From an uncultured delta proteobacterium (lineage in GTDB: Bacteria; Desulfobacterota; Desulfuromonadia; Geobacterales; DSM-12255): a stretch of DNA of 64,000 nt. Below the pieces are notes generated by a model. The model did not search any database. It was given only the letters and a program-made list of their open reading frames with translations, and had not been told where the DNA came from. Made by a program: the position numbers and the translations under genes. Location: NCBI GenBank assembly GCA_963787125.1, contig CAWBBV010000007.1, forward strand, positions 384,001 to 448,000, given 5' to 3'. This document shows positions 1-64,000 of the stretch, piece by piece. Every line of letters begins with the position of its first letter. Positions within the stretch are counted from its first letter, which is position 1.

Positions 1-86
1 ACTGCTGAAATTCCGCATAACCAGGCACCGGCGCGGGTTTTGCTCATGGGAGGAAAGGGATTAACTGCCTGTTCTGCTGTGCTCAT
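1..86 (-). CDS. 5' end of probable TRAP transporter large permease (DctM), truncated by the window edge
   Basis: ATG at 86 overlaps the dctQ stop (ATGA). The frame reads MSTAEQAVNPFPPMSKTRAGAWLCGISA to the edge. Identity is inferred only from dctP-dctQ-dctM gene order. Confidence 0.55.
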   Translation of the reverse strand, partial: MSTAEQAVNPFPPMSKTRAGAWLCGISA

Positions 87-748
87 TTCTGTGTCCCTCC
101 TTCGGTAAGCGCGTCTCCATGTACTATCTCGCCGTGCAGTGTGCCCGGAGTGTCTTCAAGTACTTCGTCAATACCCTCCACATGGCCTTCGTTATGACGT
201 GGCAGTTCGCCTGTTTTGATAAAGCGCCAGCCTACCTGAATAAATCGGAAACACATCAGGTAGGATCCGAGCGGCACGGCCAGATAAACGACCCATGTCG
301 GCCACTCCAGGTCAGGTGTAGTCGGCCCTTGCGGCAGATCACCAACACCTATCCCGAGTAAGGTAAAGACGGCATAATGCATGCCGTTCTCCCAGACAAA
401 CATGGCGCCCAGGGTGCCGATGATGCCGGTAAAAATGGTGCCGCAGGCGATGGCCACCATCACCCCTTTTTGGCGCCATTCCACCGGGAGACGGTTGACG
501 AGCACATCCACGCCGACGTGGATGCCGGATCGAACGCCGTAGGCCGCACCGAACTTGGCCATCCAGACGAACATGTAGATGCACAACTCCTGCGCCCAAC
601 TGAAATTGAGCTGGATCAGCCAGTCCTGTACGCCGGGGATCGGCAACCCGGCGCCATAGCGGTGGATAATTGACACAAAGATAAGGAGCGTTGCCGCGCC
701 AATGAGGAAGGTGATGATCCATTCCTCCAGATGATCAAGATATTTCAT
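83..748 (-). CDS. dctQ: TRAP transporter small permease
   Basis: About 4 TM segments with DctQ-type motifs WAQEL..YMFVW and GIHVGVDVLV; lies directly downstream of dctP. Confidence 0.9.
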   Translation of the reverse strand: MKYLDHLEEWIITFLIGAATLLIFVSIIHRYGAGLPIPGVQDWLIQLNFSWAQELCIYMFVWMAKFGAAYGVRSGIHVGVDVLVNRLPVEWRQKGVMVAIACGTIFTGIIGTLGAMFVWENGMHYAVFTLLGIGVGDLPQGPTTPDLEWPTWVVYLAVPLGSYLMCFRFIQVGWRFIKTGELPRHNEGHVEGIDEVLEDTPGTLHGEIVHGDALTEGGTQK

Positions 749-831
749 CTCGTTACTCCTGGGTTTAGTCGAAAAATAAGGCCGCTGCGGCCAGCACAGC
801 GGCCCTGCTCACAATGTTCGGATGTCCGCTG

Positions 832-1824
832 TTACGGTTTATATCCGGTGGCAGCGTACACTTCCTTTACCAGGTCGGCGCCGATCCGGCTCATATGTTC
901 TTGGTGGGCCTTGTCCATGGTTTTCTTCCAGACGGCTTTTTCCTGTGCTGTCAGGGTAATAATCTGGGATCTCCCGGATTTCTTCACCGCAGCCAGGGCT
1001 TCATCGTTATCCTTCTTGGCAACATCGTTGGCAAACTTGGTGGCATCTTTCATGGCGCTTTCGAGGGCAGTGCGGATGTCAGCAGGCAGTCCGGCCCAGA
1101 ACTTCTTGTTGACGATGACCGCATAGCCCAGGTAGCCGTGGTCGGAAACGGTTACATACTTTTGTACTTCATGCATCTTCTGGGTATAGAGGTTTGACGG
1201 CGGATTCTCGGTGCCGTTGACAACGCCGGTCTGTAGCGCCTGGTAAACTTCGGAGAAAGCCATTACCTGCGGTATGGCGCCCATGGCACGCATCTGGGAG
1301 TCGAGCACCTTGGAAGACTGGATGCGCATCTTCTGCCCCTTGAAATCTTCTACGGTTTTCAGCGGTTTGTTGGCGCTCATGACTTTGAAGCCGTTGTCCC
1401 AATAAGCCAGACCATGGATTCCCTTGGCTTCCAGCTTGGCCAGCAGTTTCGCACCGATCGGACCCTGGGTGACCCTGTGCAGTTCGGTGTAGTCGTGGAA
1501 GATGAAGGGGAGGTCGAACACCTCGAAATCTTTCACCCCTAGAGGCGCAAATTTGGCCAGGGAAGGGGCCAGCATCTGCACGGCGCCCAACTGTAGCGCC
1601 TCCATCTCCTCTTTATCCTTGTAGAGACTGCTGTTCGGGTAAACCTCTATTTTGACACGGCCCTTGGTGCGTTCTTCGGCCAGTTTCTTGAAATAGTCGG
1701 CAGCCTGTCCTTTAGGGGTATTCTGGGCAACTACGTGGCTGAACTTGATGACGATTGGCGCAGCGGTTGCTGCTGAGGCAAAGGTCAGAAGTAATGCTCC
1801 GGTTAACAGGGTCTTCAGTCTCAT
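832..1824 (-). CDS. dctP: TRAP C4-dicarboxylate-binding periplasmic protein
   Basis: Signal peptide, then IKFSHVV..TPKG, YWDNGFK, KMRIQSSKVL and EVYQALQTGVVNGTENP, typical of C4-dicarboxylate DctP. Confidence 0.93.
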   Translation of the reverse strand: MRLKTLLTGALLLTFASAATAAPIVIKFSHVVAQNTPKGQAADYFKKLAEERTKGRVKIEVYPNSSLYKDKEEMEALQLGAVQMLAPSLAKFAPLGVKDFEVFDLPFIFHDYTELHRVTQGPIGAKLLAKLEAKGIHGLAYWDNGFKVMSANKPLKTVEDFKGQKMRIQSSKVLDSQMRAMGAIPQVMAFSEVYQALQTGVVNGTENPPSNLYTQKMHEVQKYVTVSDHGYLGYAVIVNKKFWAGLPADIRTALESAMKDATKFANDVAKKDNDEALAAVKKSGRSQIITLTAQEKAVWKKTMDKAHQEHMSRIGADLVKEVYAATGYKP

Positions 1825-1905
1825 GCTTAGCTCCTTTGATTTATGGATTGCTGTTGAGTTTGTTCATAGATGTGCGAGTACATCCAGGTTTATACTGACG
1901 TTATA

Positions 1906-1922
1906 CGCAATCTTGATGCCAA
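1906..1922 (-). promoter_or_regulatory. sigma54 (-24/-12) promoter of dctPQM
   Basis: Minus strand reads TTGGCATCAAGATTGCG (GG-N10-GC), about 80 bp upstream of the dctP ATG. Confidence 0.8.
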
Positions 1923-1991
1923 AAATAAATGCGAGCGTAACTTACTGTATTTGCATGATGTAACGGTATTCTCAGGACGGGAGTCAGATTG

Positions 1992-2035
1992 AAGTGGCGG
2001 TTTTCAGCCACTTGTGGGTGGCTGTTTTCAGCCAT
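1992..2035. promoter_or_regulatory. Tandem palindromic upstream activator sites (DctD-like enhancer)
   Basis: AAGTGGCGGTTTTCAGCCACTT (1992-2013) and GTGGCTGTTTTCAGCCAT (2018-2035), 24 bp apart and 70-110 bp upstream of the sigma54 promoter. Confidence 0.65.
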
Positions 2036-3272
2036 CAGTTCCCGGTGAAGGTGGGTGTGCTTCCATTGTTGACAAAATTTCTGCCGATATGAAGGCGAAC
2101 AGCAACAGTAGTGAGATCAGGACTGTTATGCCGTGCCAACCTAAATTTAGCCAGAAGAGTCCGCCGACTGTCCCTGAGATGCTGGATCCCAGGTAGTAGA
2201 AAAAAAGGTAGAGCGATGACGCCTGGGCCTTTGCCGTGGCAGCCCGCCTCCCCACCCAGCCGGAGGCAATCGTGTGGACACCGAAAAAACCGCAGGTGAA
2301 GAGGGCTACCCCGGTGACGATCCAGGGGATGCTGCTTGCCAGAGTTATGATGATGCCGAGGAACATAATGCCGATTGTCAGGCGAATCATAACGCGTCGG
2401 CCAAAGCGGAGCAGCAGCTTTCCCATCATAGAGGAGCTTAGGGAGCCGAAAAAATAGACCATGAAAATCAGGCTGATTGTTGATTGGCTGAGATTGTAGG
2501 GGAGGGCAAGGAGACGAAACGTAATGTAATTGTAGAGACTTATGAATCCCCCCATGGCAAAAAACGCAATGGAAAAGAGCAGCAGCATTCCGGGATCTTT
2601 GAGGTGATGGATCAGGGATGTCGCCAGATACGTGCCCCGGAAGGGTCTCTTGTGGAAATTGGCAGAAGCGGGCAGGGTTGCCAGAAAATAGCAGGAGATT
2701 ATCAGACTGGTGCAGCCGATAAGTGCAACGGCACTTCTCCAGGGGATGTAATCCGACAGTATCGCCGATATGAGTCTGCCGCTCATCCCCCCCACGGCGT
2801 TGCCGCTGATGTAGAGGCCGATTGCCGAACTGATGGCCGATGAGTCCATCTCGTCACCAAGATAAGCCATGGCCACGGACGGAACCCCGGCCAGGACAGC
2901 TCCCTGTGCAAACCGTACTGCCAGCAGCGACGAAAAGGAAGTGGTGAAGGCGGTCAGAATCGCCAGCAGGGAGGTGAGAAAGAGAGCCGTGGCAATCATC
3001 GGTTTGCGGCCGACAGAGTCGGAGATTGTGCCGGCCAGGAGCATTGCTACTGCAAGGGTCCCGGTGCTGACAGAGAGAGGCAGGCTCCCACTTGCCGGTG
3101 AGATGCCGAACTCCCTGGCAAAAAGGGGTAACAGCGGCTGGATATCGTACAGGGTCACAAAGGTAACAAAACCGGCCCAGAAAAGAGCGATGTTGGCCCT
3201 GCGGTAGCGGGGTGAGTCAACTGTAATTGCCGCTGTTCTCTTCAGGGCTGATGTGCTTGCGGTTGGCTTCAT
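2028..3272 (-). CDS. MFS transporter, YnfM-like
   Basis: About 12 TM. Motifs LYDIQPLLP.FA.EF, SDSVGRK, GLYISGNAVGGMSGR and KAQASSLYLFFYYLGSS are characteristic of YnfM. Start 3272 preferred; ORF track begins at 3311. Confidence 0.85.
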   Translation of the reverse strand: MKPTASTSALKRTAAITVDSPRYRRANIALFWAGFVTFVTLYDIQPLLPLFAREFGISPASGSLPLSVSTGTLAVAMLLAGTISDSVGRKPMIATALFLTSLLAILTAFTTSFSSLLAVRFAQGAVLAGVPSVAMAYLGDEMDSSAISSAIGLYISGNAVGGMSGRLISAILSDYIPWRSAVALIGCTSLIISCYFLATLPASANFHKRPFRGTYLATSLIHHLKDPGMLLLFSIAFFAMGGFISLYNYITFRLLALPYNLSQSTISLIFMVYFFGSLSSSMMGKLLLRFGRRVMIRLTIGIMFLGIIITLASSIPWIVTGVALFTCGFFGVHTIASGWVGRRAATAKAQASSLYLFFYYLGSSISGTVGGLFWLNLGWHGITVLISLLLLFAFISAEILSTMEAHPPSPGTDG

Positions 3273-3385
3273 GATTAAGAGGAAAGTACCACTGTCGGCC
3301 GGTCTGGGCAAGACGCATTCCGGTCAGTCTTCGTTCATCCAGAAGTTCAAGGCTCTTAAGAGGGTATTCATGTCAGCAGCGATGC

Positions 3386-6300
3386 CTACAGGAGGGTTTT
3401 ACGGTCACTTTCCATCATCGGCAATGAAATGGTAGCAGTAGTACCCGTGCCCGGTTCGGAGCTGAAACTGAGAGAGCCATGATGTTCTTTTATGATGTTG
3501 TCCGAGATATAGAGCCCCAGTCCCGTGCCCCCTGCCTCGCTCTTGGTGGTGTAGAACGGTTCGGTCAATTTCTCCAGAACCTCCCGTGACATCCCTTTGC
3601 CTTCGTCCCTTATGCTGATTACCAGAACGCCGCTTTCCGGGTCGGCAGAGGTCTTGACATAAACGCCGCGGCTCTTGTCCTGCAGTGACTGGAGCGCGTT
3701 GGTGAGCAGGTTGATAATTACCTGCTCAATCTGTTGGGCACTGCCGCTGGCAAGGGGGAGTCCTTCCTGCAGCTCAATGTTGAAGTTCTCGGTATGTTTG
3801 TGAACATGGTGCCAGAGGATGGAGGTCGCAGCATCAACCACCTTGTTGATATCGATGAGGCCTTTGAGAGGGGTTTTCTCCTGCTTCACAAAATCCCTCA
3901 TGTTGCTGATGATCTTGTTGATTTTTCGCGAGCTGTTGGTAATGCCGGTGAACAGTAGTGGCGCAAGCTCTTCCACCTTTGCAAAGGGGAGCCCGCCGAG
4001 TGACAGCGCTTCATTCTCATCATGAAGCTTTTTGAGAGGGATGGCGGCATCCTGCCATATTTTGGCCAGCACGGTGGCATTGCTGGCAATACACTGGTTC
4101 GGGTTGTTGATCTCATGACCGACTCCGGAAACGAGCATGCCGAGAGAGGTCATCTTGTTGGCCTGGATCATTTTGGCCTGGGTTGCTTTCATCTCCTCTT
4201 CGAGCCGGATCTTTTCAGTAATATCCCGAACGGAGCAGAGGATTGCCAGTTCATTCTTCAGGTGGATTATTTTGGCTTTCAGGGACACCATGACTTTACT
4301 GCCATCGGGTCTGAAACTGGTTGCCTTTTCGAGCATGATTCCGTTATACAGGGCCGGTTCCATGAACTTGCGGAGGTCGTTCCGCTCGATGAAATTCTCC
4401 GGGATGAGCTGGTCCAGTTCTCCGGGGCCGATGTTGTATAGCTTTAGGGCTGCCGTGTTGGCATCAATGACTTTGAACGTCTTTAGATCGATGAGGAGAA
4501 TGGCATCGTCGTTCTGGGAGAAAACCTGGCGGAACTGCTCCTCGCTCTCCCTGAGAGCGATCTCCATCCGGACACGTTCCGTGATGTCTTCAACAACGGA
4601 AATGACCCCGATCACCTTCCCTTCCCGGTCGTGCAGGGGGGTATTCGTCCAGGAACAGGTGATGATTATCCCTTCACGGGTCCTGTTTTCGTTGAAACTG
4701 TGGGCGTCCAGATTTCCTTCGAGGAGCTTGTGCCATACTCTATCCACGTCGGCAATGACATGCTCGGGTACGACCAGTTCGTTGGCGGTTCTCCCCAGGG
4801 CTTCTGTTGCACTGTAGCCGAAGATCCGCTCAGCTGCAGGGTTCCACTGCTGGACGCGGAAATCGTTTCCCCAGACGATAGCGGCGCTGGGGAGCCGCTG
4901 GAAGTAAAGCTGCAGCCGTGCTTCGCTTGTCTTCAGAGCCGCGTCTGCCTGCTGTCGTTGCTGGATGCTCACCACCATGCTGGCAAAAATCTGCAAGAGA
5001 GATAGTTCATCGGCAGACACGGCAGGATGCAGATTTGCCCAGGCGAAGCCGACAAAACCGATGCAGGTGCCGGCGTCTATGCAGGGGATGGAGAGAATGC
5101 TCCGGTTGCCATCACGTTCCATCATCGTCCGCAACATGCATGGTGGCAGCAGCTGAACATCCTGTATCCAGATCGGTTCGCCGCGGCGATGTGCTTCCAC
5201 ATTGAATTCCGGTACGTTCGCAAACGGCACGGACTGATAGTCGGCGATAGTCGGTTTCAATCCCTCCTTGTACCATTCATAGATTTCACTCCCTGTCTGC
5301 TCCTGGAAGTCATAGTCGAAAATATAGACCCGGTCAGATTCGACAAACTCTGCCATTTCACCCAAGGACCCATGAATTGCCGATATGACACTCTCCAGTG
5401 GCAGGTTTATATAAGTTGCGGCAATTTTCAGCAGCAGCTTTTGCAGACGTGATTGCTGCCACAGAGCATTTTCCGCTTTCTTTCGCTCTGTAATATCTTT
5501 GCCGAATACGGAGATTGCCAAAGGTTTGTTATTTTGCACGATCGGTTGGAAGGCGATTTCGAGAGTGCGTCCATCGGTCAAGACATATTCAATTTTGTAA
5601 GGACCTTCCTTCAATACCTTCTGGTAAAAGGGGTGCCATTTGTCGGCAAACTCCGGTGGGAGAAGGTCTTTGACGTGGGAACCGATACAGATCTCGGTGC
5701 CGTAGTTCCGGCGGAAGTGTTCGGCGATGGCGTTATTGAAGGAGAGCAGGCCGAAGTTTAGATCCACTGACCAGATGAGGTCGGTAGTGCTGTTAATGAC
5801 CGCAGCCAGACGCGATTCCATGTTTTTGAGTTCGGTGATGTCACTCCCCTCGGCGATGATATAGATTATCTTGCCAGAAGAATCTTTCATCGGTTTCAGG
5901 GAAAAATCTATGGTATGCACATTCCCGTTAAAGTCGGGATGCTGCGCCTCGTTACGAACGAACGCTCCGGTTGCGGCTGAATAAATATCCTGTTGCAACT
6001 GCCGCTGCAGGGCCGGATTATGGCTCCACCAGGGGGTGTCCCAGAAATAGCAGCCTATGACATTATCCCTGTTTTGTCCGACGAGGTCCAGGGCGGTCTG
6101 GTTGACTTCAATCAGCCTTCCGTCCGGGGACAAGAGACCCTGAAGGTGGAAAGTATTGTCTATGACCGCTTTGAGAAGTTCCTGATTCTTAAGCAGTTCC
6201 TCGTGGGCAGAAATATTTTTGTCCAGTTGCTGGCGCAGTTTCTCTTCTGTAGCGGAGAGCTCTTCATTGCTTTCCTTGAGCACTTCTTCAGTTGTGCGTC

Positions 6301-7255
6301 GTCGTTCAACTTCCAACTGGAGGGCTGCAGTCCGGACTTTGACTGCCCGTCTGAGAAGCAGAATCCAGACCATGGCAAAGCTGGCAATCAATCCGCTCCA
6401 TTTGATGACATCCAGAAGCCTGATGCCGTGCTCGATCCGCAAGGAGAGCCAATTGTTGCGTATTGTCTGGTGTTCCTCAGGGGTTATAGAGGCTAGTGCC
6501 TTGTCAATCAGGCGTGCCAGTTCGGGCCAGTCATTGCGAACTCCCATGGCCAGTCTGTCGTCTTCGTAAGGGGATGCAGGTGCGGCAACCTTGATGTTGA
6601 CCAGTCCCTTTTTGTCGATCAGATAGGTGCCGACCGCCAGATTCTGAATATATGCATCGGCCTTGCTAGTTGAGACTGCCTCCAAGGCTTCTGCAGGAGT
6701 ATTGACCTCCAGTAGCCTGACTCCGGGAATATCGCGCTGTAACCACTCCTTCATGACAAAGCCACGTTCCACTGCGATCACTCTTCCGGCAAGATCTATG
6801 ATTCCGGAGATGAAATGGCCATCCTTAACGCTAAAGATCATCTGGGGGAAGGAGAGATAATCTTTGGTGAAAACAATGGAGCTTTCTCTCTCGGCGGTGT
6901 GAGTAATGCAAAGGATTAGATCGATACCGCGTTTTTCTTTTAGTTGCGAGAGTGCTTCCGGCCAGCTAGGGCCGGTCACCGGCTGGAAGTCAATCCCCAG
7001 GCGTTTACCGACCAAGGTAAGATATTCGTAAGCCATGCCTTGGTAACGGTTGTCGCTAAAGAACTCAAAGGGGGGATAACCATCACCGATCCGAACCCGG
7101 ACGGTTCGGTGTGCGGCCAGCCAGCTCTTTTCAGCATCTGTCAGGACTATCTCCGGATCAGTTGGATGGGTTGCCGGGGAAACCTCTGCAGCGGTAAAAG
7201 AAATCAAAAAAATTGTCGCAACGAAGAGAAGTATGGGGAGTGCAAAATGTTTCAT
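3386..7255 (-). CDS. Sensor histidine kinase: periplasmic PBP (SBP_bac_3-like), TM, 4 PAS, GAF, HisKA/HATPase
   Basis: YPPFEF...GMAYEYL periplasmic domain; PAS ends such as DITELK and DITERK; H-box GVGHEINNP; N-box QVIINLLTNA; G boxes DEGKGM and GTGLGL. Confidence 0.9.
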   Translation of the reverse strand: MKHFALPILLFVATIFLISFTAAEVSPATHPTDPEIVLTDAEKSWLAAHRTVRVRIGDGYPPFEFFSDNRYQGMAYEYLTLVGKRLGIDFQPVTGPSWPEALSQLKEKRGIDLILCITHTAERESSIVFTKDYLSFPQMIFSVKDGHFISGIIDLAGRVIAVERGFVMKEWLQRDIPGVRLLEVNTPAEALEAVSTSKADAYIQNLAVGTYLIDKKGLVNIKVAAPASPYEDDRLAMGVRNDWPELARLIDKALASITPEEHQTIRNNWLSLRIEHGIRLLDVIKWSGLIASFAMVWILLLRRAVKVRTAALQLEVERRRTTEEVLKESNEELSATEEKLRQQLDKNISAHEELLKNQELLKAVIDNTFHLQGLLSPDGRLIEVNQTALDLVGQNRDNVIGCYFWDTPWWSHNPALQRQLQQDIYSAATGAFVRNEAQHPDFNGNVHTIDFSLKPMKDSSGKIIYIIAEGSDITELKNMESRLAAVINSTTDLIWSVDLNFGLLSFNNAIAEHFRRNYGTEICIGSHVKDLLPPEFADKWHPFYQKVLKEGPYKIEYVLTDGRTLEIAFQPIVQNNKPLAISVFGKDITERKKAENALWQQSRLQKLLLKIAATYINLPLESVISAIHGSLGEMAEFVESDRVYIFDYDFQEQTGSEIYEWYKEGLKPTIADYQSVPFANVPEFNVEAHRRGEPIWIQDVQLLPPCMLRTMMERDGNRSILSIPCIDAGTCIGFVGFAWANLHPAVSADELSLLQIFASMVVSIQQRQQADAALKTSEARLQLYFQRLPSAAIVWGNDFRVQQWNPAAERIFGYSATEALGRTANELVVPEHVIADVDRVWHKLLEGNLDAHSFNENRTREGIIITCSWTNTPLHDREGKVIGVISVVEDITERVRMEIALRESEEQFRQVFSQNDDAILLIDLKTFKVIDANTAALKLYNIGPGELDQLIPENFIERNDLRKFMEPALYNGIMLEKATSFRPDGSKVMVSLKAKIIHLKNELAILCSVRDITEKIRLEEEMKATQAKMIQANKMTSLGMLVSGVGHEINNPNQCIASNATVLAKIWQDAAIPLKKLHDENEALSLGGLPFAKVEELAPLLFTGITNSSRKINKIISNMRDFVKQEKTPLKGLIDINKVVDAATSILWHHVHKHTENFNIELQEGLPLASGSAQQIEQVIINLLTNALQSLQDKSRGVYVKTSADPESGVLVISIRDEGKGMSREVLEKLTEPFYTTKSEAGGTGLGLYISDNIIKEHHGSLSFSSEPGTGTTATISLPMMESDRKTLL

Positions 7256-7473
7256 GGATGATACCTGTGACGGCAACGAAAAATTTGCCTGCGCTTAAAT
7301 TTTCATTGAATATTAACAGTTATATGGATAGTTTTACATGGAAAATGATAGGACACTCAGCTACTGTTATGAATAAAGGGTTAATTCCTGTTCGGTAGTT
7401 TTTTTGTATCCATATCATTTCAGAAGTTTTGGGGCCTTTACGTAAGGGTTTGCAGGGTTGAAGGAGATTTATT

Positions 7474-8886
7474 GTGAACAGGAAACCAACTGCCGGCGGA
7501 GTATCAATCATTCTTGTTGATGATGAATCTGACATTTTACTCGGTTCAACCCTGATTCTGATGCAGGCAGGTTTTAATTCAGTTGAGACGCTTGATGACA
7601 GCCGCAATCTCCTCCCTTTTCTGGCAGACCATGATGCCAGTGTCATTGTCCTTGACCTGCAGATGCCTTTTCTTTCCGGGAAAGTGCTGCTTGAGGAGAT
7701 AACATCTTCCTACCCCCATATTCCGGTCGTCATCATGACAGCTGCCGATGAACTCGAAACTGCCATTGACTGCATGAAAAAAGGAGCTTTTGATTATATC
7801 TCCAAACCGGTGGAGCCGGAAAGATTGATCGCCACTTGCCGCAAAGCCATTGAGATGAGCACCTTGCGGCGCGAGATAGCCTCCCTGCGGGAATCACTGC
7901 TAACCGGTAAATTACGCAACCAGAAGGCATTTGATGCTATTATTACACGCAGTACCAGAATGCAGTCGTTGTTTGGTTATCTGGAGGCAGCTGCCGTCAC
8001 GGCGCAACCGGTGCTGATTACCGGTGAGACCGGGGTCGGCAAGGAGCTCATTGCCCGTGCCGTGCATACTCTCAGCGGTGCTACTGGTAATTTCGTGGCG
8101 ATTAATTCGGCAGGCCTTGATGATCTGATGTTTGCCGACACTCTTTTTGGCCACTGCAAAGGGGCTTTTACCGGAGCTGCTGATACACGGGAAGGTATGA
8201 TCTCCAGAGCTGCCGGTGGTACCCTGTTCCTTGATGAAATCGGCGATCTCAGTGTTACTTCCCAGGTGAAACTGCTCCGCCTTCTGCAGGAAGGCGAATA
8301 CTTCCCCCTGGGTTCTGACCGGGGAGTGCAGAGCCGGACCCGTTTTGTCGTTGCCACTAACCAACACCTTGAACACCTTATTGCTGAGGGATTTTTCCGC
8401 AAGGATCTCTACTTCAGGCTCTGTTCCCATCGGGTGCACATCCCTCCATTACGGGAGCGGCGGGAGGATATACCTCTCCTTCTGGAAGTGTTTCTTGAGG
8501 AAGCTTCCAAGGAGCTGCACAAAAGCAAGCCGGCGTACCGTCCCGAGCTTCTTGCCCGCTTGAGTGCCTATCACTTTCCCGGTAATGTACGTGAACTGAA
8601 AGCCATGATTTTTGATGCCCTTACTACACACAGGGGGGGTGACCTCACGCCGGCGGCATTTGACAAATTTATGGCTGACAAGACATCCTCTCATGGCCCT
8701 CTGTCAGAGTCTGCAGCCGGATACAGCGGGGACTTTGATGTTTTAGGGCGTTTCCCGACCCTTCAGGAGATGGAGCAATATCTCACTGATAAAGCGCTGC
8801 AGTTGACCAGAGGCAATCAGGGAGCGGCCGCAGTCATGCTGGGCCTTACCAGGCATGCACTGAACAAGAGACTCTGTCGCCGATAA
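7474..8886 (+). CDS. sigma54-dependent response regulator (NtrC family)
   Basis: Receiver (VDD, DLQMP, KP), Walker A GETGVGKE, GAFTGA, FLDEIG, FPGNVREL and a C-terminal Fis-type HTH; divergent from the kinase. Confidence 0.93.
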   Translation: MNRKPTAGGVSIILVDDESDILLGSTLILMQAGFNSVETLDDSRNLLPFLADHDASVIVLDLQMPFLSGKVLLEEITSSYPHIPVVIMTAADELETAIDCMKKGAFDYISKPVEPERLIATCRKAIEMSTLRREIASLRESLLTGKLRNQKAFDAIITRSTRMQSLFGYLEAAAVTAQPVLITGETGVGKELIARAVHTLSGATGNFVAINSAGLDDLMFADTLFGHCKGAFTGAADTREGMISRAAGGTLFLDEIGDLSVTSQVKLLRLLQEGEYFPLGSDRGVQSRTRFVVATNQHLEHLIAEGFFRKDLYFRLCSHRVHIPPLRERREDIPLLLEVFLEEASKELHKSKPAYRPELLARLSAYHFPGNVRELKAMIFDALTTHRGGDLTPAAFDKFMADKTSSHGPLSESAAGYSGDFDVLGRFPTLQEMEQYLTDKALQLTRGNQGAAAVMLGLTRHALNKRLCRR

Positions 8887-9151
8887 TTTCTCCGCAATAT
8901 CTTCTCACCAGTAAAAATCTCGTCAGGTTTATTCTCTTCTCTATGACCGAGCAATTTCTCCCCGGCGACGCTGCGACAATTGTCTCAGCTGTCGATTTCG
9001 ACGCATAAACAAAAAACCACTGATCAAACAGCTATATATATTACTTAGATCAGATTGACCTGCTATTGGCAGCGACAATTGGCTCAACTCCCTCCTGTGG
9101 TGCCACACCTTTAACTTACCGATATTAGTGATAAATGTGACGTGGCAGCTG

Positions 9152-9168
9152 TTGGCATAGCCTGTGCT
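9152..9168 (+). promoter_or_regulatory. sigma54 promoter of the chemosensory cluster
   Basis: TTGGCATAGCCTGTGCT (GG-N10-GC), about 55 bp upstream of ATG 9223. Confidence 0.7.
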
Positions 9169-9222
9169 CTAATGAATTACAGATTCACTATCAAGTGGCC
9201 TGTTTTTTCAGGTGGGGAATTT

Positions 9223-9630
9223 ATGCATCAGAAGAATGCTGGCATCGTTATGGTCGTGGATGATGATCCCTCTGTTCTGCAGAGTGTCAGCGCACTACTC
9301 TCTTCCCAGGGTTTTAATACTCATTCTTTCAGTGACGGTTACAGCGCGTTCAATGCCTATAACGATGTCTGTCCCGAAGTCGTGGTGTCTGATGTGAGCA
9401 TGCCGGGAATGAGCGGCCTGAAATTCTTCGAGAAAATTCGCAGCATCGATACCACGACCCCGGTGATTCTGCTGACCGGAGTTGTAGATCTCGAAATAGC
9501 CCTGGCAGCAAAAGAATTGAAAGTATTCGGCTTTCTATCCAAACCGGTTGAATCCGGGGTTATTGTCGAGGCAGTCACTCAGGGAGTCAATCTAAAGCGC
9601 ACCATTAGGTTTCGTGAAAAGCCCGAATAG
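9223..9630 (+). CDS. Single-domain response regulator
   Basis: VVDDD...SDVSMPGMSG...LLTG...SKP. ATG 9223 follows a GGTGGGGA RBS-like run; the longer 9142 start would overlap the promoter. Confidence 0.85.
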   Translation: MHQKNAGIVMVVDDDPSVLQSVSALLSSQGFNTHSFSDGYSAFNAYNDVCPEVVVSDVSMPGMSGLKFFEKIRSIDTTTPVILLTGVVDLEIALAAKELKVFGFLSKPVESGVIVEAVTQGVNLKRTIRFREKPE

Positions 9631-9738
9631 ATCATCTGCGCTGCTGCTACAGCTTCAAGGTGGAGCATGTAGGCACGAATTCATAACCTGCACATTGAGA
9701 TTGATAGAACCGGTAAAGAAAATTTTAAAGGAGAGATT

Positions 9739-10143
9739 ATGTTAAAGAAAGTGCTCGTTGTAGATGACTCAGCCCTGATCCACCAGATGTACCGGCTTGT
9801 TATGAACCGTTATCAGTGTGAGCTTGTGAGTGCCATGCACGGAGGAGAGGCGTTGGAAATGCTTTCTAAACACAGGGACATCGACCTGATCCTGCTGGAT
9901 GTCAACATGCCGGTCATGAACGGACTGCAGTTCATGGAGAAGGCTTCAGCCGCACTGATCCCCAAAAGAATTCCAATTATCATCATCAGTACCGAGGGCA
10001 AGGAAGAAGATACTGTGCGAGGGATGCAGCTGGGTGCCAGAGGATATCTGAAGAAGCCTTTTCTCCCGGCAAATCTCCATGCTCTGATCGAAAAGATTTT
10101 CAGCTGCCATACGGTATTAGCCAGTCAACTGGCTGTTAACTGA
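9739..10143 (+). CDS. cheY: CheY-like response regulator
   Basis: VVDDS...LDVNMPVMNG...ISTEG...KKPF; directly upstream of cheA; AGGAG RBS. Confidence 0.8.
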   Translation: MLKKVLVVDDSALIHQMYRLVMNRYQCELVSAMHGGEALEMLSKHRDIDLILLDVNMPVMNGLQFMEKASAALIPKRIPIIIISTEGKEEDTVRGMQLGARGYLKKPFLPANLHALIEKIFSCHTVLASQLAVN

Positions 10144-10164
10144 AAGAGTTCACAGGAGTAGGTT

Positions 10165-11841
10165 TTGAGCGGAAAAGCAGATTTTATAGCCCTGTTTCAG
10201 GATTTTCTTGAAGACGCAACCGGGCATATCGACAACGTCGAGACAGCGCTGCTGGAGATGGAAAAGTGCGTTGCCGCCGGTTCCACCGACAAGCAGCATC
10301 TGCTGAAGATGCTGGGGAGTCTCCACACACTGAAGGGGAATTCGGGGATGATGGGGTTCTCGCCTTTGCAGACGTATGTTCACCAGCTCGAATCCGTTTT
10401 AAAGCCAGTATCCGAAGGGTCGGCTCTGCTGACCATGGAGCTGGTGGAAGCCTGTTACACGGCAATCACTGTTCTGCGGGGAGCATTACAGCGGCTCGCC
10501 ATTGATCCGGCAGCTGAATTGGATCTGAGCAGCGAAACTGCCGACCTTGAAACTCTGGACAGCGGGGAGATCGTCCCTTTTACAGCGATTCCCAGCCAGG
10601 GTGACCTACGAGACGACACTGGCTACATAACCAGGAAGTCCGGCACACTGAAGGTCAACTTCGAAAAACTCGATGATCTGCTCAATCTGGTGGGGGAGCT
10701 GGTCATTCAGCGCACGGCCCTGCTCTCCCTTGAGTCGAGGTTCAAAGCGGCAGCGGTGGACCGGGCGCTGCTGCAGGCATTCAATGAAACCTGCCAGTCA
10801 CTCGGCAAAACCGCCAATGACCTGCGCGATGCCATCATGAAAGTCAGGATGCTGCCGATCAAGGCGGTTTTTCAGCGCTTCAACCGGCTGGTGCGCGATC
10901 TTTCCCAGAGTCATGGCAAAGAGATAAATATGGTTTTCGAGGGTGAGGAGACCGAACTCGACAAAACCGTTATTGATGAAATCGGTGAACCGTTGCTCCA
11001 TCTGATCCGTAATGCAGTCGATCATGGCATCGAGTCCCCGGCGGAGCGGCGTGACGCAGGGAAGCCGTCAGCGGCAACCCTGAAACTGAGCGCCTGCCAT
11101 GAAAGCAACAATATTGTTATTAAAGTGACAGATGACGGCCGCGGTCTGTCGGCCGAGAAAATAACTGCTTCGGCTCTGGTCAAGGGTCTGCTCGATAACG
11201 AAGAAGCCCGGCGTCTGAACGAGCAGGAAGCGTTTCAACTGCTATTCCTGCCGGGCTTTTCCACCTGCAGCAGGGTGACTGAGACATCCGGTCGCGGGAT
11301 CGGGCTTGATGTCGTCAAGAAAGCGGTGACCTCTTTAAACGGGACCATTGATATAGCCACTGTTGCCGGCAGAGGAACAGAGTTCACCATAAAGCTGCCC
11401 TTGACCCTGGCCATTATCCAGGCTCTCCTGGTGGAGGTTTCAGGGGAGACTTTTGCCATCCCTCTAACGGGAGTCCTGGAGAGTTTACGGCTCGACTCTG
11501 CCGTAATACACCGGGTGGCTGCCGGTGAACTGATCAATCTGCGCGATCGGCTGCTCCCCATAGTCCGGCTGAACAACAGTTTCGGACTTGTTCAGGTAGA
11601 GCGCGGGGATATGGAATATGTCGTCATTGTCGGCAGTGGCGAAAAGCGGGGCGGAATTGTCGTAGACCGGCTCCTGGGGCAGCAGGAGATTGTTATTAAG
11701 GGGATTGACGACTATCTGGGTAATTTGCCCGGAATATCGGGTGCGACCGTGCTTGGTGACGGCCGGGTCTCCTTGATCATCGATATTGCAACGCTTCTGG
11801 TGATAATGAAAGGAGATAACAATTATGAACGCAAACAATGA
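10165..11841 (+). CDS. cheA: Chemotaxis histidine kinase CheA (Hpt, dimerisation, HATPase, CheW; no P2)
   Basis: LHTLKGNSGMMG Hpt, LDDLLNLVGELV, HLIRNAVDHGIE, SGRGIGLDVVK and KLPLTLAII. TTG start follows AGGAG. Confidence 0.93.
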   Translation: MSGKADFIALFQDFLEDATGHIDNVETALLEMEKCVAAGSTDKQHLLKMLGSLHTLKGNSGMMGFSPLQTYVHQLESVLKPVSEGSALLTMELVEACYTAITVLRGALQRLAIDPAAELDLSSETADLETLDSGEIVPFTAIPSQGDLRDDTGYITRKSGTLKVNFEKLDDLLNLVGELVIQRTALLSLESRFKAAAVDRALLQAFNETCQSLGKTANDLRDAIMKVRMLPIKAVFQRFNRLVRDLSQSHGKEINMVFEGEETELDKTVIDEIGEPLLHLIRNAVDHGIESPAERRDAGKPSAATLKLSACHESNNIVIKVTDDGRGLSAEKITASALVKGLLDNEEARRLNEQEAFQLLFLPGFSTCSRVTETSGRGIGLDVVKKAVTSLNGTIDIATVAGRGTEFTIKLPLTLAIIQALLVEVSGETFAIPLTGVLESLRLDSAVIHRVAAGELINLRDRLLPIVRLNNSFGLVQVERGDMEYVVIVGSGEKRGGIVVDRLLGQQEIVIKGIDDYLGNLPGISGATVLGDGRVSLIIDIATLLVIMKGDNNYERKQ

Positions 11842-12376
11842 ACTGTTGCTGCCGGCTTCAGGACTGGCCGAGGATGTTCTGTCACGCTTTGTGGACAAGG
11901 CCCAGGATGAAGTCAATTACATGCAGGGTGCGGCAGAAAATGAAGCGGAAAAAACCTTTTATCATCTGGTGACCTTCCATCTGGAAAGGGAGGAGTACGG
12001 CGTTGAGATCGGCAGCGTCCAGGAGATCATCCGGGCGACCAATGTCACACCGGTGCCGGGGGCCCAGAATCATGTCACCGGCGTGATCAACCTACGCGGC
12101 AAGATTATTCCGGTCATCGATCTCCGCAAGAGGTTCCGGTTGCCGGCAGGCGAAATGAGTGACCAACAGCGGATTGTGGTGGTGGAGCGTGGCATGAAGC
12201 GCCTGGGGATGCTGGTGGACAGCGTCTCCCAGGTAATCAAGGTGCAGGCCGGAGTGGTAGAAGAGCTGCCGGAAGAAGCAGCCGGCATTGATGAAAATTT
12301 CATCCGGGGAGTCGGCAAGCTGGACAGCCGCCTGATCATCATTCTCGATCTGAACCGGTCCCTGATGCTGGCTTAA
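11825..12376 (+). CDS. cheW: Chemotaxis coupling protein CheW
   Basis: [33 protein letters not shown] and [10 protein letters not shown]. Confidence 0.93.
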
Positions 12377-12405
12377 TAATTCACTTTAACAAAATATTTA
12401 AAAAA

Positions 12406-14709
12406 ATGGAGACTGTCATGAATATGAAAATCGGTACAAAGCTTATGGCCAGCTTTATTTTGGTCGCCTTGATTTCGGGTGTCATCGGCTGGATAGGCAT
12501 GGTGAACGTTAAGAGGTTGCATCAGGCAAACATGCAGCTTTATGCAGAGAACTTGATTCCAATTACCTTGATTTCAGACGTTGCCGAGTCGTTCCGTGAG
12601 AATCAGGCCAATACGGGCATGTTGCTGCTGGAATCGAACAAGAGCAAGAAGGAGCATATCGAAGAGGAAGTCAAAAAGCTCAGTGCCCATATTCAGGAAA
12701 AGTCGGAGGCGTTCGAGAAGACGGCAACCACTCCGGAGGAGAAGAAGCTGTTCGAGGAATTTATGGCTTCACGCAAAGGCTGGAAGGATATTCGAGCCAG
12801 AATCATGGATCTTTCCGTGGAAGGAAAGCAGGATGAGGCCAACAGGTTGTTTGTGACAGAGGGGAGCGTAAAGGCCCATGCGGAGGCCGTGGCGATCGAG
12901 AAACTGATAGAGCACAATATTGCCGAGGCAAAACAGGTTGTGGAGGCCAACAAGAAAGCAGCGGAAGCGGCGATCAAGCTGATGGTCGCTGTTGCCGTTG
13001 CCGGGGTCATAGTTGCCTTTATCATCGGCATCGTTATCACCAGATCGATCACCAAGCCCTTGCGGGAAGCGGTTGACCTTGCCGAAAAAGTCGCCGACGG
13101 CGATCTGACTGGTGACCTGCCGGTCATTACCGGTGATGAAACGAGACAGTTGCTTAATATGCTGCAGAAAATGAAAGAGGGGCTGAGAAAAATCGTCGGC
13201 CAGATCAAGGACAATTCATCCCAGGTAGCAGCAGCAGCCAGCCAGATATCCACCGGCAGCGAACAGCTTTCCAGGGCAGCGCACAGCCAGGCATCCGCTG
13301 CCGACGAAACTTCTTCCACCATGGTTGAAATGGCGGCCTCCATCCAGACCGTGGCAATCAGTGCCGACTCTCTGGCAACCAATGCAGGTGAAGTCTCATC
13401 CTCTATTCAGGAACTGGGTGCTTCCAGTGAACAGGTAGCAAAAAGCGCCGATGTGATGGCGTCATCAGTGGCAGAGACCTCGGCGACCATTGAGCAGATG
13501 ACCGTCTCTATCGAAAAAGTGGCGAGGAACGCCGAGGAACTCGCCTCCTCGGTATCGGAAACGTCGAGCACCGTCGAGCAGATGACTGTTTCCATCGAGC
13601 AGGTTGCCGGCAACAGCCAGGAGCTACAGCAGATGTCAATTGAAGCTGCTGCCATTGTCGAAGAACTGGCCGCCTCCATAAGTAGAGTGTCGAAGAACGT
13701 TAGCGACGCCGATACCGTTGCCAAGACCGCTGCCCAGGAGGGGTATGCCGGGCAAAAGGCGGTACAGGAGGCGCTGACCGCCATGAAACGGGTGGCAGAG
13801 GTAAGTGAGAAGACTGCAGCCTCCATCGTCAACCTTGGTAAACGCTCGGAAGAGATTGGCGGGATTGTCAATGTTATTAACGAGATTGCCGACCAGACCA
13901 ACCTGCTGGCTCTGAACGCCGCCATCGAGGCTGCCCGGGCTGGCGATGCCGGGCGGGGTTTTGCCGTTGTTGCTGATGAAGTGCGCAAGCTGGCCGAGCG
14001 AAGTGTCAGCGCCACCAAAGAGATCGGCCAGGTCATAAAGCAGGTACAGGCTGACACCAATGATTCAGTCAAATACGGCGAAATGGCTTCGCGGGAGGCG
14101 CGAGCATCCATGGATCTGTCGGAAGTTGCCGGTAACGCCCTAAACAACATCGTCAGAAGCATCGAGCAGACAAGTGCCCTGATGAGTGAAGTGGCGGCAA
14201 TGACCGGCGAGCAGGCGGACGCCTCGAATCAGGTTATCAAGGCAGTGGAGAAGATGAACCTGACAACGGTGCAGGTAGCTGGAGCTGCCCGTGAACAGGC
14301 GCTGGGCGGTCGGCAGATCCGGATAGCCGTCGAGCGGATGAACTGCATCACCGGCGAAGTTACCGGCGCGACGCGGGAACAGGCACTGGGGAGCCGACAG
14401 ATCAGGATTGCTGTCGAAAACATGAATAGTGTTACCCAGCAGGTGAGCATCGCTACCCGGGAGCAAGCGTTGTCAGCGCGGCAGATCGTCACTTCGGTGA
14501 GTTCCATGAATGATATGACCCAGCAGGTGGCGAACGCTACGAGAGAGCAGAAGTCTGGGGGGGAGATGGTGGTCAAGGCGGTGGAGAACATCAGCGATCT
14601 GACCCGGGAAAACCTCTCCGCGGTGGAGCAGCTCGCCAGGTCGGCGGAACGTCTTTCCCAGCAGGCTGCCGAGCAGGCTGCAATGGTGGCAAAATTCAAG
14701 ATCGCCTGA
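12406..14709 (+). CDS. Methyl-accepting chemotaxis protein (4-helix-bundle sensor, HAMP, elongated signalling domain)
   Basis: Two TMs flanking a helical periplasmic domain, HAMP, hairpin tip [36 protein letters not shown], and 28-aa repeats in both arms. Confidence 0.93.
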
Positions 14710-14905
14710 AACAGAGAGGGCATAGTTTGCCGGTTAAGGTGAATGAGGGGGGTGTTGACTGAGGAAATGTTGAACAACAACATCTTCACGCCAGGAGAGT
14801 GCTTGTGCGACGCATTGCGGCGGTAGAGCAGTCAATGTGAGCACTCAAAGCGTATTTGGCAAATGTAGAAGTAAGCTGGCTGACAGACTGAGGAGCGATG
14901 GAAAT

Positions 14906-15445
14906 ATGACAACAAATAATTGTAACAACGAACAGTCTTTCACCTCAATGCATGGTGTAAGTCTGCCGGAACTGGTTCGATTAATAGCCGACAGCAGCCC
15001 GGTATACCGGCAGAAGGCCATGGACATTGTCCTGATGGCAGGATTTAAAGTATGTTTACCAATTCTGGAAGAAGCGGTCCGCAACGATGATGATGCCGAC
15101 CTGCGCAACGGCGCCATGGAGGCGCTGGTGGCTTTCGGAGAAATGGCCGTACCCCATCTGATAAAAATGCTCATTGATGCTAATGAAGAGGTGAGAAACT
15201 TTAGTGCGGTCATGCTTGGGGAGATCGGTAATAATAAGGCGGTTATGCCGCTCATGAATGCGCTTCTGGATCCTGAACCTAACGTGAAGCATGCTGCCGC
15301 TGAAGCTCTCGGTAAGATAGGCGATCTAAGTGCTGTAACCGCTTTGCAGGAGATGGGCAAGGGGGATTTCTGGGATCAATTTTATTCATCGGCTGCGTTG
15401 GAATTGCTGAGAGCCACCAATATTAACAAGACGTTACCGCTCTGA
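14906..15445 (+). CDS. HEAT-repeat protein
   Basis: Repeats LRNGAMEALVAFG, VRNFSAVMLGEIG and VKHAAAEALGKIG. Start uncertain (14837 GTG, 14906 or 14948 ATG). Confidence 0.8.
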   Translation: MTTNNCNNEQSFTSMHGVSLPELVRLIADSSPVYRQKAMDIVLMAGFKVCLPILEEAVRNDDDADLRNGAMEALVAFGEMAVPHLIKMLIDANEEVRNFSAVMLGEIGNNKAVMPLMNALLDPEPNVKHAAAEALGKIGDLSAVTALQEMGKGDFWDQFYSSAALELLRATNINKTLPL

Positions 15446-15541
15446 CCCCCGGCCATCCGGGGATGCGATATCTGGTGCGTTTCATCGAAAAGGGAAGGTT
15501 TGCTTGCCGATATTTTGTTAAACCTATCCTGATGGCTTCTT

Positions 15542-16918
15542 TCAAGGAACAATCCCCATCCTTTCCAGCTTATAGCGGAGGGTGCCGCGGGGAACCTTGA
15601 GTAACTGGGCAGCCTGCAATACATTGCTGTTGCACGCTTTAAGTGCAGAGAGAATTATCTCCCGTTCAAAGTTGGCTACCGCCTCTTCCAGGCCGATTGT
15701 AAAAGCTGTGTCGGCGCAGAAGTCGGTCGGGGTTTTTTTGTCATCACCTCTGATCTCCGGTGGCAAATGTTCTGCCAGGAGTTTCGGCCCGGACTGCATG
15801 ATGCAGATGCGTTCGATGCTGTTTTTCAGCTCCCTGATGTTTCCGGGCCAGCTGTAGCTGGTCATTCTCTGCAGAGCTTCAGAGTCAACGGCTGCAAAGG
15901 TTCGTGAAAATTTCCGGTTGTAGATTTCCAGAAAGAACGTTACCAGCACCGGAATGTCTTCCTGCCGCTCCCGCAACGGAGGGATATGAATCGGAAAGAC
16001 ATTGAGGCGGTAGTAGAGGTCTTCCCGGAAATCACCCTGAAGAATTGCTTCCTTCAGATTCCGGTTGGTGGCGGCAATAACCCGAACATCAACCTCGATG
16101 CTTTTTGTCCCCCCGACTCGCCGGACAGTTCGGCTTTCCAGCACTCTGAGCAGTTTTGCCTGCATGGCCGGTTCCATCTCCCCAACCTCGTCAAGGAAGA
16201 TTGTCCCCCGGTTGGCCATTTCGAACAGTCCCTGTTTTCTGACAGTTGCATCGGTAAAGGCCCCTTTCTCGTGACCAAACAGCTCACTCTCCAGGAGGTT
16301 CACCGGAATGGAGGCGCAGTTTATCTCGATTAAGGGTGCTTCGCGTCGCTCTGACAGGTGGTGGATGCTTTTGGCAATAAGTTCCTTGCCGGTACCGGAT
16401 TCTCCGGTGATGAGAACCGTCGCTTCCGGATGCTTGGCGACTTCTCTCGCCTGCCGCATGATCTCTTTCAGGGCACTGCTGACCCCGACCATGGGAATTT
16501 TTTCAAAAAACTCCAGCTCACCTTTGCGGATGGCGCGGACTTCCCGCTTGAGACTGCTGGTCTGGAGCGCCAATTTGACAATCAAGCGGAGCGCATCGGC
16601 CTTGAATGGCTTTTTCATGTAGTGGAACGCCCCTGATTGCAGCGATTCCACCGCCGATTCAACTGAGCCGTAGCCGGTGATAACGATCACCAGTAGTTCG
16701 GGATCAAGCTCTTTCATTTTTTTCAGGACATCAATGCCGTTTTCCGGGCCAAGATTCAGGTCCAACAGCACCAGGTCGATTTCTTCGGAGGTAACACGCT
16801 CAAGTGCACTCTTTCCGTCCACAGCCTGAATGACCTGATAGCCTTCATCCCGCAGGACCCGATTGACATTCTCACGGATAAACTCTTCATCATCAATTAT
16901 CAGTATCTTTTCCATCAC
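15542..16918 (-). CDS. sigma54-dependent response regulator (NtrC family)
   Basis: Receiver, GESGTGKE, ESELFGHEKGAFTDA, FLDEVG, WPGNIREL and HTH. Confidence 0.93.
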   Translation of the reverse strand: MMEKILIIDDEEFIRENVNRVLRDEGYQVIQAVDGKSALERVTSEEIDLVLLDLNLGPENGIDVLKKMKELDPELLVIVITGYGSVESAVESLQSGAFHYMKKPFKADALRLIVKLALQTSSLKREVRAIRKGELEFFEKIPMVGVSSALKEIMRQAREVAKHPEATVLITGESGTGKELIAKSIHHLSERREAPLIEINCASIPVNLLESELFGHEKGAFTDATVRKQGLFEMANRGTIFLDEVGEMEPAMQAKLLRVLESRTVRRVGGTKSIEVDVRVIAATNRNLKEAILQGDFREDLYYRLNVFPIHIPPLRERQEDIPVLVTFFLEIYNRKFSRTFAAVDSEALQRMTSYSWPGNIRELKNSIERICIMQSGPKLLAEHLPPEIRGDDKKTPTDFCADTAFTIGLEEAVANFEREIILSALKACNSNVLQAAQLLKVPRGTLRYKLERMGIVP

Positions 16919-19409
16919 TATCCTCTGCAGCTCTCTCCAGCGGGAGCCTGATCGTAAATATTGTGCCCTGATCTTCTACACTTCCGGCAGTTATGGTGCC
17001 GTGGTGCTCTTCGACTATTCTCTGAGTGATGGAGAGCCCCAGACCCGTTCCCCCCCGGCTTCTGGTGAAAAAAGGCTCAAAAATCTGCTCAATATCCGCC
17101 GCAGGTATCCCCTGACCGGTGTCGCTTATGGTCAGCGTCGCCATGCCGTTTTCAGCCTCCGCAGTAACTGTGATGCGTCCACCCGGTTTTGTTGCCATCA
17201 GCGCGTTGCGAAGAAGATTCAGCAGCATCTGGCGAATCTTATCCTGATCAAAGGCGCAGGGAGGGAATCTCCCAATGCTGCTGGTCAGGGTGATGCCTGC
17301 TTTTTCACAGGCTTTCCTGAAAAAGAGGAGCGTATCATGGATTGCAACGCCGATGTCACCGGAGCTGAATTCCGAGCGTGGTGGCGAAGCGTAGCTCAAG
17401 AGGGCATTGATCAGTTTTTCGACCCGTTCGATCTCTTCAAGGGCTTTCCCCAGCATCTCCCTGCTTTCCGGATCGACGTTCGAGCGGTCATGGAGATCAT
17501 CCAGCAGCAGCATGATGCCGGTCAGCGGGTTCCTGATTTCATGGGCGATGCCGGCGGAAAGTTTCCCCAGGGAGGCAAAACGGTCCATGCGGGTCATCTC
17601 TTCCCGCATGCGCTCTTTCTCGGTTTCATCGCGGATTGTTACGGTAATCCCCTGTTCCATGTCTGCACCGATTGTGAAGATACCGATATCAAAATACATG
17701 TTGTCAACAGTGAATGGCTGCCGTCCAAAAGGTCGATGGCCATTCACCGTCTCGTCAACCCGTGTTATCAGTTCCGGCCAGCTGGCGAAAACATGACGAT
17801 AATGTTCACCTGCTGCAGGGGTCTTCCCCAGGATGGCACGGCCCTTTGTGTTGATGGATATCAGCAGGCCGTTGCGGGAAAAGGGGATAATGGCACTGGA
17901 GATACTGTCTACAACCCCTTCCATGAAGTTTCTTTCACCGGTAACCTCCTGTCGTGAACGGTCGAGCTCGGCAAGCGTTTCCAGCAGTCGACCGTTACGC
18001 CGTTCAAGTTCAGTCGCCATCCGGTTAAAGTCAGCTGCAAGCTCACCGACCTCATCACCGGAACTTATTTCAACCCGGCTGCTGTCACTGCCGCCGGCAA
18101 GGGCCCGCGCCTGCTCAGTCAAAAGAGCCAGTGGCCGGGTTATCCCCCGGGATATTTGCCATGCGGCCAGGAGTGCCAGCGCTGTTGCCAGTGCCAGTAT
18201 CAGCCCACTCTTCTGCAGGTGATCGTGCATCTGGTCATTGATAATTGCTGCCGCTGCCCGTGCCGGTTCGTGAAACAGGTCAGTCTGAAAACCGATGGTA
18301 ACACCGCCGAATATGCCGTGTCGGGAGTAGTCGCCGGTAGTATAAATGATCGGGGCGTACGCCATGACTTTATGTGCTCCACCCACATTGGTGGTGTCCA
18401 CATAGCCGCTTTTCCAGGCTCTCACAGCGTTGGCAACAACTGGATAGTTCGGATGGATAAAGCCGGCATGATCCAGATTGAAAGGGATGTGACCACTTTC
18501 TATCTCAGCTTTTGTTGATTTACTGCTGTAAGGGGGAACCGGGTTTCCGTTTGGATCAAGACCACGGATATCCCAAAAGTTCGGGTGAGTGATGATCCAG
18601 CCTTCATCATCAAAGATAAAGGCGTAATTGCCACTACTGTAGGAAGGGAAGATCGTCTTCTCAACGCTGCCGGGGAGCACATGCTGACTGAACTCCATCA
18701 AGTGGCGATGATCAAGGGAGAGGACAACTGCCCCTTCAAATTCTCCCTGGGAGCTGTACAGCGGCGTGGAAAAACGGATAACCCCCTGGTACTCTCTGCC
18801 TCCGTAAGCGTGCTCCGAATCAGCAGCACCTGCCAGCTGTTCCGGTTTAGCCAGATGAAAGCCCGTCAAGTGGCTAACGTAGATGCCTCCCGGTTTAAGC
18901 GCGGCAGTTTTTTTAAAGTATGCTTCGCTTTTGAAACGGGTGTTGGCAGGTATAGCGACATTTTTAAGCTGTTCTACCGGGAGAATTCTGCCGGAGTCGA
19001 TGACAAAGCGCTGTCTGCCGTTGCGATCCAGGAGTTCAATGGATGAGTATATCGGGATCGAAATCCTTTCTTCAGCGGTTTTACCCCCTTTTTTAACTCT
19101 TCGCCAGACTTCGATTTTTCTGCTGGCGTAAAAACTGTCAAGGGTTGAGCTGTCTTTAGAGATAGCGGCAACAAGGCGCAGATCGTTTTCGCACTCTGCC
19201 AGGAATTGGGAAACATCCTCGGCAATCTGCTGTGCCCTGCTCTGCAGCGCTTCAGAAGCCTGGCGATCAGTTGCGTTGGAAATGTTTTCTGCCAGGCGTG
19301 AGTTGGTGCTACGAAGATTAAGGAAAAGAGTTGCTGAGGAAAAGGCCAGTGGCAGGAGAGCAATCAGAAACAGCGCCAGCAGGAATTTTCTAAAGAGGTT
19401 CAGTTTCAT
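16893..19409 (-). CDS. Sensor histidine kinase (large Cache-like periplasmic domain, HAMP, degenerate PAS, HisKA/HATPase)
   Basis: TM-periplasmic-TM, HAMP DEVGELAADFNRM, H-box GIAHEIRNPL and GTGLGL; overlaps the start of the cognate regulator. Confidence 0.9.
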   Translation of the reverse strand: MKLNLFRKFLLALFLIALLPLAFSSATLFLNLRSTNSRLAENISNATDRQASEALQSRAQQIAEDVSQFLAECENDLRLVAAISKDSSTLDSFYASRKIEVWRRVKKGGKTAEERISIPIYSSIELLDRNGRQRFVIDSGRILPVEQLKNVAIPANTRFKSEAYFKKTAALKPGGIYVSHLTGFHLAKPEQLAGAADSEHAYGGREYQGVIRFSTPLYSSQGEFEGAVVLSLDHRHLMEFSQHVLPGSVEKTIFPSYSSGNYAFIFDDEGWIITHPNFWDIRGLDPNGNPVPPYSSKSTKAEIESGHIPFNLDHAGFIHPNYPVVANAVRAWKSGYVDTTNVGGAHKVMAYAPIIYTTGDYSRHGIFGGVTIGFQTDLFHEPARAAAAIINDQMHDHLQKSGLILALATALALLAAWQISRGITRPLALLTEQARALAGGSDSSRVEISSGDEVGELAADFNRMATELERRNGRLLETLAELDRSRQEVTGERNFMEGVVDSISSAIIPFSRNGLLISINTKGRAILGKTPAAGEHYRHVFASWPELITRVDETVNGHRPFGRQPFTVDNMYFDIGIFTIGADMEQGITVTIRDETEKERMREEMTRMDRFASLGKLSAGIAHEIRNPLTGIMLLLDDLHDRSNVDPESREMLGKALEEIERVEKLINALLSYASPPRSEFSSGDIGVAIHDTLLFFRKACEKAGITLTSSIGRFPPCAFDQDKIRQMLLNLLRNALMATKPGGRITVTAEAENGMATLTISDTGQGIPAADIEQIFEPFFTRSRGGTGLGLSITQRIVEEHHGTITAGSVEDQGTIFTIRLPLERAAEDSDGKDTDN

Positions 19410-19588
19410 GCAATTCAATTTAAATGAGAGCCGGCGAGATTACAAGCGATGAATAGTCCGGAGAGTTTGAGTCGATCTCCAAAGTGATTCAGCTCTTATT
19501 TGTTAAGAAAATAGATATTTAAGGACAGATTTATAGCTCTTTGCAGCAGATGTGATAAACTCCTGCAAATTTATCAAGGAGTCCGTTA

Positions 19589-20140
19589 ATGAACGTTGCT
19601 GAAGCTAACAAGATCATTGCTGATGCCGATCTGCTGGCTGATGAAGTTGAGGTTGCGGCAGCCATAGGCAGACTTGGCCGGGAGATGACTGCACGGCTTG
19701 CCGAGAAAAGACCGATAATGCTCTGTGTCATGAACGGCGCACTGATTTTTGCCGGGCAGCTACTGACAAAGCTGGTGTTCCCGCTTGAGGTTGAATATAT
19801 TCATGTCAGCCGCTACGGCTCAGAGCATCAGGGGGGCGCTCTTGACTGGCTTGTCCGCCCCACAAGAGATCTTGAAGGCCGCACGGTTGTCCTGCTCGAC
19901 GACATTCTTGATGAAGGAGTAACACTTGCTGCAATCGCTGATTATTGCGTGGCGGCTGGTGCTGCCGAAGTGTTGATGGCCGTGTTGGTCGACAAGCTTC
20001 ATGACCGGAAGGTCAAGCCAGGGTACAAAGCGGATTTTAGCGGAATAGAAACAGAGGATCGCTTTTTGTTCGGCTATGGCCTCGACTACAAAGGTTTCTG
20101 GCGTAATGCACCGGGAATCTATGCAGTGAAGGGGTTGTGA
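19589..20140 (+). CDS. hpt: Hypoxanthine-guanine phosphoribosyltransferase
   Basis: PRPP motif VVLLDDILDEGVTL, plus FLFGYGLDYKG.WRN. Confidence 0.9.
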   Translation: MNVAEANKIIADADLLADEVEVAAAIGRLGREMTARLAEKRPIMLCVMNGALIFAGQLLTKLVFPLEVEYIHVSRYGSEHQGGALDWLVRPTRDLEGRTVVLLDDILDEGVTLAAIADYCVAAGAAEVLMAVLVDKLHDRKVKPGYKADFSGIETEDRFLFGYGLDYKGFWRNAPGIYAVKGL

Positions 20141-20172
20141 CGTCTGCAGGGTTTTTCTGCTTTTAAAAAAAC

Positions 20173-21903
20173 ATGAGGTTTGAAGAGACAATCATGAGTG
20201 ATGATATTTCGATAGCAGCTGAGGAGTCAGTACCCGGAGTGGTGAGCAAGTCAGAAGTTGCTCTGGCGACGGACATCATGCTGACGATGGTGAAAACCGC
20301 TAAGGGGGTCAAGCTGTACCAGGCCAACAGCCCCCTTCTGGTACAATTTTTTCAGGAGCTGGCGGAAAAAATGTCAGCCATGCTCACTCAATACAGTGAA
20401 TACAAGCTGGATGTTGAGCGATTCGAGCTCAGATACAAGGGGCAACTGGTTTATGAAAACCCCGACATCAAAGAGAGTCTGGCTTTTCGGATGTATTCGG
20501 ATGGTATAAGGTCGATTATCTTCAGGCAGGGTCTTGCCGAGTGGGAACTTAAAGATTTTCTTGAAATAGTCAACATGAACGCCGCCTACTCGGTGGACGA
20601 TGATATTGTCACTCTCCTCTGGGACAAAGGACTGCCACACTTTACTTATATTCTTGAAGACGATTACCAGGAAATTGACAAACAGATTGATGAACAGCTG
20701 GTCGGACTGTCCGCACAAAGGAAAACCCTCTCTGCTTTTCCAAAAGATCCATTCTCTTTGGCAGCACCGCTTGCGGCGATTCCGGACAATCTGTTAGCTG
20801 TTTCAGCCGATAATATGGCCGCTTTGAAGGAATTTATCGAATCTGAAGCGCGACTGAGGCCGCTGGAAGAGAGTGCCAGAATATTGTCTGCCATCCTTTC
20901 GGGCGCTCAGGCCAATGAGCTTTTTACAGAATTTCTCGAAATTTACCTGAAGTTTGCGAGGAATCTCTTTGCTTCCGGCGAGATTGAAGTTGCGCTCAAG
21001 ATGTTTGCTTTCCTCCACAGGAAGGCAACCGCTTCGGAGGCCTCTGCCGAGAGGAGTCGGGCGATTCAGCTTGCACTCGGCAGATTCTGGACGGAAGAAG
21101 CACTCAATGGGCTCTGTAAATGTATTGATACGACTGAGGCGGTTTCTCTTGATGGACTGAAGATAGTGGCGGTCATGATTGGTCAGACTTCCTCGTCGGC
21201 ACTTTGCGAGCTTCTCGGCCTTGTCGGGAAGATGAAGATGCGGAAGGTGTTGATAGATGCATTAATCAATATAGCCAGAGATAACCCGCATATTCTCCTG
21301 CCGTATTTCAAGGATTCCAGATGGTATCTGGTAAGGAATATGGTGACAATCCTTATCCAGCTGAAAAATACCGCCCTGTTGGAGCAGGTAGTCACGCTTA
21401 TCACTCACCGCGAGCTGAGGGTAAGGAAAGAGGTTTTGAAATACCTGTTATCGGTTCCGGACCCAAAGGCTAAGCCTTATATTCTGAAGTTCCTGCGCGA
21501 TGAAGCCTCTTCCATGAGGATTACGGCTGTGCAGCTGATGGGGAGAGCAAGACTGCAGCTCGCGTTGAAACCATTAATTGATTTTGTCAATTCTGAAGCG
21601 TTTGATGTTATAAGCATTTCTGAGAAAAAAGCGGTTTACGAGGCTATTGCCGAGCTTGGCGTTGAAAAAGCGCTGCCGCTCTTCAAAAAAATGCTTACAA
21701 ACAAGTTTCACTTCAACAGGGCTGGGGAGAAAGAGGCTGTTATCTGCGCAGCTGCCGGTCTCCAGAAAATTCCTGGTGAAGAGAGCATAAAGCTGCTGAA
21801 AGAGGCGCTGCGGGCAAAGACCAGGGATCACCACGAGGTCATAATCAGTGCCATCGAGATGCTCGTTAAGGCTGCGCCTGTCTCACTGCAAAAGGAAGAC
21901 TGA
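20173..21903 (+). CDS. HEAT-repeat protein
   Basis: C-terminal HEAT-like repeats (DSRWYLVRNMV, ELRVRKEVLKYL); abuts the HD-GYP gene. Start may be 20194. Confidence 0.75.
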   Translation: MRFEETIMSDDISIAAEESVPGVVSKSEVALATDIMLTMVKTAKGVKLYQANSPLLVQFFQELAEKMSAMLTQYSEYKLDVERFELRYKGQLVYENPDIKESLAFRMYSDGIRSIIFRQGLAEWELKDFLEIVNMNAAYSVDDDIVTLLWDKGLPHFTYILEDDYQEIDKQIDEQLVGLSAQRKTLSAFPKDPFSLAAPLAAIPDNLLAVSADNMAALKEFIESEARLRPLEESARILSAILSGAQANELFTEFLEIYLKFARNLFASGEIEVALKMFAFLHRKATASEASAERSRAIQLALGRFWTEEALNGLCKCIDTTEAVSLDGLKIVAVMIGQTSSSALCELLGLVGKMKMRKVLIDALINIARDNPHILLPYFKDSRWYLVRNMVTILIQLKNTALLEQVVTLITHRELRVRKEVLKYLLSVPDPKAKPYILKFLRDEASSMRITAVQLMGRARLQLALKPLIDFVNSEAFDVISISEKKAVYEAIAELGVEKALPLFKKMLTNKFHFNRAGEKEAVICAAAGLQKIPGEESIKLLKEALRAKTRDHHEVIISAIEMLVKAAPVSLQKED

Positions 21904-23346
21904 ATGGAGACGCTGACAAACCCTGATCAGCTTGAAAAGGTGCTGCTGCAGGCAGGCAGGAGCCTCGTGACCCGTTTTTTTGTGCTGCTTAAAACTGCAC
22001 AAAACTACCGTGAAGGTCATGCTGCCCTGACCGCACCTATCGAGCAGTTCCTGACCGTAATTCGTAACATGCACAAAATGAATGCTGAAGCATCGCTACG
22101 GCTGAAAGGGGGGTATCTGTTTCTCGGCGATCTACGCCTTAAGCCCGATGCTTCCGGTTTTGAAGCCTTCAGGTTTACGATGGAGGAGATGAAGCGCTGT
22201 TTTCTGGGAGCGATGACCTTTGTTCCGGGAGTCGCACCTTCTGATATAATAGGGTTTATCTACACCCTGCTCAAACTTGAAAATACCCAGTCAGAGCCGG
22301 CATTTTCTGAACTGCAGAACCGCATGAACGCTGCCGGTATTAACCGCATCGAGTTGGAAGTTATGACTATGGTGGCCGACTACTCCCTTAGTGACGACGA
22401 TGTCAGGATGGACAGTAAATCACGGGCCAAGCGGATATATTTTCAGGCAATCATTGCCGTCGATGAAATGATGAACGCTGCCACAACAGGGAAAACCCTC
22501 CGCCTTGCCAAGGCCAAAAGGGTTGTTCAGGGGATGGTCGATCAGATTCTTACCGACCCCAGCGATCTGATCGGTCTTACTACTCTTAAATGCCGCGAAA
22601 AATACTCGAGCAACCATCCGGTCAATGTTTGTATCCTTGCCATGATTGTGGGGCTCAAGGCCGGTCTTGCCAAAAGCAGTTGCTGTGAACTCGGGCTGAC
22701 CGCTCTCTGTCATGATATCGGCAAAACAAGGTTATCACCGGAGCTGCTTGATAAAAACACTGAATTTACTCAAAGCGACTGGCTTGAGATGCAGAAACAT
22801 CCGCTACTTGGTGTCAAGCTGCTGCTGGAGTTAAAGCAGTTTGATAATTTGAGCGCCAGAATGATAGCCGTGGCCTTTGAACATCATCTCCTCTACGACT
22901 TCTCTGGCTATCCCAGCGGAGCGTACCAGAAAATGGGACTGTTTGCCCGCATCATAAATGTTGCCGATGATTATGACGCGTTCACTTCAGCAAGGGTTTA
23001 CTCCAGGGCTGCCAAAGAACCGGAAAAGGTTATCCGTTTCATGCTTTCCAGATCCGGCAAGAGCTACGATCCTGTTATCCTCAAACTGTTTGTCGCCGAG
23101 ATCGGCATCTATCCCGTCGGGACATTCCTGCTGCTTAAATCAAAGGAGCTGGCGATTGTAGTCAAAAACAGGCAACCGCCGCTAAGCCTTGCTACCCCTT
23201 GGGTAAAACTGATTACGACTCCTGATGGCGAGGCGATAGATGGTGAAATTGTTGACACTGCCGATATTTCGTCCCCAGAGAGAGCTATTCTGGGCATTAT
23301 CGATGCGGAAAAGCTGTCGATGGATCCTGCCGTATTTTTTGTATAG
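21904..23346 (+). CDS. HD-GYP domain protein (putative cyclic dinucleotide phosphodiesterase)
   Basis: NHPVNV...CHDIGK...KHPLLG...EHHLLYDFSGYP...ARIINVADDYDA...YPVGT. Confidence 0.85.
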   Translation: METLTNPDQLEKVLLQAGRSLVTRFFVLLKTAQNYREGHAALTAPIEQFLTVIRNMHKMNAEASLRLKGGYLFLGDLRLKPDASGFEAFRFTMEEMKRCFLGAMTFVPGVAPSDIIGFIYTLLKLENTQSEPAFSELQNRMNAAGINRIELEVMTMVADYSLSDDDVRMDSKSRAKRIYFQAIIAVDEMMNAATTGKTLRLAKAKRVVQGMVDQILTDPSDLIGLTTLKCREKYSSNHPVNVCILAMIVGLKAGLAKSSCCELGLTALCHDIGKTRLSPELLDKNTEFTQSDWLEMQKHPLLGVKLLLELKQFDNLSARMIAVAFEHHLLYDFSGYPSGAYQKMGLFARIINVADDYDAFTSARVYSRAAKEPEKVIRFMLSRSGKSYDPVILKLFVAEIGIYPVGTFLLLKSKELAIVVKNRQPPLSLATPWVKLITTPDGEAIDGEIVDTADISSPERAILGIIDAEKLSMDPAVFFV

Positions 23347-23393
23347 TTGCCAGGTATGAACAGCTTGATCCTCCAGATCGGGCAAACTTTATA

Positions 23394-23446
23394 TTGACAA
23401 AACAACGCATCTTTACCACAATCTAGCTAGTTAAGCTGGCTAGATT
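23394..23446 (+). promoter_or_regulatory. sigma70 promoter and autoregulatory operator of TA module 1
   Basis: TTGACA (23394), 17 bp, CACAAT (23417), overlapped by the inverted repeat AATCTAGCTAG-TTAAG-CTGGCTAGATT (23420-23446). Confidence 0.7.
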
Positions 23447-23462
23447 TATAAGGAGGCAAAGT

Positions 23463-23723
23463 ATGAGATCTGAATCGTGGCGCTTACAGGATGCCAAAAA
23501 TCAGTTCAGTAAAGTAGTTGAGGCGGCACTTCATGGTGAACCGCAGCATGTGACCCGGCGTGGGCGTGAAGTGGTGGTAATTGTGGCAGCTGATGAATAT
23601 GTACGACTTGAAAAGTTCAAGGCTGCCTCTATGCCCCGGTTTGTGGATCATTTGCTGGCGCTTCCAAAGGATGATGTTGAGTTTGAAAGGTTGCCGTTTA
23701 ATTCCCGCGAGGTTGAATTCTGA
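23463..23723 (+). CDS. Phd/YefM family antitoxin
   Basis: W.LQDAKNQFSKVVEAA..GEPQHVTRRG; AGGAGG RBS; stop overlaps the toxin start. Confidence 0.9.
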   Translation: MRSESWRLQDAKNQFSKVVEAALHGEPQHVTRRGREVVVIVAADEYVRLEKFKAASMPRFVDHLLALPKDDVEFERLPFNSREVEF

Positions 23724-24145
23724 TGTGGCTTCTCGATACGATGGTTATTTCCGAACTTCGCAAGCGAACTCCTGACCAAAATGTTGTCAACTGGCTCTCT
23801 TTGGCCCCCGAAAAAAGTCTCTTTCTCAGCGTAGTGGCCATAAGTGAAATTCAGCGCGGCATAGCTTTGCAACGGAATAAAGATGCTCTCTTTGCCGGGC
23901 GGCTGCAATCTTGGCTGGACGAGATGATGCGGAATTATGGTGATCGTGTGCTGCCGGTTACTCCGGAAATTGCCTGCCTTTGGGGAGAGCTCACTGCACG
24001 CGTTGGTCATGACGGCGCTGATGTTCTAATCGCTGCCACTGCTCTTCAGCATGGTTTGTCCGTGGTGACCCGAAATGAGCGACATTTCAGCCCGTTTTCA
24101 GTTCCGGTTCTGAATCCTTACGACTACAACATATTGAAAAATTGA
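23723..24145 (+). CDS. vapC: VapC (PIN domain) toxin
   Basis: WLLDTMVISE...SEIQRG...DVLIAATA...VTRNERHF. Confidence 0.9.
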   Translation: MWLLDTMVISELRKRTPDQNVVNWLSLAPEKSLFLSVVAISEIQRGIALQRNKDALFAGRLQSWLDEMMRNYGDRVLPVTPEIACLWGELTARVGHDGADVLIAATALQHGLSVVTRNERHFSPFSVPVLNPYDYNILKN

Positions 24146-24207
24146 TGCCCCGTTTTTGTGCGTTAAATCCCCCGCCTGCAATCATCTATTCCCTCTTTAA
24201 AGTTGCT

Positions 24208-24364
24208 CCTGATTAGTGCTAATCATCCGCAGTAATGAGCTTACGACATATTCTGTCATAGGTGTATGTTCGGTACACGGTAATAAACCTCTAAGGAGAT
24301 TACCGTGAAGAACAAAATTCAGTTTCAGCCTGGTTTAAGCCTAAGTCAATTCATTCACCAGTAA
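24208..24364 (+). pseudogene. Remnant of IS1595-family element (left end plus first 19 codons of transposase)
   Basis: AAGGAG RBS, then GTG 24305 reading MKNKIQFQPGLSLSQFIHQ-stop. This resembles the 'N.xQFQ.GLS..F...YG' N-terminus I recall for IS1595/ISSod11-group transposases. CCTGATTAG at 24208 is the candidate terminal repeat. Confidence 0.6.
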
Positions 24365-24438
24365 GGGTCGTGCTTAACAAAGGATGTCCTTGTTGTGAGC
24401 ATTCTCGCTAGAACACTACGATGCCGCCAACATAGTCC

Positions 24439-24476
24439 TTGTCATTTTTACCCTTTCTGATATTCTGAATTCAGAA
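24439..24476 (+). promoter_or_regulatory. Promoter and operator of TA module 2
   Basis: TTGTCA (24439), extended -10 TGaTATTCT (24458-24466) and the perfect palindrome TTCTGAATTCAGAA (24463-24476). Confidence 0.6.
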
Positions 24477-24489
24477 ATTAGAGGTTCCC

Positions 24490-24780
24490 ATGAAAGCAGC
24501 GGCTTGTTACAAGACAGAGGTTCGGCAAAGGGGCCAAGTGACCATACCGAAACGGATTCGTGACGCCAGCGGGTTTGATGAAGGGTGCGCAGTCACCATC
24601 ATCTCCTTGGGAGAGAGCATCTTATTGACTCCTAAGCGGCTTGAACTTGACGAAGCTCGGCGGGAGATCAGGAAAATCGTCCGCGCGACCGGGATGTCGG
24701 CTGACAAGGTTTTAGCCGGACTTGGCGAGGAGCGGCAATCGCTCTTTGAGGAACTGTATGGCGCGAAAAACCCCGAATAA
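24490..24780 (+). CDS. AbrB/MazE/SpoVT-family antitoxin
   Basis: TEVRQRGQVTIPKRIRD..G swapped-hairpin signature. Confidence 0.85.
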   Translation: MKAAACYKTEVRQRGQVTIPKRIRDASGFDEGCAVTIISLGESILLTPKRLELDEARREIRKIVRATGMSADKVLAGLGEERQSLFEELYGAKNPE

Positions 24781-25216
24781 CCGCGTTTTCCTCGACTCCA
24801 ATGTAATCATCTCCGGCCTCCTATCAGACAAGGGCGCCCCTCGAATAATTCTCGATCTGCTTTGCCTGCATCTTCCCCATCTCAACGGGCTGACCGGTCG
24901 TTACAACTTGCTGGAGGTTGAGCGGAACCTGCAACGCAAGCTGCCATTGGCCCTACCGGTTTTTCACGAATACTTCCCGCGCATGAATATGGAGATCATA
25001 CCCCTGCCGACGCCCATGGAACTTGACCCGTGGTTTGGCATCACCGCCGACAAGGACGTGCCGGTGATCGTTTCTGCAATCATTGGGAAAGCGGATTTTC
25101 TTGTAACCGGCGACCACAAGGACTTTGGATCGTTAAAGACGAATAAGAGATTGCCGTTCAGGATAGTTACTCCAAGCGAGTTTGTAGATTGTGTCAGTAG
25201 TCTGGTCGGGCAGTAA
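24758..25216 (+). CDS. PIN-domain toxin (PIN_3-like)
   Basis: RVFLDSNVIISG...E...DKDVPVIVSA...ADFLVTGDHKDF...IVTPSEF; overlaps the antitoxin 3' end. Confidence 0.85.
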   Translation: MARKTPNNRVFLDSNVIISGLLSDKGAPRIILDLLCLHLPHLNGLTGRYNLLEVERNLQRKLPLALPVFHEYFPRMNMEIIPLPTPMELDPWFGITADKDVPVIVSAIIGKADFLVTGDHKDFGSLKTNKRLPFRIVTPSEFVDCVSSLVGQ

Positions 25217-25292
25217 GAGAATCGGGATGGGGGAATGCCACTGGCGGAATTTTGAAATCGTATAAAGCGAGGCCTTTAAGAGGTGATAGCCC

Positions 25293-25339
25293 GCAGTAAA
25301 GGCGAGGAGACAGAGAATCTGTCTCCTCGCCTTTACTGC
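25293..25339. terminator. Perfect 22-bp hairpin between convergent genes (probable bidirectional terminator)
   Basis: GCAGTAAAGGCGAGGAGACAGA-GAA-TCTGTCTCCTCGCCTTTACTGC. Confidence 0.7.
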
Positions 25340-25370
25340 CCATATGTGCGAAATGTAAATTAGAAATGTG

Positions 25371-26495
25371 CTACCCCTTGCTCTTCCCCTTCTCCTCACT
25401 CAGATACCCCGCCAGAAACTCCCGTTTATAATCCATGAAGCACCCTGCCTCAATACTTTCCCGGATTTCAGCCATCATCTTCAGATAGAAGTGGACATTG
25501 TGAATGCTGGCAAGGATGGCGGAGAGGACTTCGTTGGCGTTGAAGAGGTGGTGGATGTATGCACGGCTGAAGTTGGTGCAGGCGTAGCAGGAGCAGCTCG
25601 GGTCGATGGGGTAGAAGTCGCGGCGATAGTTCTTGTTGGTGAGGCGGATTCTGCCCCTGCGGGTGAAAAGGGTGGCGCTCCTTGCGTAGCGGGTCGGGAT
25701 GACGCAGTCGAACATATCCATGCCCCGCTCGACACTCTCAAGAATATCCTCAGGCAGACCGACCCCCATCAGATAACGGGGTTTATCCTCAGGCAGAAAC
25801 GGAGCGGTCATGGCAACGACTTTTTTAAGCAGCTCCAGCCCTTCACCGACCGATACCCCACCGATGGCATAGCCGGGGAAATCCATGTCCACCATCTCCC
25901 GGGCGCACATCTTGCGCAGATCTTCATAGACGCTCCCCTGGACAATGCCGAACAGCGCCTGATCCTTGCGGGTCTGGGCTTTCAGGCACTGCTCTGCCCA
26001 GCGGAGAGTTTTTCTGGTTGAATCCGTGGCATATTTTTTGTCGCAAGGGTAGGGGATGCACTCGTCAAAGGCCATGATGATGTCGGCGCCGAGTGCCTCC
26101 TGGATGGCAATAGCCCGGGCCGGGTCAAGGTAAACCTCCTCGCCGGTGATTTCGTGTTTGAAATAAGCGCCGTCTTCGGTTATCCGTTTATTGGGGAGCG
26201 AGAAGACCTGAAAACCGCCCGAATCGGTCAGGATCGGCTTGTCCCAGGCCATGAACTTGTGGAGCCCGCCAGCCTTCTCAATCAAACCTTCGCCGGGACG
26301 CAGGTGGAGATGGTAGGTGTTGGAAAGGATTATCTGGGCACCGGTGGCAGTAACCTGCTCCGGAGTCATCGCCTTCATGGCGGCGTGGGTGCCGACCGGC
26401 ATGAAAATCGGGGTTTCAATGGTGCCGTGGGGAGTTTCGAGGCGACCGCGTCTGGCGGCACTGCCGGAGTCTTTTTTAATAAGAGTGAATTTCAT
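25371..26495 (-). CDS. tgt: tRNA-guanine transglycosylase
   Basis: ETPIFMPVGT, NTYHL, TDSGGFQVFSL, GIVQG, DMFDCVIPTR and Zn site CSCYAC...HN. Confidence 0.96.
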   Translation of the reverse strand: MKFTLIKKDSGSAARRGRLETPHGTIETPIFMPVGTHAAMKAMTPEQVTATGAQIILSNTYHLHLRPGEGLIEKAGGLHKFMAWDKPILTDSGGFQVFSLPNKRITEDGAYFKHEITGEEVYLDPARAIAIQEALGADIIMAFDECIPYPCDKKYATDSTRKTLRWAEQCLKAQTRKDQALFGIVQGSVYEDLRKMCAREMVDMDFPGYAIGGVSVGEGLELLKKVVAMTAPFLPEDKPRYLMGVGLPEDILESVERGMDMFDCVIPTRYARSATLFTRRGRIRLTNKNYRRDFYPIDPSCSCYACTNFSRAYIHHLFNANEVLSAILASIHNVHFYLKMMAEIRESIEAGCFMDYKREFLAGYLSEEKGKSKG

Positions 26496-26627
26496 GGGTG
26501 AATTGAACCTTCCGGATTAATTTAGGCGCTAAGTTTTGCGGGATTATCCGCCATCATTGCGGGGGTGTCAAGAAGCGCGGCTTCATTTGGGCGCCAGAGA
26601 GACAGAATTGTTACTGCTTCTGGACAC

Positions 26628-26673
26628 TGTATACAATATTTATGTTGATTTTTTCTAAAACTTTGCTTAGTAT
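26628..26673 (+). promoter_or_regulatory. Putative sigma70 promoter of frdCAB with an upstream palindrome
   Basis: TTGATT (26645), 17 bp, TAGTAT (26668); palindrome TGTATACA at 26628-26635. Confidence 0.5.
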
Positions 26674-26873
26674 TCGTTCGCAAATTTCAGGATTTATCTC
26701 TGTTTTATAAAGCTGTTTCTGCAAGCAACCACATTTCGCGAAAGGCAGGGATAATGCAAAAATTCAGCAGCTTACGAGGTCCTCCCTAGAATCTTCAACC
26801 AAATTTAGTTTTATCAACTTTTAGCAGGAACAATTCACCCAGCAGTAAATCTCTAGCAGAAAGGGAAAGAAAC

Positions 26874-27539
26874 ATGCAAATACTCAAGAGTGTCGTGGGA
26901 AGAAAGGTTTTCATGGCGATCACCGGCCAGTGCATGGTCCTGTTCGCCGTTGTCCACATGTTGGGCAATTCATCCATTTTCGTTGGGCCTGACGGCATCA
27001 ACGCCTATGCAAAGCATCTGCATGACCTGGGGGCGCTGGTATGGCTCTTTCGCGGCGGACTGTTTGCGCTTGTGTCAGTCCATATTCTTTTTGGAATTCA
27101 GCTGACACTGGAGAACAGTGCAGCCAATCCGACCGGATATGCTGTCAAGAAGCAGCTGAAAGCAACCTTTGCCAGCTCAACCATGATCTGGACAGGGACC
27201 ATCCTTGCACTGTTCATCATCGGACATATTCTGCACTTTACTGCCAGAGTAACTCCTGGTGTCGTCCAGGGCGTCGATGCTTTGGGTCGCTTCGATGTCT
27301 TTGCCATGGTGGTATCGGCATTCAGGAACGGCGGCGTTGCTGCTCTTTACCTCTTGGCAATGTGCGCTCTTTTCTTGCATCTTTCACACGGCATTCAAAG
27401 CTTTTTCCAGACAATGGGATGGAACACTGATAAAACCCAGTGCACTATTTCTGCAGTTGGTAAAGCTGTTGCCTTCATCCTGCTCGCCGGTTATGCGGTA
27501 ATTCCGCTCTCCATCATGGCCAGCGCTTTGATTAAATAG
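26874..27539 (+). CDS. frdC: Succinate dehydrogenase/fumarate reductase cytochrome b subunit
   Basis: S.VGRK..MAITG, 5 TMs and His ligands (VHMLGN, VHI, GHILHF, LHLSHG..S.FQT.G). Confidence 0.92.
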
Positions 27540-27549
27540 GGGGTTCAGA

Positions 27550-29465
<1,916 letters not shown>

Positions 29466-29466
<1 letters not shown>

Positions 29467-30230
29467 TGAGCGATCACAATTCCAATACCATGAATCTCAC
29501 CCTCCATGTCTGGCGTCAGAAGGGACCAAGCGCACCGGGCAAGCTGGAGACTTACGAAGCAAAGCATGTCAGCCCGGACATGTCCTTTCTGGAGATGGTC
29601 GATGAAGTCAACGAGACCCTGATCAAGAAAGGCGTCGATCCGATAGCCTTTGACCATGACTGCCGCGAAGGCATCTGCGGGATGTGTTCCATGGTTGTTA
29701 ACGGCGTCCCTCATGGCGGCCAGGACCGTACCACTGTCTGCCAGCTGCATATGCGTTCGTTCAAAAACGGCGACAGCATTTTTATCGAGCCGTGGAGGGC
29801 CACTGCCTTTCCGATAATCAAGGACCTGGTTGTTGACCGTAGCGCCCTTGATACCATCATTCAGGCTGGCGGCTACACTTCCTGTCACACCGGCGGAATT
29901 CCCGATGGCAATGCTATCCTGATTCCGAAACCGGAAGCGGATTACGCCATGGACGCTGCCGAGTGCATCGGTTGCGGCGCTTGTGTCGCCGGCTGCCCGA
30001 ACGGTTCGGCAATGCTCTTTACCAGTGGCAAGGTTGCACAACTTGCAGCTCTGCCCCAAGGCAAGGCTGAAGCGTCAGCACGGGTTCATGCCATGACCGA
30101 AGCTCTCAAGGATTGCGGTTTTGGTAACTGTACCAATCACTACGAGTGTCAGGCATCCTGTCCAAAAGGGGTAAACGTCAAGTTTATCGCCAAGCTGAAC
30201 AGAGAGTATCTGAAAGCTATTGCCTGCTAG
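29466..30230 (+). CDS. frdB: Fumarate reductase/succinate dehydrogenase Fe-S subunit
   Basis: [22 protein letters not shown] and [12 protein letters not shown]. Confidence 0.96.
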
Positions 30231-30255
30231 GGATTAAGCTTTAGTTGCAGTAACT

Positions 30256-30290
30256 AGAGGGGCGGGTCTTTTGGGCCCGCCCCTCTTTTT
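30256..30290 (+). terminator. Intrinsic terminator after frdB
   Basis: AGAGGGGCGGG...CCCGCCCCTCT followed by a T-run. Confidence 0.85.
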
Positions 30291-30297
30291 GTCTGTT

Positions 30298-30321
30298 TAC
30301 TTGACTAAATTGGTGGGGTAT
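30298..30321 (+). promoter_or_regulatory. Possible IscR/Rrf2-type operator upstream of cysE
   Basis: TACTTGACTAAATTGGTGGGGTAT resembles the IscR type-1 box (ATASYYGACTRWWWYAGTCRRSTAT). Confidence 0.45.
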
Positions 30322-30361
30322 GCTAACCACGAGGTTGTGGGTGAATTAGAGGAGGTGGCAG

Positions 30362-31033
30362 ATGTTTTCCCGAATGAAAGAGGATATTGACTCGGTCTTT
30401 GACCGTGATCCGGCGGCGCGCAATGTAGTGGAGGTTCTTTTCTGTTATCCGGGGCTCCACGCCATCTGGATGCACCGGATTGCTCACTGGTTCTGGACCC
30501 ACGACCTGCTGTTTCTGGGGCGCTTCACTTCACAGGTATCCCGCTTTATCACCGGCATTGAGATTCACCCCGGCGCAAAAATAGGGCGTAAATTCTTCAT
30601 CGATCACGGTATGGGTGTGGTTGTCGGCGAAACCGCCGAGATTGGCGATAATGTCACCATGTATCACGGCGTCACCCTTGGTGGCGTGACCTGGGACAAG
30701 GTGAAGCGCCATCCGACCATCGGTGATAATGTGGTTATCGGTTCCGGTGCGAAAGTTCTCGGCCCTTTCACCGTCGGCGCCAACAGCAAGATCGGTTCAA
30801 ACTCGGTCGTGGTAAAAGAAGTCCCGCCCAACTCCTCGGTTGTCGGCATCCCCGGCAGAGTAGTTATGACCGAAGGGCAGCAACCGGTAAAACCGGATCT
30901 GCAGCACGGTATTATGCCTGATCCGGAGGCAAAGGCGATTTCCTGCCTCTTTGACCAGATTCGCGAACTGGACAGAAAATACAGTGCTCTTGCCGGTGAG
31001 CATGAGGCGCTGAAGAAGAAGCTTCCTGAGTAG
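30362..31033 (+). CDS. cysE: Serine O-acetyltransferase
   Basis: DRDPAAR...[32 protein letters not shown], and KRHPTIG hexapeptide repeats. Confidence 0.95.
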
Positions 31034-31058
31034 GGCTATACAGTCGGTATAGATTTAT

Positions 31059-31085
31059 CGGGAGGTCGCAAGACTTCCCGTTTTT
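31059..31085 (+). terminator. Intrinsic terminator between cysE and mnmA
   Basis: CGGGAGGTC-GCAA-GACTTCCCG-TTTTT. Confidence 0.75.
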
Positions 31086-31103
31086 GTTTGGAGAATCTGA
31101 GTG

Positions 31104-32147
31104 ATGTCCATAGCAACAAAGAAAACCATAGCAGTCGCCATGAGCGGTGGTGTTGACTCCTCGGTTACGGCGGCGCTTCTAAAAGCTGCCGGGCATAATG
31201 TTTTCGGCATCACGATGCGTCTCTGGGAAGGGGCCAGCGCTGCCGTGGCTGATGCCGAACGGGTTGCTGCCCACCTCGGGATCGAGCATCACGTCGCTTC
31301 TTTCGAGGCCTGTTTTGACAGTCAAATAATGGGTTATTTTGCGGCTGAATATGTTTCCGGCAGGACACCGAACCCCTGCGCGCGCTGCAATCAGCTGATA
31401 AAGTTCGGGGCGCTCTTGGCCAGGGCGAAAGAGCTGGGGGCGGAACAGTTGGCCACCGGCCACTATGCCCGGATTGCGCTTGGAGATGATGGCGGCTTTC
31501 ATCTGCTCAAAGCGGTCAATATCCCCAAAGATCAGTCATATTTTCTCTTTTCCTTGCAACGACAGCAGCTTGAACAGATACTTTTCCCCCTTGGCGACAT
31601 GGTCGACAAGCGCGACGTGCGTCGACTGGCTGCCGAAATGGGGATCACGGTTGCCGAAAAGAGCGACAGCCAGGATATCTGTTTCATTCCTGATGGTGAC
31701 TATGCGGCGTTCCTGGCAAGACGCGGAGTTGAATCGCTGCCCGGTGATTTCATCCTGGGAGACGGGACGGTTGTCGGTCGTCACAAAGGGATTCACTGCT
31801 ATACAGTCGGCCAGCGTCGCGGCATGGGTATCGCCTGGAGCGAGCCGCTGTATGTCGTCAGGATCGACCCGGCCGCTAACAGCGTGGTCGTTGGCGTTGA
31901 GGCGGAGTTGTACCGGACATCGCTGACCATAAGCCGCTGCAATTGGCTGCAGCCGCAAGCAGTGGAGGCAGGGGAGCTGCAGTGCAAGCTGCGCTATCGT
32001 CACAAACAGGCATCCTGTCAGGTAACAGTTCTGGCAGGAGACCGGGCGGAAATCCGTTTTCAAGCGGCGGAAAAAGGGGTGACGCCGGGACAGGTAGCGG
32101 TGCTGTATCGCGGTGATGAGGTGATTGGTGGAGGTTGGATAGACTGA
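31104..32147 (+). CDS. mnmA: tRNA 2-thiouridylase
   Basis: AMSGGVDSS PP-loop, TPNPCARCN, ATGHYA, KDQSYFL, SQDICF, YTVGQRRG and TPGQ. Confidence 0.96.
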   Translation: MSIATKKTIAVAMSGGVDSSVTAALLKAAGHNVFGITMRLWEGASAAVADAERVAAHLGIEHHVASFEACFDSQIMGYFAAEYVSGRTPNPCARCNQLIKFGALLARAKELGAEQLATGHYARIALGDDGGFHLLKAVNIPKDQSYFLFSLQRQQLEQILFPLGDMVDKRDVRRLAAEMGITVAEKSDSQDICFIPDGDYAAFLARRGVESLPGDFILGDGTVVGRHKGIHCYTVGQRRGMGIAWSEPLYVVRIDPAANSVVVGVEAELYRTSLTISRCNWLQPQAVEAGELQCKLRYRHKQASCQVTVLAGDRAEIRFQAAEKGVTPGQVAVLYRGDEVIGGGWID

Positions 32148-33460
32148 TGAAGAAAGTTGCCATTACTACCCTTGGCTGTAAAACCAACCAGTTTGAATCC
32201 GCGGCCATGGGCGAATCTCTGACTAAAACCGGCTACGAAACGGTACCTTTCAACGCGGTCGCTGATATCTATATCATTAATACCTGTTCGGTGACGGCAA
32301 AGAGTGATGCGGAATCGAGACGGCTGATCAGGCGCGCAGCCAGGCTCAATCCGGCTTCACAAATAGTGGTGACAGGTTGTTACGCCCAGCTGGCAGCGGC
32401 GGAGATCGCCGACCTGCCGAATGTCTCCCTTGTTCTGGGAAACAGTGAGAAAAAGGGATTGGCCTCTTTGCTGGCGGACCTTGACAGCAAAACAAAAATC
32501 CGGGTTGCCGATATCGGCATGGTGACGGCGGCTGAAGGGTTGCATCTGGAGAGCTTTGCCGAGCATACCCGGGCATTTTTGCAGGTGCAGAATGGTTGTG
32601 ATGCCTTCTGCTCCTACTGCATTGTCCCCTATGCCCGGGGGAGGAGCCGGAGCGTCCCCTTTGACGAGGTGCTGGAAGGTGCTCGAAAATCGGCGTCAGC
32701 CGGTTTTGGTGAAGTAGTCCTTACCGGTATCCATCTTGGCGCCTACGGGCTCGATCTGGAGCCAAAGAGGGGTCTTCTTGAGCTGATCCAGAGTATCGCT
32801 GCTGATGGTATGGTCAGGCGGTTGCGGGTCGGCTCTGTCGAGCCGAACGAAGTGACAGCGGAATTCATCTCTTTTATGGCAGGTTCGCACATTCTCTGTC
32901 CCCATCTGCACCTTCCGCTGCAGAGCGGCTCTGCCGGAGTACTGGCGGCAATGGGGCGCGGCTACGGCCCTGAGTTGATAGCTACGCTGGTCGGGCAGCT
33001 GGTTGCGGCAGTTCCCGATATCGCCGTCGGCTTTGACGTCATTGCCGGTTTCCCCGGCGAGAGCGCAGAAGATCATGCCGCCACTTGCCGGTTGATAGCG
33101 TCGTTGCCGATCGCTTATCTTCATGTTTTCCCCTATTCATCAAGGCCGGGGACCGCAGCAGCCCTGCTGCCGGGGCATCTGAATCCGGCCGTGGTGAAGC
33201 GCCGGTCAGAAGAGCTGCGCACGCTGGGTGATAAAAAGAGACTTGAATTTGCCGGGCGCTTTGTCGGCCGGGATCTGCAAGTGTTGATCCAGGGCGACGG
33301 CAACAGCGGCATTGCGAGGAATTATCTGACGGTAAGACTGGAAGGGCAGACGGCGCAAACTGGCGATGAGATGTCCGTCAGGATCAGCGGAGTCAATCCT
33401 GACGGGAGTTGTTCGGGTCTGCTCCCTGCCGGTAGCCGCACTGAGGGTGCAGCCATTTGA
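32147..33460 (+). CDS. mtaB: tRNA t6A37 methylthiotransferase (radical SAM)
   Basis: TLGCKTNQFES, INTCSVT, VTGCYAQ, QNGCDAFCSYC and HVFPYS.RPGT. Confidence 0.92.
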   Translation: MKKVAITTLGCKTNQFESAAMGESLTKTGYETVPFNAVADIYIINTCSVTAKSDAESRRLIRRAARLNPASQIVVTGCYAQLAAAEIADLPNVSLVLGNSEKKGLASLLADLDSKTKIRVADIGMVTAAEGLHLESFAEHTRAFLQVQNGCDAFCSYCIVPYARGRSRSVPFDEVLEGARKSASAGFGEVVLTGIHLGAYGLDLEPKRGLLELIQSIAADGMVRRLRVGSVEPNEVTAEFISFMAGSHILCPHLHLPLQSGSAGVLAAMGRGYGPELIATLVGQLVAAVPDIAVGFDVIAGFPGESAEDHAATCRLIASLPIAYLHVFPYSSRPGTAAALLPGHLNPAVVKRRSEELRTLGDKKRLEFAGRFVGRDLQVLIQGDGNSGIARNYLTVRLEGQTAQTGDEMSVRISGVNPDGSCSGLLPAGSRTEGAAI

Positions 33461-33695
33461 GCCCTGCCACCAGCTCAGGGGTCAACTGGATGCAGTCCGG
33501 ATTGATGCTGAAGCGGCGCTTGTAGACCTTGCATGTGCGGGTGACTACGTCTAGATAGCGGCATGGGGTCTGGGTGTAGAAGATGGTGCCGTTGTCGTTT
33601 TCAAACTTTTCAAAACAGCAGAAACCGCACTGGTTGCATTTTGCTTCCCACGCTTCATTCTCAACCGGTTTGTCTATAATATTGATTTTAGGCAT
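33393..33695 (-). CDS. CxxCxxCC cysteine-cluster protein (YcgN/YkgJ-like)
   Basis: WEAKCNQCGFCC.EK...CRYLD...C.VY..RF..NPDC...WL...CGY. Confidence 0.8.
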   Translation of the reverse strand: MPKINIIDKPVENEAWEAKCNQCGFCCFEKFENDNGTIFYTQTPCRYLDVVTRTCKVYKRRFSINPDCIQLTPELVAGLKWLHPQCGYRQGADPNNSRQD

Positions 33696-33701
33696 CTATA
33701 A

Positions 33702-33797
33702 TTACGTCCTCAAGCCGGGCAGTTCTGAACTGGCAGGCCATCCTTTCAGGGTTCTATCGTTTAAAATTGCTTCCAATCCGGTTTTTACACCAGGCAT
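33702..33797 (-). pseudogene. 31-codon ORF, possible N-terminal remnant of a DUF1343/NamZ-family gene
   Basis: AAGGAAGG RBS, then MPGVKTGLEAILNDRTLKGWPASSELPGLRT. VKTGLE..L....LKG matches the start I recall for DUF1343 proteins. Confidence 0.35.
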
Positions 33798-33810
33798 AAC
33801 CTTCCTTGAT

Positions 33811-34506
33811 TCAATCTGTTGCGGCACTTCTGCCGATCAATAGTTCAAATGTCCGGCCTTTTCGGGAAAGCTTTACCCTGTCCGGCAGGATCTCATCGAC
33901 TAAAACGCCATTGATAGTTGCTCCGGTGGCTGTTGGCTGCCCGTTGATAATTGCCAGTCTGTCAGCACTGTCCTTGTTCCAGGCGATTCCGGACAGTGTC
34001 AGTGTAGCGTCGCTTGCCACTGTTGCCAGCACAGGGGGGCTCTTCCTCGTGGGCGCTGTCTGCATAGGCTCGCCGGGAGGGGCTGCGCTGCCGGGTAACT
34101 CCAACGGCTCACTTTTAATGGAGACTTTAGCTCTTGGTGGCAACAGCTGCGGCGCAAGCTCTGTTTTCAGACTATTCACGGGGGCAGGTGTAACCGTAGC
34201 GGCTCTGTAATCGCTGCCGGTCGCCAAGGGTGATGGCGGCAAAGTCTGCACAGGGGCAGGCTGGGAAAATGCAGGTAATTCCCTGGGCCGCACAGCTTCT
34301 GTAACTGACGGTTTGCGCATCAGGGCAACAACCAGAATGACAATTATTAAAGCAGCGGCACTGCCGAAAAACCAGATCCAGCGACCGGCAATACCGCTTC
34401 CTGTTGACTGTTTGAGGATGTCACGGGAGACGTTGAGCGTCTTTTCCTCTTGAGAGGGAGACTTCTCATCTTCAAGCTTTTTCAAGGCTTTAAGGATCGA
34501 ACTCAT
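33811..34506 (-). CDS. GspB/ExeB-like protein
   Basis: MSSILKALKKLE start, one TM, Pro-rich linker, C-terminal LSGIAW...AIING...GATING..V.EI..DRV; downstream of exeA. Confidence 0.8.
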   Translation of the reverse strand: MSSILKALKKLEDEKSPSQEEKTLNVSRDILKQSTGSGIAGRWIWFFGSAAALIIVILVVALMRKPSVTEAVRPRELPAFSQPAPVQTLPPSPLATGSDYRAATVTPAPVNSLKTELAPQLLPPRAKVSIKSEPLELPGSAAPPGEPMQTAPTRKSPPVLATVASDATLTLSGIAWNKDSADRLAIINGQPTATGATINGVLVDEILPDRVKLSRKGRTFELLIGRSAATD

Positions 34507-35471
34507 GAATTACTCTCCGATTCCCTTGTGAGTTGAGCGGCTTTTCCGGAAACAGGTTTTCCTGGTCCAAGAAGGTGTAATGTTCCCAAAACAACAGCAG
34601 CCAAAAGCAAGGCGGCGAGGATGAATGCAAAAATCATTTTCCGCTGGGAGGGAGTTACTTTTCTGTTTCCCTGGAGTTCGCGGATTGCCGCGGCAGCAAG
34701 CTTGCCACTGATCTCTCCGGTGTCTTCAGTGTAGGCAGTCAGAAGGGCTCTGTCGCAGGCGACATTGATCAGTCTGGGGGAGCCTTTGGAGAAACCGTAA
34801 ATCGCTTTCAAGGCAGCATTTGAAAAGTTTATCCATCCGCCGCCGCCGGCAACTTTTATTCGGTGCCTGATATAGTTGCTGCTGTCTTCAAAATCCATCG
34901 GCAGGAGGTGAAACCTTACCCTTATCCGCTGGGCGAGCTGTCTGAGTTCCGGCTTTGCAAGCAGTTCCTGCAATTCGGGTTGACCGGCAAGAACAATCTG
35001 GATCAGCTTGTCCGATTCGGTCTCCAGGTTAGAGATCAGCCTGACCTGCTCAAGTACCTGCGGCGCCAGGTTCTGTGCTTCGTCAATGACCAGGACTACG
35101 GTTTTACCGGCACGGTTTTCAGCCAGAAGGAACCTGTTCAGCTCCTCAAGGAGGGCGCCGTTTTCCAGCCCTTCATGGAGGATGGCGAATTCCCTGTTGA
35201 TGTTTCTTAAGAGTTCTACTGCAGAGAGGCAGGGGTTGAGGATCAGGGCGCTTTTGTGGCTGCTGTCGTCAAACTGGCCAAGAATTGTCCGCAGGACGGT
35301 AGTCTTGCCGGTGCCGACTTCGCCGGTGAGTTCAATAAATCCGGCATGGTCTTTTATACCGTAAAGAAGGTGGGCAAAAGCCTCCTTGTGCTGTTTGCTC
35401 AAGTAAAGGAAGCGCGGGTTCGGAGTTATGTTGAACGGCTTTTCTCTGAAACCAAAATATTTACAGTACAT
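34503..35471 (-). CDS. ExeA/GspA-family AAA ATPase
   Basis: MY..YFGF.EKPF.ITPNPRFLY, GEVGTGKT, IDEAQNL, LAGQPEL, G.PRLIN..CDRALL and a C-terminal TM. Confidence 0.88.
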   Translation of the reverse strand: MYCKYFGFREKPFNITPNPRFLYLSKQHKEAFAHLLYGIKDHAGFIELTGEVGTGKTTVLRTILGQFDDSSHKSALILNPCLSAVELLRNINREFAILHEGLENGALLEELNRFLLAENRAGKTVVLVIDEAQNLAPQVLEQVRLISNLETESDKLIQIVLAGQPELQELLAKPELRQLAQRIRVRFHLLPMDFEDSSNYIRHRIKVAGGGGWINFSNAALKAIYGFSKGSPRLINVACDRALLTAYTEDTGEISGKLAAAAIRELQGNRKVTPSQRKMIFAFILAALLLAAVVLGTLHLLGPGKPVSGKAAQLTRESESNS

Positions 35472-35481
35472 GGAACTCCTG

Positions 35482-36903
35482 CTATTTAGCCGCTTGGCCT
35501 GCTGGTGGCATAGCCGGTTCAGCAGCAGTTCTTCCTTTTGTTATACTACTGAAAACATCAAGGCCTTTAAGCATCTCCAGTGACCGGGAAAGCTGGTAGT
35601 CATTGGCAGTTTCATCAACAGGCAAGGCCTTTTCAGCTGGTTTTTTGAGTGGTTGCTTCAGCTTGATTTCGGGCTTTACCGGTGCAACAGGTTGCTCTTT
35701 TTCGCCGACGGCTTTGAAGTGACCCTGAATGTCCTTTTCCCGGAGTTCGGGCAGCGGTTCTTCACCCGGTTTTGGTTTTTTGGAAAGATCCTGCTGGGCG
35801 ACAATGACATCAGGGGTGATCCCTTTTGCCTGTATCGAGCGGCCTTTCGGGGTGTAGTAACGCGCTGTGGTAATCTTTAGCCCATAGCCGTCGCGCAGCG
35901 GAATAACAGATTGTACCGAGCCTTTACCGTAGCTCTGGGTCCCCATGATTATGGCTCTGCCATTGTCCTGCAGTGCTCCGGCCAGAATCTCAGAAGCACT
36001 GGCGCTGCCGCCGTTGATGAGAACAACGATGGGATAATGAGGCTCTTTCACCCCTACTTTGGCAAAGTGGCTCATCTTGGCCGCAGGCAGTCGCCCTTTC
36101 ATGGTGACGATGGTGCCGTCATCCTTGCCTTCACCGATGAATCGGTCTGCGACCTGGGATGCAGTGTCCACCAGTCCCCCGGGGTTGTTCCGCAGGTCCA
36201 GCACCAGTCCCTTCAACCCCTCAGGATTTTCCGCATGGAGGTTTTTGAGGGCATTGATGAAATCTTCTCCCGTCCTCTCCTGGAACTGAATGATCCGGAT
36301 ATAGCCGTAGCCCGGGGCAAGCGTTCTGCTCCGCATGCTTTTGGTTTTGATGATGTCACGGACGAGAGGAAAGGCCAGGGAGCGCTTTTCACCTTCCCGG
36401 ATGATGTGGATGGTTACTTTGGTGCCTTTCTCTCCCCGCATCAGCGAGACGGATTTCTGAATGGAAAGACCATTGGTCGGAGTTGAGTCAATTTTCCAGA
36501 TGTGATCGTTGGGCTTTACGCCGGCACGCCAGGCTGGAGTGTCTTCTATGGGAGATATTACCGTCAGTTTGCCATCCTTGATATTGATCTCTATGCCGAG
36601 CCCGCCGAAAGAGCCGGCCATGTTGACTTTCATCTCCTTGTACGGCTCAGGAGTCATGAAGGCACTGTGCGGGTCGAGCTGCGAGAGCATGCCGTCAATA
36701 GCGCCCTGAATAAGCTTCTTGGAGTCGACTTCTTCGACATAACTCTTCTTGACTATGTCCATTACCTCTTTGACGAGTTTAAGCTGGTCTCGTTCAACGG
36801 ATACAGTCCTGTTGACCTTGAGTTCTTTGTAAAAACGGATTCCCATGGCAGTTACAAGTGCCAGGCAGATAATTGACAGGATAACTCTGATAATGATACG
36901 CAT
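35482..36903 (-). CDS. ctpA: Carboxyl-terminal processing protease (S41)
   Basis: LDPHS, PDZ GGLGIEI, LDLRNNPGG, SASASEILAGALQD, GKGSVQ and TTARYYTP. Confidence 0.93.
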   Translation of the reverse strand: MRIIIRVILSIICLALVTAMGIRFYKELKVNRTVSVERDQLKLVKEVMDIVKKSYVEEVDSKKLIQGAIDGMLSQLDPHSAFMTPEPYKEMKVNMAGSFGGLGIEINIKDGKLTVISPIEDTPAWRAGVKPNDHIWKIDSTPTNGLSIQKSVSLMRGEKGTKVTIHIIREGEKRSLAFPLVRDIIKTKSMRSRTLAPGYGYIRIIQFQERTGEDFINALKNLHAENPEGLKGLVLDLRNNPGGLVDTASQVADRFIGEGKDDGTIVTMKGRLPAAKMSHFAKVGVKEPHYPIVVLINGGSASASEILAGALQDNGRAIIMGTQSYGKGSVQSVIPLRDGYGLKITTARYYTPKGRSIQAKGITPDVIVAQQDLSKKPKPGEEPLPELREKDIQGHFKAVGEKEQPVAPVKPEIKLKQPLKKPAEKALPVDETANDYQLSRSLEMLKGLDVFSSITKGRTAAEPAMPPAGQAAK

Positions 36904-37099
36904 TAAGGCTCGACACTCCTGGAACAAGTTCTTTGCAATCCTGTAAATTACAGGTTTTGGCAGGCTGCTGTCAATGTTTATGCATGTAGCTGGCTAAGCG
37001 ACCCGGACTGAAATAGGTAGTTCCATATTGATTTTTTGGATAAAGCGCGCGTTTGCTGTTATCATTGCAGGAGTTCAGGCATGAAAAGGGGGCAAAGAG

Positions 37100-38404
37100 T
37101 TGAGTACGGTTATAATTGAGCTGCTGGTAATTGTAATCCTGATATTTGTGAACGGTTTTTTCGCCTGCGCAGAGTTTGCTGTCATCTCCATCCGCAAAAG
37201 CCGGGTCGCCCAGTTGGTAGCTGCCGGTGACAGCCGGGCCGGGATTATTGAGAGCTTGCAGAAAGACCCCCATAAGCTGCTGGCGGTAGCCCAGATCGGC
37301 ATGACAGTTGTCGGGGCGACTGCTTCAGCAATCGGTGGTGTGCTTGCGGTAGAGCACCTTAAACCGATCCTGCAGGGATCATCACTTGAGATTATCCGTA
37401 ACGCATCCGAGCCTCTTGCCGTCTCTTTTGTGGTTTTGATCCTCTCTTATTTTATTCTGGTAATAGGTGAGCTTGCCCCGAAAGCCATCGGTCTCCAGTA
37501 CGCTGATCCTGTGGCACTCTATTTTGCCCGACCACTTGATTTTATGGCACGTTTCGGAATGATTGTTGTCAGTCTACTCTCTCTTTCCAGTCGGGGGGTG
37601 CTGCGTATTTTCGGGATAAACGGCAGGGAACAGGGTTTCATCAGCCGCGAAGAGATTCAGCATATTGTTTCCGAAGGACATGAGGCCGGAGCCTTTACCG
37701 CTGCGGAGAACGAGTATATCAAGAATATTTTCGATTTTACCCATACAACGGTCAGAGAGGTCATGGTGCCGCGCACCAGGGTGGCGGCCATAGATCTCGA
37801 CCATTCAAAAGAGGCTATCTGCAAAACCATTCTGGATAACCAGTATTCAAGGTATCCGGTCTACCGGGAAGATATCGAGCAGGTTACCGGATTTATACAT
37901 GCAAAGGATTTTCTCGGCCAGATGGTCAAGTCGCCGGGTTTTGATGTCCAGTCAATAATCCGGCCGCCTTTTTATGTCCCGGAAGGGAAAAAGGTGAACG
38001 ATCTGCTGAAGGAGATGCAGCGTAAACGAGTCCACATCGCCCTTGTTATTGACGAGTATGGAGGCCTCAGCGGGATGGTTACCACAGAGGATCTGCTGGA
38101 AGAGCTGGTGGGAGAGATTGAGGATGAACATGATGTCGAGGAGCCGTTGCGGATTCAGCAGCTTGAAGGCAATAGCTGGCTGATCGACGCACTCCTTTCC
38201 GTCAGTGATATTGAAGATCTGCTGAATGTGTCGTTTGGTGACGACCCTCCCTTTGACACTGTTGCCGGCATGATCCTGCACAGCTTTGGCCGTTTCCCTG
38301 AAAAGGGTGAAGAAATTGAGTGGGGAGGGTACCGCTTCATTTGTGAGGAAGTGGCAAAGAATTCAATCATCAGGGTCAGAGTCGTGATGATTGCCGAGTC
38401 ATGA
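37100..38404 (+). CDS. Hemolysin/CorC (CNNM-CBS-CorC) family protein
   Basis: [31 protein letters not shown] and [24 protein letters not shown]. Confidence 0.9.
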
Positions 38405-39325
38405 CCGCTTTTTCTTGTTGCCGAACATTATTGAGGTGATCACCGAAATTGCCAGTACCCCGAAAATAACCCCGAGCGAAAAGTGAATCGGGATTTTGTA
38501 GGGGCTGTGAGCCAGCAGCATCTTTATTCCGACAAAAGCCAGGATAAACGATACCCCCAGCTTCAGATAAGAGAACATCCCCATGACATTTGCCAGTAGA
38601 TAATAGAGCGAACGCAATCCCATGATGGCAAAGGCGTTGGAAGTGTAAACGATCAGCGGGTCTCTGGTGACTGAAAGTACTGCCGGAATGGAATCGACCG
38701 CAAAGATGACATCACTGCTTTCGATGACAACAAGTGCTAAAAAAAGCGGGGTGGCGGCGGTGATGCCGTTGCGGCGGACAAAGAACTTGTCGCCGGATAT
38801 TCTTTTAGTTATGGGCATGAACCGCCTGACGAGCCGTACCGCAAAGTTTTTCTCAGGGTCGATCTCTTCCTCTTTTCCGAAAGCCATTTTAAGCCCGGTA
38901 ACGACGAGGATCCCGCCGAACAGGTAGATTGTCCAGCTGAAGCGCTGAATCAGGTCAATTCCGGCAAGAATGAAAACAGCTCGAAGGATAAGTGCGCCGA
39001 TAATCCCCCACTTGAGTATCTTTGGCTGGTGGCGTTTGCTGATTTTGAAATAGGAGAATATCATTATAAAGACAAAGAGATTGTCCACGGAAAGTGACTG
39101 CTCGATGACATAACCGGCAAGGAATTCAAGTGCTTTATCTTTCCCCAGTTCGATGAAGACCCCTGCATTGAAGGCCAGCGCTAACGAAACCCAGACGGCA
39201 GTCCAGGCGGATGCTTCACGGAAACTGATTTCATGGGTTTTACGGTTGAATACGCCCAGGTCGAGGATAAACATTATGCCGAGGGTCAGGGTGAATCCTG
39301 CCCAGAGTACGGCTTGATTGGTCAA
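38399..39325 (-). CDS. TerC/Alx family membrane protein
   Basis: EQSLSVDNLFVF, GALILRA, DVIFAVDSIPA and YTSNAFAIMGLRSLY. Confidence 0.92.
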   Translation of the reverse strand: MTNQAVLWAGFTLTLGIMFILDLGVFNRKTHEISFREASAWTAVWVSLALAFNAGVFIELGKDKALEFLAGYVIEQSLSVDNLFVFIMIFSYFKISKRHQPKILKWGIIGALILRAVFILAGIDLIQRFSWTIYLFGGILVVTGLKMAFGKEEEIDPEKNFAVRLVRRFMPITKRISGDKFFVRRNGITAATPLFLALVVIESSDVIFAVDSIPAVLSVTRDPLIVYTSNAFAIMGLRSLYYLLANVMGMFSYLKLGVSFILAFVGIKMLLAHSPYKIPIHFSLGVIFGVLAISVITSIMFGNKKKRS

Positions 39326-39451
39326 AGTGGATCTCCTCGAACGTAAGTTCCTGATGACGATAATTCTGCAGAGCGGGGGCAGAGTCTGGTTGCTTTTAAC
39401 TCTTTGAGCCCGTAAAATATACAGACAAATAGAATCTATGCAAGGCTGTTG

Positions 39452-40303
39452 ATGGCAGATAATTCCGTTGAAAAAAAATTCCTCTACCTGATTGTCTTCT
39501 CACTCCTTATTCATGCCGCCATGTTTGTTGTGCTGCTGAATATGCCGCAAGAGAAGAGATCTCCTCTCACCGAGCCGTTAATGGTTGATCTGGAAGGAAT
39601 TCCAACCCTTGCTCCGCCAAAAACAGCTCCACCTCCGGTAAAAAGGCAGTCTGAGGAGACGCAGCGGGTGGAACGAGAGATAGCACCAAAAGGTGATGAG
39701 TTCAAAGAGAAGCTCATGCCGGGTGGGCAGGCAATCATGAGGCCTGCGCCTACGTCTGCCGAGCCGAAAGGGGAGCCAAACGCTCCTGTTCCCACTCCTG
39801 CTGATTCTGCCGCTCGTGAAAAGTCGCCGCGGGACGAACTTTTTAGGAAACGCGGCAAACCGTCAACTCCGGACAGTGCCATGCTTTATCCCGGAGCAGC
39901 CAGAATGGCGAGCCTTGAAGAGAATTATCGGAAAAAGTATGGTCCGGAGGTAGCTGATGGTGAGACTCGTTTTCTAAATACCGATGATATCCAGTTCGGC
40001 TCATTTCTACGGCGCTTTGAAAACTCGATTTATGGTGTCTGGCGCTATCCAGCCGAAGCTGCAAAAATGGGAATAGAAGGGGTTACGCCGGTAAAGATCA
40101 CCTTCAATCGTCGTGGTGAAATAGTGGCTAAGGAGCTGTTGCAGAGTTCGGGCAGCAAAATCCTTGACAATGAGGTGCTGCGCACCCTTGATCAGGTCGG
40201 GCCGATAGGCAGTTTTCCCCAGGGGTATAAAAAGGAGACGTTTAACCTCATCGCTTTCTTTTATTACGGGATAAAGCAGGGGGCAAGCCGCTCGCTTCGC
40301 TGA
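39452..40303 (+). CDS. TonB family protein
   Basis: N-terminal TM with SLLIH, Pro-rich linker, C-terminal WRYP.EA...GIEG...SSG..ILD. Confidence 0.85.
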   Translation: MADNSVEKKFLYLIVFSLLIHAAMFVVLLNMPQEKRSPLTEPLMVDLEGIPTLAPPKTAPPPVKRQSEETQRVEREIAPKGDEFKEKLMPGGQAIMRPAPTSAEPKGEPNAPVPTPADSAAREKSPRDELFRKRGKPSTPDSAMLYPGAARMASLEENYRKKYGPEVADGETRFLNTDDIQFGSFLRRFENSIYGVWRYPAEAAKMGIEGVTPVKITFNRRGEIVAKELLQSSGSKILDNEVLRTLDQVGPIGSFPQGYKKETFNLIAFFYYGIKQGASRSLR

Positions 40304-40326
40304 GATGGAAAAGACTGGAGGAGACT

Positions 40327-41169
40327 GTGAGCTATTTTAGTAAAACAAAGGCAGTGTCAGTTTCGATGATGGTAACCCTTTTGGCCGGGTGCGGCAATTT
40401 CGAGTGGTTTCCGCAGAACAGCGCCTTCACTAATCATTCAACCGCTTCATCATCTGTAACACAGCCAGGAACTGTTATGCGGGAGTTACCTTTCCCCGCA
40501 ACAGTAAAATGGGTCAGCGATATCTCTTATGACAAGAGCAATGCGACATTCTGGCTGCTAGCCTGGACAGGGTTGGCGATACCCCCTAATGCCCCCAATG
40601 CTCTGGTCAAGATCAATGCGACGACCGGCGCCTACATAAGTAAGGTTGATGCGAGCAGTTGGCCGTTCACGATCCTTGACGGCAGCACACTTGCCTATGA
40701 CGGGTCATTCTTCTGGATTACCAGCAATGGCAGCAACAGCGGGGTAGTGGCAAGCGAAGTCTACCAGATCAGGTGGGATGGTTCGTATAGCAACACCTAT
40801 CCTTGCCTGTCTACCAGCACCGGGTTCTGCCGGGGGGTTGCGTTTGACGCGGCGACATCCTCGTACTGGACTGCCGGTTCTGACACTGCCAATCTGGTCA
40901 ATTATCAGGTTGCGGGCAGTACGTATTCATCCAGCGTCACGTATTCGAACAACCTTTATTCCGGCGCCAGTGACGTCGCTTTTGATTCCGCAACCAATGA
41001 GGTTTTTGTCGTTAATAACGGGATAGTAAGGGTAAATAAAAGCAGCGGAGCTTATCTCAGCAGCATCCCGTTTACTCTTCCCGGGACGGGGAGAGGGGAT
41101 TGGGATGGAACCTATCTCTGGGTGGTAGATAACAGCTCTAAGTCGATAAAGGCACTTTTTGTGAGATAA
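40327..41169 (+). CDS. Lipoprotein, probable beta-propeller, function unknown
   Basis: Lipobox LLAGC; blade-like repeats LAYDGSFFW, VAFDAATSSYW, VAFDSATNEVF and WDGTYLWVVD. Confidence 0.7.
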   Translation: MSYFSKTKAVSVSMMVTLLAGCGNFEWFPQNSAFTNHSTASSSVTQPGTVMRELPFPATVKWVSDISYDKSNATFWLLAWTGLAIPPNAPNALVKINATTGAYISKVDASSWPFTILDGSTLAYDGSFFWITSNGSNSGVVASEVYQIRWDGSYSNTYPCLSTSTGFCRGVAFDAATSSYWTAGSDTANLVNYQVAGSTYSSSVTYSNNLYSGASDVAFDSATNEVFVVNNGIVRVNKSSGAYLSSIPFTLPGTGRGDWDGTYLWVVDNSSKSIKALFVR

Positions 41170-41175
41170 ACCGGT

Positions 41176-43410
41176 TTAAATAGAATAGCCTATCCGGAAC
41201 GCGCCCCAATGTTCTCCATCGATAAAGACGGGGGCGGAGATGTCCCACATCTTCTCTCCCGTGTCGCGGTTATATGTCTGCACGAGGACACCCTCAAGGT
41301 TATGTGCCCCGTTCAACCCAACCGGATCATTGAACATCCGTTTTGTCCGGTTACCAAGCTTGTCTTTTTCTATGTTGCCGGTCAGAGGTTTGCTGAATTT
41401 GGTGTTGTGTGTCGGCAGGTAGCCATTTTTGTCAACCAGGACGGCAAAGACAACCTGATCGTCCAGTTGCAGAAATTTATCAAGGGGTTGCTGGATATTA
41501 AGATCAGTGTAGCTGTCGTATGCTGTATGATATTTTTGCGGGTCAGTCCCCGGAATTGGGATGTAGTTAGTGTCGAACAGTTGAGACCGGGTCAGATGGC
41601 CTTTGGCAAGTGCTGCCGATAATATTTCAACCATTATGGAGGCACCCTCAGCGGCGCTTTTGCAGCCTTTTTCCTGGATCTCATGTTCCAGCAGGTTTCT
41701 CAGCTTCTCTGACAACTCCTTAATGTTGAGAATGGCTAAATCGGTTTCGCCGGTGGTGTCCGCGACTTGATGAGCTGCATCTCTCACTTCATTCATAGTT
41801 TCGGCAATCTGCTGGCAGGCTGAGGTCTGCTGTTTGGTCGAAAGCGTTATCTCTTTTGCAGTCTGGGCGGTTTTTTCAACAACTTTCATGAGTTGCGCAA
41901 ACGATAGATCTACTTTCTCAACCTGCCTGCCCGAGGCTTCAACACCTTTAGAGCCCTCTACTGTCAGTGTGATGGTGTTGTCTGTCGCCAGCCGTATTTC
42001 AGTGATCAACTCTCTGATCTGTCTGGTGGCGTTGACTGTGCGCTCAGCCAAACGTCGTACCTCTTTGGCAACCACGGCAAACCTTTTACCATGCTCACCG
42101 GCACCAGTGGACTCTATGGCGGCATTCAGGGCAAGAAGGTTTGTCTGATCGCTGATGCCGTCAATAATTTCAATAATCCCGCCGATTCGCTGACTGTCTT
42201 CGCCAAGTCGGATCATGCTCTTTGTTATCTCCGCTACCTGCGACTTTAATAATTCCATGCCGTCAATTGCAGCACTTACATCTGCAGAACCGGAAATGCA
42301 GGTATTGTTGGCTTCATCGGCCCAATTCTCCACGAGTCCGGCATTGTTCATTATTTCTCTAGCAGTTATGGCAACTTCGCTGGCTGTTGCTGTGAGTTGC
42401 TGCACTGATGCTGCCAACTCGGTTGTCGACGACGACTGCTGAAAGCTGATTGTCGCTAATTGTTCAGATGAGCCTGCCAACTGGGAAACAGCGTCTTTAA
42501 TTGAGATGAAGAGTAACTTGCTTTTGCCGATCTCCAGTTTCAGGTTTTTCACAATTATTGAGGTCATCCTGTTGAAAGCGGCTGATACTGTGCCGATTTC
42601 ATCGTTACTGAGAACAGGGATCTCTTCTTCAAGTTGGCCGTCTGCAAGTCGTGTTACCGCCGCTGTCAACATATGCAGTGGTTTTATCAAAAGAGAAACT
42701 ACCGCGATGATTGTGAGCGAAGATATGACGAGCATGAGCAGCATCGCGGTAATGATGTGGCTTCTTAACTCGGCAATCCTTTTTTCAGTTTTAGCCATTG
42801 AAAATCCGACCCGAAATGCACCCCAATGTTTATCCTTGACATATACCGGGGCGGAGAAATCCCACATTACCTCACCGGTATCACGCTGATAATCCTGTTT
42901 GAGAAACTCGCCGACGTTTTTTACTGAGGCAAGACCGACAGGGTCATTGAAAATTCTTTTTGAACGGCTGAATGCCTTGTCTTTTTCAATATCACCTGTT
43001 TGTGGCAGTGAAAATTTGGAGTTGTGCGCCGGAGCGTAGCCGTTGCGATCAAGCAGGGCGGCATAAGCAATTTCGTCATCTTTAAGGAATGAGTCTTCTA
43101 TGGCCGGGATAATTTTTTCCAGATAGGCATCGTATTTTGTGTTGAATTTAGGTGGGTTGCTTCCGGGGATTGGAATATAGTTGCTGTCAAGTATCTCCTC
43201 AACTTTGAATTTTCCCTCTGCAACCGCCCTGTTAAGCACAGTCGTCATGCTTGCTGCGCCAGAAATCGCCAGGATACGTCCTTTTGCAAGGATTTCTGCA
43301 CGCATGGTTTCGCTGCGCCAGTTAACAAAATAAACGGTGAACGCAGACATAATAATAATCATGACGATTATAAGTATGCCGACAATTTTTACCGAGAGTT
43401 TTTTCGCCAT
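41176..43410 (-). CDS. Methyl-accepting chemotaxis protein with a duplicated sensor domain (periplasmic and C-terminal cytoplasmic copies)
   Basis: TM1-domain-TM2-HAMP-signalling ([35 protein letters not shown]), then a second copy of the periplasmic domain. Confidence 0.92.
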   Translation of the reverse strand: MAKKLSVKIVGILIIVMIIIMSAFTVYFVNWRSETMRAEILAKGRILAISGAASMTTVLNRAVAEGKFKVEEILDSNYIPIPGSNPPKFNTKYDAYLEKIIPAIEDSFLKDDEIAYAALLDRNGYAPAHNSKFSLPQTGDIEKDKAFSRSKRIFNDPVGLASVKNVGEFLKQDYQRDTGEVMWDFSAPVYVKDKHWGAFRVGFSMAKTEKRIAELRSHIITAMLLMLVISSLTIIAVVSLLIKPLHMLTAAVTRLADGQLEEEIPVLSNDEIGTVSAAFNRMTSIIVKNLKLEIGKSKLLFISIKDAVSQLAGSSEQLATISFQQSSSTTELAASVQQLTATASEVAITAREIMNNAGLVENWADEANNTCISGSADVSAAIDGMELLKSQVAEITKSMIRLGEDSQRIGGIIEIIDGISDQTNLLALNAAIESTGAGEHGKRFAVVAKEVRRLAERTVNATRQIRELITEIRLATDNTITLTVEGSKGVEASGRQVEKVDLSFAQLMKVVEKTAQTAKEITLSTKQQTSACQQIAETMNEVRDAAHQVADTTGETDLAILNIKELSEKLRNLLEHEIQEKGCKSAAEGASIMVEILSAALAKGHLTRSQLFDTNYIPIPGTDPQKYHTAYDSYTDLNIQQPLDKFLQLDDQVVFAVLVDKNGYLPTHNTKFSKPLTGNIEKDKLGNRTKRMFNDPVGLNGAHNLEGVLVQTYNRDTGEKMWDISAPVFIDGEHWGAFRIGYSI

Positions 43411-43668
43411 GTCCCCTCCTGATTGAGAAAAACTGAATTAATGTAGCGCAAAAAGCGACTTGTGTAAATAAAATAGCGTTATACTGTGTTGTGCTTTGCT
43501 GTTGGGCATGTTATATGTTTTTTAATGTTTGCTGGTGCTGTAAATGTAATTACATGATATTGATGTTCTACTTCTAACTGGGGATGCTACGTCAGGTTTG
43601 ATTGCAATAAGTGGTAATAAATTGGCAGCTATGTTATCAGTTGAGCAATAAGGCTAACGGGGAACGTA

Positions 43669-44505
43669 ATGGAACAGGTGAAACAGCTGGGTACGCTGCT
43701 GGTTGAGAAGGATATTATCTCAACCAAAACTCTTGAAAGGGCTCTTGTTCGGCAAAAGGGGAGTGGTAAGAGACTCGGTGTCGTGCTTGAAGAGATGGGC
43801 GTAATAACAGAAGAAGAGCTGGTGGATGCCCTCGGAAAGCAGTTCGGCTTCAAGACGGCCAAGGGTTTCGCCGGCTACTCATTCCCTCACGATATTTTAA
43901 AGCATATTCATGTGGATATGGCGGTTCAAAAACTGATCTTTCCGCTTAAGGTGCACGACGGTATGCTTGCCATTGCGGTTACGGATCCATTCGATCTTGA
44001 CACCTTTGATTTTTTGACGAAAAAGACCGGCATGAAGATTCTGCCGGTTTTGTCAACCAGAGAAGAGATAATGGCGGCAATAACAAACCACTATCTTAAA
44101 GGCAAAAGTGAAGCTTCGGGGCGGAAAAAGGTTTTAGTCGTTGATGACACTAGTACTGTAACTGCAATAATTGCAGCTGCTCTCAGTAAAGAGGGGTATG
44201 CAGTTTTTGAGGCAGGTGATGGTGTTGAAGGTCTCAAGTTGGCGATGGCAGAGAGACCTGACCTTATTATCTGTGACTCAATCATGCCAAGAATGGACGG
44301 ATTTGCCATGATGAGAGCCATCAGGGCAAATCCAGCGACAGCTTCAATCCCTGCCATTCTTTTGACGTCAAAAGCAAGCGGGGAAGATGAACAACGTGCA
44401 TTTGAAGCAGGGTTCCTCGATTTTGTGCCAAAACCGGTCCAGCCAATCAGGATCATTTCAAGGGTAAAGCGGGCTTTTACCCTGATTACGGCCATGAAAA
44501 AGTAA
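43669..44505 (+). CDS. MshEN (T2SSE_N) domain plus response regulator receiver
   Basis: QLGTLL...LERALVRQ and RLGVVL...LVDALGKQ tandem motifs, AVTDPFD, then VVDD...CDSIMPRMDG...LTS...PKP. Confidence 0.85.
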   Translation: MEQVKQLGTLLVEKDIISTKTLERALVRQKGSGKRLGVVLEEMGVITEEELVDALGKQFGFKTAKGFAGYSFPHDILKHIHVDMAVQKLIFPLKVHDGMLAIAVTDPFDLDTFDFLTKKTGMKILPVLSTREEIMAAITNHYLKGKSEASGRKKVLVVDDTSTVTAIIAAALSKEGYAVFEAGDGVEGLKLAMAERPDLIICDSIMPRMDGFAMMRAIRANPATASIPAILLTSKASGEDEQRAFEAGFLDFVPKPVQPIRIISRVKRAFTLITAMKK

Positions 44506-44508
44506 TTT

Positions 44509-45453
44509 TCAGAACTGAAGATTGGGTCTGAAGACGAAGGTAAAACTGTTATTGTCTTTGTCTCTCAAGCTACCTGAATAACTTCTGTTATTCTGCCAGA
44601 TCATCCCAAAATCAACTTTTAACGCCACCATGTAATCTGTCAGCGGCAGTTTCTTCCCGATTATATACTCCTGCCTCAGAAGATTTCCATCAGCCAGGCC
44701 GAAGTCCCATCTGAAGTCAAAGCTACTGTTCTTGAGCCATGAAAGCGCTGATGAGTTGAAGTCGAGGTTACTCCTTCTCAGTCCCAGATAGGCAACGTCA
44801 GCAATCTCGGGATTTTCGTGGAGTTTTGAGCCCAACCTGAAACTCCAACTCAGCTTTTCATCGCTGAAGTTTCTTTCGCCTTTCATTTTCCACTCTATTT
44901 CAACCAATTTGTCATTTATAAGGACATTGTTCTTGATATGCTGATCTGCAAAGGTGAAGAGATACCCCATATAACCTTTGTTAGAGCCGTTACGGGCTTC
45001 ATCCGGCTTTACAAAAGTGACAACGTCACCGAAAAAAATCGAAAAGGAGTAAGGCTCCTGAAAACCTGCTGTTATCGCAGTAATAAGGTTAAGGTCGTCG
45101 CCAAAGCCGGCGCTGTCGTAAAAGCTGCGATTATTTTTTTTCAGGTATGTTCCGAGTAGCGGCATTGGAAAAAGGCTGGCTTCAAGCAGTACGAATCTGG
45201 GAGTGAGTGAGCCGAGGAAGAGCTTTTTGTAAACAGCCCCTTCATCAGATTCACCTATGTCTGGTATCGCTTTATCGGTAAGGGGAATGTGGAGTCCAAG
45301 GCTGGAGTAATATGCATCCAGCTCTGGAGTCAGTTCCATTTTTGCTTTGCCGGTGTTGACGATAGGTGCTGCCGGAGGGTTTTCGGCTGATAACAGTTTA
45401 AGCGGTGTCAGTAAAGTCAGGACGCATAAAATTGATAAGATGCGGCGGTGCAC
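44509..45453 (-). CDS. Secreted or outer-membrane hypothetical protein
   Basis: Signal peptide, amphipathic beta-strands and C-terminal Phe (FVFRPNLQF). Confidence 0.6.
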   Translation of the reverse strand: MHRRILSILCVLTLLTPLKLLSAENPPAAPIVNTGKAKMELTPELDAYYSSLGLHIPLTDKAIPDIGESDEGAVYKKLFLGSLTPRFVLLEASLFPMPLLGTYLKKNNRSFYDSAGFGDDLNLITAITAGFQEPYSFSIFFGDVVTFVKPDEARNGSNKGYMGYLFTFADQHIKNNVLINDKLVEIEWKMKGERNFSDEKLSWSFRLGSKLHENPEIADVAYLGLRRSNLDFNSSALSWLKNSSFDFRWDFGLADGNLLRQEYIIGKKLPLTDYMVALKVDFGMIWQNNRSYSGSLRDKDNNSFTFVFRPNLQF

Positions 45454-45620
45454 TTATTTCTCGCCGGACTTCAGGTAGAAATAGATAATCAGCAAAAATG
45501 GAAGCGGCATGAATGCCGCTTCCAGATTCCCTTTGAAAAGTTGCCAGGTTGCGAAGCAGACGAGGCCAATTGTGAAGAGTATGGTTAAAAATGCGGGGAG
45601 TTTTCTTGTTAACATCTAAC

Positions 45621-46691
45621 TTAGTTGTCGTAAGTGAGTTTGCGCTCAAGATCCATTGAATGGGAAAGCCTCTTAGCATCCTCCATAGAGATGATATCCT
45701 GCCGGTAGAGCTGCAACAGATGCTGGTCCAGGGTCTGCATCTGGTAGAGAGACTGCCCGTTTTCAATATGTTTTTCAATCTCCTCGAGTCTGCCTTCGCG
45801 AATGCATGTCTGGATAGTTGTTGTGGATCTCATGATTTCGACTACCGGTAAGATCCTTTCGCCGGTTTTGTCTTTTATAAGCCTTAAGGAGACAACTGCG
45901 ACAAGAATGTCGGCAAGTCGCTGCCGCACAATCTCTTGAGATTCCGGCGGGAAGTTGCCGAGGAGTCTGTTAATTGTTGATACAGCGCTCTGGGTGTGAA
46001 GAGTTGAAAAAACCAGATGTCCTGTCTCGGCAGCTTTTATGCACGAGTCGATGGTCTCCTTGTCTCGCAGTTCGCCAACCATTATGACGTCCGGGTCCAT
46101 TCTGAGCGATGCTTTGAGGGCGGCATTAAAGTCAATAGTGTCAATGCCCACTTCACGCTGGATAATGCAGCTGCGTTGCGATGTGAACAGGAATTCAATA
46201 GGATCTTCTATGGTAATGATGTTGTAAGTCTGGCTTTCGTTCAATAGCCGTATCATTGATGCAAGCGTAGTGGACTTGCCGTTGCCTGTCGGCCCGGTTA
46301 CAAGAATCAGCCCGTTGGGCGCCTTTACGATTTCAGCGAGAATCGGCGGCAGATTAAGCTCTTCAAGTGTACCGATGTGCGGAGGGATGACGCGCATGAT
46401 TATGCCAAAGTTTCCTCGCTGCCTGAAAATGCTGACGCGAAATCTCCCGCCGGTCGGCAGAGCGTAAGAGGCATCGAGCTCCTTCATGTCATTGAGCAGT
46501 TTGCGACCGTTATGTTCCATAACAGTCGTCGCGATGAACTCGGTGTCCTTGGGGGTCAAATTCGGTAGTTTGGAGCGGATAAGCTGACCTCTTCCGCGGA
46601 AGAAAGGGGGATTGTCCACTTCAAAGTGGAGGTCAGAGACTTTTTTCTGAAATGCGATGTCCAGGATTTGATTAAGTATTTTTGCGTCCAT
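45621..46691 (-). CDS. pilT: PilT/PilU family retraction ATPase paralogue
   Basis: SDLH, GPTGNGKSTT, TIEDPIE, QREVG.D, DPDVIMVGELRD, ETGHLVFSTLHT and MQTLDQ. Confidence 0.88.
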   Translation of the reverse strand: MDAKILNQILDIAFQKKVSDLHFEVDNPPFFRGRGQLIRSKLPNLTPKDTEFIATTVMEHNGRKLLNDMKELDASYALPTGGRFRVSIFRQRGNFGIIMRVIPPHIGTLEELNLPPILAEIVKAPNGLILVTGPTGNGKSTTLASMIRLLNESQTYNIITIEDPIEFLFTSQRSCIIQREVGIDTIDFNAALKASLRMDPDVIMVGELRDKETIDSCIKAAETGHLVFSTLHTQSAVSTINRLLGNFPPESQEIVRQRLADILVAVVSLRLIKDKTGERILPVVEIMRSTTTIQTCIREGRLEEIEKHIENGQSLYQMQTLDQHLLQLYRQDIISMEDAKRLSHSMDLERKLTYDN

Positions 46692-46744
46692 GGGTAGATC
46701 CTTCCCTGTGTTAAAAGTCAGTTGAGCTCAACAGCCTGCAGTTA

Positions 46745-48496
46745 TCAATGCTGAGATTGAAGCATTTTCTCGAATTTTTTTCGGTAAAGCGCGTTTTCAT
46801 ATACAACTCCGGCATGTGCTACGAGTGTCAATATCATGTCAGAATCAACAGCTGTCGGTTGCCTGGAGCCAAAATCTCCATATGTTACTGCCAGAACTCT
46901 GCCCAGGCATTTAAAAGGGACCACTATAAACTGTCTAGTCGTCGGCGGTTCGATTTGACTGTAAATCTTTTCAGCCAGGAGCTGATTGTTGCTTTCTCCC
47001 GAGAAAATAGTTCCACTCGAAACGGCTTGATGCAGCGGAGAGTCACCTTCCAGCGGCATACTGATAGCGAGTGGCTCAATAGTCGCTGAAGTAGAGATGC
47101 TGTCGCAAATCAGTTCGGATCTACGCACCACAAAAGTGACGGCACGAACCATGACAGTGGCTACATATCGGTCGATTACCGCTGTAATTTCATTGAGCTC
47201 TCTCTGCGTAGTCATTTTGCGCATAGCTTCTGTGAAAATATCGGGTAGAGCTGTTCCCATCTTTGCCGGGGAAACTTTCAGGCATTTTTTCACAGTTTCG
47301 AGAAAATAGATCGAGTCTTCTACAAAAGAGTCTTTTCGCAGGATATTGTCAGGCTTCGGAATCGCTGCACGGGCTCCTGAGCGCATTACATCGAGAGTGC
47401 CTCTGTAGTTGCCACTGTTTGTCAGATGAAAAACAGGAAGCCCCGGGTGTTTTTCTAAAATCCTTGAGGTCAAACCGGCCAAGTCCACGAGAGAAGGTTG
47501 TTGCGGCTGGTCGAGAAGTATCACAGGCAGCAGCTGTTTTGAAAGTGACTGATTGATTATAAGGTCGAGGTGATCTTCTTCGTCGGTAGAAAAGGTAAAG
47601 AACCCCTCCTGTTTGCAAGCGGTCATAACGGTGTGACGGATGAATTCAGAGCTGCTGAAAATTATCAGGGCATGGGTTGTTACCTGAGAATGTTCACCAG
47701 TGTCGCCAACAGCGTTAATAACAGTTTTCGAAAGGTAGGAAAAGAGCTGTTCTTGTTGCTCTTGAGGGATATTGTCGAGAGAAGCGCCGGTCTTGTCCCG
47801 GTGAATAATCGTCGGGTCGTGTATCTTGACCGGGGTGAAAAATCCGGGGATCACCTTTTCCAGGTCATCCATAACATCCAGACCAAGATCGTCGATTGAA
47901 ATGATCTGATCGTTGTCAGCTGACGAGGTCTGGTTAAAAGAGTCCTGATGCTCTTCTTCCCGCTGGAATGTATCTTCCATCAACGTGCCGTCACGTTTCT
48001 TTTCATCATAGATGCGCAGGGCATCCATAAGCACATTCTGGGTGTTCAGATTCAAATTCTCAGGGATGTAACGATATTCATCTGAAATTACGGTTGCATC
48101 AACATCAAGCTCAAAAGTCCCTTCAGTCCAGGTGAGCACTTCAACAATTGTCAGCTCGATGAGTGTCTCAAGCCCTTTAAAAGCATCTTCCTTCTTGAGG
48201 TTGCCGCTCTCAATCAACGAAGCAATCAGAGGTATCCTCTCGGCGCCGGCTCGTTTTTGCTCGGCAAGAGTTGCATCAAGGGTCTCGCGGGAGATTTTGT
48301 TCATCTGGACAAGTATCTGGCCGATGCGAACACTATTATTTGAATGATTTGCGCTGACAATGCCGCCATTACTAAAGACGAGCTGACTCTCCCCTTTACT
48401 GCTCTTAAGGCAGAGAGTGCCGGATTTCCTGGTAGCGTGAAGCAGTTGGATTACGTCCACAATGGGGAGATGCTCAAGATCACCGACAAATGACAT
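46745..48496 (-). CDS. DUF4388 (PATAN-like) domain protein with MshEN-like motif, degenerate receiver and GAF-like C-terminus
   Basis: MSFVGDL..L.IVDVIQLL...RKSGTL, RIGQILV....I....L...L.EQ, W.EGTF.L and ..LMDALRIYDE. Confidence 0.78.
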   Translation of the reverse strand: MSFVGDLEHLPIVDVIQLLHATRKSGTLCLKSSKGESQLVFSNGGIVSANHSNNSVRIGQILVQMNKISRETLDATLAEQKRAGAERIPLIASLIESGNLKKEDAFKGLETLIELTIVEVLTWTEGTFELDVDATVISDEYRYIPENLNLNTQNVLMDALRIYDEKKRDGTLMEDTFQREEEHQDSFNQTSSADNDQIISIDDLGLDVMDDLEKVIPGFFTPVKIHDPTIIHRDKTGASLDNIPQEQQEQLFSYLSKTVINAVGDTGEHSQVTTHALIIFSSSEFIRHTVMTACKQEGFFTFSTDEEDHLDLIINQSLSKQLLPVILLDQPQQPSLVDLAGLTSRILEKHPGLPVFHLTNSGNYRGTLDVMRSGARAAIPKPDNILRKDSFVEDSIYFLETVKKCLKVSPAKMGTALPDIFTEAMRKMTTQRELNEITAVIDRYVATVMVRAVTFVVRRSELICDSISTSATIEPLAISMPLEGDSPLHQAVSSGTIFSGESNNQLLAEKIYSQIEPPTTRQFIVVPFKCLGRVLAVTYGDFGSRQPTAVDSDMILTLVAHAGVVYENALYRKKFEKMLQSQH

Positions 48497-48591
48497 TCGC
48501 TGCAGACCTCTCAATTAGTCTAATTGTTTGCACACTATAGCGCTAACTGTCACTCCGATTCAAGAAGCTTTTCATTATGAGAAAAGAAGAT

Positions 48592-48621
48592 AAAAAAAGC
48601 CCCGAAAAAGTCGGGTCTTTT
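48592..48621. terminator. Terminator-like hairpin
   Basis: AAAAAAAGCCCCGA-AAAAG-TCGGGTCTTTT, an imperfect stem with A/T runs on both sides. Confidence 0.45.
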
Positions 48622-48658
48622 GTCTGCCAATTATCTGCCGATAGTCAGAATCTAATTA

Positions 48659-50328
48659 GTGTCCATCCGGAAACCCCAGTTTAAGACGTACTGGACCTCC
48701 GGTCGCTGTTGGCAGTCTCTGCTTCGGAAGATTTTGACTACCACGTAACCAGTTTTATCTGCTCTTTCTCAATTTAATGACGCACTACACCCGTCGAGAT
48801 GCTTTTCGCTGCTGCTTTTGCCTTTTTAAGCCGCTTCCAGCTTGATCCGGGCTATGACCTGAAGGTTGTAGGCAAAGATCGAACTCCAGACATAACGTCT
48901 GAATCCTTCCCAACCTTTCCAGGTGCAGCGGTCAAGCCCGAAAGCTCTCTTGAGTGTGGAGATGTTGGCTTCGATACCGGCACGGAAGTTCCGCAACTTC
49001 TTGTACACCCAGGAACTCTTGGCCATGTCGATTACCGATAACCCGCGCTTCTTGGCAAAAACAGCGTCTTTTACGCCAAGGCCTTTTGCTTCCGTCAGGT
49101 TATCCTTCGATGCAAAGCCACCATCAGCACTTACCTGGCGCGGCACCCTGCGGAAGACCCCTTTGTACCGCTCCAGCATAGGGATGTATTGATCCGAGTC
49201 AGCCGGGTTGCCTTTGGCAATCAGGCAGTCAAGGATCAGGTTGGACTTGCCGCCGGTCAGAAATATCTTGTGGCCGAAGTGGGTCTCACGCCTCTTCTTG
49301 ACGATGATGTCGGTGTGGTCCTCAAAGAAGGATGTCACTTTATCTGATGCCGGCACCTTCTCGTTATGGAATACCCGTCGTTCGGTCTGACTGATAACCT
49401 TTTCCAGTAGACCCACTGCCCGTTTCAGCTGTGCGGCAAGATTCATGGCTGCAAGCATGTCACCAAGACCGTTTGCCTGGTACGCCTGCAGAGCCGGAAT
49501 CGCTTTATTGGCATAGCCGACAACCTTGCCCGCGTAGTGCGTCATGTCACGATAGGCCGAGACTCTATCCTCTTGTTTCTTGGCGTTGAGAATCACCATA
49601 AGCCGTTTCTTGACAACACGGCAATGGTCGCAATAGCTGTAGTCAGGACGGGGAGTAAGGGCATGACCCTCCTCAAGCCAACGGGTGATGACCCTGATCC
49701 CATCCCAGAGCAAGGTGGAATCAGAGGGATCATGAATGTTACTTTCGACAACGGTCGAGTCAATCCTGACTTTACGACCGGTTTCTATGCCGGCTTCCAT
49801 GGCATACTGCATGAGGCAGATATGAACTGCCTCCCAGGTCTCTTCGGAAAGCGGCTTGATGTTTTCCTGAAGAGTCGATGACGACGGATACTGTCCCATC
49901 TCCAGTCGGGCAAAGGCACGAAAGGATTTGGAATCTTCAAGATGAAACGCGAGCTCTTCATAAGAGAGGCTGCGAAACTGTTTCAGGACAACGCAGCGCA
50001 GCACCTGTTCTGCGGTCAGTCCCTCCCGGCCGGTATCCTGACGAGACTCTCTTGTCAGGTCGGAGAACACCAGATCAAGCATCTGGGGAGTGGCGTCGAG
50101 AATAGAAGAAATTGCTGCCAACTCTTTACCAATATCGTGACGCATGGTGACAGAGAAAAGGCTCATCTGTCGTGTCAGTTTTTGTCGCATCCGGAGTACC
50201 CCTGAAACCATAATGTGCAATGTTTACAGCTTGTTATGGTTTCAGGATAGCATAAAACGAGATAAAACTGAACCACTTTATGCAAAATATCTTAACAATT
50301 TCATCCGGTTATCTTTCCGGATGGAAAC
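48659..50328 (-). mobile_element. Complete insertion sequence, 1670 bp, ISNCY (ISDol1-like)
   Basis: Terminal IRs GTGTCCATCCGGAAA (48659-48673) and TTTCCGGATGGAAAC (50314-50328), 14/15 match. Flanked by direct repeat TAATTA (48653-48658 and 50329-50334). One transposase. Confidence 0.9.
48826..50190 (-). CDS. DDE transposase (ISNCY type)
   Basis: RIDSTVVE.NIH.P.DS.LL, FEDHTDIIVK..R...FGHK, ADGGFAS and RNFRAGIEANIS.LKR.FGL.RC.WKG; uninterrupted ORF. Confidence 0.9.
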   Translation of the reverse strand: MRQKLTRQMSLFSVTMRHDIGKELAAISSILDATPQMLDLVFSDLTRESRQDTGREGLTAEQVLRCVVLKQFRSLSYEELAFHLEDSKSFRAFARLEMGQYPSSSTLQENIKPLSEETWEAVHICLMQYAMEAGIETGRKVRIDSTVVESNIHDPSDSTLLWDGIRVITRWLEEGHALTPRPDYSYCDHCRVVKKRLMVILNAKKQEDRVSAYRDMTHYAGKVVGYANKAIPALQAYQANGLGDMLAAMNLAAQLKRAVGLLEKVISQTERRVFHNEKVPASDKVTSFFEDHTDIIVKKRRETHFGHKIFLTGGKSNLILDCLIAKGNPADSDQYIPMLERYKGVFRRVPRQVSADGGFASKDNLTEAKGLGVKDAVFAKKRGLSVIDMAKSSWVYKKLRNFRAGIEANISTLKRAFGLDRCTWKGWEGFRRYVWSSIFAYNLQVIARIKLEAA

Positions 50329-50414
50329 TAATTATATTTGCTGCCTTGAGATCCGGGGTCAATGGTTGTCCTGCGCCTGCGGATAAGGCTGCTGATGAGG
50401 GTGTGTGATGGGCC

Positions 50415-50462
50415 TGCTGCAAGTTTATGCTTAATTGCCTGCTTCTGATTAAATTATGTGCA
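50415..50462. promoter_or_regulatory. Candidate NtrC-type enhancer sites
   Basis: TGCTGCAAGTTTATGCT (50415-50431) and TGATTAAATTATGTGCA (50446-50462) loosely fit TGC-N11-GCA, 95-140 bp upstream of the sigma54 promoter. Confidence 0.35.
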
Positions 50463-50556
50463 GATCCCTGGCGGTGGCTTAGAGAATTAGCCATGTTTTG
50501 TTTGACCCTGCGTTGATATTATAGCTAACAGCCTTAAAATAAAGGGTTAAATTAAA

Positions 50557-50572
50557 TGGCACGGCTTATGCT
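50557..50572 (+). promoter_or_regulatory. sigma54 promoter of the porin-glnK-amtB operon
   Basis: TGGCACGGCTTATGCT, a near-consensus -24/-12. Confidence 0.88.
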
Positions 50573-50594
50573 TATGTTACGAAAACAATTTGAA

Positions 50595-50643
50595 TGCACA
50601 ATGAAGTGCACATGGTTGATGCAAGGATGGCAAAGATGCTGTC
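50595..50643 (+). promoter_or_regulatory. ANTAR dual-hexaloop RNA motif in the 5' leader
   Basis: TGCAC-AATGAA-GTGCA and GATGGC-AAAGAT-GCTGTC; both loops have A1 and G4; 15-nt linker. Confidence 0.75.
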
Positions 50644-50738
50644 GAACAGATTAAAAGATTGATTCAACTTTCCTTTGCTGGTGAACTTAAAATTAAATGG
50701 TTCACGGCCACTAAAACTAATTCAGAGGGGTAGATGAC

Positions 50739-51503
50739 ATGAGAAAATTCATAATGATTATGGCTTCAGTATTATTGGTATCAGCTGCAGCAGTAGTAGT
50801 AGCTGAAGACAAGGTGGCGGCAGTTGTTGAAGACAAGGTGACGGGAGATGTATATCTCAATCCGGCCAGCAAGTATGTCTTTCGAGGGCTTGACCTCAGT
50901 CAGAGTAGAGGGGTTATGCAGGGTGGGGTGGATGTCAGCTACAAGAATTTCACCGTTAGCTACTGGAGTAACGAACAAATGTTCAGCGGCTATGCTCCAG
51001 CATCCACCTTTAAAGCAGGTCAGACTACCGAGACCGATATTACATTGAATTACGCCTACACACCGGTTGAGGCTTTGACACTGAATGTTGGCAATACCTA
51101 CTACACCTTGAGCGGGGCACCCAATACGAATGAACTTTATCTGAAGGCAACATTAAACAAGCTCCTTTCGCCGACATTCGCTGTTTATTATGATTGGGAC
51201 AAGAACAGGAACACTGGACTTTTCTATACTGTCTCAGTCGGACATACGGTAGAACTGGCGAAGAACCTTGGTCTAAATGTGGGCGCCCTGGCAAGTTACA
51301 ACATGGAAAACCCTAGTGCATCGGTCGTTAAATATAATAACCTGGACAACTATGAACTGAGTGCCAGCGTTGATTATACAATTACGGACAAATTCAAAAT
51401 CACTCCCAATTATTTGTATTCGAACGCATTTAACTCAGCAGCGAGATTGGGTGGTGTCAAGGACCAGAGCATCGTCGGGCTTAAAGCAGCGTTTGTTTTC
51501 TGA
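50739..51503 (+). CDS. Outer-membrane beta-barrel (TorF/Gcw_chp-like putative porin)
   Basis: Signal peptide, SKYVFRG.D.S....QGGVD.SY, ETD..L.Y and C-terminal Phe; first gene before glnK-amtB. Confidence 0.75.
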   Translation: MRKFIMIMASVLLVSAAAVVVAEDKVAAVVEDKVTGDVYLNPASKYVFRGLDLSQSRGVMQGGVDVSYKNFTVSYWSNEQMFSGYAPASTFKAGQTTETDITLNYAYTPVEALTLNVGNTYYTLSGAPNTNELYLKATLNKLLSPTFAVYYDWDKNRNTGLFYTVSVGHTVELAKNLGLNVGALASYNMENPSASVVKYNNLDNYELSASVDYTITDKFKITPNYLYSNAFNSAARLGGVKDQSIVGLKAAFVF

Positions 51504-51536
51504 TCGGCAAACGGTTTAAGAATAAACGTGCTGTAA

Positions 51537-51893
<357 letters not shown>

Positions 51894-51948
51894 GGTGATC
51901 CGGTGAATCTGTGAATCCAATCAAATAATAAGTATCACGGAGGATAAT

Positions 51949-53412
51949 ATGAAGTTTAGAGGATTGATTATAAAAGTACTGTTGCTTTCGACCCTGTTGC
52001 TATTGCCCTTGCTGGCTACAGCTGAAGAGTCAAAATCACCGGCAGCTGCACCTGCTGCTGCGACCGAATTGACAGTACCTGCCGTTACGGCTCCGGCTGC
52101 CCTGGCTGCGCCGGCTGAGGCGCCAAAACCAAAGAATGTTGATCCGGTATTAAATACCGGAGATACCGCCTGGATGCTCATTTCCAGCGCACTGGTACTC
52201 TTCATGATCCCGGGACTCGCCTTTTTCTACGGCGGTATGGTGCGGCAGAAGAACGTTCTTTCCACCATGATGCACTCTTTTGTAGCCATGGGGATAGTCG
52301 GGGTGCAGTGGGCTGTAATCGGCTACTCGCTCTCTTTTGGCCCTGATGCATTTATGGGGCTGATCGGTAATACCAGTAAAGCGATGTTAAACGGGCTCAT
52401 CAGTTTTGCCAAAGACGGTTCTCCTGTTTATGCCCTTTTTCAGAATGTGCCGACCGAGCCGGGGGCGATCCCTGAATATGTCTTTGCAATGTTTCAAGGA
52501 ATGTTTGCTATCATCACCGTAGCTCTAATCTCAGGGGCACTTGCCGAGAGAGTCAAATTCTCAGCATACTGCATATTCGTACTGCTCTGGACAACACTGG
52601 TATATGATCCTCTTGCTCACTGGGTCTGGATGAGTGACGGCTGGCTTTTTAAAAAGGGTGCACTTGACTTTGCCGGTGGCACGGTTGTTCACCTCTCCTC
52701 AGGTATTTCAGCGCTTGCGGCACTCATGTTTCTGGGCAAGCGCCACGGATTTCCGACAGAAAGAATGGCGCCACACAGTCTTCCCCTGACCATGCTTGGG
52801 GTCGGGATGCTCTGGTTTGGCTGGTATGGATTTAATGCAGGCTCCGCCATTGTTGGTGCAAACTGCTCTGATGCAGCGGCAGGACTCGCAGGCCTGGCAT
52901 TTACGACTACCACCATCGCACCGGCCGCAGCCGGGTTATCTTGGATGATCGCCGAATGGGTTCATTCCGGCAAGCCCAGTGCACTCGGTTTCGGTTCAGG
53001 CGTTGTGGCCGGTCTTGTTGTAATTACACCTGCCGCTGGTTTTGTTCAGCCTGGAGCCGCCATAATTCTCGGACTGATTGCCGGCGTTGTCTGCTACGGA
53101 GCAGTTCTTCTCAAGGCAAAGCTTAAGTACGACGATTCGCTTGATGCCTTTGGTGTCCATGGGGTAGGCGGTACGACCGGCGCGATACTGACTGGTGTTT
53201 TTGCTACAGTCGGTGCCAAAGGACTTCTTGCCGGTGATGTGAAGCAGTTTGTAACTCAGTTGATCGCGGTCGGTGCGGCAGGAGCTTATGCTTTCGTGGT
53301 CACGATCATTATAGTGTTCCTGCTGAACAAAACGATCGGAATCAGGGTAGAGAAAGAGGATGAAATCATGGGCCTTGATCAAACACAGCACTCCGAGAGT
53401 GGTTATAATTAA
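51949..53412 (+). CDS. amtB: Ammonium transporter
   Basis: PGLAFFYGG, FQGMFA, DFAGGTVVH, LWFGWYGFNAGS and DDSLDAFGVHG (twin His intact). Confidence 0.96.
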   Translation: MKFRGLIIKVLLLSTLLLLPLLATAEESKSPAAAPAAATELTVPAVTAPAALAAPAEAPKPKNVDPVLNTGDTAWMLISSALVLFMIPGLAFFYGGMVRQKNVLSTMMHSFVAMGIVGVQWAVIGYSLSFGPDAFMGLIGNTSKAMLNGLISFAKDGSPVYALFQNVPTEPGAIPEYVFAMFQGMFAIITVALISGALAERVKFSAYCIFVLLWTTLVYDPLAHWVWMSDGWLFKKGALDFAGGTVVHLSSGISALAALMFLGKRHGFPTERMAPHSLPLTMLGVGMLWFGWYGFNAGSAIVGANCSDAAAGLAGLAFTTTTIAPAAAGLSWMIAEWVHSGKPSALGFGSGVVAGLVVITPAAGFVQPGAAIILGLIAGVVCYGAVLLKAKLKYDDSLDAFGVHGVGGTTGAILTGVFATVGAKGLLAGDVKQFVTQLIAVGAAGAYAFVVTIIIVFLLNKTIGIRVEKEDEIMGLDQTQHSESGYN

Positions 53413-53441
53413 CTAGCAAGAGCTTATAGACTTATTAATGC

Positions 53442-53480
53442 AAAGGCCGAAGAGTCACGATAGTGAAGCTTCGGCCTTTA
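53442..53480 (+). terminator. Terminator after amtB
   Basis: AAAGGCCGAAG...CTTCGGCCTTT stem. Confidence 0.75.
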
Positions 53481-53778
53481 CTTATGTCAGAGATATAAAA
53501 ATCAAGGTGCCGATTGCACCTTTAAAAATATTGGTGTAAGATTTCAAAAAAAAATGAGCTGCGCGCAGATAAGAACAACAGCGGTGAAATAACGGCGTCA
53601 GTGGCTGAATTCAGTGAAACTGCCGGACTTTTTCCCTTGCTATTTCCACGTTTGCCGAAGGTGCGTAACAGGCGACGCTCGGACAGATTTTAGCCCGCGT
53701 CTTTTTTTCTAATCTTTAGCTATCTTGCACAGACCTTAGCGTTCGCTAATCATTTTCTGTGGGTGTTAGTTGCTTAGA

Positions 53779-53794
53779 TGGCGATGGAATTGCA
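53779..53794 (+). promoter_or_regulatory. Candidate sigma54 promoter of the giant cytochrome operon
   Basis: TGGCGATGGAATTGCA (GG-N10-GC with TTGCA), about 260 bp upstream of the start codon. Confidence 0.55.
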
Positions 53795-54053
53795 TACTTG
53801 TAAAGAGAGGGGCTATTTAACCGTTTTATGGCGTAGTAGTGTATGGCAGACTGCGAGCCCTTACTTAAGTAAAAAGTTGATTAAATTAAGTAGTTTAGAT
53901 CGGTTTCAGTTGTAAACGTTCAGTAAAAAAAACTGGCGGAAATGAAGCCTATCTAGCTATTTTTATTGATGTTTCACGGCATTCAGCTAATTAACGATTA
54001 AGATATCAGTGACAATATATTTGTACTCGTAACCGAGAGGGAGGTAATTGAAG

Positions 54054-57000
54054 ATGGGAAAATTACTCGTGAATAAAATCCGAGAGATAAATCCACTGGC
54101 AAAAAGGGGGACGTTGTTTTTACTGGCGCTCCTTGTCTCCTTCATAAGTATAATCGGCCCTAATACTGCCGAAGCCGCTATCAGTGTGCAGCAAGGCTTT
54201 GTAGCAGGCGCTACTGCATACAATGTAGGCAATACAACCGGTTTTTACAAAGGGACAACTTTTCCGGGGGCTGCTGTAGTCGGAACAATTGCGGTGGGCG
54301 CCGGTAATGACCGGCTGCTTGTTGTTGCGGTGACAACGGGACTATCGGCAGTTGCTACCCAGACCTGCACAGTGACTTACAATGCTGTGAGCATGACGCA
54401 GGCGACTGGCGACGGTGCAACATCTGCCCGGCAGCACTCCTATCTCTTTTATCTTCCTATGGGTTCTTCAGTCTCCGCAGGTGCAGCATACAGGCCGGTA
54501 GTCACTATAACCGGCGGAACTGCTCAGACTGCAGTTGTCACTTCAGCAGTTTATGCCGGTGTTGATCAGACAACGGTTATAAGGCAAGCCAAGAGTTATA
54601 ATGGCGGCACCAGTACAACAACAACAGTCGGGCCTTTTGCAGCGCCGCTGATGGCTATAACCGCCGGCGACAGAGCTGTTGAGGTGGTAAATCTGTACAG
54701 GACGACCAGCGCTACCCCGCGGACGATGACCACCTGGGCAGCCGGTTGGGCAGTAACTGCCGACATGGCTGGTACTTATGCCCCGTACACTCAGGCCAGC
54801 ATTACCACCACCTCTATGAATACTTATATTCGCAGTAATACAACAGTCACGGCCGGCACCAACTCCTCGCATATTTCCAATGGCACAGCGCGTAAATCTA
54901 TGCATGCGATGGTACTGATCCCGACAGGGGTTACGGTAAGCGCCGGTTCTGTTGTACCTAATCAGACGGTATATGCGGGTGATACTGCAAAAGTTGTTAA
55001 TGCCTTTACTCTGGCTGGTTCCGGACCGGTCACTGCGATTACAGTCACCGGTAATGCCAATACGACAGCAGCAAACATTGCGTCAATTAATATATACAGA
55101 AAAGTCGGCTCGAACCTGACAGCGCTTGAAGGCACAGACGTGCTGATCGGTACCGGCTCTTTCCCTTCGCCGGCAACAGTTACAGTAGCTGAGACTGTCT
55201 CTGCTACGACTAATTATATTATTGTCTACAATATTGCCGCTTCAGCCATCGCCAACGGCACTTCTATAACATTCACTGGTGCAGTAACTGCCCTTACTCC
55301 GGCGGCCGCTTCAATTGCCGATACCGGCGAGACACTGACTCTCTATCCGACCACGACTATAGAGACAGGTGTAGAACCACCGGCAGCCAGATTGTGGAAA
55401 TCAAGTGCTGCCACCAATATGGATGCATTTACGTTACAGCATAATGGCGCCGTTACCGATAATGATACTATCTCGCCGGTAACTGTAACCTTGATTCCTC
55501 AGTACATTTCAGGCGGCACCGGTGGCACGATCTCCAAAATAAAACTGATGGAGATTGTCAGCGCCGACGGTCTGACGGTTTATGGTTCTGCCACTGCCGC
55601 AGCAAACGGCGATATCTGGAATATCACGACGCCGGCATTAATTGCTGATTCTACCCTTAAAACATATTACGTGCGAGTATCGACAGCCGACGTAATTACA
55701 CCTTCGCTTAACGATACCTCCGGCACTCCTCAGGGTTATTACACTTTCACCGGGACGATAACTGCCGCAACTCATAACAAGGCGAACAATAAATTAGTTA
55801 TGGGCGACGGCACCAGCCAGACTCTGGAAATTGACCTTGAGAAACCGATTGGGCCGGCATCTGCAACTGCAACTACCGGCACAAGCGGCGGGCAAATTGA
55901 TCTAGTCTGGGATGCTGCTTCTGATTACAGTGGTGGTTCGCTTGACGCAACAGCTCCATTCGTTGTTCGTCGCGATTTCGTAGATCCTGACCCCGGCTGC
56001 AAAAGCGGCACGGCAGTTACACTTACTCCTGCAAATCAAGCTTCTCATAGCATGACCGATACAGGACTGATTGACACGACCCCTACCAGGTATTACTACC
56101 GGGTATGCGCCATGGATGCACTAGGCAATATCAGTGACGGCGCATCGTCATTTGCAAATGCAATGGTAACCAGTGTTTGCAATATACCACCTTCTGTTAC
56201 TCTTGCGTACGAAGACGGGTCTACAACAGCGACTATGCAGTTGATTAAATCGGATACTACAAGTGCTCCATTTAGATTGCAGATAGCAAACAATGACATT
56301 GGTACCTGTCCTGATGTTGCTTTCACCGTCAGCCTGGCAAATGTTGTCGGAAATGATAGTCATTTCACGAAAACTATTGGTGGTCTGTCCTTCCCGGGCC
56401 TGATCACATTAGGTACCGGTGGTGCCGGCGCAAGTACAGGAAAGGCCTTACTTGTACAAGTTTCCGGGATTGAAGCTGCCGGTGCGCAACAACTTGAGAA
56501 GTATACATTCGGAGTTACTGTTACTTCGCCGGGTAACAGTCATGGCGCTGCTATCACGACTCCATCAGTAACCGGTCTCTTGAACGACATGCCCCCGATT
56601 GTTCACAATAGCGCTAACATGGCCAAATACCAGTATGGCAGTTGGGGCCAAACATATACCTGTGCTACTTGTCACTCAAACAGCACAACCAATATCAAGG
56701 GTATTTATCAGATCATCTCTACTCCAATCGGCAGAAGAAATGTTGTTTTTAATAAAACATCATCTGTTGATGCTGACTGGGACGGAGTTTACGGCAATGA
56801 CAAGCGTGCAAATAAGGACGTTTCCAACAGTGTCTGCGAAGTGTGTCATCACCAGACCAGGCAGCACCAGTATAGTGCCAGTAAACCCTTAGCCGGCCCA
56901 GGTGCTAATGAAACATACAATCCTGATCACCACAACAGTCGTGATTGCGTAAAATGCCATACTCATAACACAGCCTTCCGCTCGATATATGGACTTTGTG

Positions 57001-60000
57001 GTGACTGCCACGGTTTCAAGGCAACAGGTTACTCGCCTGTTGACAGAAGTACCATGGTTAAGGATCTTACCAATGCCCTTGGGCCTAATCCGCCGAACTA
57101 CGGCGCTCACGCAAGGCATAATCAGGCAAAGATTACCTGTTCTGCATGTCATAGCAATACCAATCATGGCTTGGCTACAACCGCCTGGTCCGGCAATAAC
57201 TTTCTCGAAATCGACTTTAATACCAGTAAAGACTCCTACACCGGATTCAACCCCAACGCCAGTATCGTCGGTGGTACCTTTGCCGGCACAAATAACCTCA
57301 ACCAGCCTTTCAAATGGTCGTCGAATCTGTCCACAGTCATTACTGCCAGTCCTGATTATAATGCTTCCTGTACCAACTACTGCCACGGAGCCTGGTTAAA
57401 CAACACCGGTTCGAACACAAATCCAATCTGGGTTGGTGGTCCCGCGCAGGCTGCCTGCGGTACCTGCCATAATGCCTCTGCTGAAGTTCCTCCCCAGTCC
57501 GGCAGCCACTTGAAACATGCCTTAAACTCTGGGATCGGTCTTGGTATAGCCTGTAACAAATGCCATGGCAGCTACTCTAACTATAGTACCAGTAACGCTC
57601 ATATCAATGGCAACGTCGAGTGGAATTTGTCGGTTTATCCTGGCGCAACCTACAACGGTGTAGCAGCTGGTTCTACCGGTGCTCAGGCACCAACAGCCAA
57701 CGCCAATTACGGAACATGCAGCACGCTCTACTGCCACAGTAAAGTTCAGGGGGCTGGGGGTGTAGGAAACCCAAGCACATACGCTTCTCCTAAATGGGGT
57801 GACCCAACAACAGCAACTTGCGGCTCATGCCACGCTGCTAATCCGAATAACTCCGGTTCACACTTGAACCATGAGAATGCAGAAGTTGCTTTTGACTGCC
57901 ACGATTGCCATAGCAACGGTGGTACTACCACAGCTCTGAATCACGGTAATGGCAAAATTGATTTCAAGTTCGTTGGCCTTGCTTCAAATACAAAATACAT
58001 GAGTGTTACAACTGCCAGTGGCGGGTTTGTAACACCTGGTTCCGGTTACGGTGTCTGTTCAAGCAGTAACTGTCACGGCCGTTTCAACCGCGCCTGGGGT
58101 ACACCATCTTCCGGTTTGACACTTTGTGAAAAGTGCCACGGCTCAGCAAACTCATCCGTCGGCTTTTATAACACCAGAGGCCCGTTAGGGACACTCAGCG
58201 TCTACTCAGCCGGCGTTGGTGTTCATGATATTCACATCCAGAACCCTAATTCACCAAGAAAAGCGACTTTTGCACGCTTCACATCTTACGCAGCCGGTTA
58301 CAGTTGCAGGCAGTGTCATAATGTGCCGACCGGGCCGTTTACTGCCGGTCATATTGATACACCACTACCTGCTGAAGTTCCTTTCAGTCATGTCAGCTCG
58401 ATAGCCAACAAAGCCAGCACCTTTGGCTACATGTCCACTGCAACTTTTAACAATGCCACAAAAGCTTGTAGTAATGTCTACTGCCACGGTGCAGGGATGA
58501 ACTCCAACAGGAGCACTGGCAAGTATGTTGGCGCTGCTCCGACATTTGTCAAACAGGACCCAAGCTGGAATACACCTTATCTGACCGGTAACAGCGCAAC
58601 AGATTGCACCAAGTGTCACTCATATCCGCCACCGGCGCCTGATCCTACCTATACCCACTTTGGCGCAACTCTGGCTGATTGTGAAACCTGCCATCAGCAT
58701 CTGACTCCGGGCGGACTTGGGTTCAAGAATAAAAAACTGCACGTTGACGGTAAAGTTGATGGTGGCTGTGACTCTTGCCACGGTTATCCGCCGGTCAATA
58801 ATGTTGTCGGTGCTCCGGGCGGACTGGCAACACCGGCGCAAAACGCGCTTGCCGGCGGAGCAGGAGCTCACAATGCCCATATGCTGCTTCCGCAGCTGGC
58901 TGCCGACAAATGCAAGGCCTGTCATAACGGTTATACAACCGACCCAATGGGTAACACCAAACTGGAAATGGGCTTTAACGGGCTTGGCGGTCTGGTGACA
59001 ACCGGTACCTTTACCGGTTATACCAATAGCGTTAACGGGCCAAAATGGCAGATACCATCAAACAGTGCCGGGACTGTGATGGTCAAGTCTAACGTCCAGG
59101 CTGCTGTCTGCTCCAACGTTTACTGCCACGGTGGTGGGTCGTCATCTTCGCCGGTAGTCCGGCCAGCATTGGGTGGCGGAGCTAATACCACTCCAAACTG
59201 GGAAGTCCCTGCCGTCTGCGGCGACTGCCACGGCATTGACGCTGCCAGCGCACCAAGCGGCGGTTCACACCCAAGGCACGCCGTCACAATCTCATCACTT
59301 GTCTGTGACTCCTGTCATGGTGTTACTGCTGTCAACGGCACTCACGTTAACGCCTCAGTCAGCTGGCACCTTGATAGTACACTCATGGGTGCAAATGCCA
59401 CCTACAACGGGATGTCATCCGGATCGCTCCCGGGTCTGGCCCCCCGCGGAAATGTTACAGCCGGCGACGATTACAGAACCTGTAATAATGTTTATTGTCA
59501 CAGTACCATTCAGAGCGGAAACGGCACGGGCGTTCCCACCTACAAGTCGCCACGCTGGGGCACAGATAACGGCACACTCGGCTGTAACGGCTGCCATGCA
59601 AACATGGCGACGGATGCTGTCAATGCAACCGGCAGCCATGTGAAACATGCAAATACCACCTCAGGCATGGGCGTTTCCTGCGGCTACTGTCACCAGGATG
59701 GTGGCGACGGTACGCAGCAGCATGCGGACGGTTCTGTTTTCATAAACTTTACCAGCTATATTGGCGGCACCTACAATGTCAGCGGTGGTACCGCTTTCCT
59801 TACCGGTATTCAGAAGGTCTCCCGTTCGGCTGCCTACAGCACCTGTTCCACCACCTTCTGTCATGGAACAAACCCTTCACCGCAGTGGGGTGTAGCAGGC
59901 ACAAACTGCCAGACCTGTCACTCCGCCAGCGCTGATAAAACACTCAGCCCCGGCTGGTCAGGTCGTCACACTACCCACTATAACTACTCGACTGCGCCGG

Positions 60001-62081
60001 GCACCTACAATGAAACTCTTCTCGATCAGAGCAGCGTTAACAAGTACAGGTTCAACTGTAATCATTGTCACGATACCGACTCCACCAAACACAGTCTCAA
60101 GCCTGCATCTGCAGACAGTGCCGCCCGTATTTTCTTCGGTGCGTCATCAGCAACACCTGCAACAAGCAGCAAACGTGGTATCTATGCAGCCGGAACACCG
60201 ATTGTCGCAACTGACAACGGCTTTAAATTTACATCAGGTTCGTGCAGCACCAGTTACTGTCACTCCAACGGCCGTGGCGGTGCACCTAAGCAAGCGTTCC
60301 TTAACTGGACAACACGTCCATCAGCCGCAGGTGTAAACTGCACCTTCTGTCACGATGGCAAGTCAGCAACTGCAACTCCTTCAACCCTGAGCCCAAGACA
60401 CGACAAGCATATGAATCCACTTGCCACGAACTCGCTTCTGGGTGTTGGTAGTGGTTACAACTGCGTTGACTGCCACGCACAGGTAATTACTAATATAAAC
60501 AACATCTCTATAGCTAACAAGAAACTGCACGTTAATACGACCCTTAACTACTCAGGTGCAAGGGCGTTCAAGTCCGGTTACACTGTCGGCACAGGCAGTT
60601 GTACAACTTACTGCCACTCCAACGGTAACAAGAATGCGACCGGTACGCCTGTCTTCGTCAGTATGACCGGCAGCAAGCGCTGGACCGATGTCGGCACTAT
60701 CACCACCTGTAACAAGTGCCATGGTCGCAGCAACGCCTACGGCTATCCAGATTACGCCAATGGTGGAGCTAATAACGTCAACTCGAACCTGCATTTCGGT
60801 CACATGTCGAGTTTGAGAAGTACTACAGCTTGTTCGGATTGTCACCGTAAGACAGTTGATACGCTGGTAGCTAACAAATTTAGACCATACTCATCACTGC
60901 ACATAAGTGGCGGCGCAAATGTTAACTTCAACAGCGCCAAGGCTTATATCGGTACCAAGGCAACTGTCGTCACAGCCGGCAACCAGGTAACCTGCAGCAC
61001 GGTAGTATGTCATGGACAGGGTGCTCCTGTCTGGGGTGCTTCCACGACTGTTGGCCAGTGTCAGAAGTGCCACGGTTCAAAAGCAACAGCCTTTGGAACC
61101 TTCTCCTCACCACAGGTTGCTCCAGGCTTCGGTACTGACGGTACTGATACCTCCATGGTCAACAAACTGCCGACAGATCCACGAGTCGGCGCGCACCAGC
61201 GACACCTCACCTCCAGTGCCATTTCAGCGCCGATCAAGTGCGGTGAGTGTCACGTAACAGTTACCAGTATCCGATCTGCAAATCATTGGAACTACTCAAC
61301 GGCTACACTGACGTTTGCCGGCAGAGCTGTCCTTAATTCACATTCACCATCTGTATCGCGTACAGCTGGTGTCATGCAGTGTAGCAATGTTTATTGCCAC
61401 ACACTCACAAACAGTACCGGCACTGTTACTGCGCCGTTCTGGAATATGACCGGTATGGTTAAGGAGACCGGAACAACAGTCGCTGAATGTACCAAGTGTC
61501 ACGCCATGCCGCCTCCATCTACGACACACACTGGTAAACTCATCAGCAATTATTCATCGGTTTCGAAGATTTACAGTGTTTGCGGTACATGCCATTACAC
61601 GCTGAGCACCACAGCAACCACTGTTGCCAATGCGTTTACCGATAAAAAGACTCATATTAACGGCGTAGTTGAAGTAATTCTGGTCTGTAACGGTTGCCAC
61701 GACTACGATACAACCAGCAGTGGAACAGCTTGGGGTAAATCAAATTACGGTAGCTTCAATGAAAGTAATGGTGCCCACGTCAAGCATATTGAGTTCTTGA
61801 AATCGCGTAACCCTGGTATGATTCTTGATCCAAATAATGACACTTTTGGCGGCGCGACTTTCTTGGCTATATGCGGGCAATGTCACTCGAGCAACGGCGT
61901 CGCGGATCACAAAACGGATTTGAGTGTGAATTCGCGTAACATCTCCTTGACTGGGCGCGGTTTTGGTCAGGTTAATGGAACTTACAATGGTAACAGCGGT
62001 ACATCGTCTTCAGTTAATCCGAAGTCATGTTCAAATACTGACTGTCATTATAAAACCTCGCCAATCTGGTCTACCTACTAA
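54054..62081 (+). CDS. Giant secreted multiheme c-type cytochrome (CxxCH/CxxxxCH repeat family) with ~870-aa heme-free beta-rich N-terminus including an FN3-like domain
   Basis: Signal peptide ending AEA. Manual count gives 31 CxxCH + 2 Cx3CH + 10 Cx4CH = 43 motifs, the first at nt 56661. ATG 54054 fits the GGAGG RBS better than TTG 54048. Confidence 0.92.
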   Translation: MGKLLVNKIREINPLAKRGTLFLLALLVSFISIIGPNTAEAAISVQQGFVAGATAYNVGNTTGFYKGTTFPGAAVVGTIAVGAGNDRLLVVAVTTGLSAVATQTCTVTYNAVSMTQATGDGATSARQHSYLFYLPMGSSVSAGAAYRPVVTITGGTAQTAVVTSAVYAGVDQTTVIRQAKSYNGGTSTTTTVGPFAAPLMAITAGDRAVEVVNLYRTTSATPRTMTTWAAGWAVTADMAGTYAPYTQASITTTSMNTYIRSNTTVTAGTNSSHISNGTARKSMHAMVLIPTGVTVSAGSVVPNQTVYAGDTAKVVNAFTLAGSGPVTAITVTGNANTTAANIASINIYRKVGSNLTALEGTDVLIGTGSFPSPATVTVAETVSATTNYIIVYNIAASAIANGTSITFTGAVTALTPAAASIADTGETLTLYPTTTIETGVEPPAARLWKSSAATNMDAFTLQHNGAVTDNDTISPVTVTLIPQYISGGTGGTISKIKLMEIVSADGLTVYGSATAAANGDIWNITTPALIADSTLKTYYVRVSTADVITPSLNDTSGTPQGYYTFTGTITAATHNKANNKLVMGDGTSQTLEIDLEKPIGPASATATTGTSGGQIDLVWDAASDYSGGSLDATAPFVVRRDFVDPDPGCKSGTAVTLTPANQASHSMTDTGLIDTTPTRYYYRVCAMDALGNISDGASSFANAMVTSVCNIPPSVTLAYEDGSTTATMQLIKSDTTSAPFRLQIANNDIGTCPDVAFTVSLANVVGNDSHFTKTIGGLSFPGLITLGTGGAGASTGKALLVQVSGIEAAGAQQLEKYTFGVTVTSPGNSHGAAITTPSVTGLLNDMPPIVHNSANMAKYQYGSWGQTYTCATCHSNSTTNIKGIYQIISTPIGRRNVVFNKTSSVDADWDGVYGNDKRANKDVSNSVCEVCHHQTRQHQYSASKPLAGPGANETYNPDHHNSRDCVKCHTHNTAFRSIYGLCGDCHGFKATGYSPVDRSTMVKDLTNALGPNPPNYGAHARHNQAKITCSACHSNTNHGLATTAWSGNNFLEIDFNTSKDSYTGFNPNASIVGGTFAGTNNLNQPFKWSSNLSTVITASPDYNASCTNYCHGAWLNNTGSNTNPIWVGGPAQAACGTCHNASAEVPPQSGSHLKHALNSGIGLGIACNKCHGSYSNYSTSNAHINGNVEWNLSVYPGATYNGVAAGSTGAQAPTANANYGTCSTLYCHSKVQGAGGVGNPSTYASPKWGDPTTATCGSCHAANPNNSGSHLNHENAEVAFDCHDCHSNGGTTTALNHGNGKIDFKFVGLASNTKYMSVTTASGGFVTPGSGYGVCSSSNCHGRFNRAWGTPSSGLTLCEKCHGSANSSVGFYNTRGPLGTLSVYSAGVGVHDIHIQNPNSPRKATFARFTSYAAGYSCRQCHNVPTGPFTAGHIDTPLPAEVPFSHVSSIANKASTFGYMSTATFNNATKACSNVYCHGAGMNSNRSTGKYVGAAPTFVKQDPSWNTPYLTGNSATDCTKCHSYPPPAPDPTYTHFGATLADCETCHQHLTPGGLGFKNKKLHVDGKVDGGCDSCHGYPPVNNVVGAPGGLATPAQNALAGGAGAHNAHMLLPQLAADKCKACHNGYTTDPMGNTKLEMGFNGLGGLVTTGTFTGYTNSVNGPKWQIPSNSAGTVMVKSNVQAAVCSNVYCHGGGSSSSPVVRPALGGGANTTPNWEVPAVCGDCHGIDAASAPSGGSHPRHAVTISSLVCDSCHGVTAVNGTHVNASVSWHLDSTLMGANATYNGMSSGSLPGLAPRGNVTAGDDYRTCNNVYCHSTIQSGNGTGVPTYKSPRWGTDNGTLGCNGCHANMATDAVNATGSHVKHANTTSGMGVSCGYCHQDGGDGTQQHADGSVFINFTSYIGGTYNVSGGTAFLTGIQKVSRSAAYSTCSTTFCHGTNPSPQWGVAGTNCQTCHSASADKTLSPGWSGRHTTHYNYSTAPGTYNETLLDQSSVNKYRFNCNHCHDTDSTKHSLKPASADSAARIFFGASSATPATSSKRGIYAAGTPIVATDNGFKFTSGSCSTSYCHSNGRGGAPKQAFLNWTTRPSAAGVNCTFCHDGKSATATPSTLSPRHDKHMNPLATNSLLGVGSGYNCVDCHAQVITNINNISIANKKLHVNTTLNYSGARAFKSGYTVGTGSCTTYCHSNGNKNATGTPVFVSMTGSKRWTDVGTITTCNKCHGRSNAYGYPDYANGGANNVNSNLHFGHMSSLRSTTACSDCHRKTVDTLVANKFRPYSSLHISGGANVNFNSAKAYIGTKATVVTAGNQVTCSTVVCHGQGAPVWGASTTVGQCQKCHGSKATAFGTFSSPQVAPGFGTDGTDTSMVNKLPTDPRVGAHQRHLTSSAISAPIKCGECHVTVTSIRSANHWNYSTATLTFAGRAVLNSHSPSVSRTAGVMQCSNVYCHTLTNSTGTVTAPFWNMTGMVKETGTTVAECTKCHAMPPPSTTHTGKLISNYSSVSKIYSVCGTCHYTLSTTATTVANAFTDKKTHINGVVEVILVCNGCHDYDTTSSGTAWGKSNYGSFNESNGAHVKHIEFLKSRNPGMILDPNNDTFGGATFLAICGQCHSSNGVADHKTDLSVNSRNISLTGRGFGQVNGTYNGNSGTSSSVNPKSCSNTDCHYKTSPIWSTY

Positions 62082-62143
62082 TCGGGGGGAGCGCAAAGAT
62101 GAGACTTTACTTAATGAATGAATATATTCACAGGAGATTTACA

Positions 62144-64000
62144 ATGAAACTAAGAAGCGCTCTCCTTCTTGTAGTGGCTGGAACAGTTTGTGCGCTGAGT
62201 AGCCTACTCAGTCCGCAGCTGGCATCAGCGTCAGTGGATGCCGCCACCCAGTGGCCGTCAATGCCGCCAATTGTCAGTAACGCTGCCGCAGTTGGTAACG
62301 TTTCTGGTAAGTTTACCGCCGGAGCCGGCAATAACAGGCTCTTGCTGGTGGCGGTGGCGACCGAGTATACATCCGGTAATCCGGTAATTGCTGTTGGTGG
62401 AGTGACTTACGGTGGCACGGCGTTGACAAATATAGCCGCGGCGACTAACACCACCGGCCTCAACAAGATCTGGGTAGGCTATCTAGTGCTTGGAACGGCA
62501 ACCGCGAGTTCGACAGCTACCATAGCGGTGACAAACACCGGTACAGCCGGACTAGTTGCTACTTATGTTACAGCAGCTGTTTACAACGGTGTCGATCAGA
62601 CCACACCGATCAGCGGTTCCGGATCTGCTTCAGGGACAACGGCAGCTCTTACTACTACTAACTTTGCCGTGAACGGTATCAACGGCAATAACGGTCTTGG
62701 GGTTTTTATCTCAAACCGTACCAGCTCAACCCTCTCCACCACCGGAACAGCAACCAAGGTCAGGGAATATGTCGGCCTTAATATGACTTTATCTGCAGGT
62801 GCTGAATCAGTTGTCACAAACGCCGCTGATAATGAGACAGTTACTGCGGCTGCAGCAGTTTCAGGGGTTCTTGCCGGTATCGGCCTTAACCCGGTTGCAA
62901 AGGTAGCTACTCTCACAACCTGCGGTGACTGCCACGGCTATCCGCCAAATGATGGCTCAGCCCGTAACGTCCCTCCCGGGCAGTTCCTTGGTTCACACGA
63001 CAAGCACAGCGGTGCAAACGCTAACCAGTATTCATTCCTCTGCACCCAGTGTCACTACAACAATACAACCAACAAGCATCAGCAGGGTTACAAGAACATT
63101 ACCGGCAGCAGTGTGCCTGGCAATGCATACAGCGCAACCGGTGGTAAGAAAGTGGCTGATAGCAATAGCCCGGTTTTCGGTTACTGCAACAACGTCACCT
63201 GTCACAGTAACGGTAGAACAACCCCTCGCCAGTTTGCCACCGGTCTTAACTGGGGAACTGCCGATACCTGTCTCTCTTGTCACGGTGGCCGCAGCAACTC
63301 TACCAACCTGTATGCAAAAAGTACAAACAGCTTTAACCTTTCCACTACCCACGGCCAACATCTGGGCAAATACAGCTACACCCAGATTAACTGTAATATG
63401 TGCCACGGCAAGACAGCATCCAGTGCTACCGCCACCAGTGGTCATACCGCTCTTAAAGACTACTCAGGTGTTGGCTATCATGCCAACGGTTCTAAAACAG
63501 TCCTCTTTACCAATATCGCTTATGGTTCATATACCTCCTACAAGGCAAACAAAACCTGTGTAAACGTTGCTTGTCACGGTGGTAAAACCCGTGGTGTCTG
63601 GAATGAGCAGACTACAGTAAATACCGATAACACCTGCGTTCACTGTCATGGCGCTGCCGGCACTTTAGCTTCAGTTGCCAACAGTGGCTATAACCGTCGC
63701 TTCTTTGCTCCCGGCTGGAAAAAGGTCGGTACCAGCACCGACCAGACCGCCTCCACCAACGACATCAGGGTTGGCGCTCACTTCAAGCACCTTTCCAGTG
63801 CCTACATGAGAAACATAAAGTGTAATGAATGTCACCTGGTACCGCAGACTCCATTTGATGCCGGTCACACTGACACTCCTCGTTATGCCTCGCAGACGCT
63901 CTCTTTTAATCAGGCATCATCTGCTACAATCACAATTGGCGTTACTTCAGGTACTGCAATTTCACGCCTGGCCGCTTTTGGCGGCTATACTAACGGTGTT
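62144..64000 (+). CDS. Second large multiheme cytochrome of the same family, truncated by the window edge
   Basis: AGGAG RBS and ATG 62144 (MKLRSALLLVVAG...), open to the end of the window. Motifs CGDCH, CTQCH, CNNVTCH, CLSCH, CNMCH, CVNVACH, CVHCH and CNECH. Absent from the ORF track because it has no stop in the window. Confidence 0.9.
   Translation, partial: MKLRSALLLVVAGTVCALSSLLSPQLASASVDAATQWPSMPPIVSNAAAVGNVSGKFTAGAGNNRLLLVAVATEYTSGNPVIAVGGVTYGGTALTNIAAATNTTGLNKIWVGYLVLGTATASSTATIAVTNTGTAGLVATYVTAAVYNGVDQTTPISGSGSASGTTAALTTTNFAVNGINGNNGLGVFISNRTSSTLSTTGTATKVREYVGLNMTLSAGAESVVTNAADNETVTAAAAVSGVLAGIGLNPVAKVATLTTCGDCHGYPPNDGSARNVPPGQFLGSHDKHSGANANQYSFLCTQCHYNNTTNKHQQGYKNITGSSVPGNAYSATGGKKVADSNSPVFGYCNNVTCHSNGRTTPRQFATGLNWGTADTCLSCHGGRSNSTNLYAKSTNSFNLSTTHGQHLGKYSYTQINCNMCHGKTASSATATSGHTALKDYSGVGYHANGSKTVLFTNIAYGSYTSYKANKTCVNVACHGGKTRGVWNEQTTVNTDNTCVHCHGAAGTLASVANSGYNRRFFAPGWKKVGTSTDQTASTNDIRVGAHFKHLSSAYMRNIKCNECHLVPQTPFDAGHTDTPRYASQTLSFNQASSATITIGVTSGTAISRLAAFGGYTNGV

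Follow-up and report, generated by a model that had tools for sequence, protein, structure and literature searches.

The 744-amino-acid (aa) methyl-accepting chemotaxis protein (MCP) P0001, encoded in the 64,000-nucleotide stretch of delta proteobacterial DNA analyzed here (the window), carries two homologous copies of one sensor domain, one predicted to be periplasmic and the other cytoplasmic. We estimate the probability at about one in two that this protein is a two-input chemoreceptor detecting a single class of ligand on each side of the membrane. An ordinary periplasmic sensor between two transmembrane (TM) helices would be combined with a second sensor of the same family, appended at the end of the cytoplasmic signaling hairpin. 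A receptor with the same sensor on either face of the membrane provides a defined system for studying how chemoreceptors merge external signals with the internal state.

Domain order and predicted topology

The gene is located on the minus strand, and its features are arranged as follows.

41176..43410, minus strand: whole gene of the 744-aa MCP (P0001), from the open reading frame list and its translation; stop codon at 41176-41178
43321..43389, minus strand: TM1, about aa 8-30, from the hydropathy scan (mean Kyte-Doolittle value up to 2.79); preceded by MAKKLSVK (three Lys)
42793..43320, minus strand: sensor domain copy 1, aa 31-206, predicted periplasmic; HMM match at 31-206, between TM1 and TM2
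42682..42759, minus strand: TM2, about aa 218-243, from the hydropathy scan (mean Kyte-Doolittle value up to 2.84)
42562..42696, minus strand: HAMP, aa 239-283; Pfam PF00672, E value of 1.3e-11, 45.1 bits against a 25-bit cutoff
41782..42246, minus strand: MCP signaling domain, aa 389-543; Pfam PF00015, E value of 4.3e-35, 121.5 bits against a cutoff of 34.6
41179..41706, minus strand: sensor domain copy 2, aa 569-744, C-terminal, predicted cytoplasmic; HMM match at 569-744

The membrane topology was derived from a Kyte-Doolittle scan with a 19-aa window, combined with domain logic. Only two hydrophobic segments were detected (about aa 8-30 and 218-243), and no 19-aa window past aa 250 exceeded a value of 1.08. 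Together with the Pfam matches, the scan gave the class I order of TM1, sensor, TM2, and HAMP. Copy 1 is predicted to be periplasmic because it is located between TM1 and TM2, with HAMP directly after TM2, as in the standard MCP topology. Copy 2 is predicted to be cytoplasmic because it follows the cytoplasmic signaling domain without a further TM helix. The first-pass annotation of this DNA, made from the sequence alone, had placed copy 2 in the cytoplasm for the same reason, in agreement with the hydropathy profile and the Pfam domain order.

Membership in the MCP family was indicated by the PF00015 score above the cutoff, by the conserved hairpin tip motif at aa 429-441 (the tip itself at aa 435-438), and by a helix-turn-helix in the AF2 model with its turn at 435-438. 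The N-terminus of the protein agrees with the consensus of 44 orthologues, and its C-terminus coincides with the last beta strand of copy 2. By a rough count, about 285 residues separate the end of HAMP (aa 283) from the start of copy 2 (aa 569). The target and two paralogues belong to one length class, as judged from gap-free alignment, and we suspect that the heptad class of the signaling module is 40H.

Homology and fold of the two sensor copies

The similarity between the two copies is far above chance, and they are true homologues of one sensor family. A BLASTP comparison of aa 33-217 with aa 565-744 gave 86 identities over 171 positions (50%), 70% positives, one gap, and an E value of 8e-66. 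The homology between the periplasmic region and the C-terminal tail that had been noticed in the first-pass annotation was therefore recovered, and all of the motif pairs quoted there were found in both copies.

To compare copies by location, we used a signature set of 30 columns, each conserved at ≥85% in all four location classes (55 between-TM, 22 anchored, 13 dual-type C-terminal, and 63 other C-terminal copies). The N copy of the target retains 28 of the 30 signature residues, and the C copy retains all 30. In a set of 120 dual receptors, each signature residue was present in ≥85% of the N copies and ≥97% of the C copies. Sixty-nine columns were conserved with the identical residue in the N and C copies of these receptors, and one column differed (F versus Y). 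The earlier suggestion that both copies keep the conserved polar residues is in line with these counts. Mean pairwise identities among the dual orthologues were 0.59 (N domain), 0.64 (C domain), and 0.60 (HAMP); the two sensor domains are comparable to HAMP, and both copies therefore appear to be under constraint.

The two copies might have diverged to recognize different ligands, in which case the receptor would integrate two unrelated signals. Their identity, 50% in the target and 43 to 74% (median, 56%) within the 120 dual receptors, leaves room for such divergence, and the duplication is old, the C copies of dual receptors clustering together in both trees. However, the residue differs in only 1 of the 70 columns that are conserved in both copies, the change is conservative, and the C copy keeps all 30 signature columns and the N copy 28; we consider divergence to different ligands quite unlikely.

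Copy 2 could also have a non-sensing role. It may no longer sense and may instead have a structural or docking function, such as dimer or array packing, bracing of HAMP near the membrane, or tethering of CheR or CheB in place of the missing pentapeptide (the translation of the 744-aa MCP contains no C-terminal pentapeptide). The greater conservation of the C copies, with 19 columns conserved in C copies alone and 9 in N copies alone among the 120 dual receptors, would also suit a protein-protein interface. Additionally, copy 2 is attached through its first helix only and should sit beside HAMP, as described below. Nevertheless, the same 30 residues are conserved in the periplasmic copies of kinases and a phosphatase, where no Che protein is present, and C-terminal copies were found across many MCP backgrounds. 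A purely structural or docking function of copy 2 is, in our estimation, unlikely.

Structural models assign both copies to the single-Cache/PDC fold. The AF2 domain model of copy 2 (pLDDT, 96.1; pTM, 0.91) consists of a helix at residues 2-33 followed by an alpha/beta core. Its VIA matches included WalK (4ywz; Z, 13.1), CitA (8bgb; Z, 12.1), DctB (Z, 12.0), Adeh_3718 (4k08; Z, 11.2), and a formate chemoreceptor (8py0; Z, 10.6). The top 30 or more VIA matches were Cache/PDC sensors with Z scores of 8 to 13, the best ones all being extracytoplasmic, and Foldseek concurred with VIA on the fold. The long N-terminal helix and the PAS-like five-stranded core that AF2 and VIA revealed are those of a single-Cache domain, consistent with the Cache/PAS-like domain named in the first-pass annotation. 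In the full-length AF2 model (monomer; pLDDT, 83.3; pTM, 0.38), the order of helices and strands in copy 1 equals that in copy 2. The extracytoplasmic location typical of Cache domains applies to copy 1 and not to copy 2, according to hydropathy and the Pfam order.

At the sequence level, no Pfam or NCBIfam model covered the sensor domain in a search with the whole protein, and no curated Cache model in Pfam matched the target at its gathering score. Subthreshold Pfam matches of the whole protein were located at aa 182-216 (sCache_3_2, 15.9 bits with a cutoff of 28.4; PocR, 21.6 bits with a cutoff of 23.9). Copy 2 alone matched no Pfam family at E values up to 0.1. Of the 42 family members, 9 touched sCache_3_2 at E values up to 0.1 (best E value, 6.6e-4). 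No Pfam PAS model matched the target at E values up to 1 or any of the 42 domain sequences at E values up to 0.1, and the family profile matched no PDB sequence at E values up to 10. Naming of the domain through the ESM Atlas was rejected, as the first matches were "hypothetical" clusters without Pfam annotation, followed by Cache families at scores of ≤0.86.

The 42-row domain alignment covers several phyla, with 41 to 60% identity to the C copy of the target, and its invariant residues include His, Asp, Arg, and Lys. Such strong conservation is unusual among Cache families and would be compatible with a bound cofactor or metal, through which the domain would report a state (redox, metal availability, or pH) and not a diffusible metabolite. 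Cofactor-bearing Cache domains, as reported in the Cache_heme preprints, provide a precedent. However, neither the target protein nor the alignment contains CXXCH or another recognizable cofactor motif, and the top fold matches bind ligands and have no cofactor. We regard a cofactor- or metal-based sensor as very unlikely. The invariant polar residues could be structural, forming salt bridges instead of a pocket. Candidate pocket residues, given as copy 1/copy 2 pairs, are H129/H668, R149-K151-R152/R688-K690-R691, R176/R715, D184/D723, and R200/R739.

Distribution of the domain, paralogues, and gene neighborhood

The domain family comprises 2024 clusters at 50% identity, and its layouts include a periplasmic sensor, a C-terminal cytoplasmic sensor, or both. 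Among the best 150 of the 2024 representatives, 77 have the domain at the C-terminus only, after the signaling domain, and 32 have it between TM helices only; the former count accords with the statement in the first-pass annotation that the domain occurs singly at MCP C-termini. The dual N-plus-C layout was found in at least 137 clusters at 90% identity among those listed (119 of the 120 best matches, P0121, and 17 further proteins). A dual gene is present in 7 of the 23 genomes of the window's family, and the dual form is widespread in Geobacterales and Desulfuromonadales. The dual layout is thus conserved in many relatives. MCPs with a C-terminal sensor are an already known class, to which the pairing of a periplasmic and a cytoplasmic sensor of the same family is an added feature.

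Architecture and neighborhood were examined at 75 of about 600 or more genomic loci. Outside the MCPs described above, histidine kinases, a SpoIIE phosphatase, and HAMP-GAF and HAMP-only proteins use the domain as their periplasmic input, and MCPs whose periplasmic sensor is of another type (sCache_3_3, dCache_1, or 4HB) contain it as a cytoplasmic module. The domain has been relocated between periplasm and cytoplasm several times, with its signature residues kept. A second inside-plus-outside design was found in P0098, in which copy 1 lies between the TM helices, copy 2 lies directly after TM2, and the copies are 67% identical. Among 417 matches to P0098, no full-length relative outscored the Geobacterales dual receptors (464 bits versus 941 bits for the self match), and only a fragment, P0123, resembles its design, which appears to be rare.

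The dual gene of the window is an orphan located outside the che operon of its own genome; that operon carries a 578-aa paralogue with the periplasmic copy only. The HAMP-signaling region of the target is 58% identical to that of the 578-aa paralogue and 51% identical to that of a paralogue with the C copy only, and both alignments are gap-free over all 325 aa. Its identity to every other MCP of the genome is 34% at most. One genome accordingly encodes outside-only, inside-only, and both-sides receptors of one signaling class, which may serve as natural controls for one another.

The operon with this receptor class encodes REC-CheR-TPR, CheW, one MCP, CheA-REC, CheB, and a single-domain REC. 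At three of the seven dual loci examined (L016, L017, and L019; Desulfuromonadales), the dual MCP itself occupies the operon, between CheR-TPR/CheW and CheA-REC/CheB; this is not the case at L005, L006, L007, and L009. From the sequence similarity and the operon position at these three loci, we assign the target to the CheA-REC/CheR-TPR operon as its probable pathway.

Few clues to the ligand came from the surrounding genes: no shared transporter or enzyme was found near the window gene, six loci with stand-alone copies, or the paralogues. The C-copy-only paralogue adjoins 2-hydroxyacid dehydrogenase and glycolate-oxidase-like genes, a single case. Of the window gene's neighbors, those encoding MshEN-REC, a 280-aa protein, a TonB-like protein, and TerC are retained only at L006 and L007 among the seven dual loci. 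The nearby PilT-like and DUF4388 genes were rejected as parts of the system because neighbors are kept at just two of the seven dual loci, to which synteny is limited. A sequencing-run look-up for the sequence returned six DNA metagenome runs with small shares and no RNA run.

Proposed mechanism and relation to known systems

The full-length AF2 model suggests how two inputs could reach one signaling hairpin. Helix 5-64 passes from TM1 directly into the first sensor helix of copy 1, and helix 205-256 links the last strand of copy 1, TM2, and HAMP. The arms of the hairpin are helices 271-434 and 439-603, joined by the turn at 435-438. Helix 439-603 is unbroken from the hairpin tip into copy 2, so that the first helix of copy 2 is continuous with the C-arm. 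The output of copy 1 would be classical, from TM2 through HAMP to the N-arm of the four-helix bundle, while copy 2, whose long first helix directly continues the C-arm, would act on that arm. The N-arm (271-434) and the C-arm (439-603) are equal in length, and the core of copy 2 should for this reason be placed next to HAMP, just under the membrane, a position deduced from helix lengths alone. Copy 2 is joined via its N-terminal helix only and periplasmic copies signal via their C-terminal end; hence, the output mechanics of the two copies cannot match.

In the two-input reading that we favor, both copies would bind the same small ligand. The many invariant Arg, Lys, His, and Asp residues point to a ligand that is a small anion or a metal-anion species and would occur on both membrane sides. 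Control of the hybrid CheA-REC kinase would then depend on both the external and the internal ligand pools; one possibility is that the internal supply gates taxis toward the external compound. Adaptation would proceed normally via CheR and CheB. The methylation-independent feedback proposed in the first-pass annotation found no support, as the cognate operon encodes CheR and CheB.

A stricter version is a true transmembrane comparator, in which the two copies bind the same species with opposite effects on the kinase and the output is the outside-minus-inside difference of a ligand, pH, or an ion. Signature residues are shared by the two sides, the inputs enter two antiparallel arms of one bundle in the AF2 model, P0098 represents a second, independent inside-plus-outside design, and the three receptor types of one signaling class coexist in one genome. 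However, the domain is useful alone, most members among the best 150 being one-sided; receptors of the P0098 design are rare (417 matches included no close full-length relative); and temporal comparison is already supplied by the CheR and CheB of the operon. We regard a comparator as improbable. The same holds for its fullest form, with arms of opposite sign, steering by the external-internal difference of one species (a nutrient anion, a metal, or protons), and a domain representing a new Cache family with the unusual property of functioning equally well in the periplasm and the cytoplasm. The sign of the inputs and gradient sensing by such a comparator are purely conjectural. If it were true, the cell would read a transmembrane gradient, or its own need, directly from the receptor.

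Once the ligand is identified, more than two thousand protein clusters would gain a function, and the input of a Frz/Wsp-like pathway in metal-reducing Geobacterales and Desulfuromonadales would also be named. Extracellular sensing in bacteria is ascribed mainly to Cache domains; according to PMC4822843, they are principally extracellular (78% predicted so), this location being typical and not strictly defining. In contrast, about half of the copies of the present family are cytoplasmic, and a family with copies on both sides calls such a division into question. Copy 1 has the position of classical single-Cache sensors, between two TM helices, and the fold is that of CitA/DcuS (sCache_3_2), WalK, and sCache_2 sensors, with a long helix at the N-terminus ahead of a PAS-like alpha/beta core. 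Sequence membership in these families fails, however, the sCache_3_2 score falling below its cutoff (15.9 versus 28.4 bits).

Chemoreceptors with a C-terminal ligand-binding domain (LBD) include TlpD, with a CZB domain, and DcrH, with a hemerythrin domain. In such receptors, as in the target (copy 2, aa 569-744), the signaling hairpin carries a sensor at its C-terminal end. MCPs with an LBD after the signaling domain are described in PMC7390727 as a recognized, poorly characterized subfamily, in which no fewer than 17 Pfam LBD types occur, with CZB as the most populated type. The target differs from them in that its C-terminal domain has a Cache fold without a Pfam model and is accompanied by a periplasmic copy of the same family. 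The first-pass annotation had presented the design as one without a known characterized example, and a full-text search of the open-access literature found no paper on the domain or on a receptor with the same domain inside and outside. The layout is less isolated than implied there, however, given the recognized C-terminal-LBD MCPs (PMC7390727) and the wide occurrence of the dual form.

The operon of this receptor class resembles Frz/Wsp-type pathways in gene content, with a CheA-CheY fusion and CheR-TPR (cf. Tran et al.). Unlike the receptors of those pathways, the dual gene of the window lies outside the operon and is tied to it by the 58% gap-free similarity. The CitA/DcuS histidine kinases have a periplasmic PASp domain and a cytoplasmic PASc domain, the latter being a transmitter next to TM2. 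Like the target, they carry a PAS-like fold on each membrane side. Their two domains belong to different families, whereas those of the target are 50% identical, with the inner copy at the far C-terminus.

The receptor and its sensor domain

The same domain occurs twice in the receptor, between two transmembrane (TM) helices and past the signaling domain, as proposed in the first-pass annotation and as BLASTP, Pfam, and hydropathy analyses agreed. Copy 1 and copy 2 are 50% identical over 171 aa with one gap (aa 33 to 217 versus aa 565 to 744; BLASTP E value, 8e-66).

Features of the receptor
41176..43410, minus strand: single long ORF, 744 aa (ORF list and translation)
aa ~8-30 and ~218-243: TM1 and TM2 (hydropathy, 19-residue window)
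aa 239-283: HAMP domain (Pfam)
aa 389-543: MCP signaling domain (Pfam)

Because the HAMP and signaling domains must be cytoplasmic, copy 1 is predicted to be periplasmic and copy 2 cytoplasmic. No hydrophobic segment was detected past aa 250 (hydropathy of ≤1.08 in a 19-residue scan). The last strand of copy 2 closes the translation, which lacks a C-terminal pentapeptide.

No curated sequence model in Pfam or NCBIfam covers the sensor domain. The last strands of copy 1 gave subthreshold Pfam scores for PocR (21.6 bits; cutoff, 23.9) and sCache_3_2 (15.9 bits; cutoff, 28.4), and NCBIfam returned just generic chemoreceptor and HAMP-kinase similarities to the receptor, all far under the cutoffs. 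Among 42 aligned family members, Pfam touched sCache_3_2 in 9, PocR in 3, and dCache_1 in 2; within this set, copy 2 of the receptor touched no Pfam family. The family profile matched no PDB sequence at E values up to 10. The AlphaFold2 model of copy 2 (42-row alignment; pLDDT, 96.1; pTM, 0.91) comprises a 32-residue N-terminal helix followed by an alpha/beta core. Its fold matches, found by Foldseek and independently by VIA, were extracytoplasmic Cache/PDC sensors, led by WalK (Z score, 13.1), CitA (12.1), and DctB (12.0), with sCache_2 chemoreceptor sensors and two formate chemoreceptor sensors also among the best. In the ESM Atlas, the domain fell among unnamed clusters; farther off lay Cache families including the intracellular YkuI_C. 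Judging from the predicted structure, the sensor domain is a single-Cache fold outside every described sequence family in the libraries searched.

A family used on both sides of the membrane

With copy 2 as the query, HMMER was run in full against 1.84 billion representatives and recovered 2,024 clusters at E values up to 1e-3 and 1,538 at E values up to 1e-10. The best 150 of the 2,024 clusters were classified by architecture using a domain HMM, an MCP-signal search, and hydropathy.

Position of the sensor domain in the best 150 of 2,024 clusters
Solely past the signaling domain: 77
Between two TM helices: 32
Single N-terminal helix anchor, domain at the very C terminus: 11
Other cytoplasmic positions: 5
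Periplasmic and C-terminal copies: 1 (P0121)
Periplasmic copy and copy just past TM2: 1 (P0098)
No label assignable: 23

In examples analyzed with Pfam, the outputs of the periplasmic form were MCPs, histidine kinases, a SpoIIE-type phosphatase, HAMP-GAF proteins, and HAMP-only proteins, and the cytoplasmic forms were found in MCPs with sCache_3_3, dCache_1, or four-helix-bundle sensors in the periplasm. Species-representative genomes, scanned by pattern, yielded at least 603 relatives among at least 606 matched stretches; hosts among the matches listed were Geobacterales, Desulfuromonadales, other Desulfobacterota, Chloroflexota, Pelotomaculum, and many Gamma- and Betaproteobacteria (e.g., Alteromonas, Colwellia, Azoarcus, and Zoogloea).

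A two-gene cassette recurred at loci L020 (2251-3786), L030 (2274-3783), and L059 (~2214-3783) and at about 20 further loci (e.g., L018, L022, L023, L025, L031, L032, L036, L038, L040, L041, L044, L048, L049, L053, L054, L056, and L079). Its first product (~200 aa) has a single hydrophobic helix at the N terminus plus one sensor copy; its second (~300 aa) is a TM-sensor-TM-HAMP protein without an output domain. Upstream of the cassette, in three of six loci inspected (L020, L030, and L059), lay genes for a REC-DUF4388 response regulator and an unnamed ~210- to 240-aa protein.

An HMM-guided alignment of 55 between-TM, 22 anchored, 13 dual-type C-terminal, and 63 other C-terminal copies contained 30 columns in which the same residue was ≥85% conserved in each of the four classes. 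This signature includes (copy 1/copy 2 of the receptor) Y78/Y616, K88/K626, D94/D632, D121/D660, Y125/Y664, P127/P666, H129/H668, N130/N669, R149/R688, K151/K690, R152/R691, Q172/Q711, Y174/Y713, R176/R715, D177/D716, D184/D723, H195/H734, W196/W735, and R200/R739. Copy 2 retains all 30 residues and copy 1 retains 28, deviating at L74 (for F) and E98 (for D). Across 120 dual receptors, i.e., those with both a periplasmic (N) and a C-terminal (C) copy, 69 columns were ≥80% conserved with an identical residue in both copies and a single column was conserved yet different (F versus Y); 19 columns were conserved in C copies only and 9 in N copies only. This comparison gave no sign of a systematic specificity shift between the two copies, and the inner copy appears, if anything, to be under more constraint than the outer one.

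Of the best 120 copy 2 matches from proteins of comparable length, 119 had the dual layout, the sole exception being P0098; P0121 shares it, as do 17 more proteins from a later search, for at least 137 clusters at 90% identity (685 to 781 aa). In the taxonomic family of the window, the sensor domain occurred in 16 of 23 genomes and a dual gene, recognized by paired matches separated by about 1.6 kb within a single open frame of 745 to 837 aa, in 7 of 23 genomes and three of seven genera. Desulfuromonadales also carry dual genes (L009, L016, L017, and L019). Mean pairwise identities among dual orthologues were 0.59 for copy 1 and 0.64 for copy 2, against 0.60 in HAMP and 0.78 in the region of the hairpin tip, a sequence pattern indicating that purifying constraint is acting on both copies.

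At least seven changes of side were needed in each of two trees (FastTree, 159 domain copies; IQ-TREE quick, 61 copies). Most C-terminal copies formed one large group, chiefly of ~550-aa proteobacterial MCPs. The C copies of dual receptors and of two C-only receptors (L003 and L015) fell inside a group (SH-aLRT, 96) consisting mostly of periplasmic copies of the same lineages; a distinct supported clade (98) comprised other C-terminal copies. Constraining all 31 C-terminal copies to one clade cost 60 log-likelihood units (AU test, P = 0.013); as this test was picked after the tree was seen, and weak branches are numerous in the quick trees, the evidence for a separate origin is moderate. The inner copy of the dual receptors seems to have derived from a periplasmic copy of their own lineage. 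P0098, a 1,089-aa MCP, carries copy 1 between TM1 and TM2 and copy 2 from about 30 residues past TM2, with 67% mutual identity; a full-length search found no close full-length relatives. It apparently represents a second inside-plus-outside design, independent of the dual receptors. A fragment, P0123, resembles this design.

Predicted wiring, signaling pathway, and genomic context

The full-length AlphaFold2 model of the receptor (44 orthologues; pLDDT, 83.3; pTM, 0.38, low as expected for a long monomer) is composed of the following segments.

Segments of the full-length model
Helix 5-64: TM1, continuous with helix 1 of copy 1
To aa 204: copy 1 core
Helix 205-256: TM2 and first HAMP helix
Helix 271-434, turn 435-438: N-arm and hairpin tip
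Helix 439-603, unbroken: C-arm from the hairpin tip, continuous with helix 1 of copy 2
To aa 743: copy 2 core

Since the modeled hairpin arms match in length (164 and 165 residues), the copy 2 core should lie level with HAMP, beneath the membrane, a placement read from helix lengths. Copy 1 would influence the N-arm by way of TM2 and HAMP, and copy 2 would act on the C-arm solely via its own first helix. That the same sensor with the same chemistry is present on both sides, as the first-pass annotation held, is well supported by sequence and predicted fold. Its further suggestion was a possible transmembrane comparator; opposite-sign comparison of the two inputs is an attractive minority reading that we consider improbable. 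The most likely mechanism, to which we assign a probability of about one-half, is a two-input receptor that would integrate the external and internal pools of one ligand.

In the genome of the window, CheA was matched six times and the MCP signal fifteen times; only three MCP genes there carry the sensor.

Sensor-bearing MCPs of the genome
744 aa (the receptor studied here): both sensor copies
578 aa: periplasmic copy only
704 aa: sCache_2/Cache_3-Cache_2-like periplasmic domain and C-terminal copy

Over all 325 residues of its HAMP-signaling region, the receptor aligns without gaps to the 578-aa (58%) and 704-aa (51%) paralogues; the remaining MCPs reach ≤34% in partial alignments, which argues that the three form one signaling class. 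A complete chemosensory operon (G000:C1, L080:8925-16691, minus strand) has the 578-aa paralogue as its sole MCP; it encodes REC-CheR-TPR, CheW, the MCP, a CheA-REC hybrid, CheB, and a single-domain REC. The same operon is kept in 10 other loci, around N-only orthologues (L008, L010 to L013, L042, and L057) or around a dual receptor itself (L016, L017, and L019). Because CheR and CheB are encoded, ordinary methylation-based adaptation is expected, and the methylation-independent feedback initially envisaged is unnecessary. In Tran et al. [quoted passage not shown]

The 704-aa paralogue lies within L081:4262-9980 (minus strand, G000:C2), directly downstream of genes for a D-2-hydroxyacid dehydrogenase, a CCG/4Fe-4S protein, and a glycolate-oxidase-like FAD-oxidase. 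These neighbors, a single case, may point to hydroxy-acid sensing.

A separate small che cluster lies about 26 kb from the receptor gene; its MCP is only 34% identical to the receptor in the signaling region.

Other genes in the window
9142-15442, plus strand: che cluster, including two REC proteins and a HEAT-repeat protein
10165-11838, plus: CheA
11825-12373, plus: CheW
12406-14706, plus: 767-aa MCP, 4HB_MCP_1 sensor
23723-24142, plus: PIN-domain ORF
24490-24777, plus: MazE-like antitoxin ORF, overlapping the next
24722-25213, plus: second PIN-domain ORF
40327-41169, plus: 280-aa ORF, no Pfam match
43669-44505, plus: MshEN-REC response regulator
44509-45453, minus: unnamed 314-aa ORF, no Pfam match
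45621-46691, minus: PilT/T2SSE-type ATPase
46745-48514, minus: 589-aa DUF4388 protein
48829-50220, minus: DDE transposase ORF (DDE_Tnp_1 and DUF772), about 300 bp from the DUF4388 gene
54048-62078, plus: 2,677-aa ORF
62099-64000, plus: ORF running off the window end

In the receptor's neighborhood (43669-48514), conservation was seen for the MshEN-REC gene only, in L006 and L007, in loci of ±3 kb, a span too small for the PilT-like and DUF4388 genes; the 280-aa ORF is kept beside the receptor in the same two loci. DUF4388 also recurs near stand-alone sensor copies. The ORFs at 54048-62078 and 62099-64000, both with cytochrome c7/c3 and Geobacter CxxxxCH...CXXCH motifs, look like giant multiheme cytochromes, and those at 23723-25213 are probable toxin-antitoxin modules.

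Comparison with known systems

Full-text literature searches found no description of a large, unnamed family of Cache folds that works on either side of the membrane, of a conserved receptor with such a domain on both sides at once, or of its link to a CheA-REC pathway; brief prior mention of each is possible. As far as the literature searched shows, all three are apparently new. According to PMC7390727, MCPs with a ligand-binding domain (LBD) past the signaling domain are a recognized, poorly characterized subfamily, with at least 17 Pfam LBD types reported at the C terminus, CZB being the commonest. Cache families are, according to PMC4822843, principally extracellular, and only two small ones are mainly intracellular, whereas the unnamed family described here is divided about equally between the two sides of the membrane.
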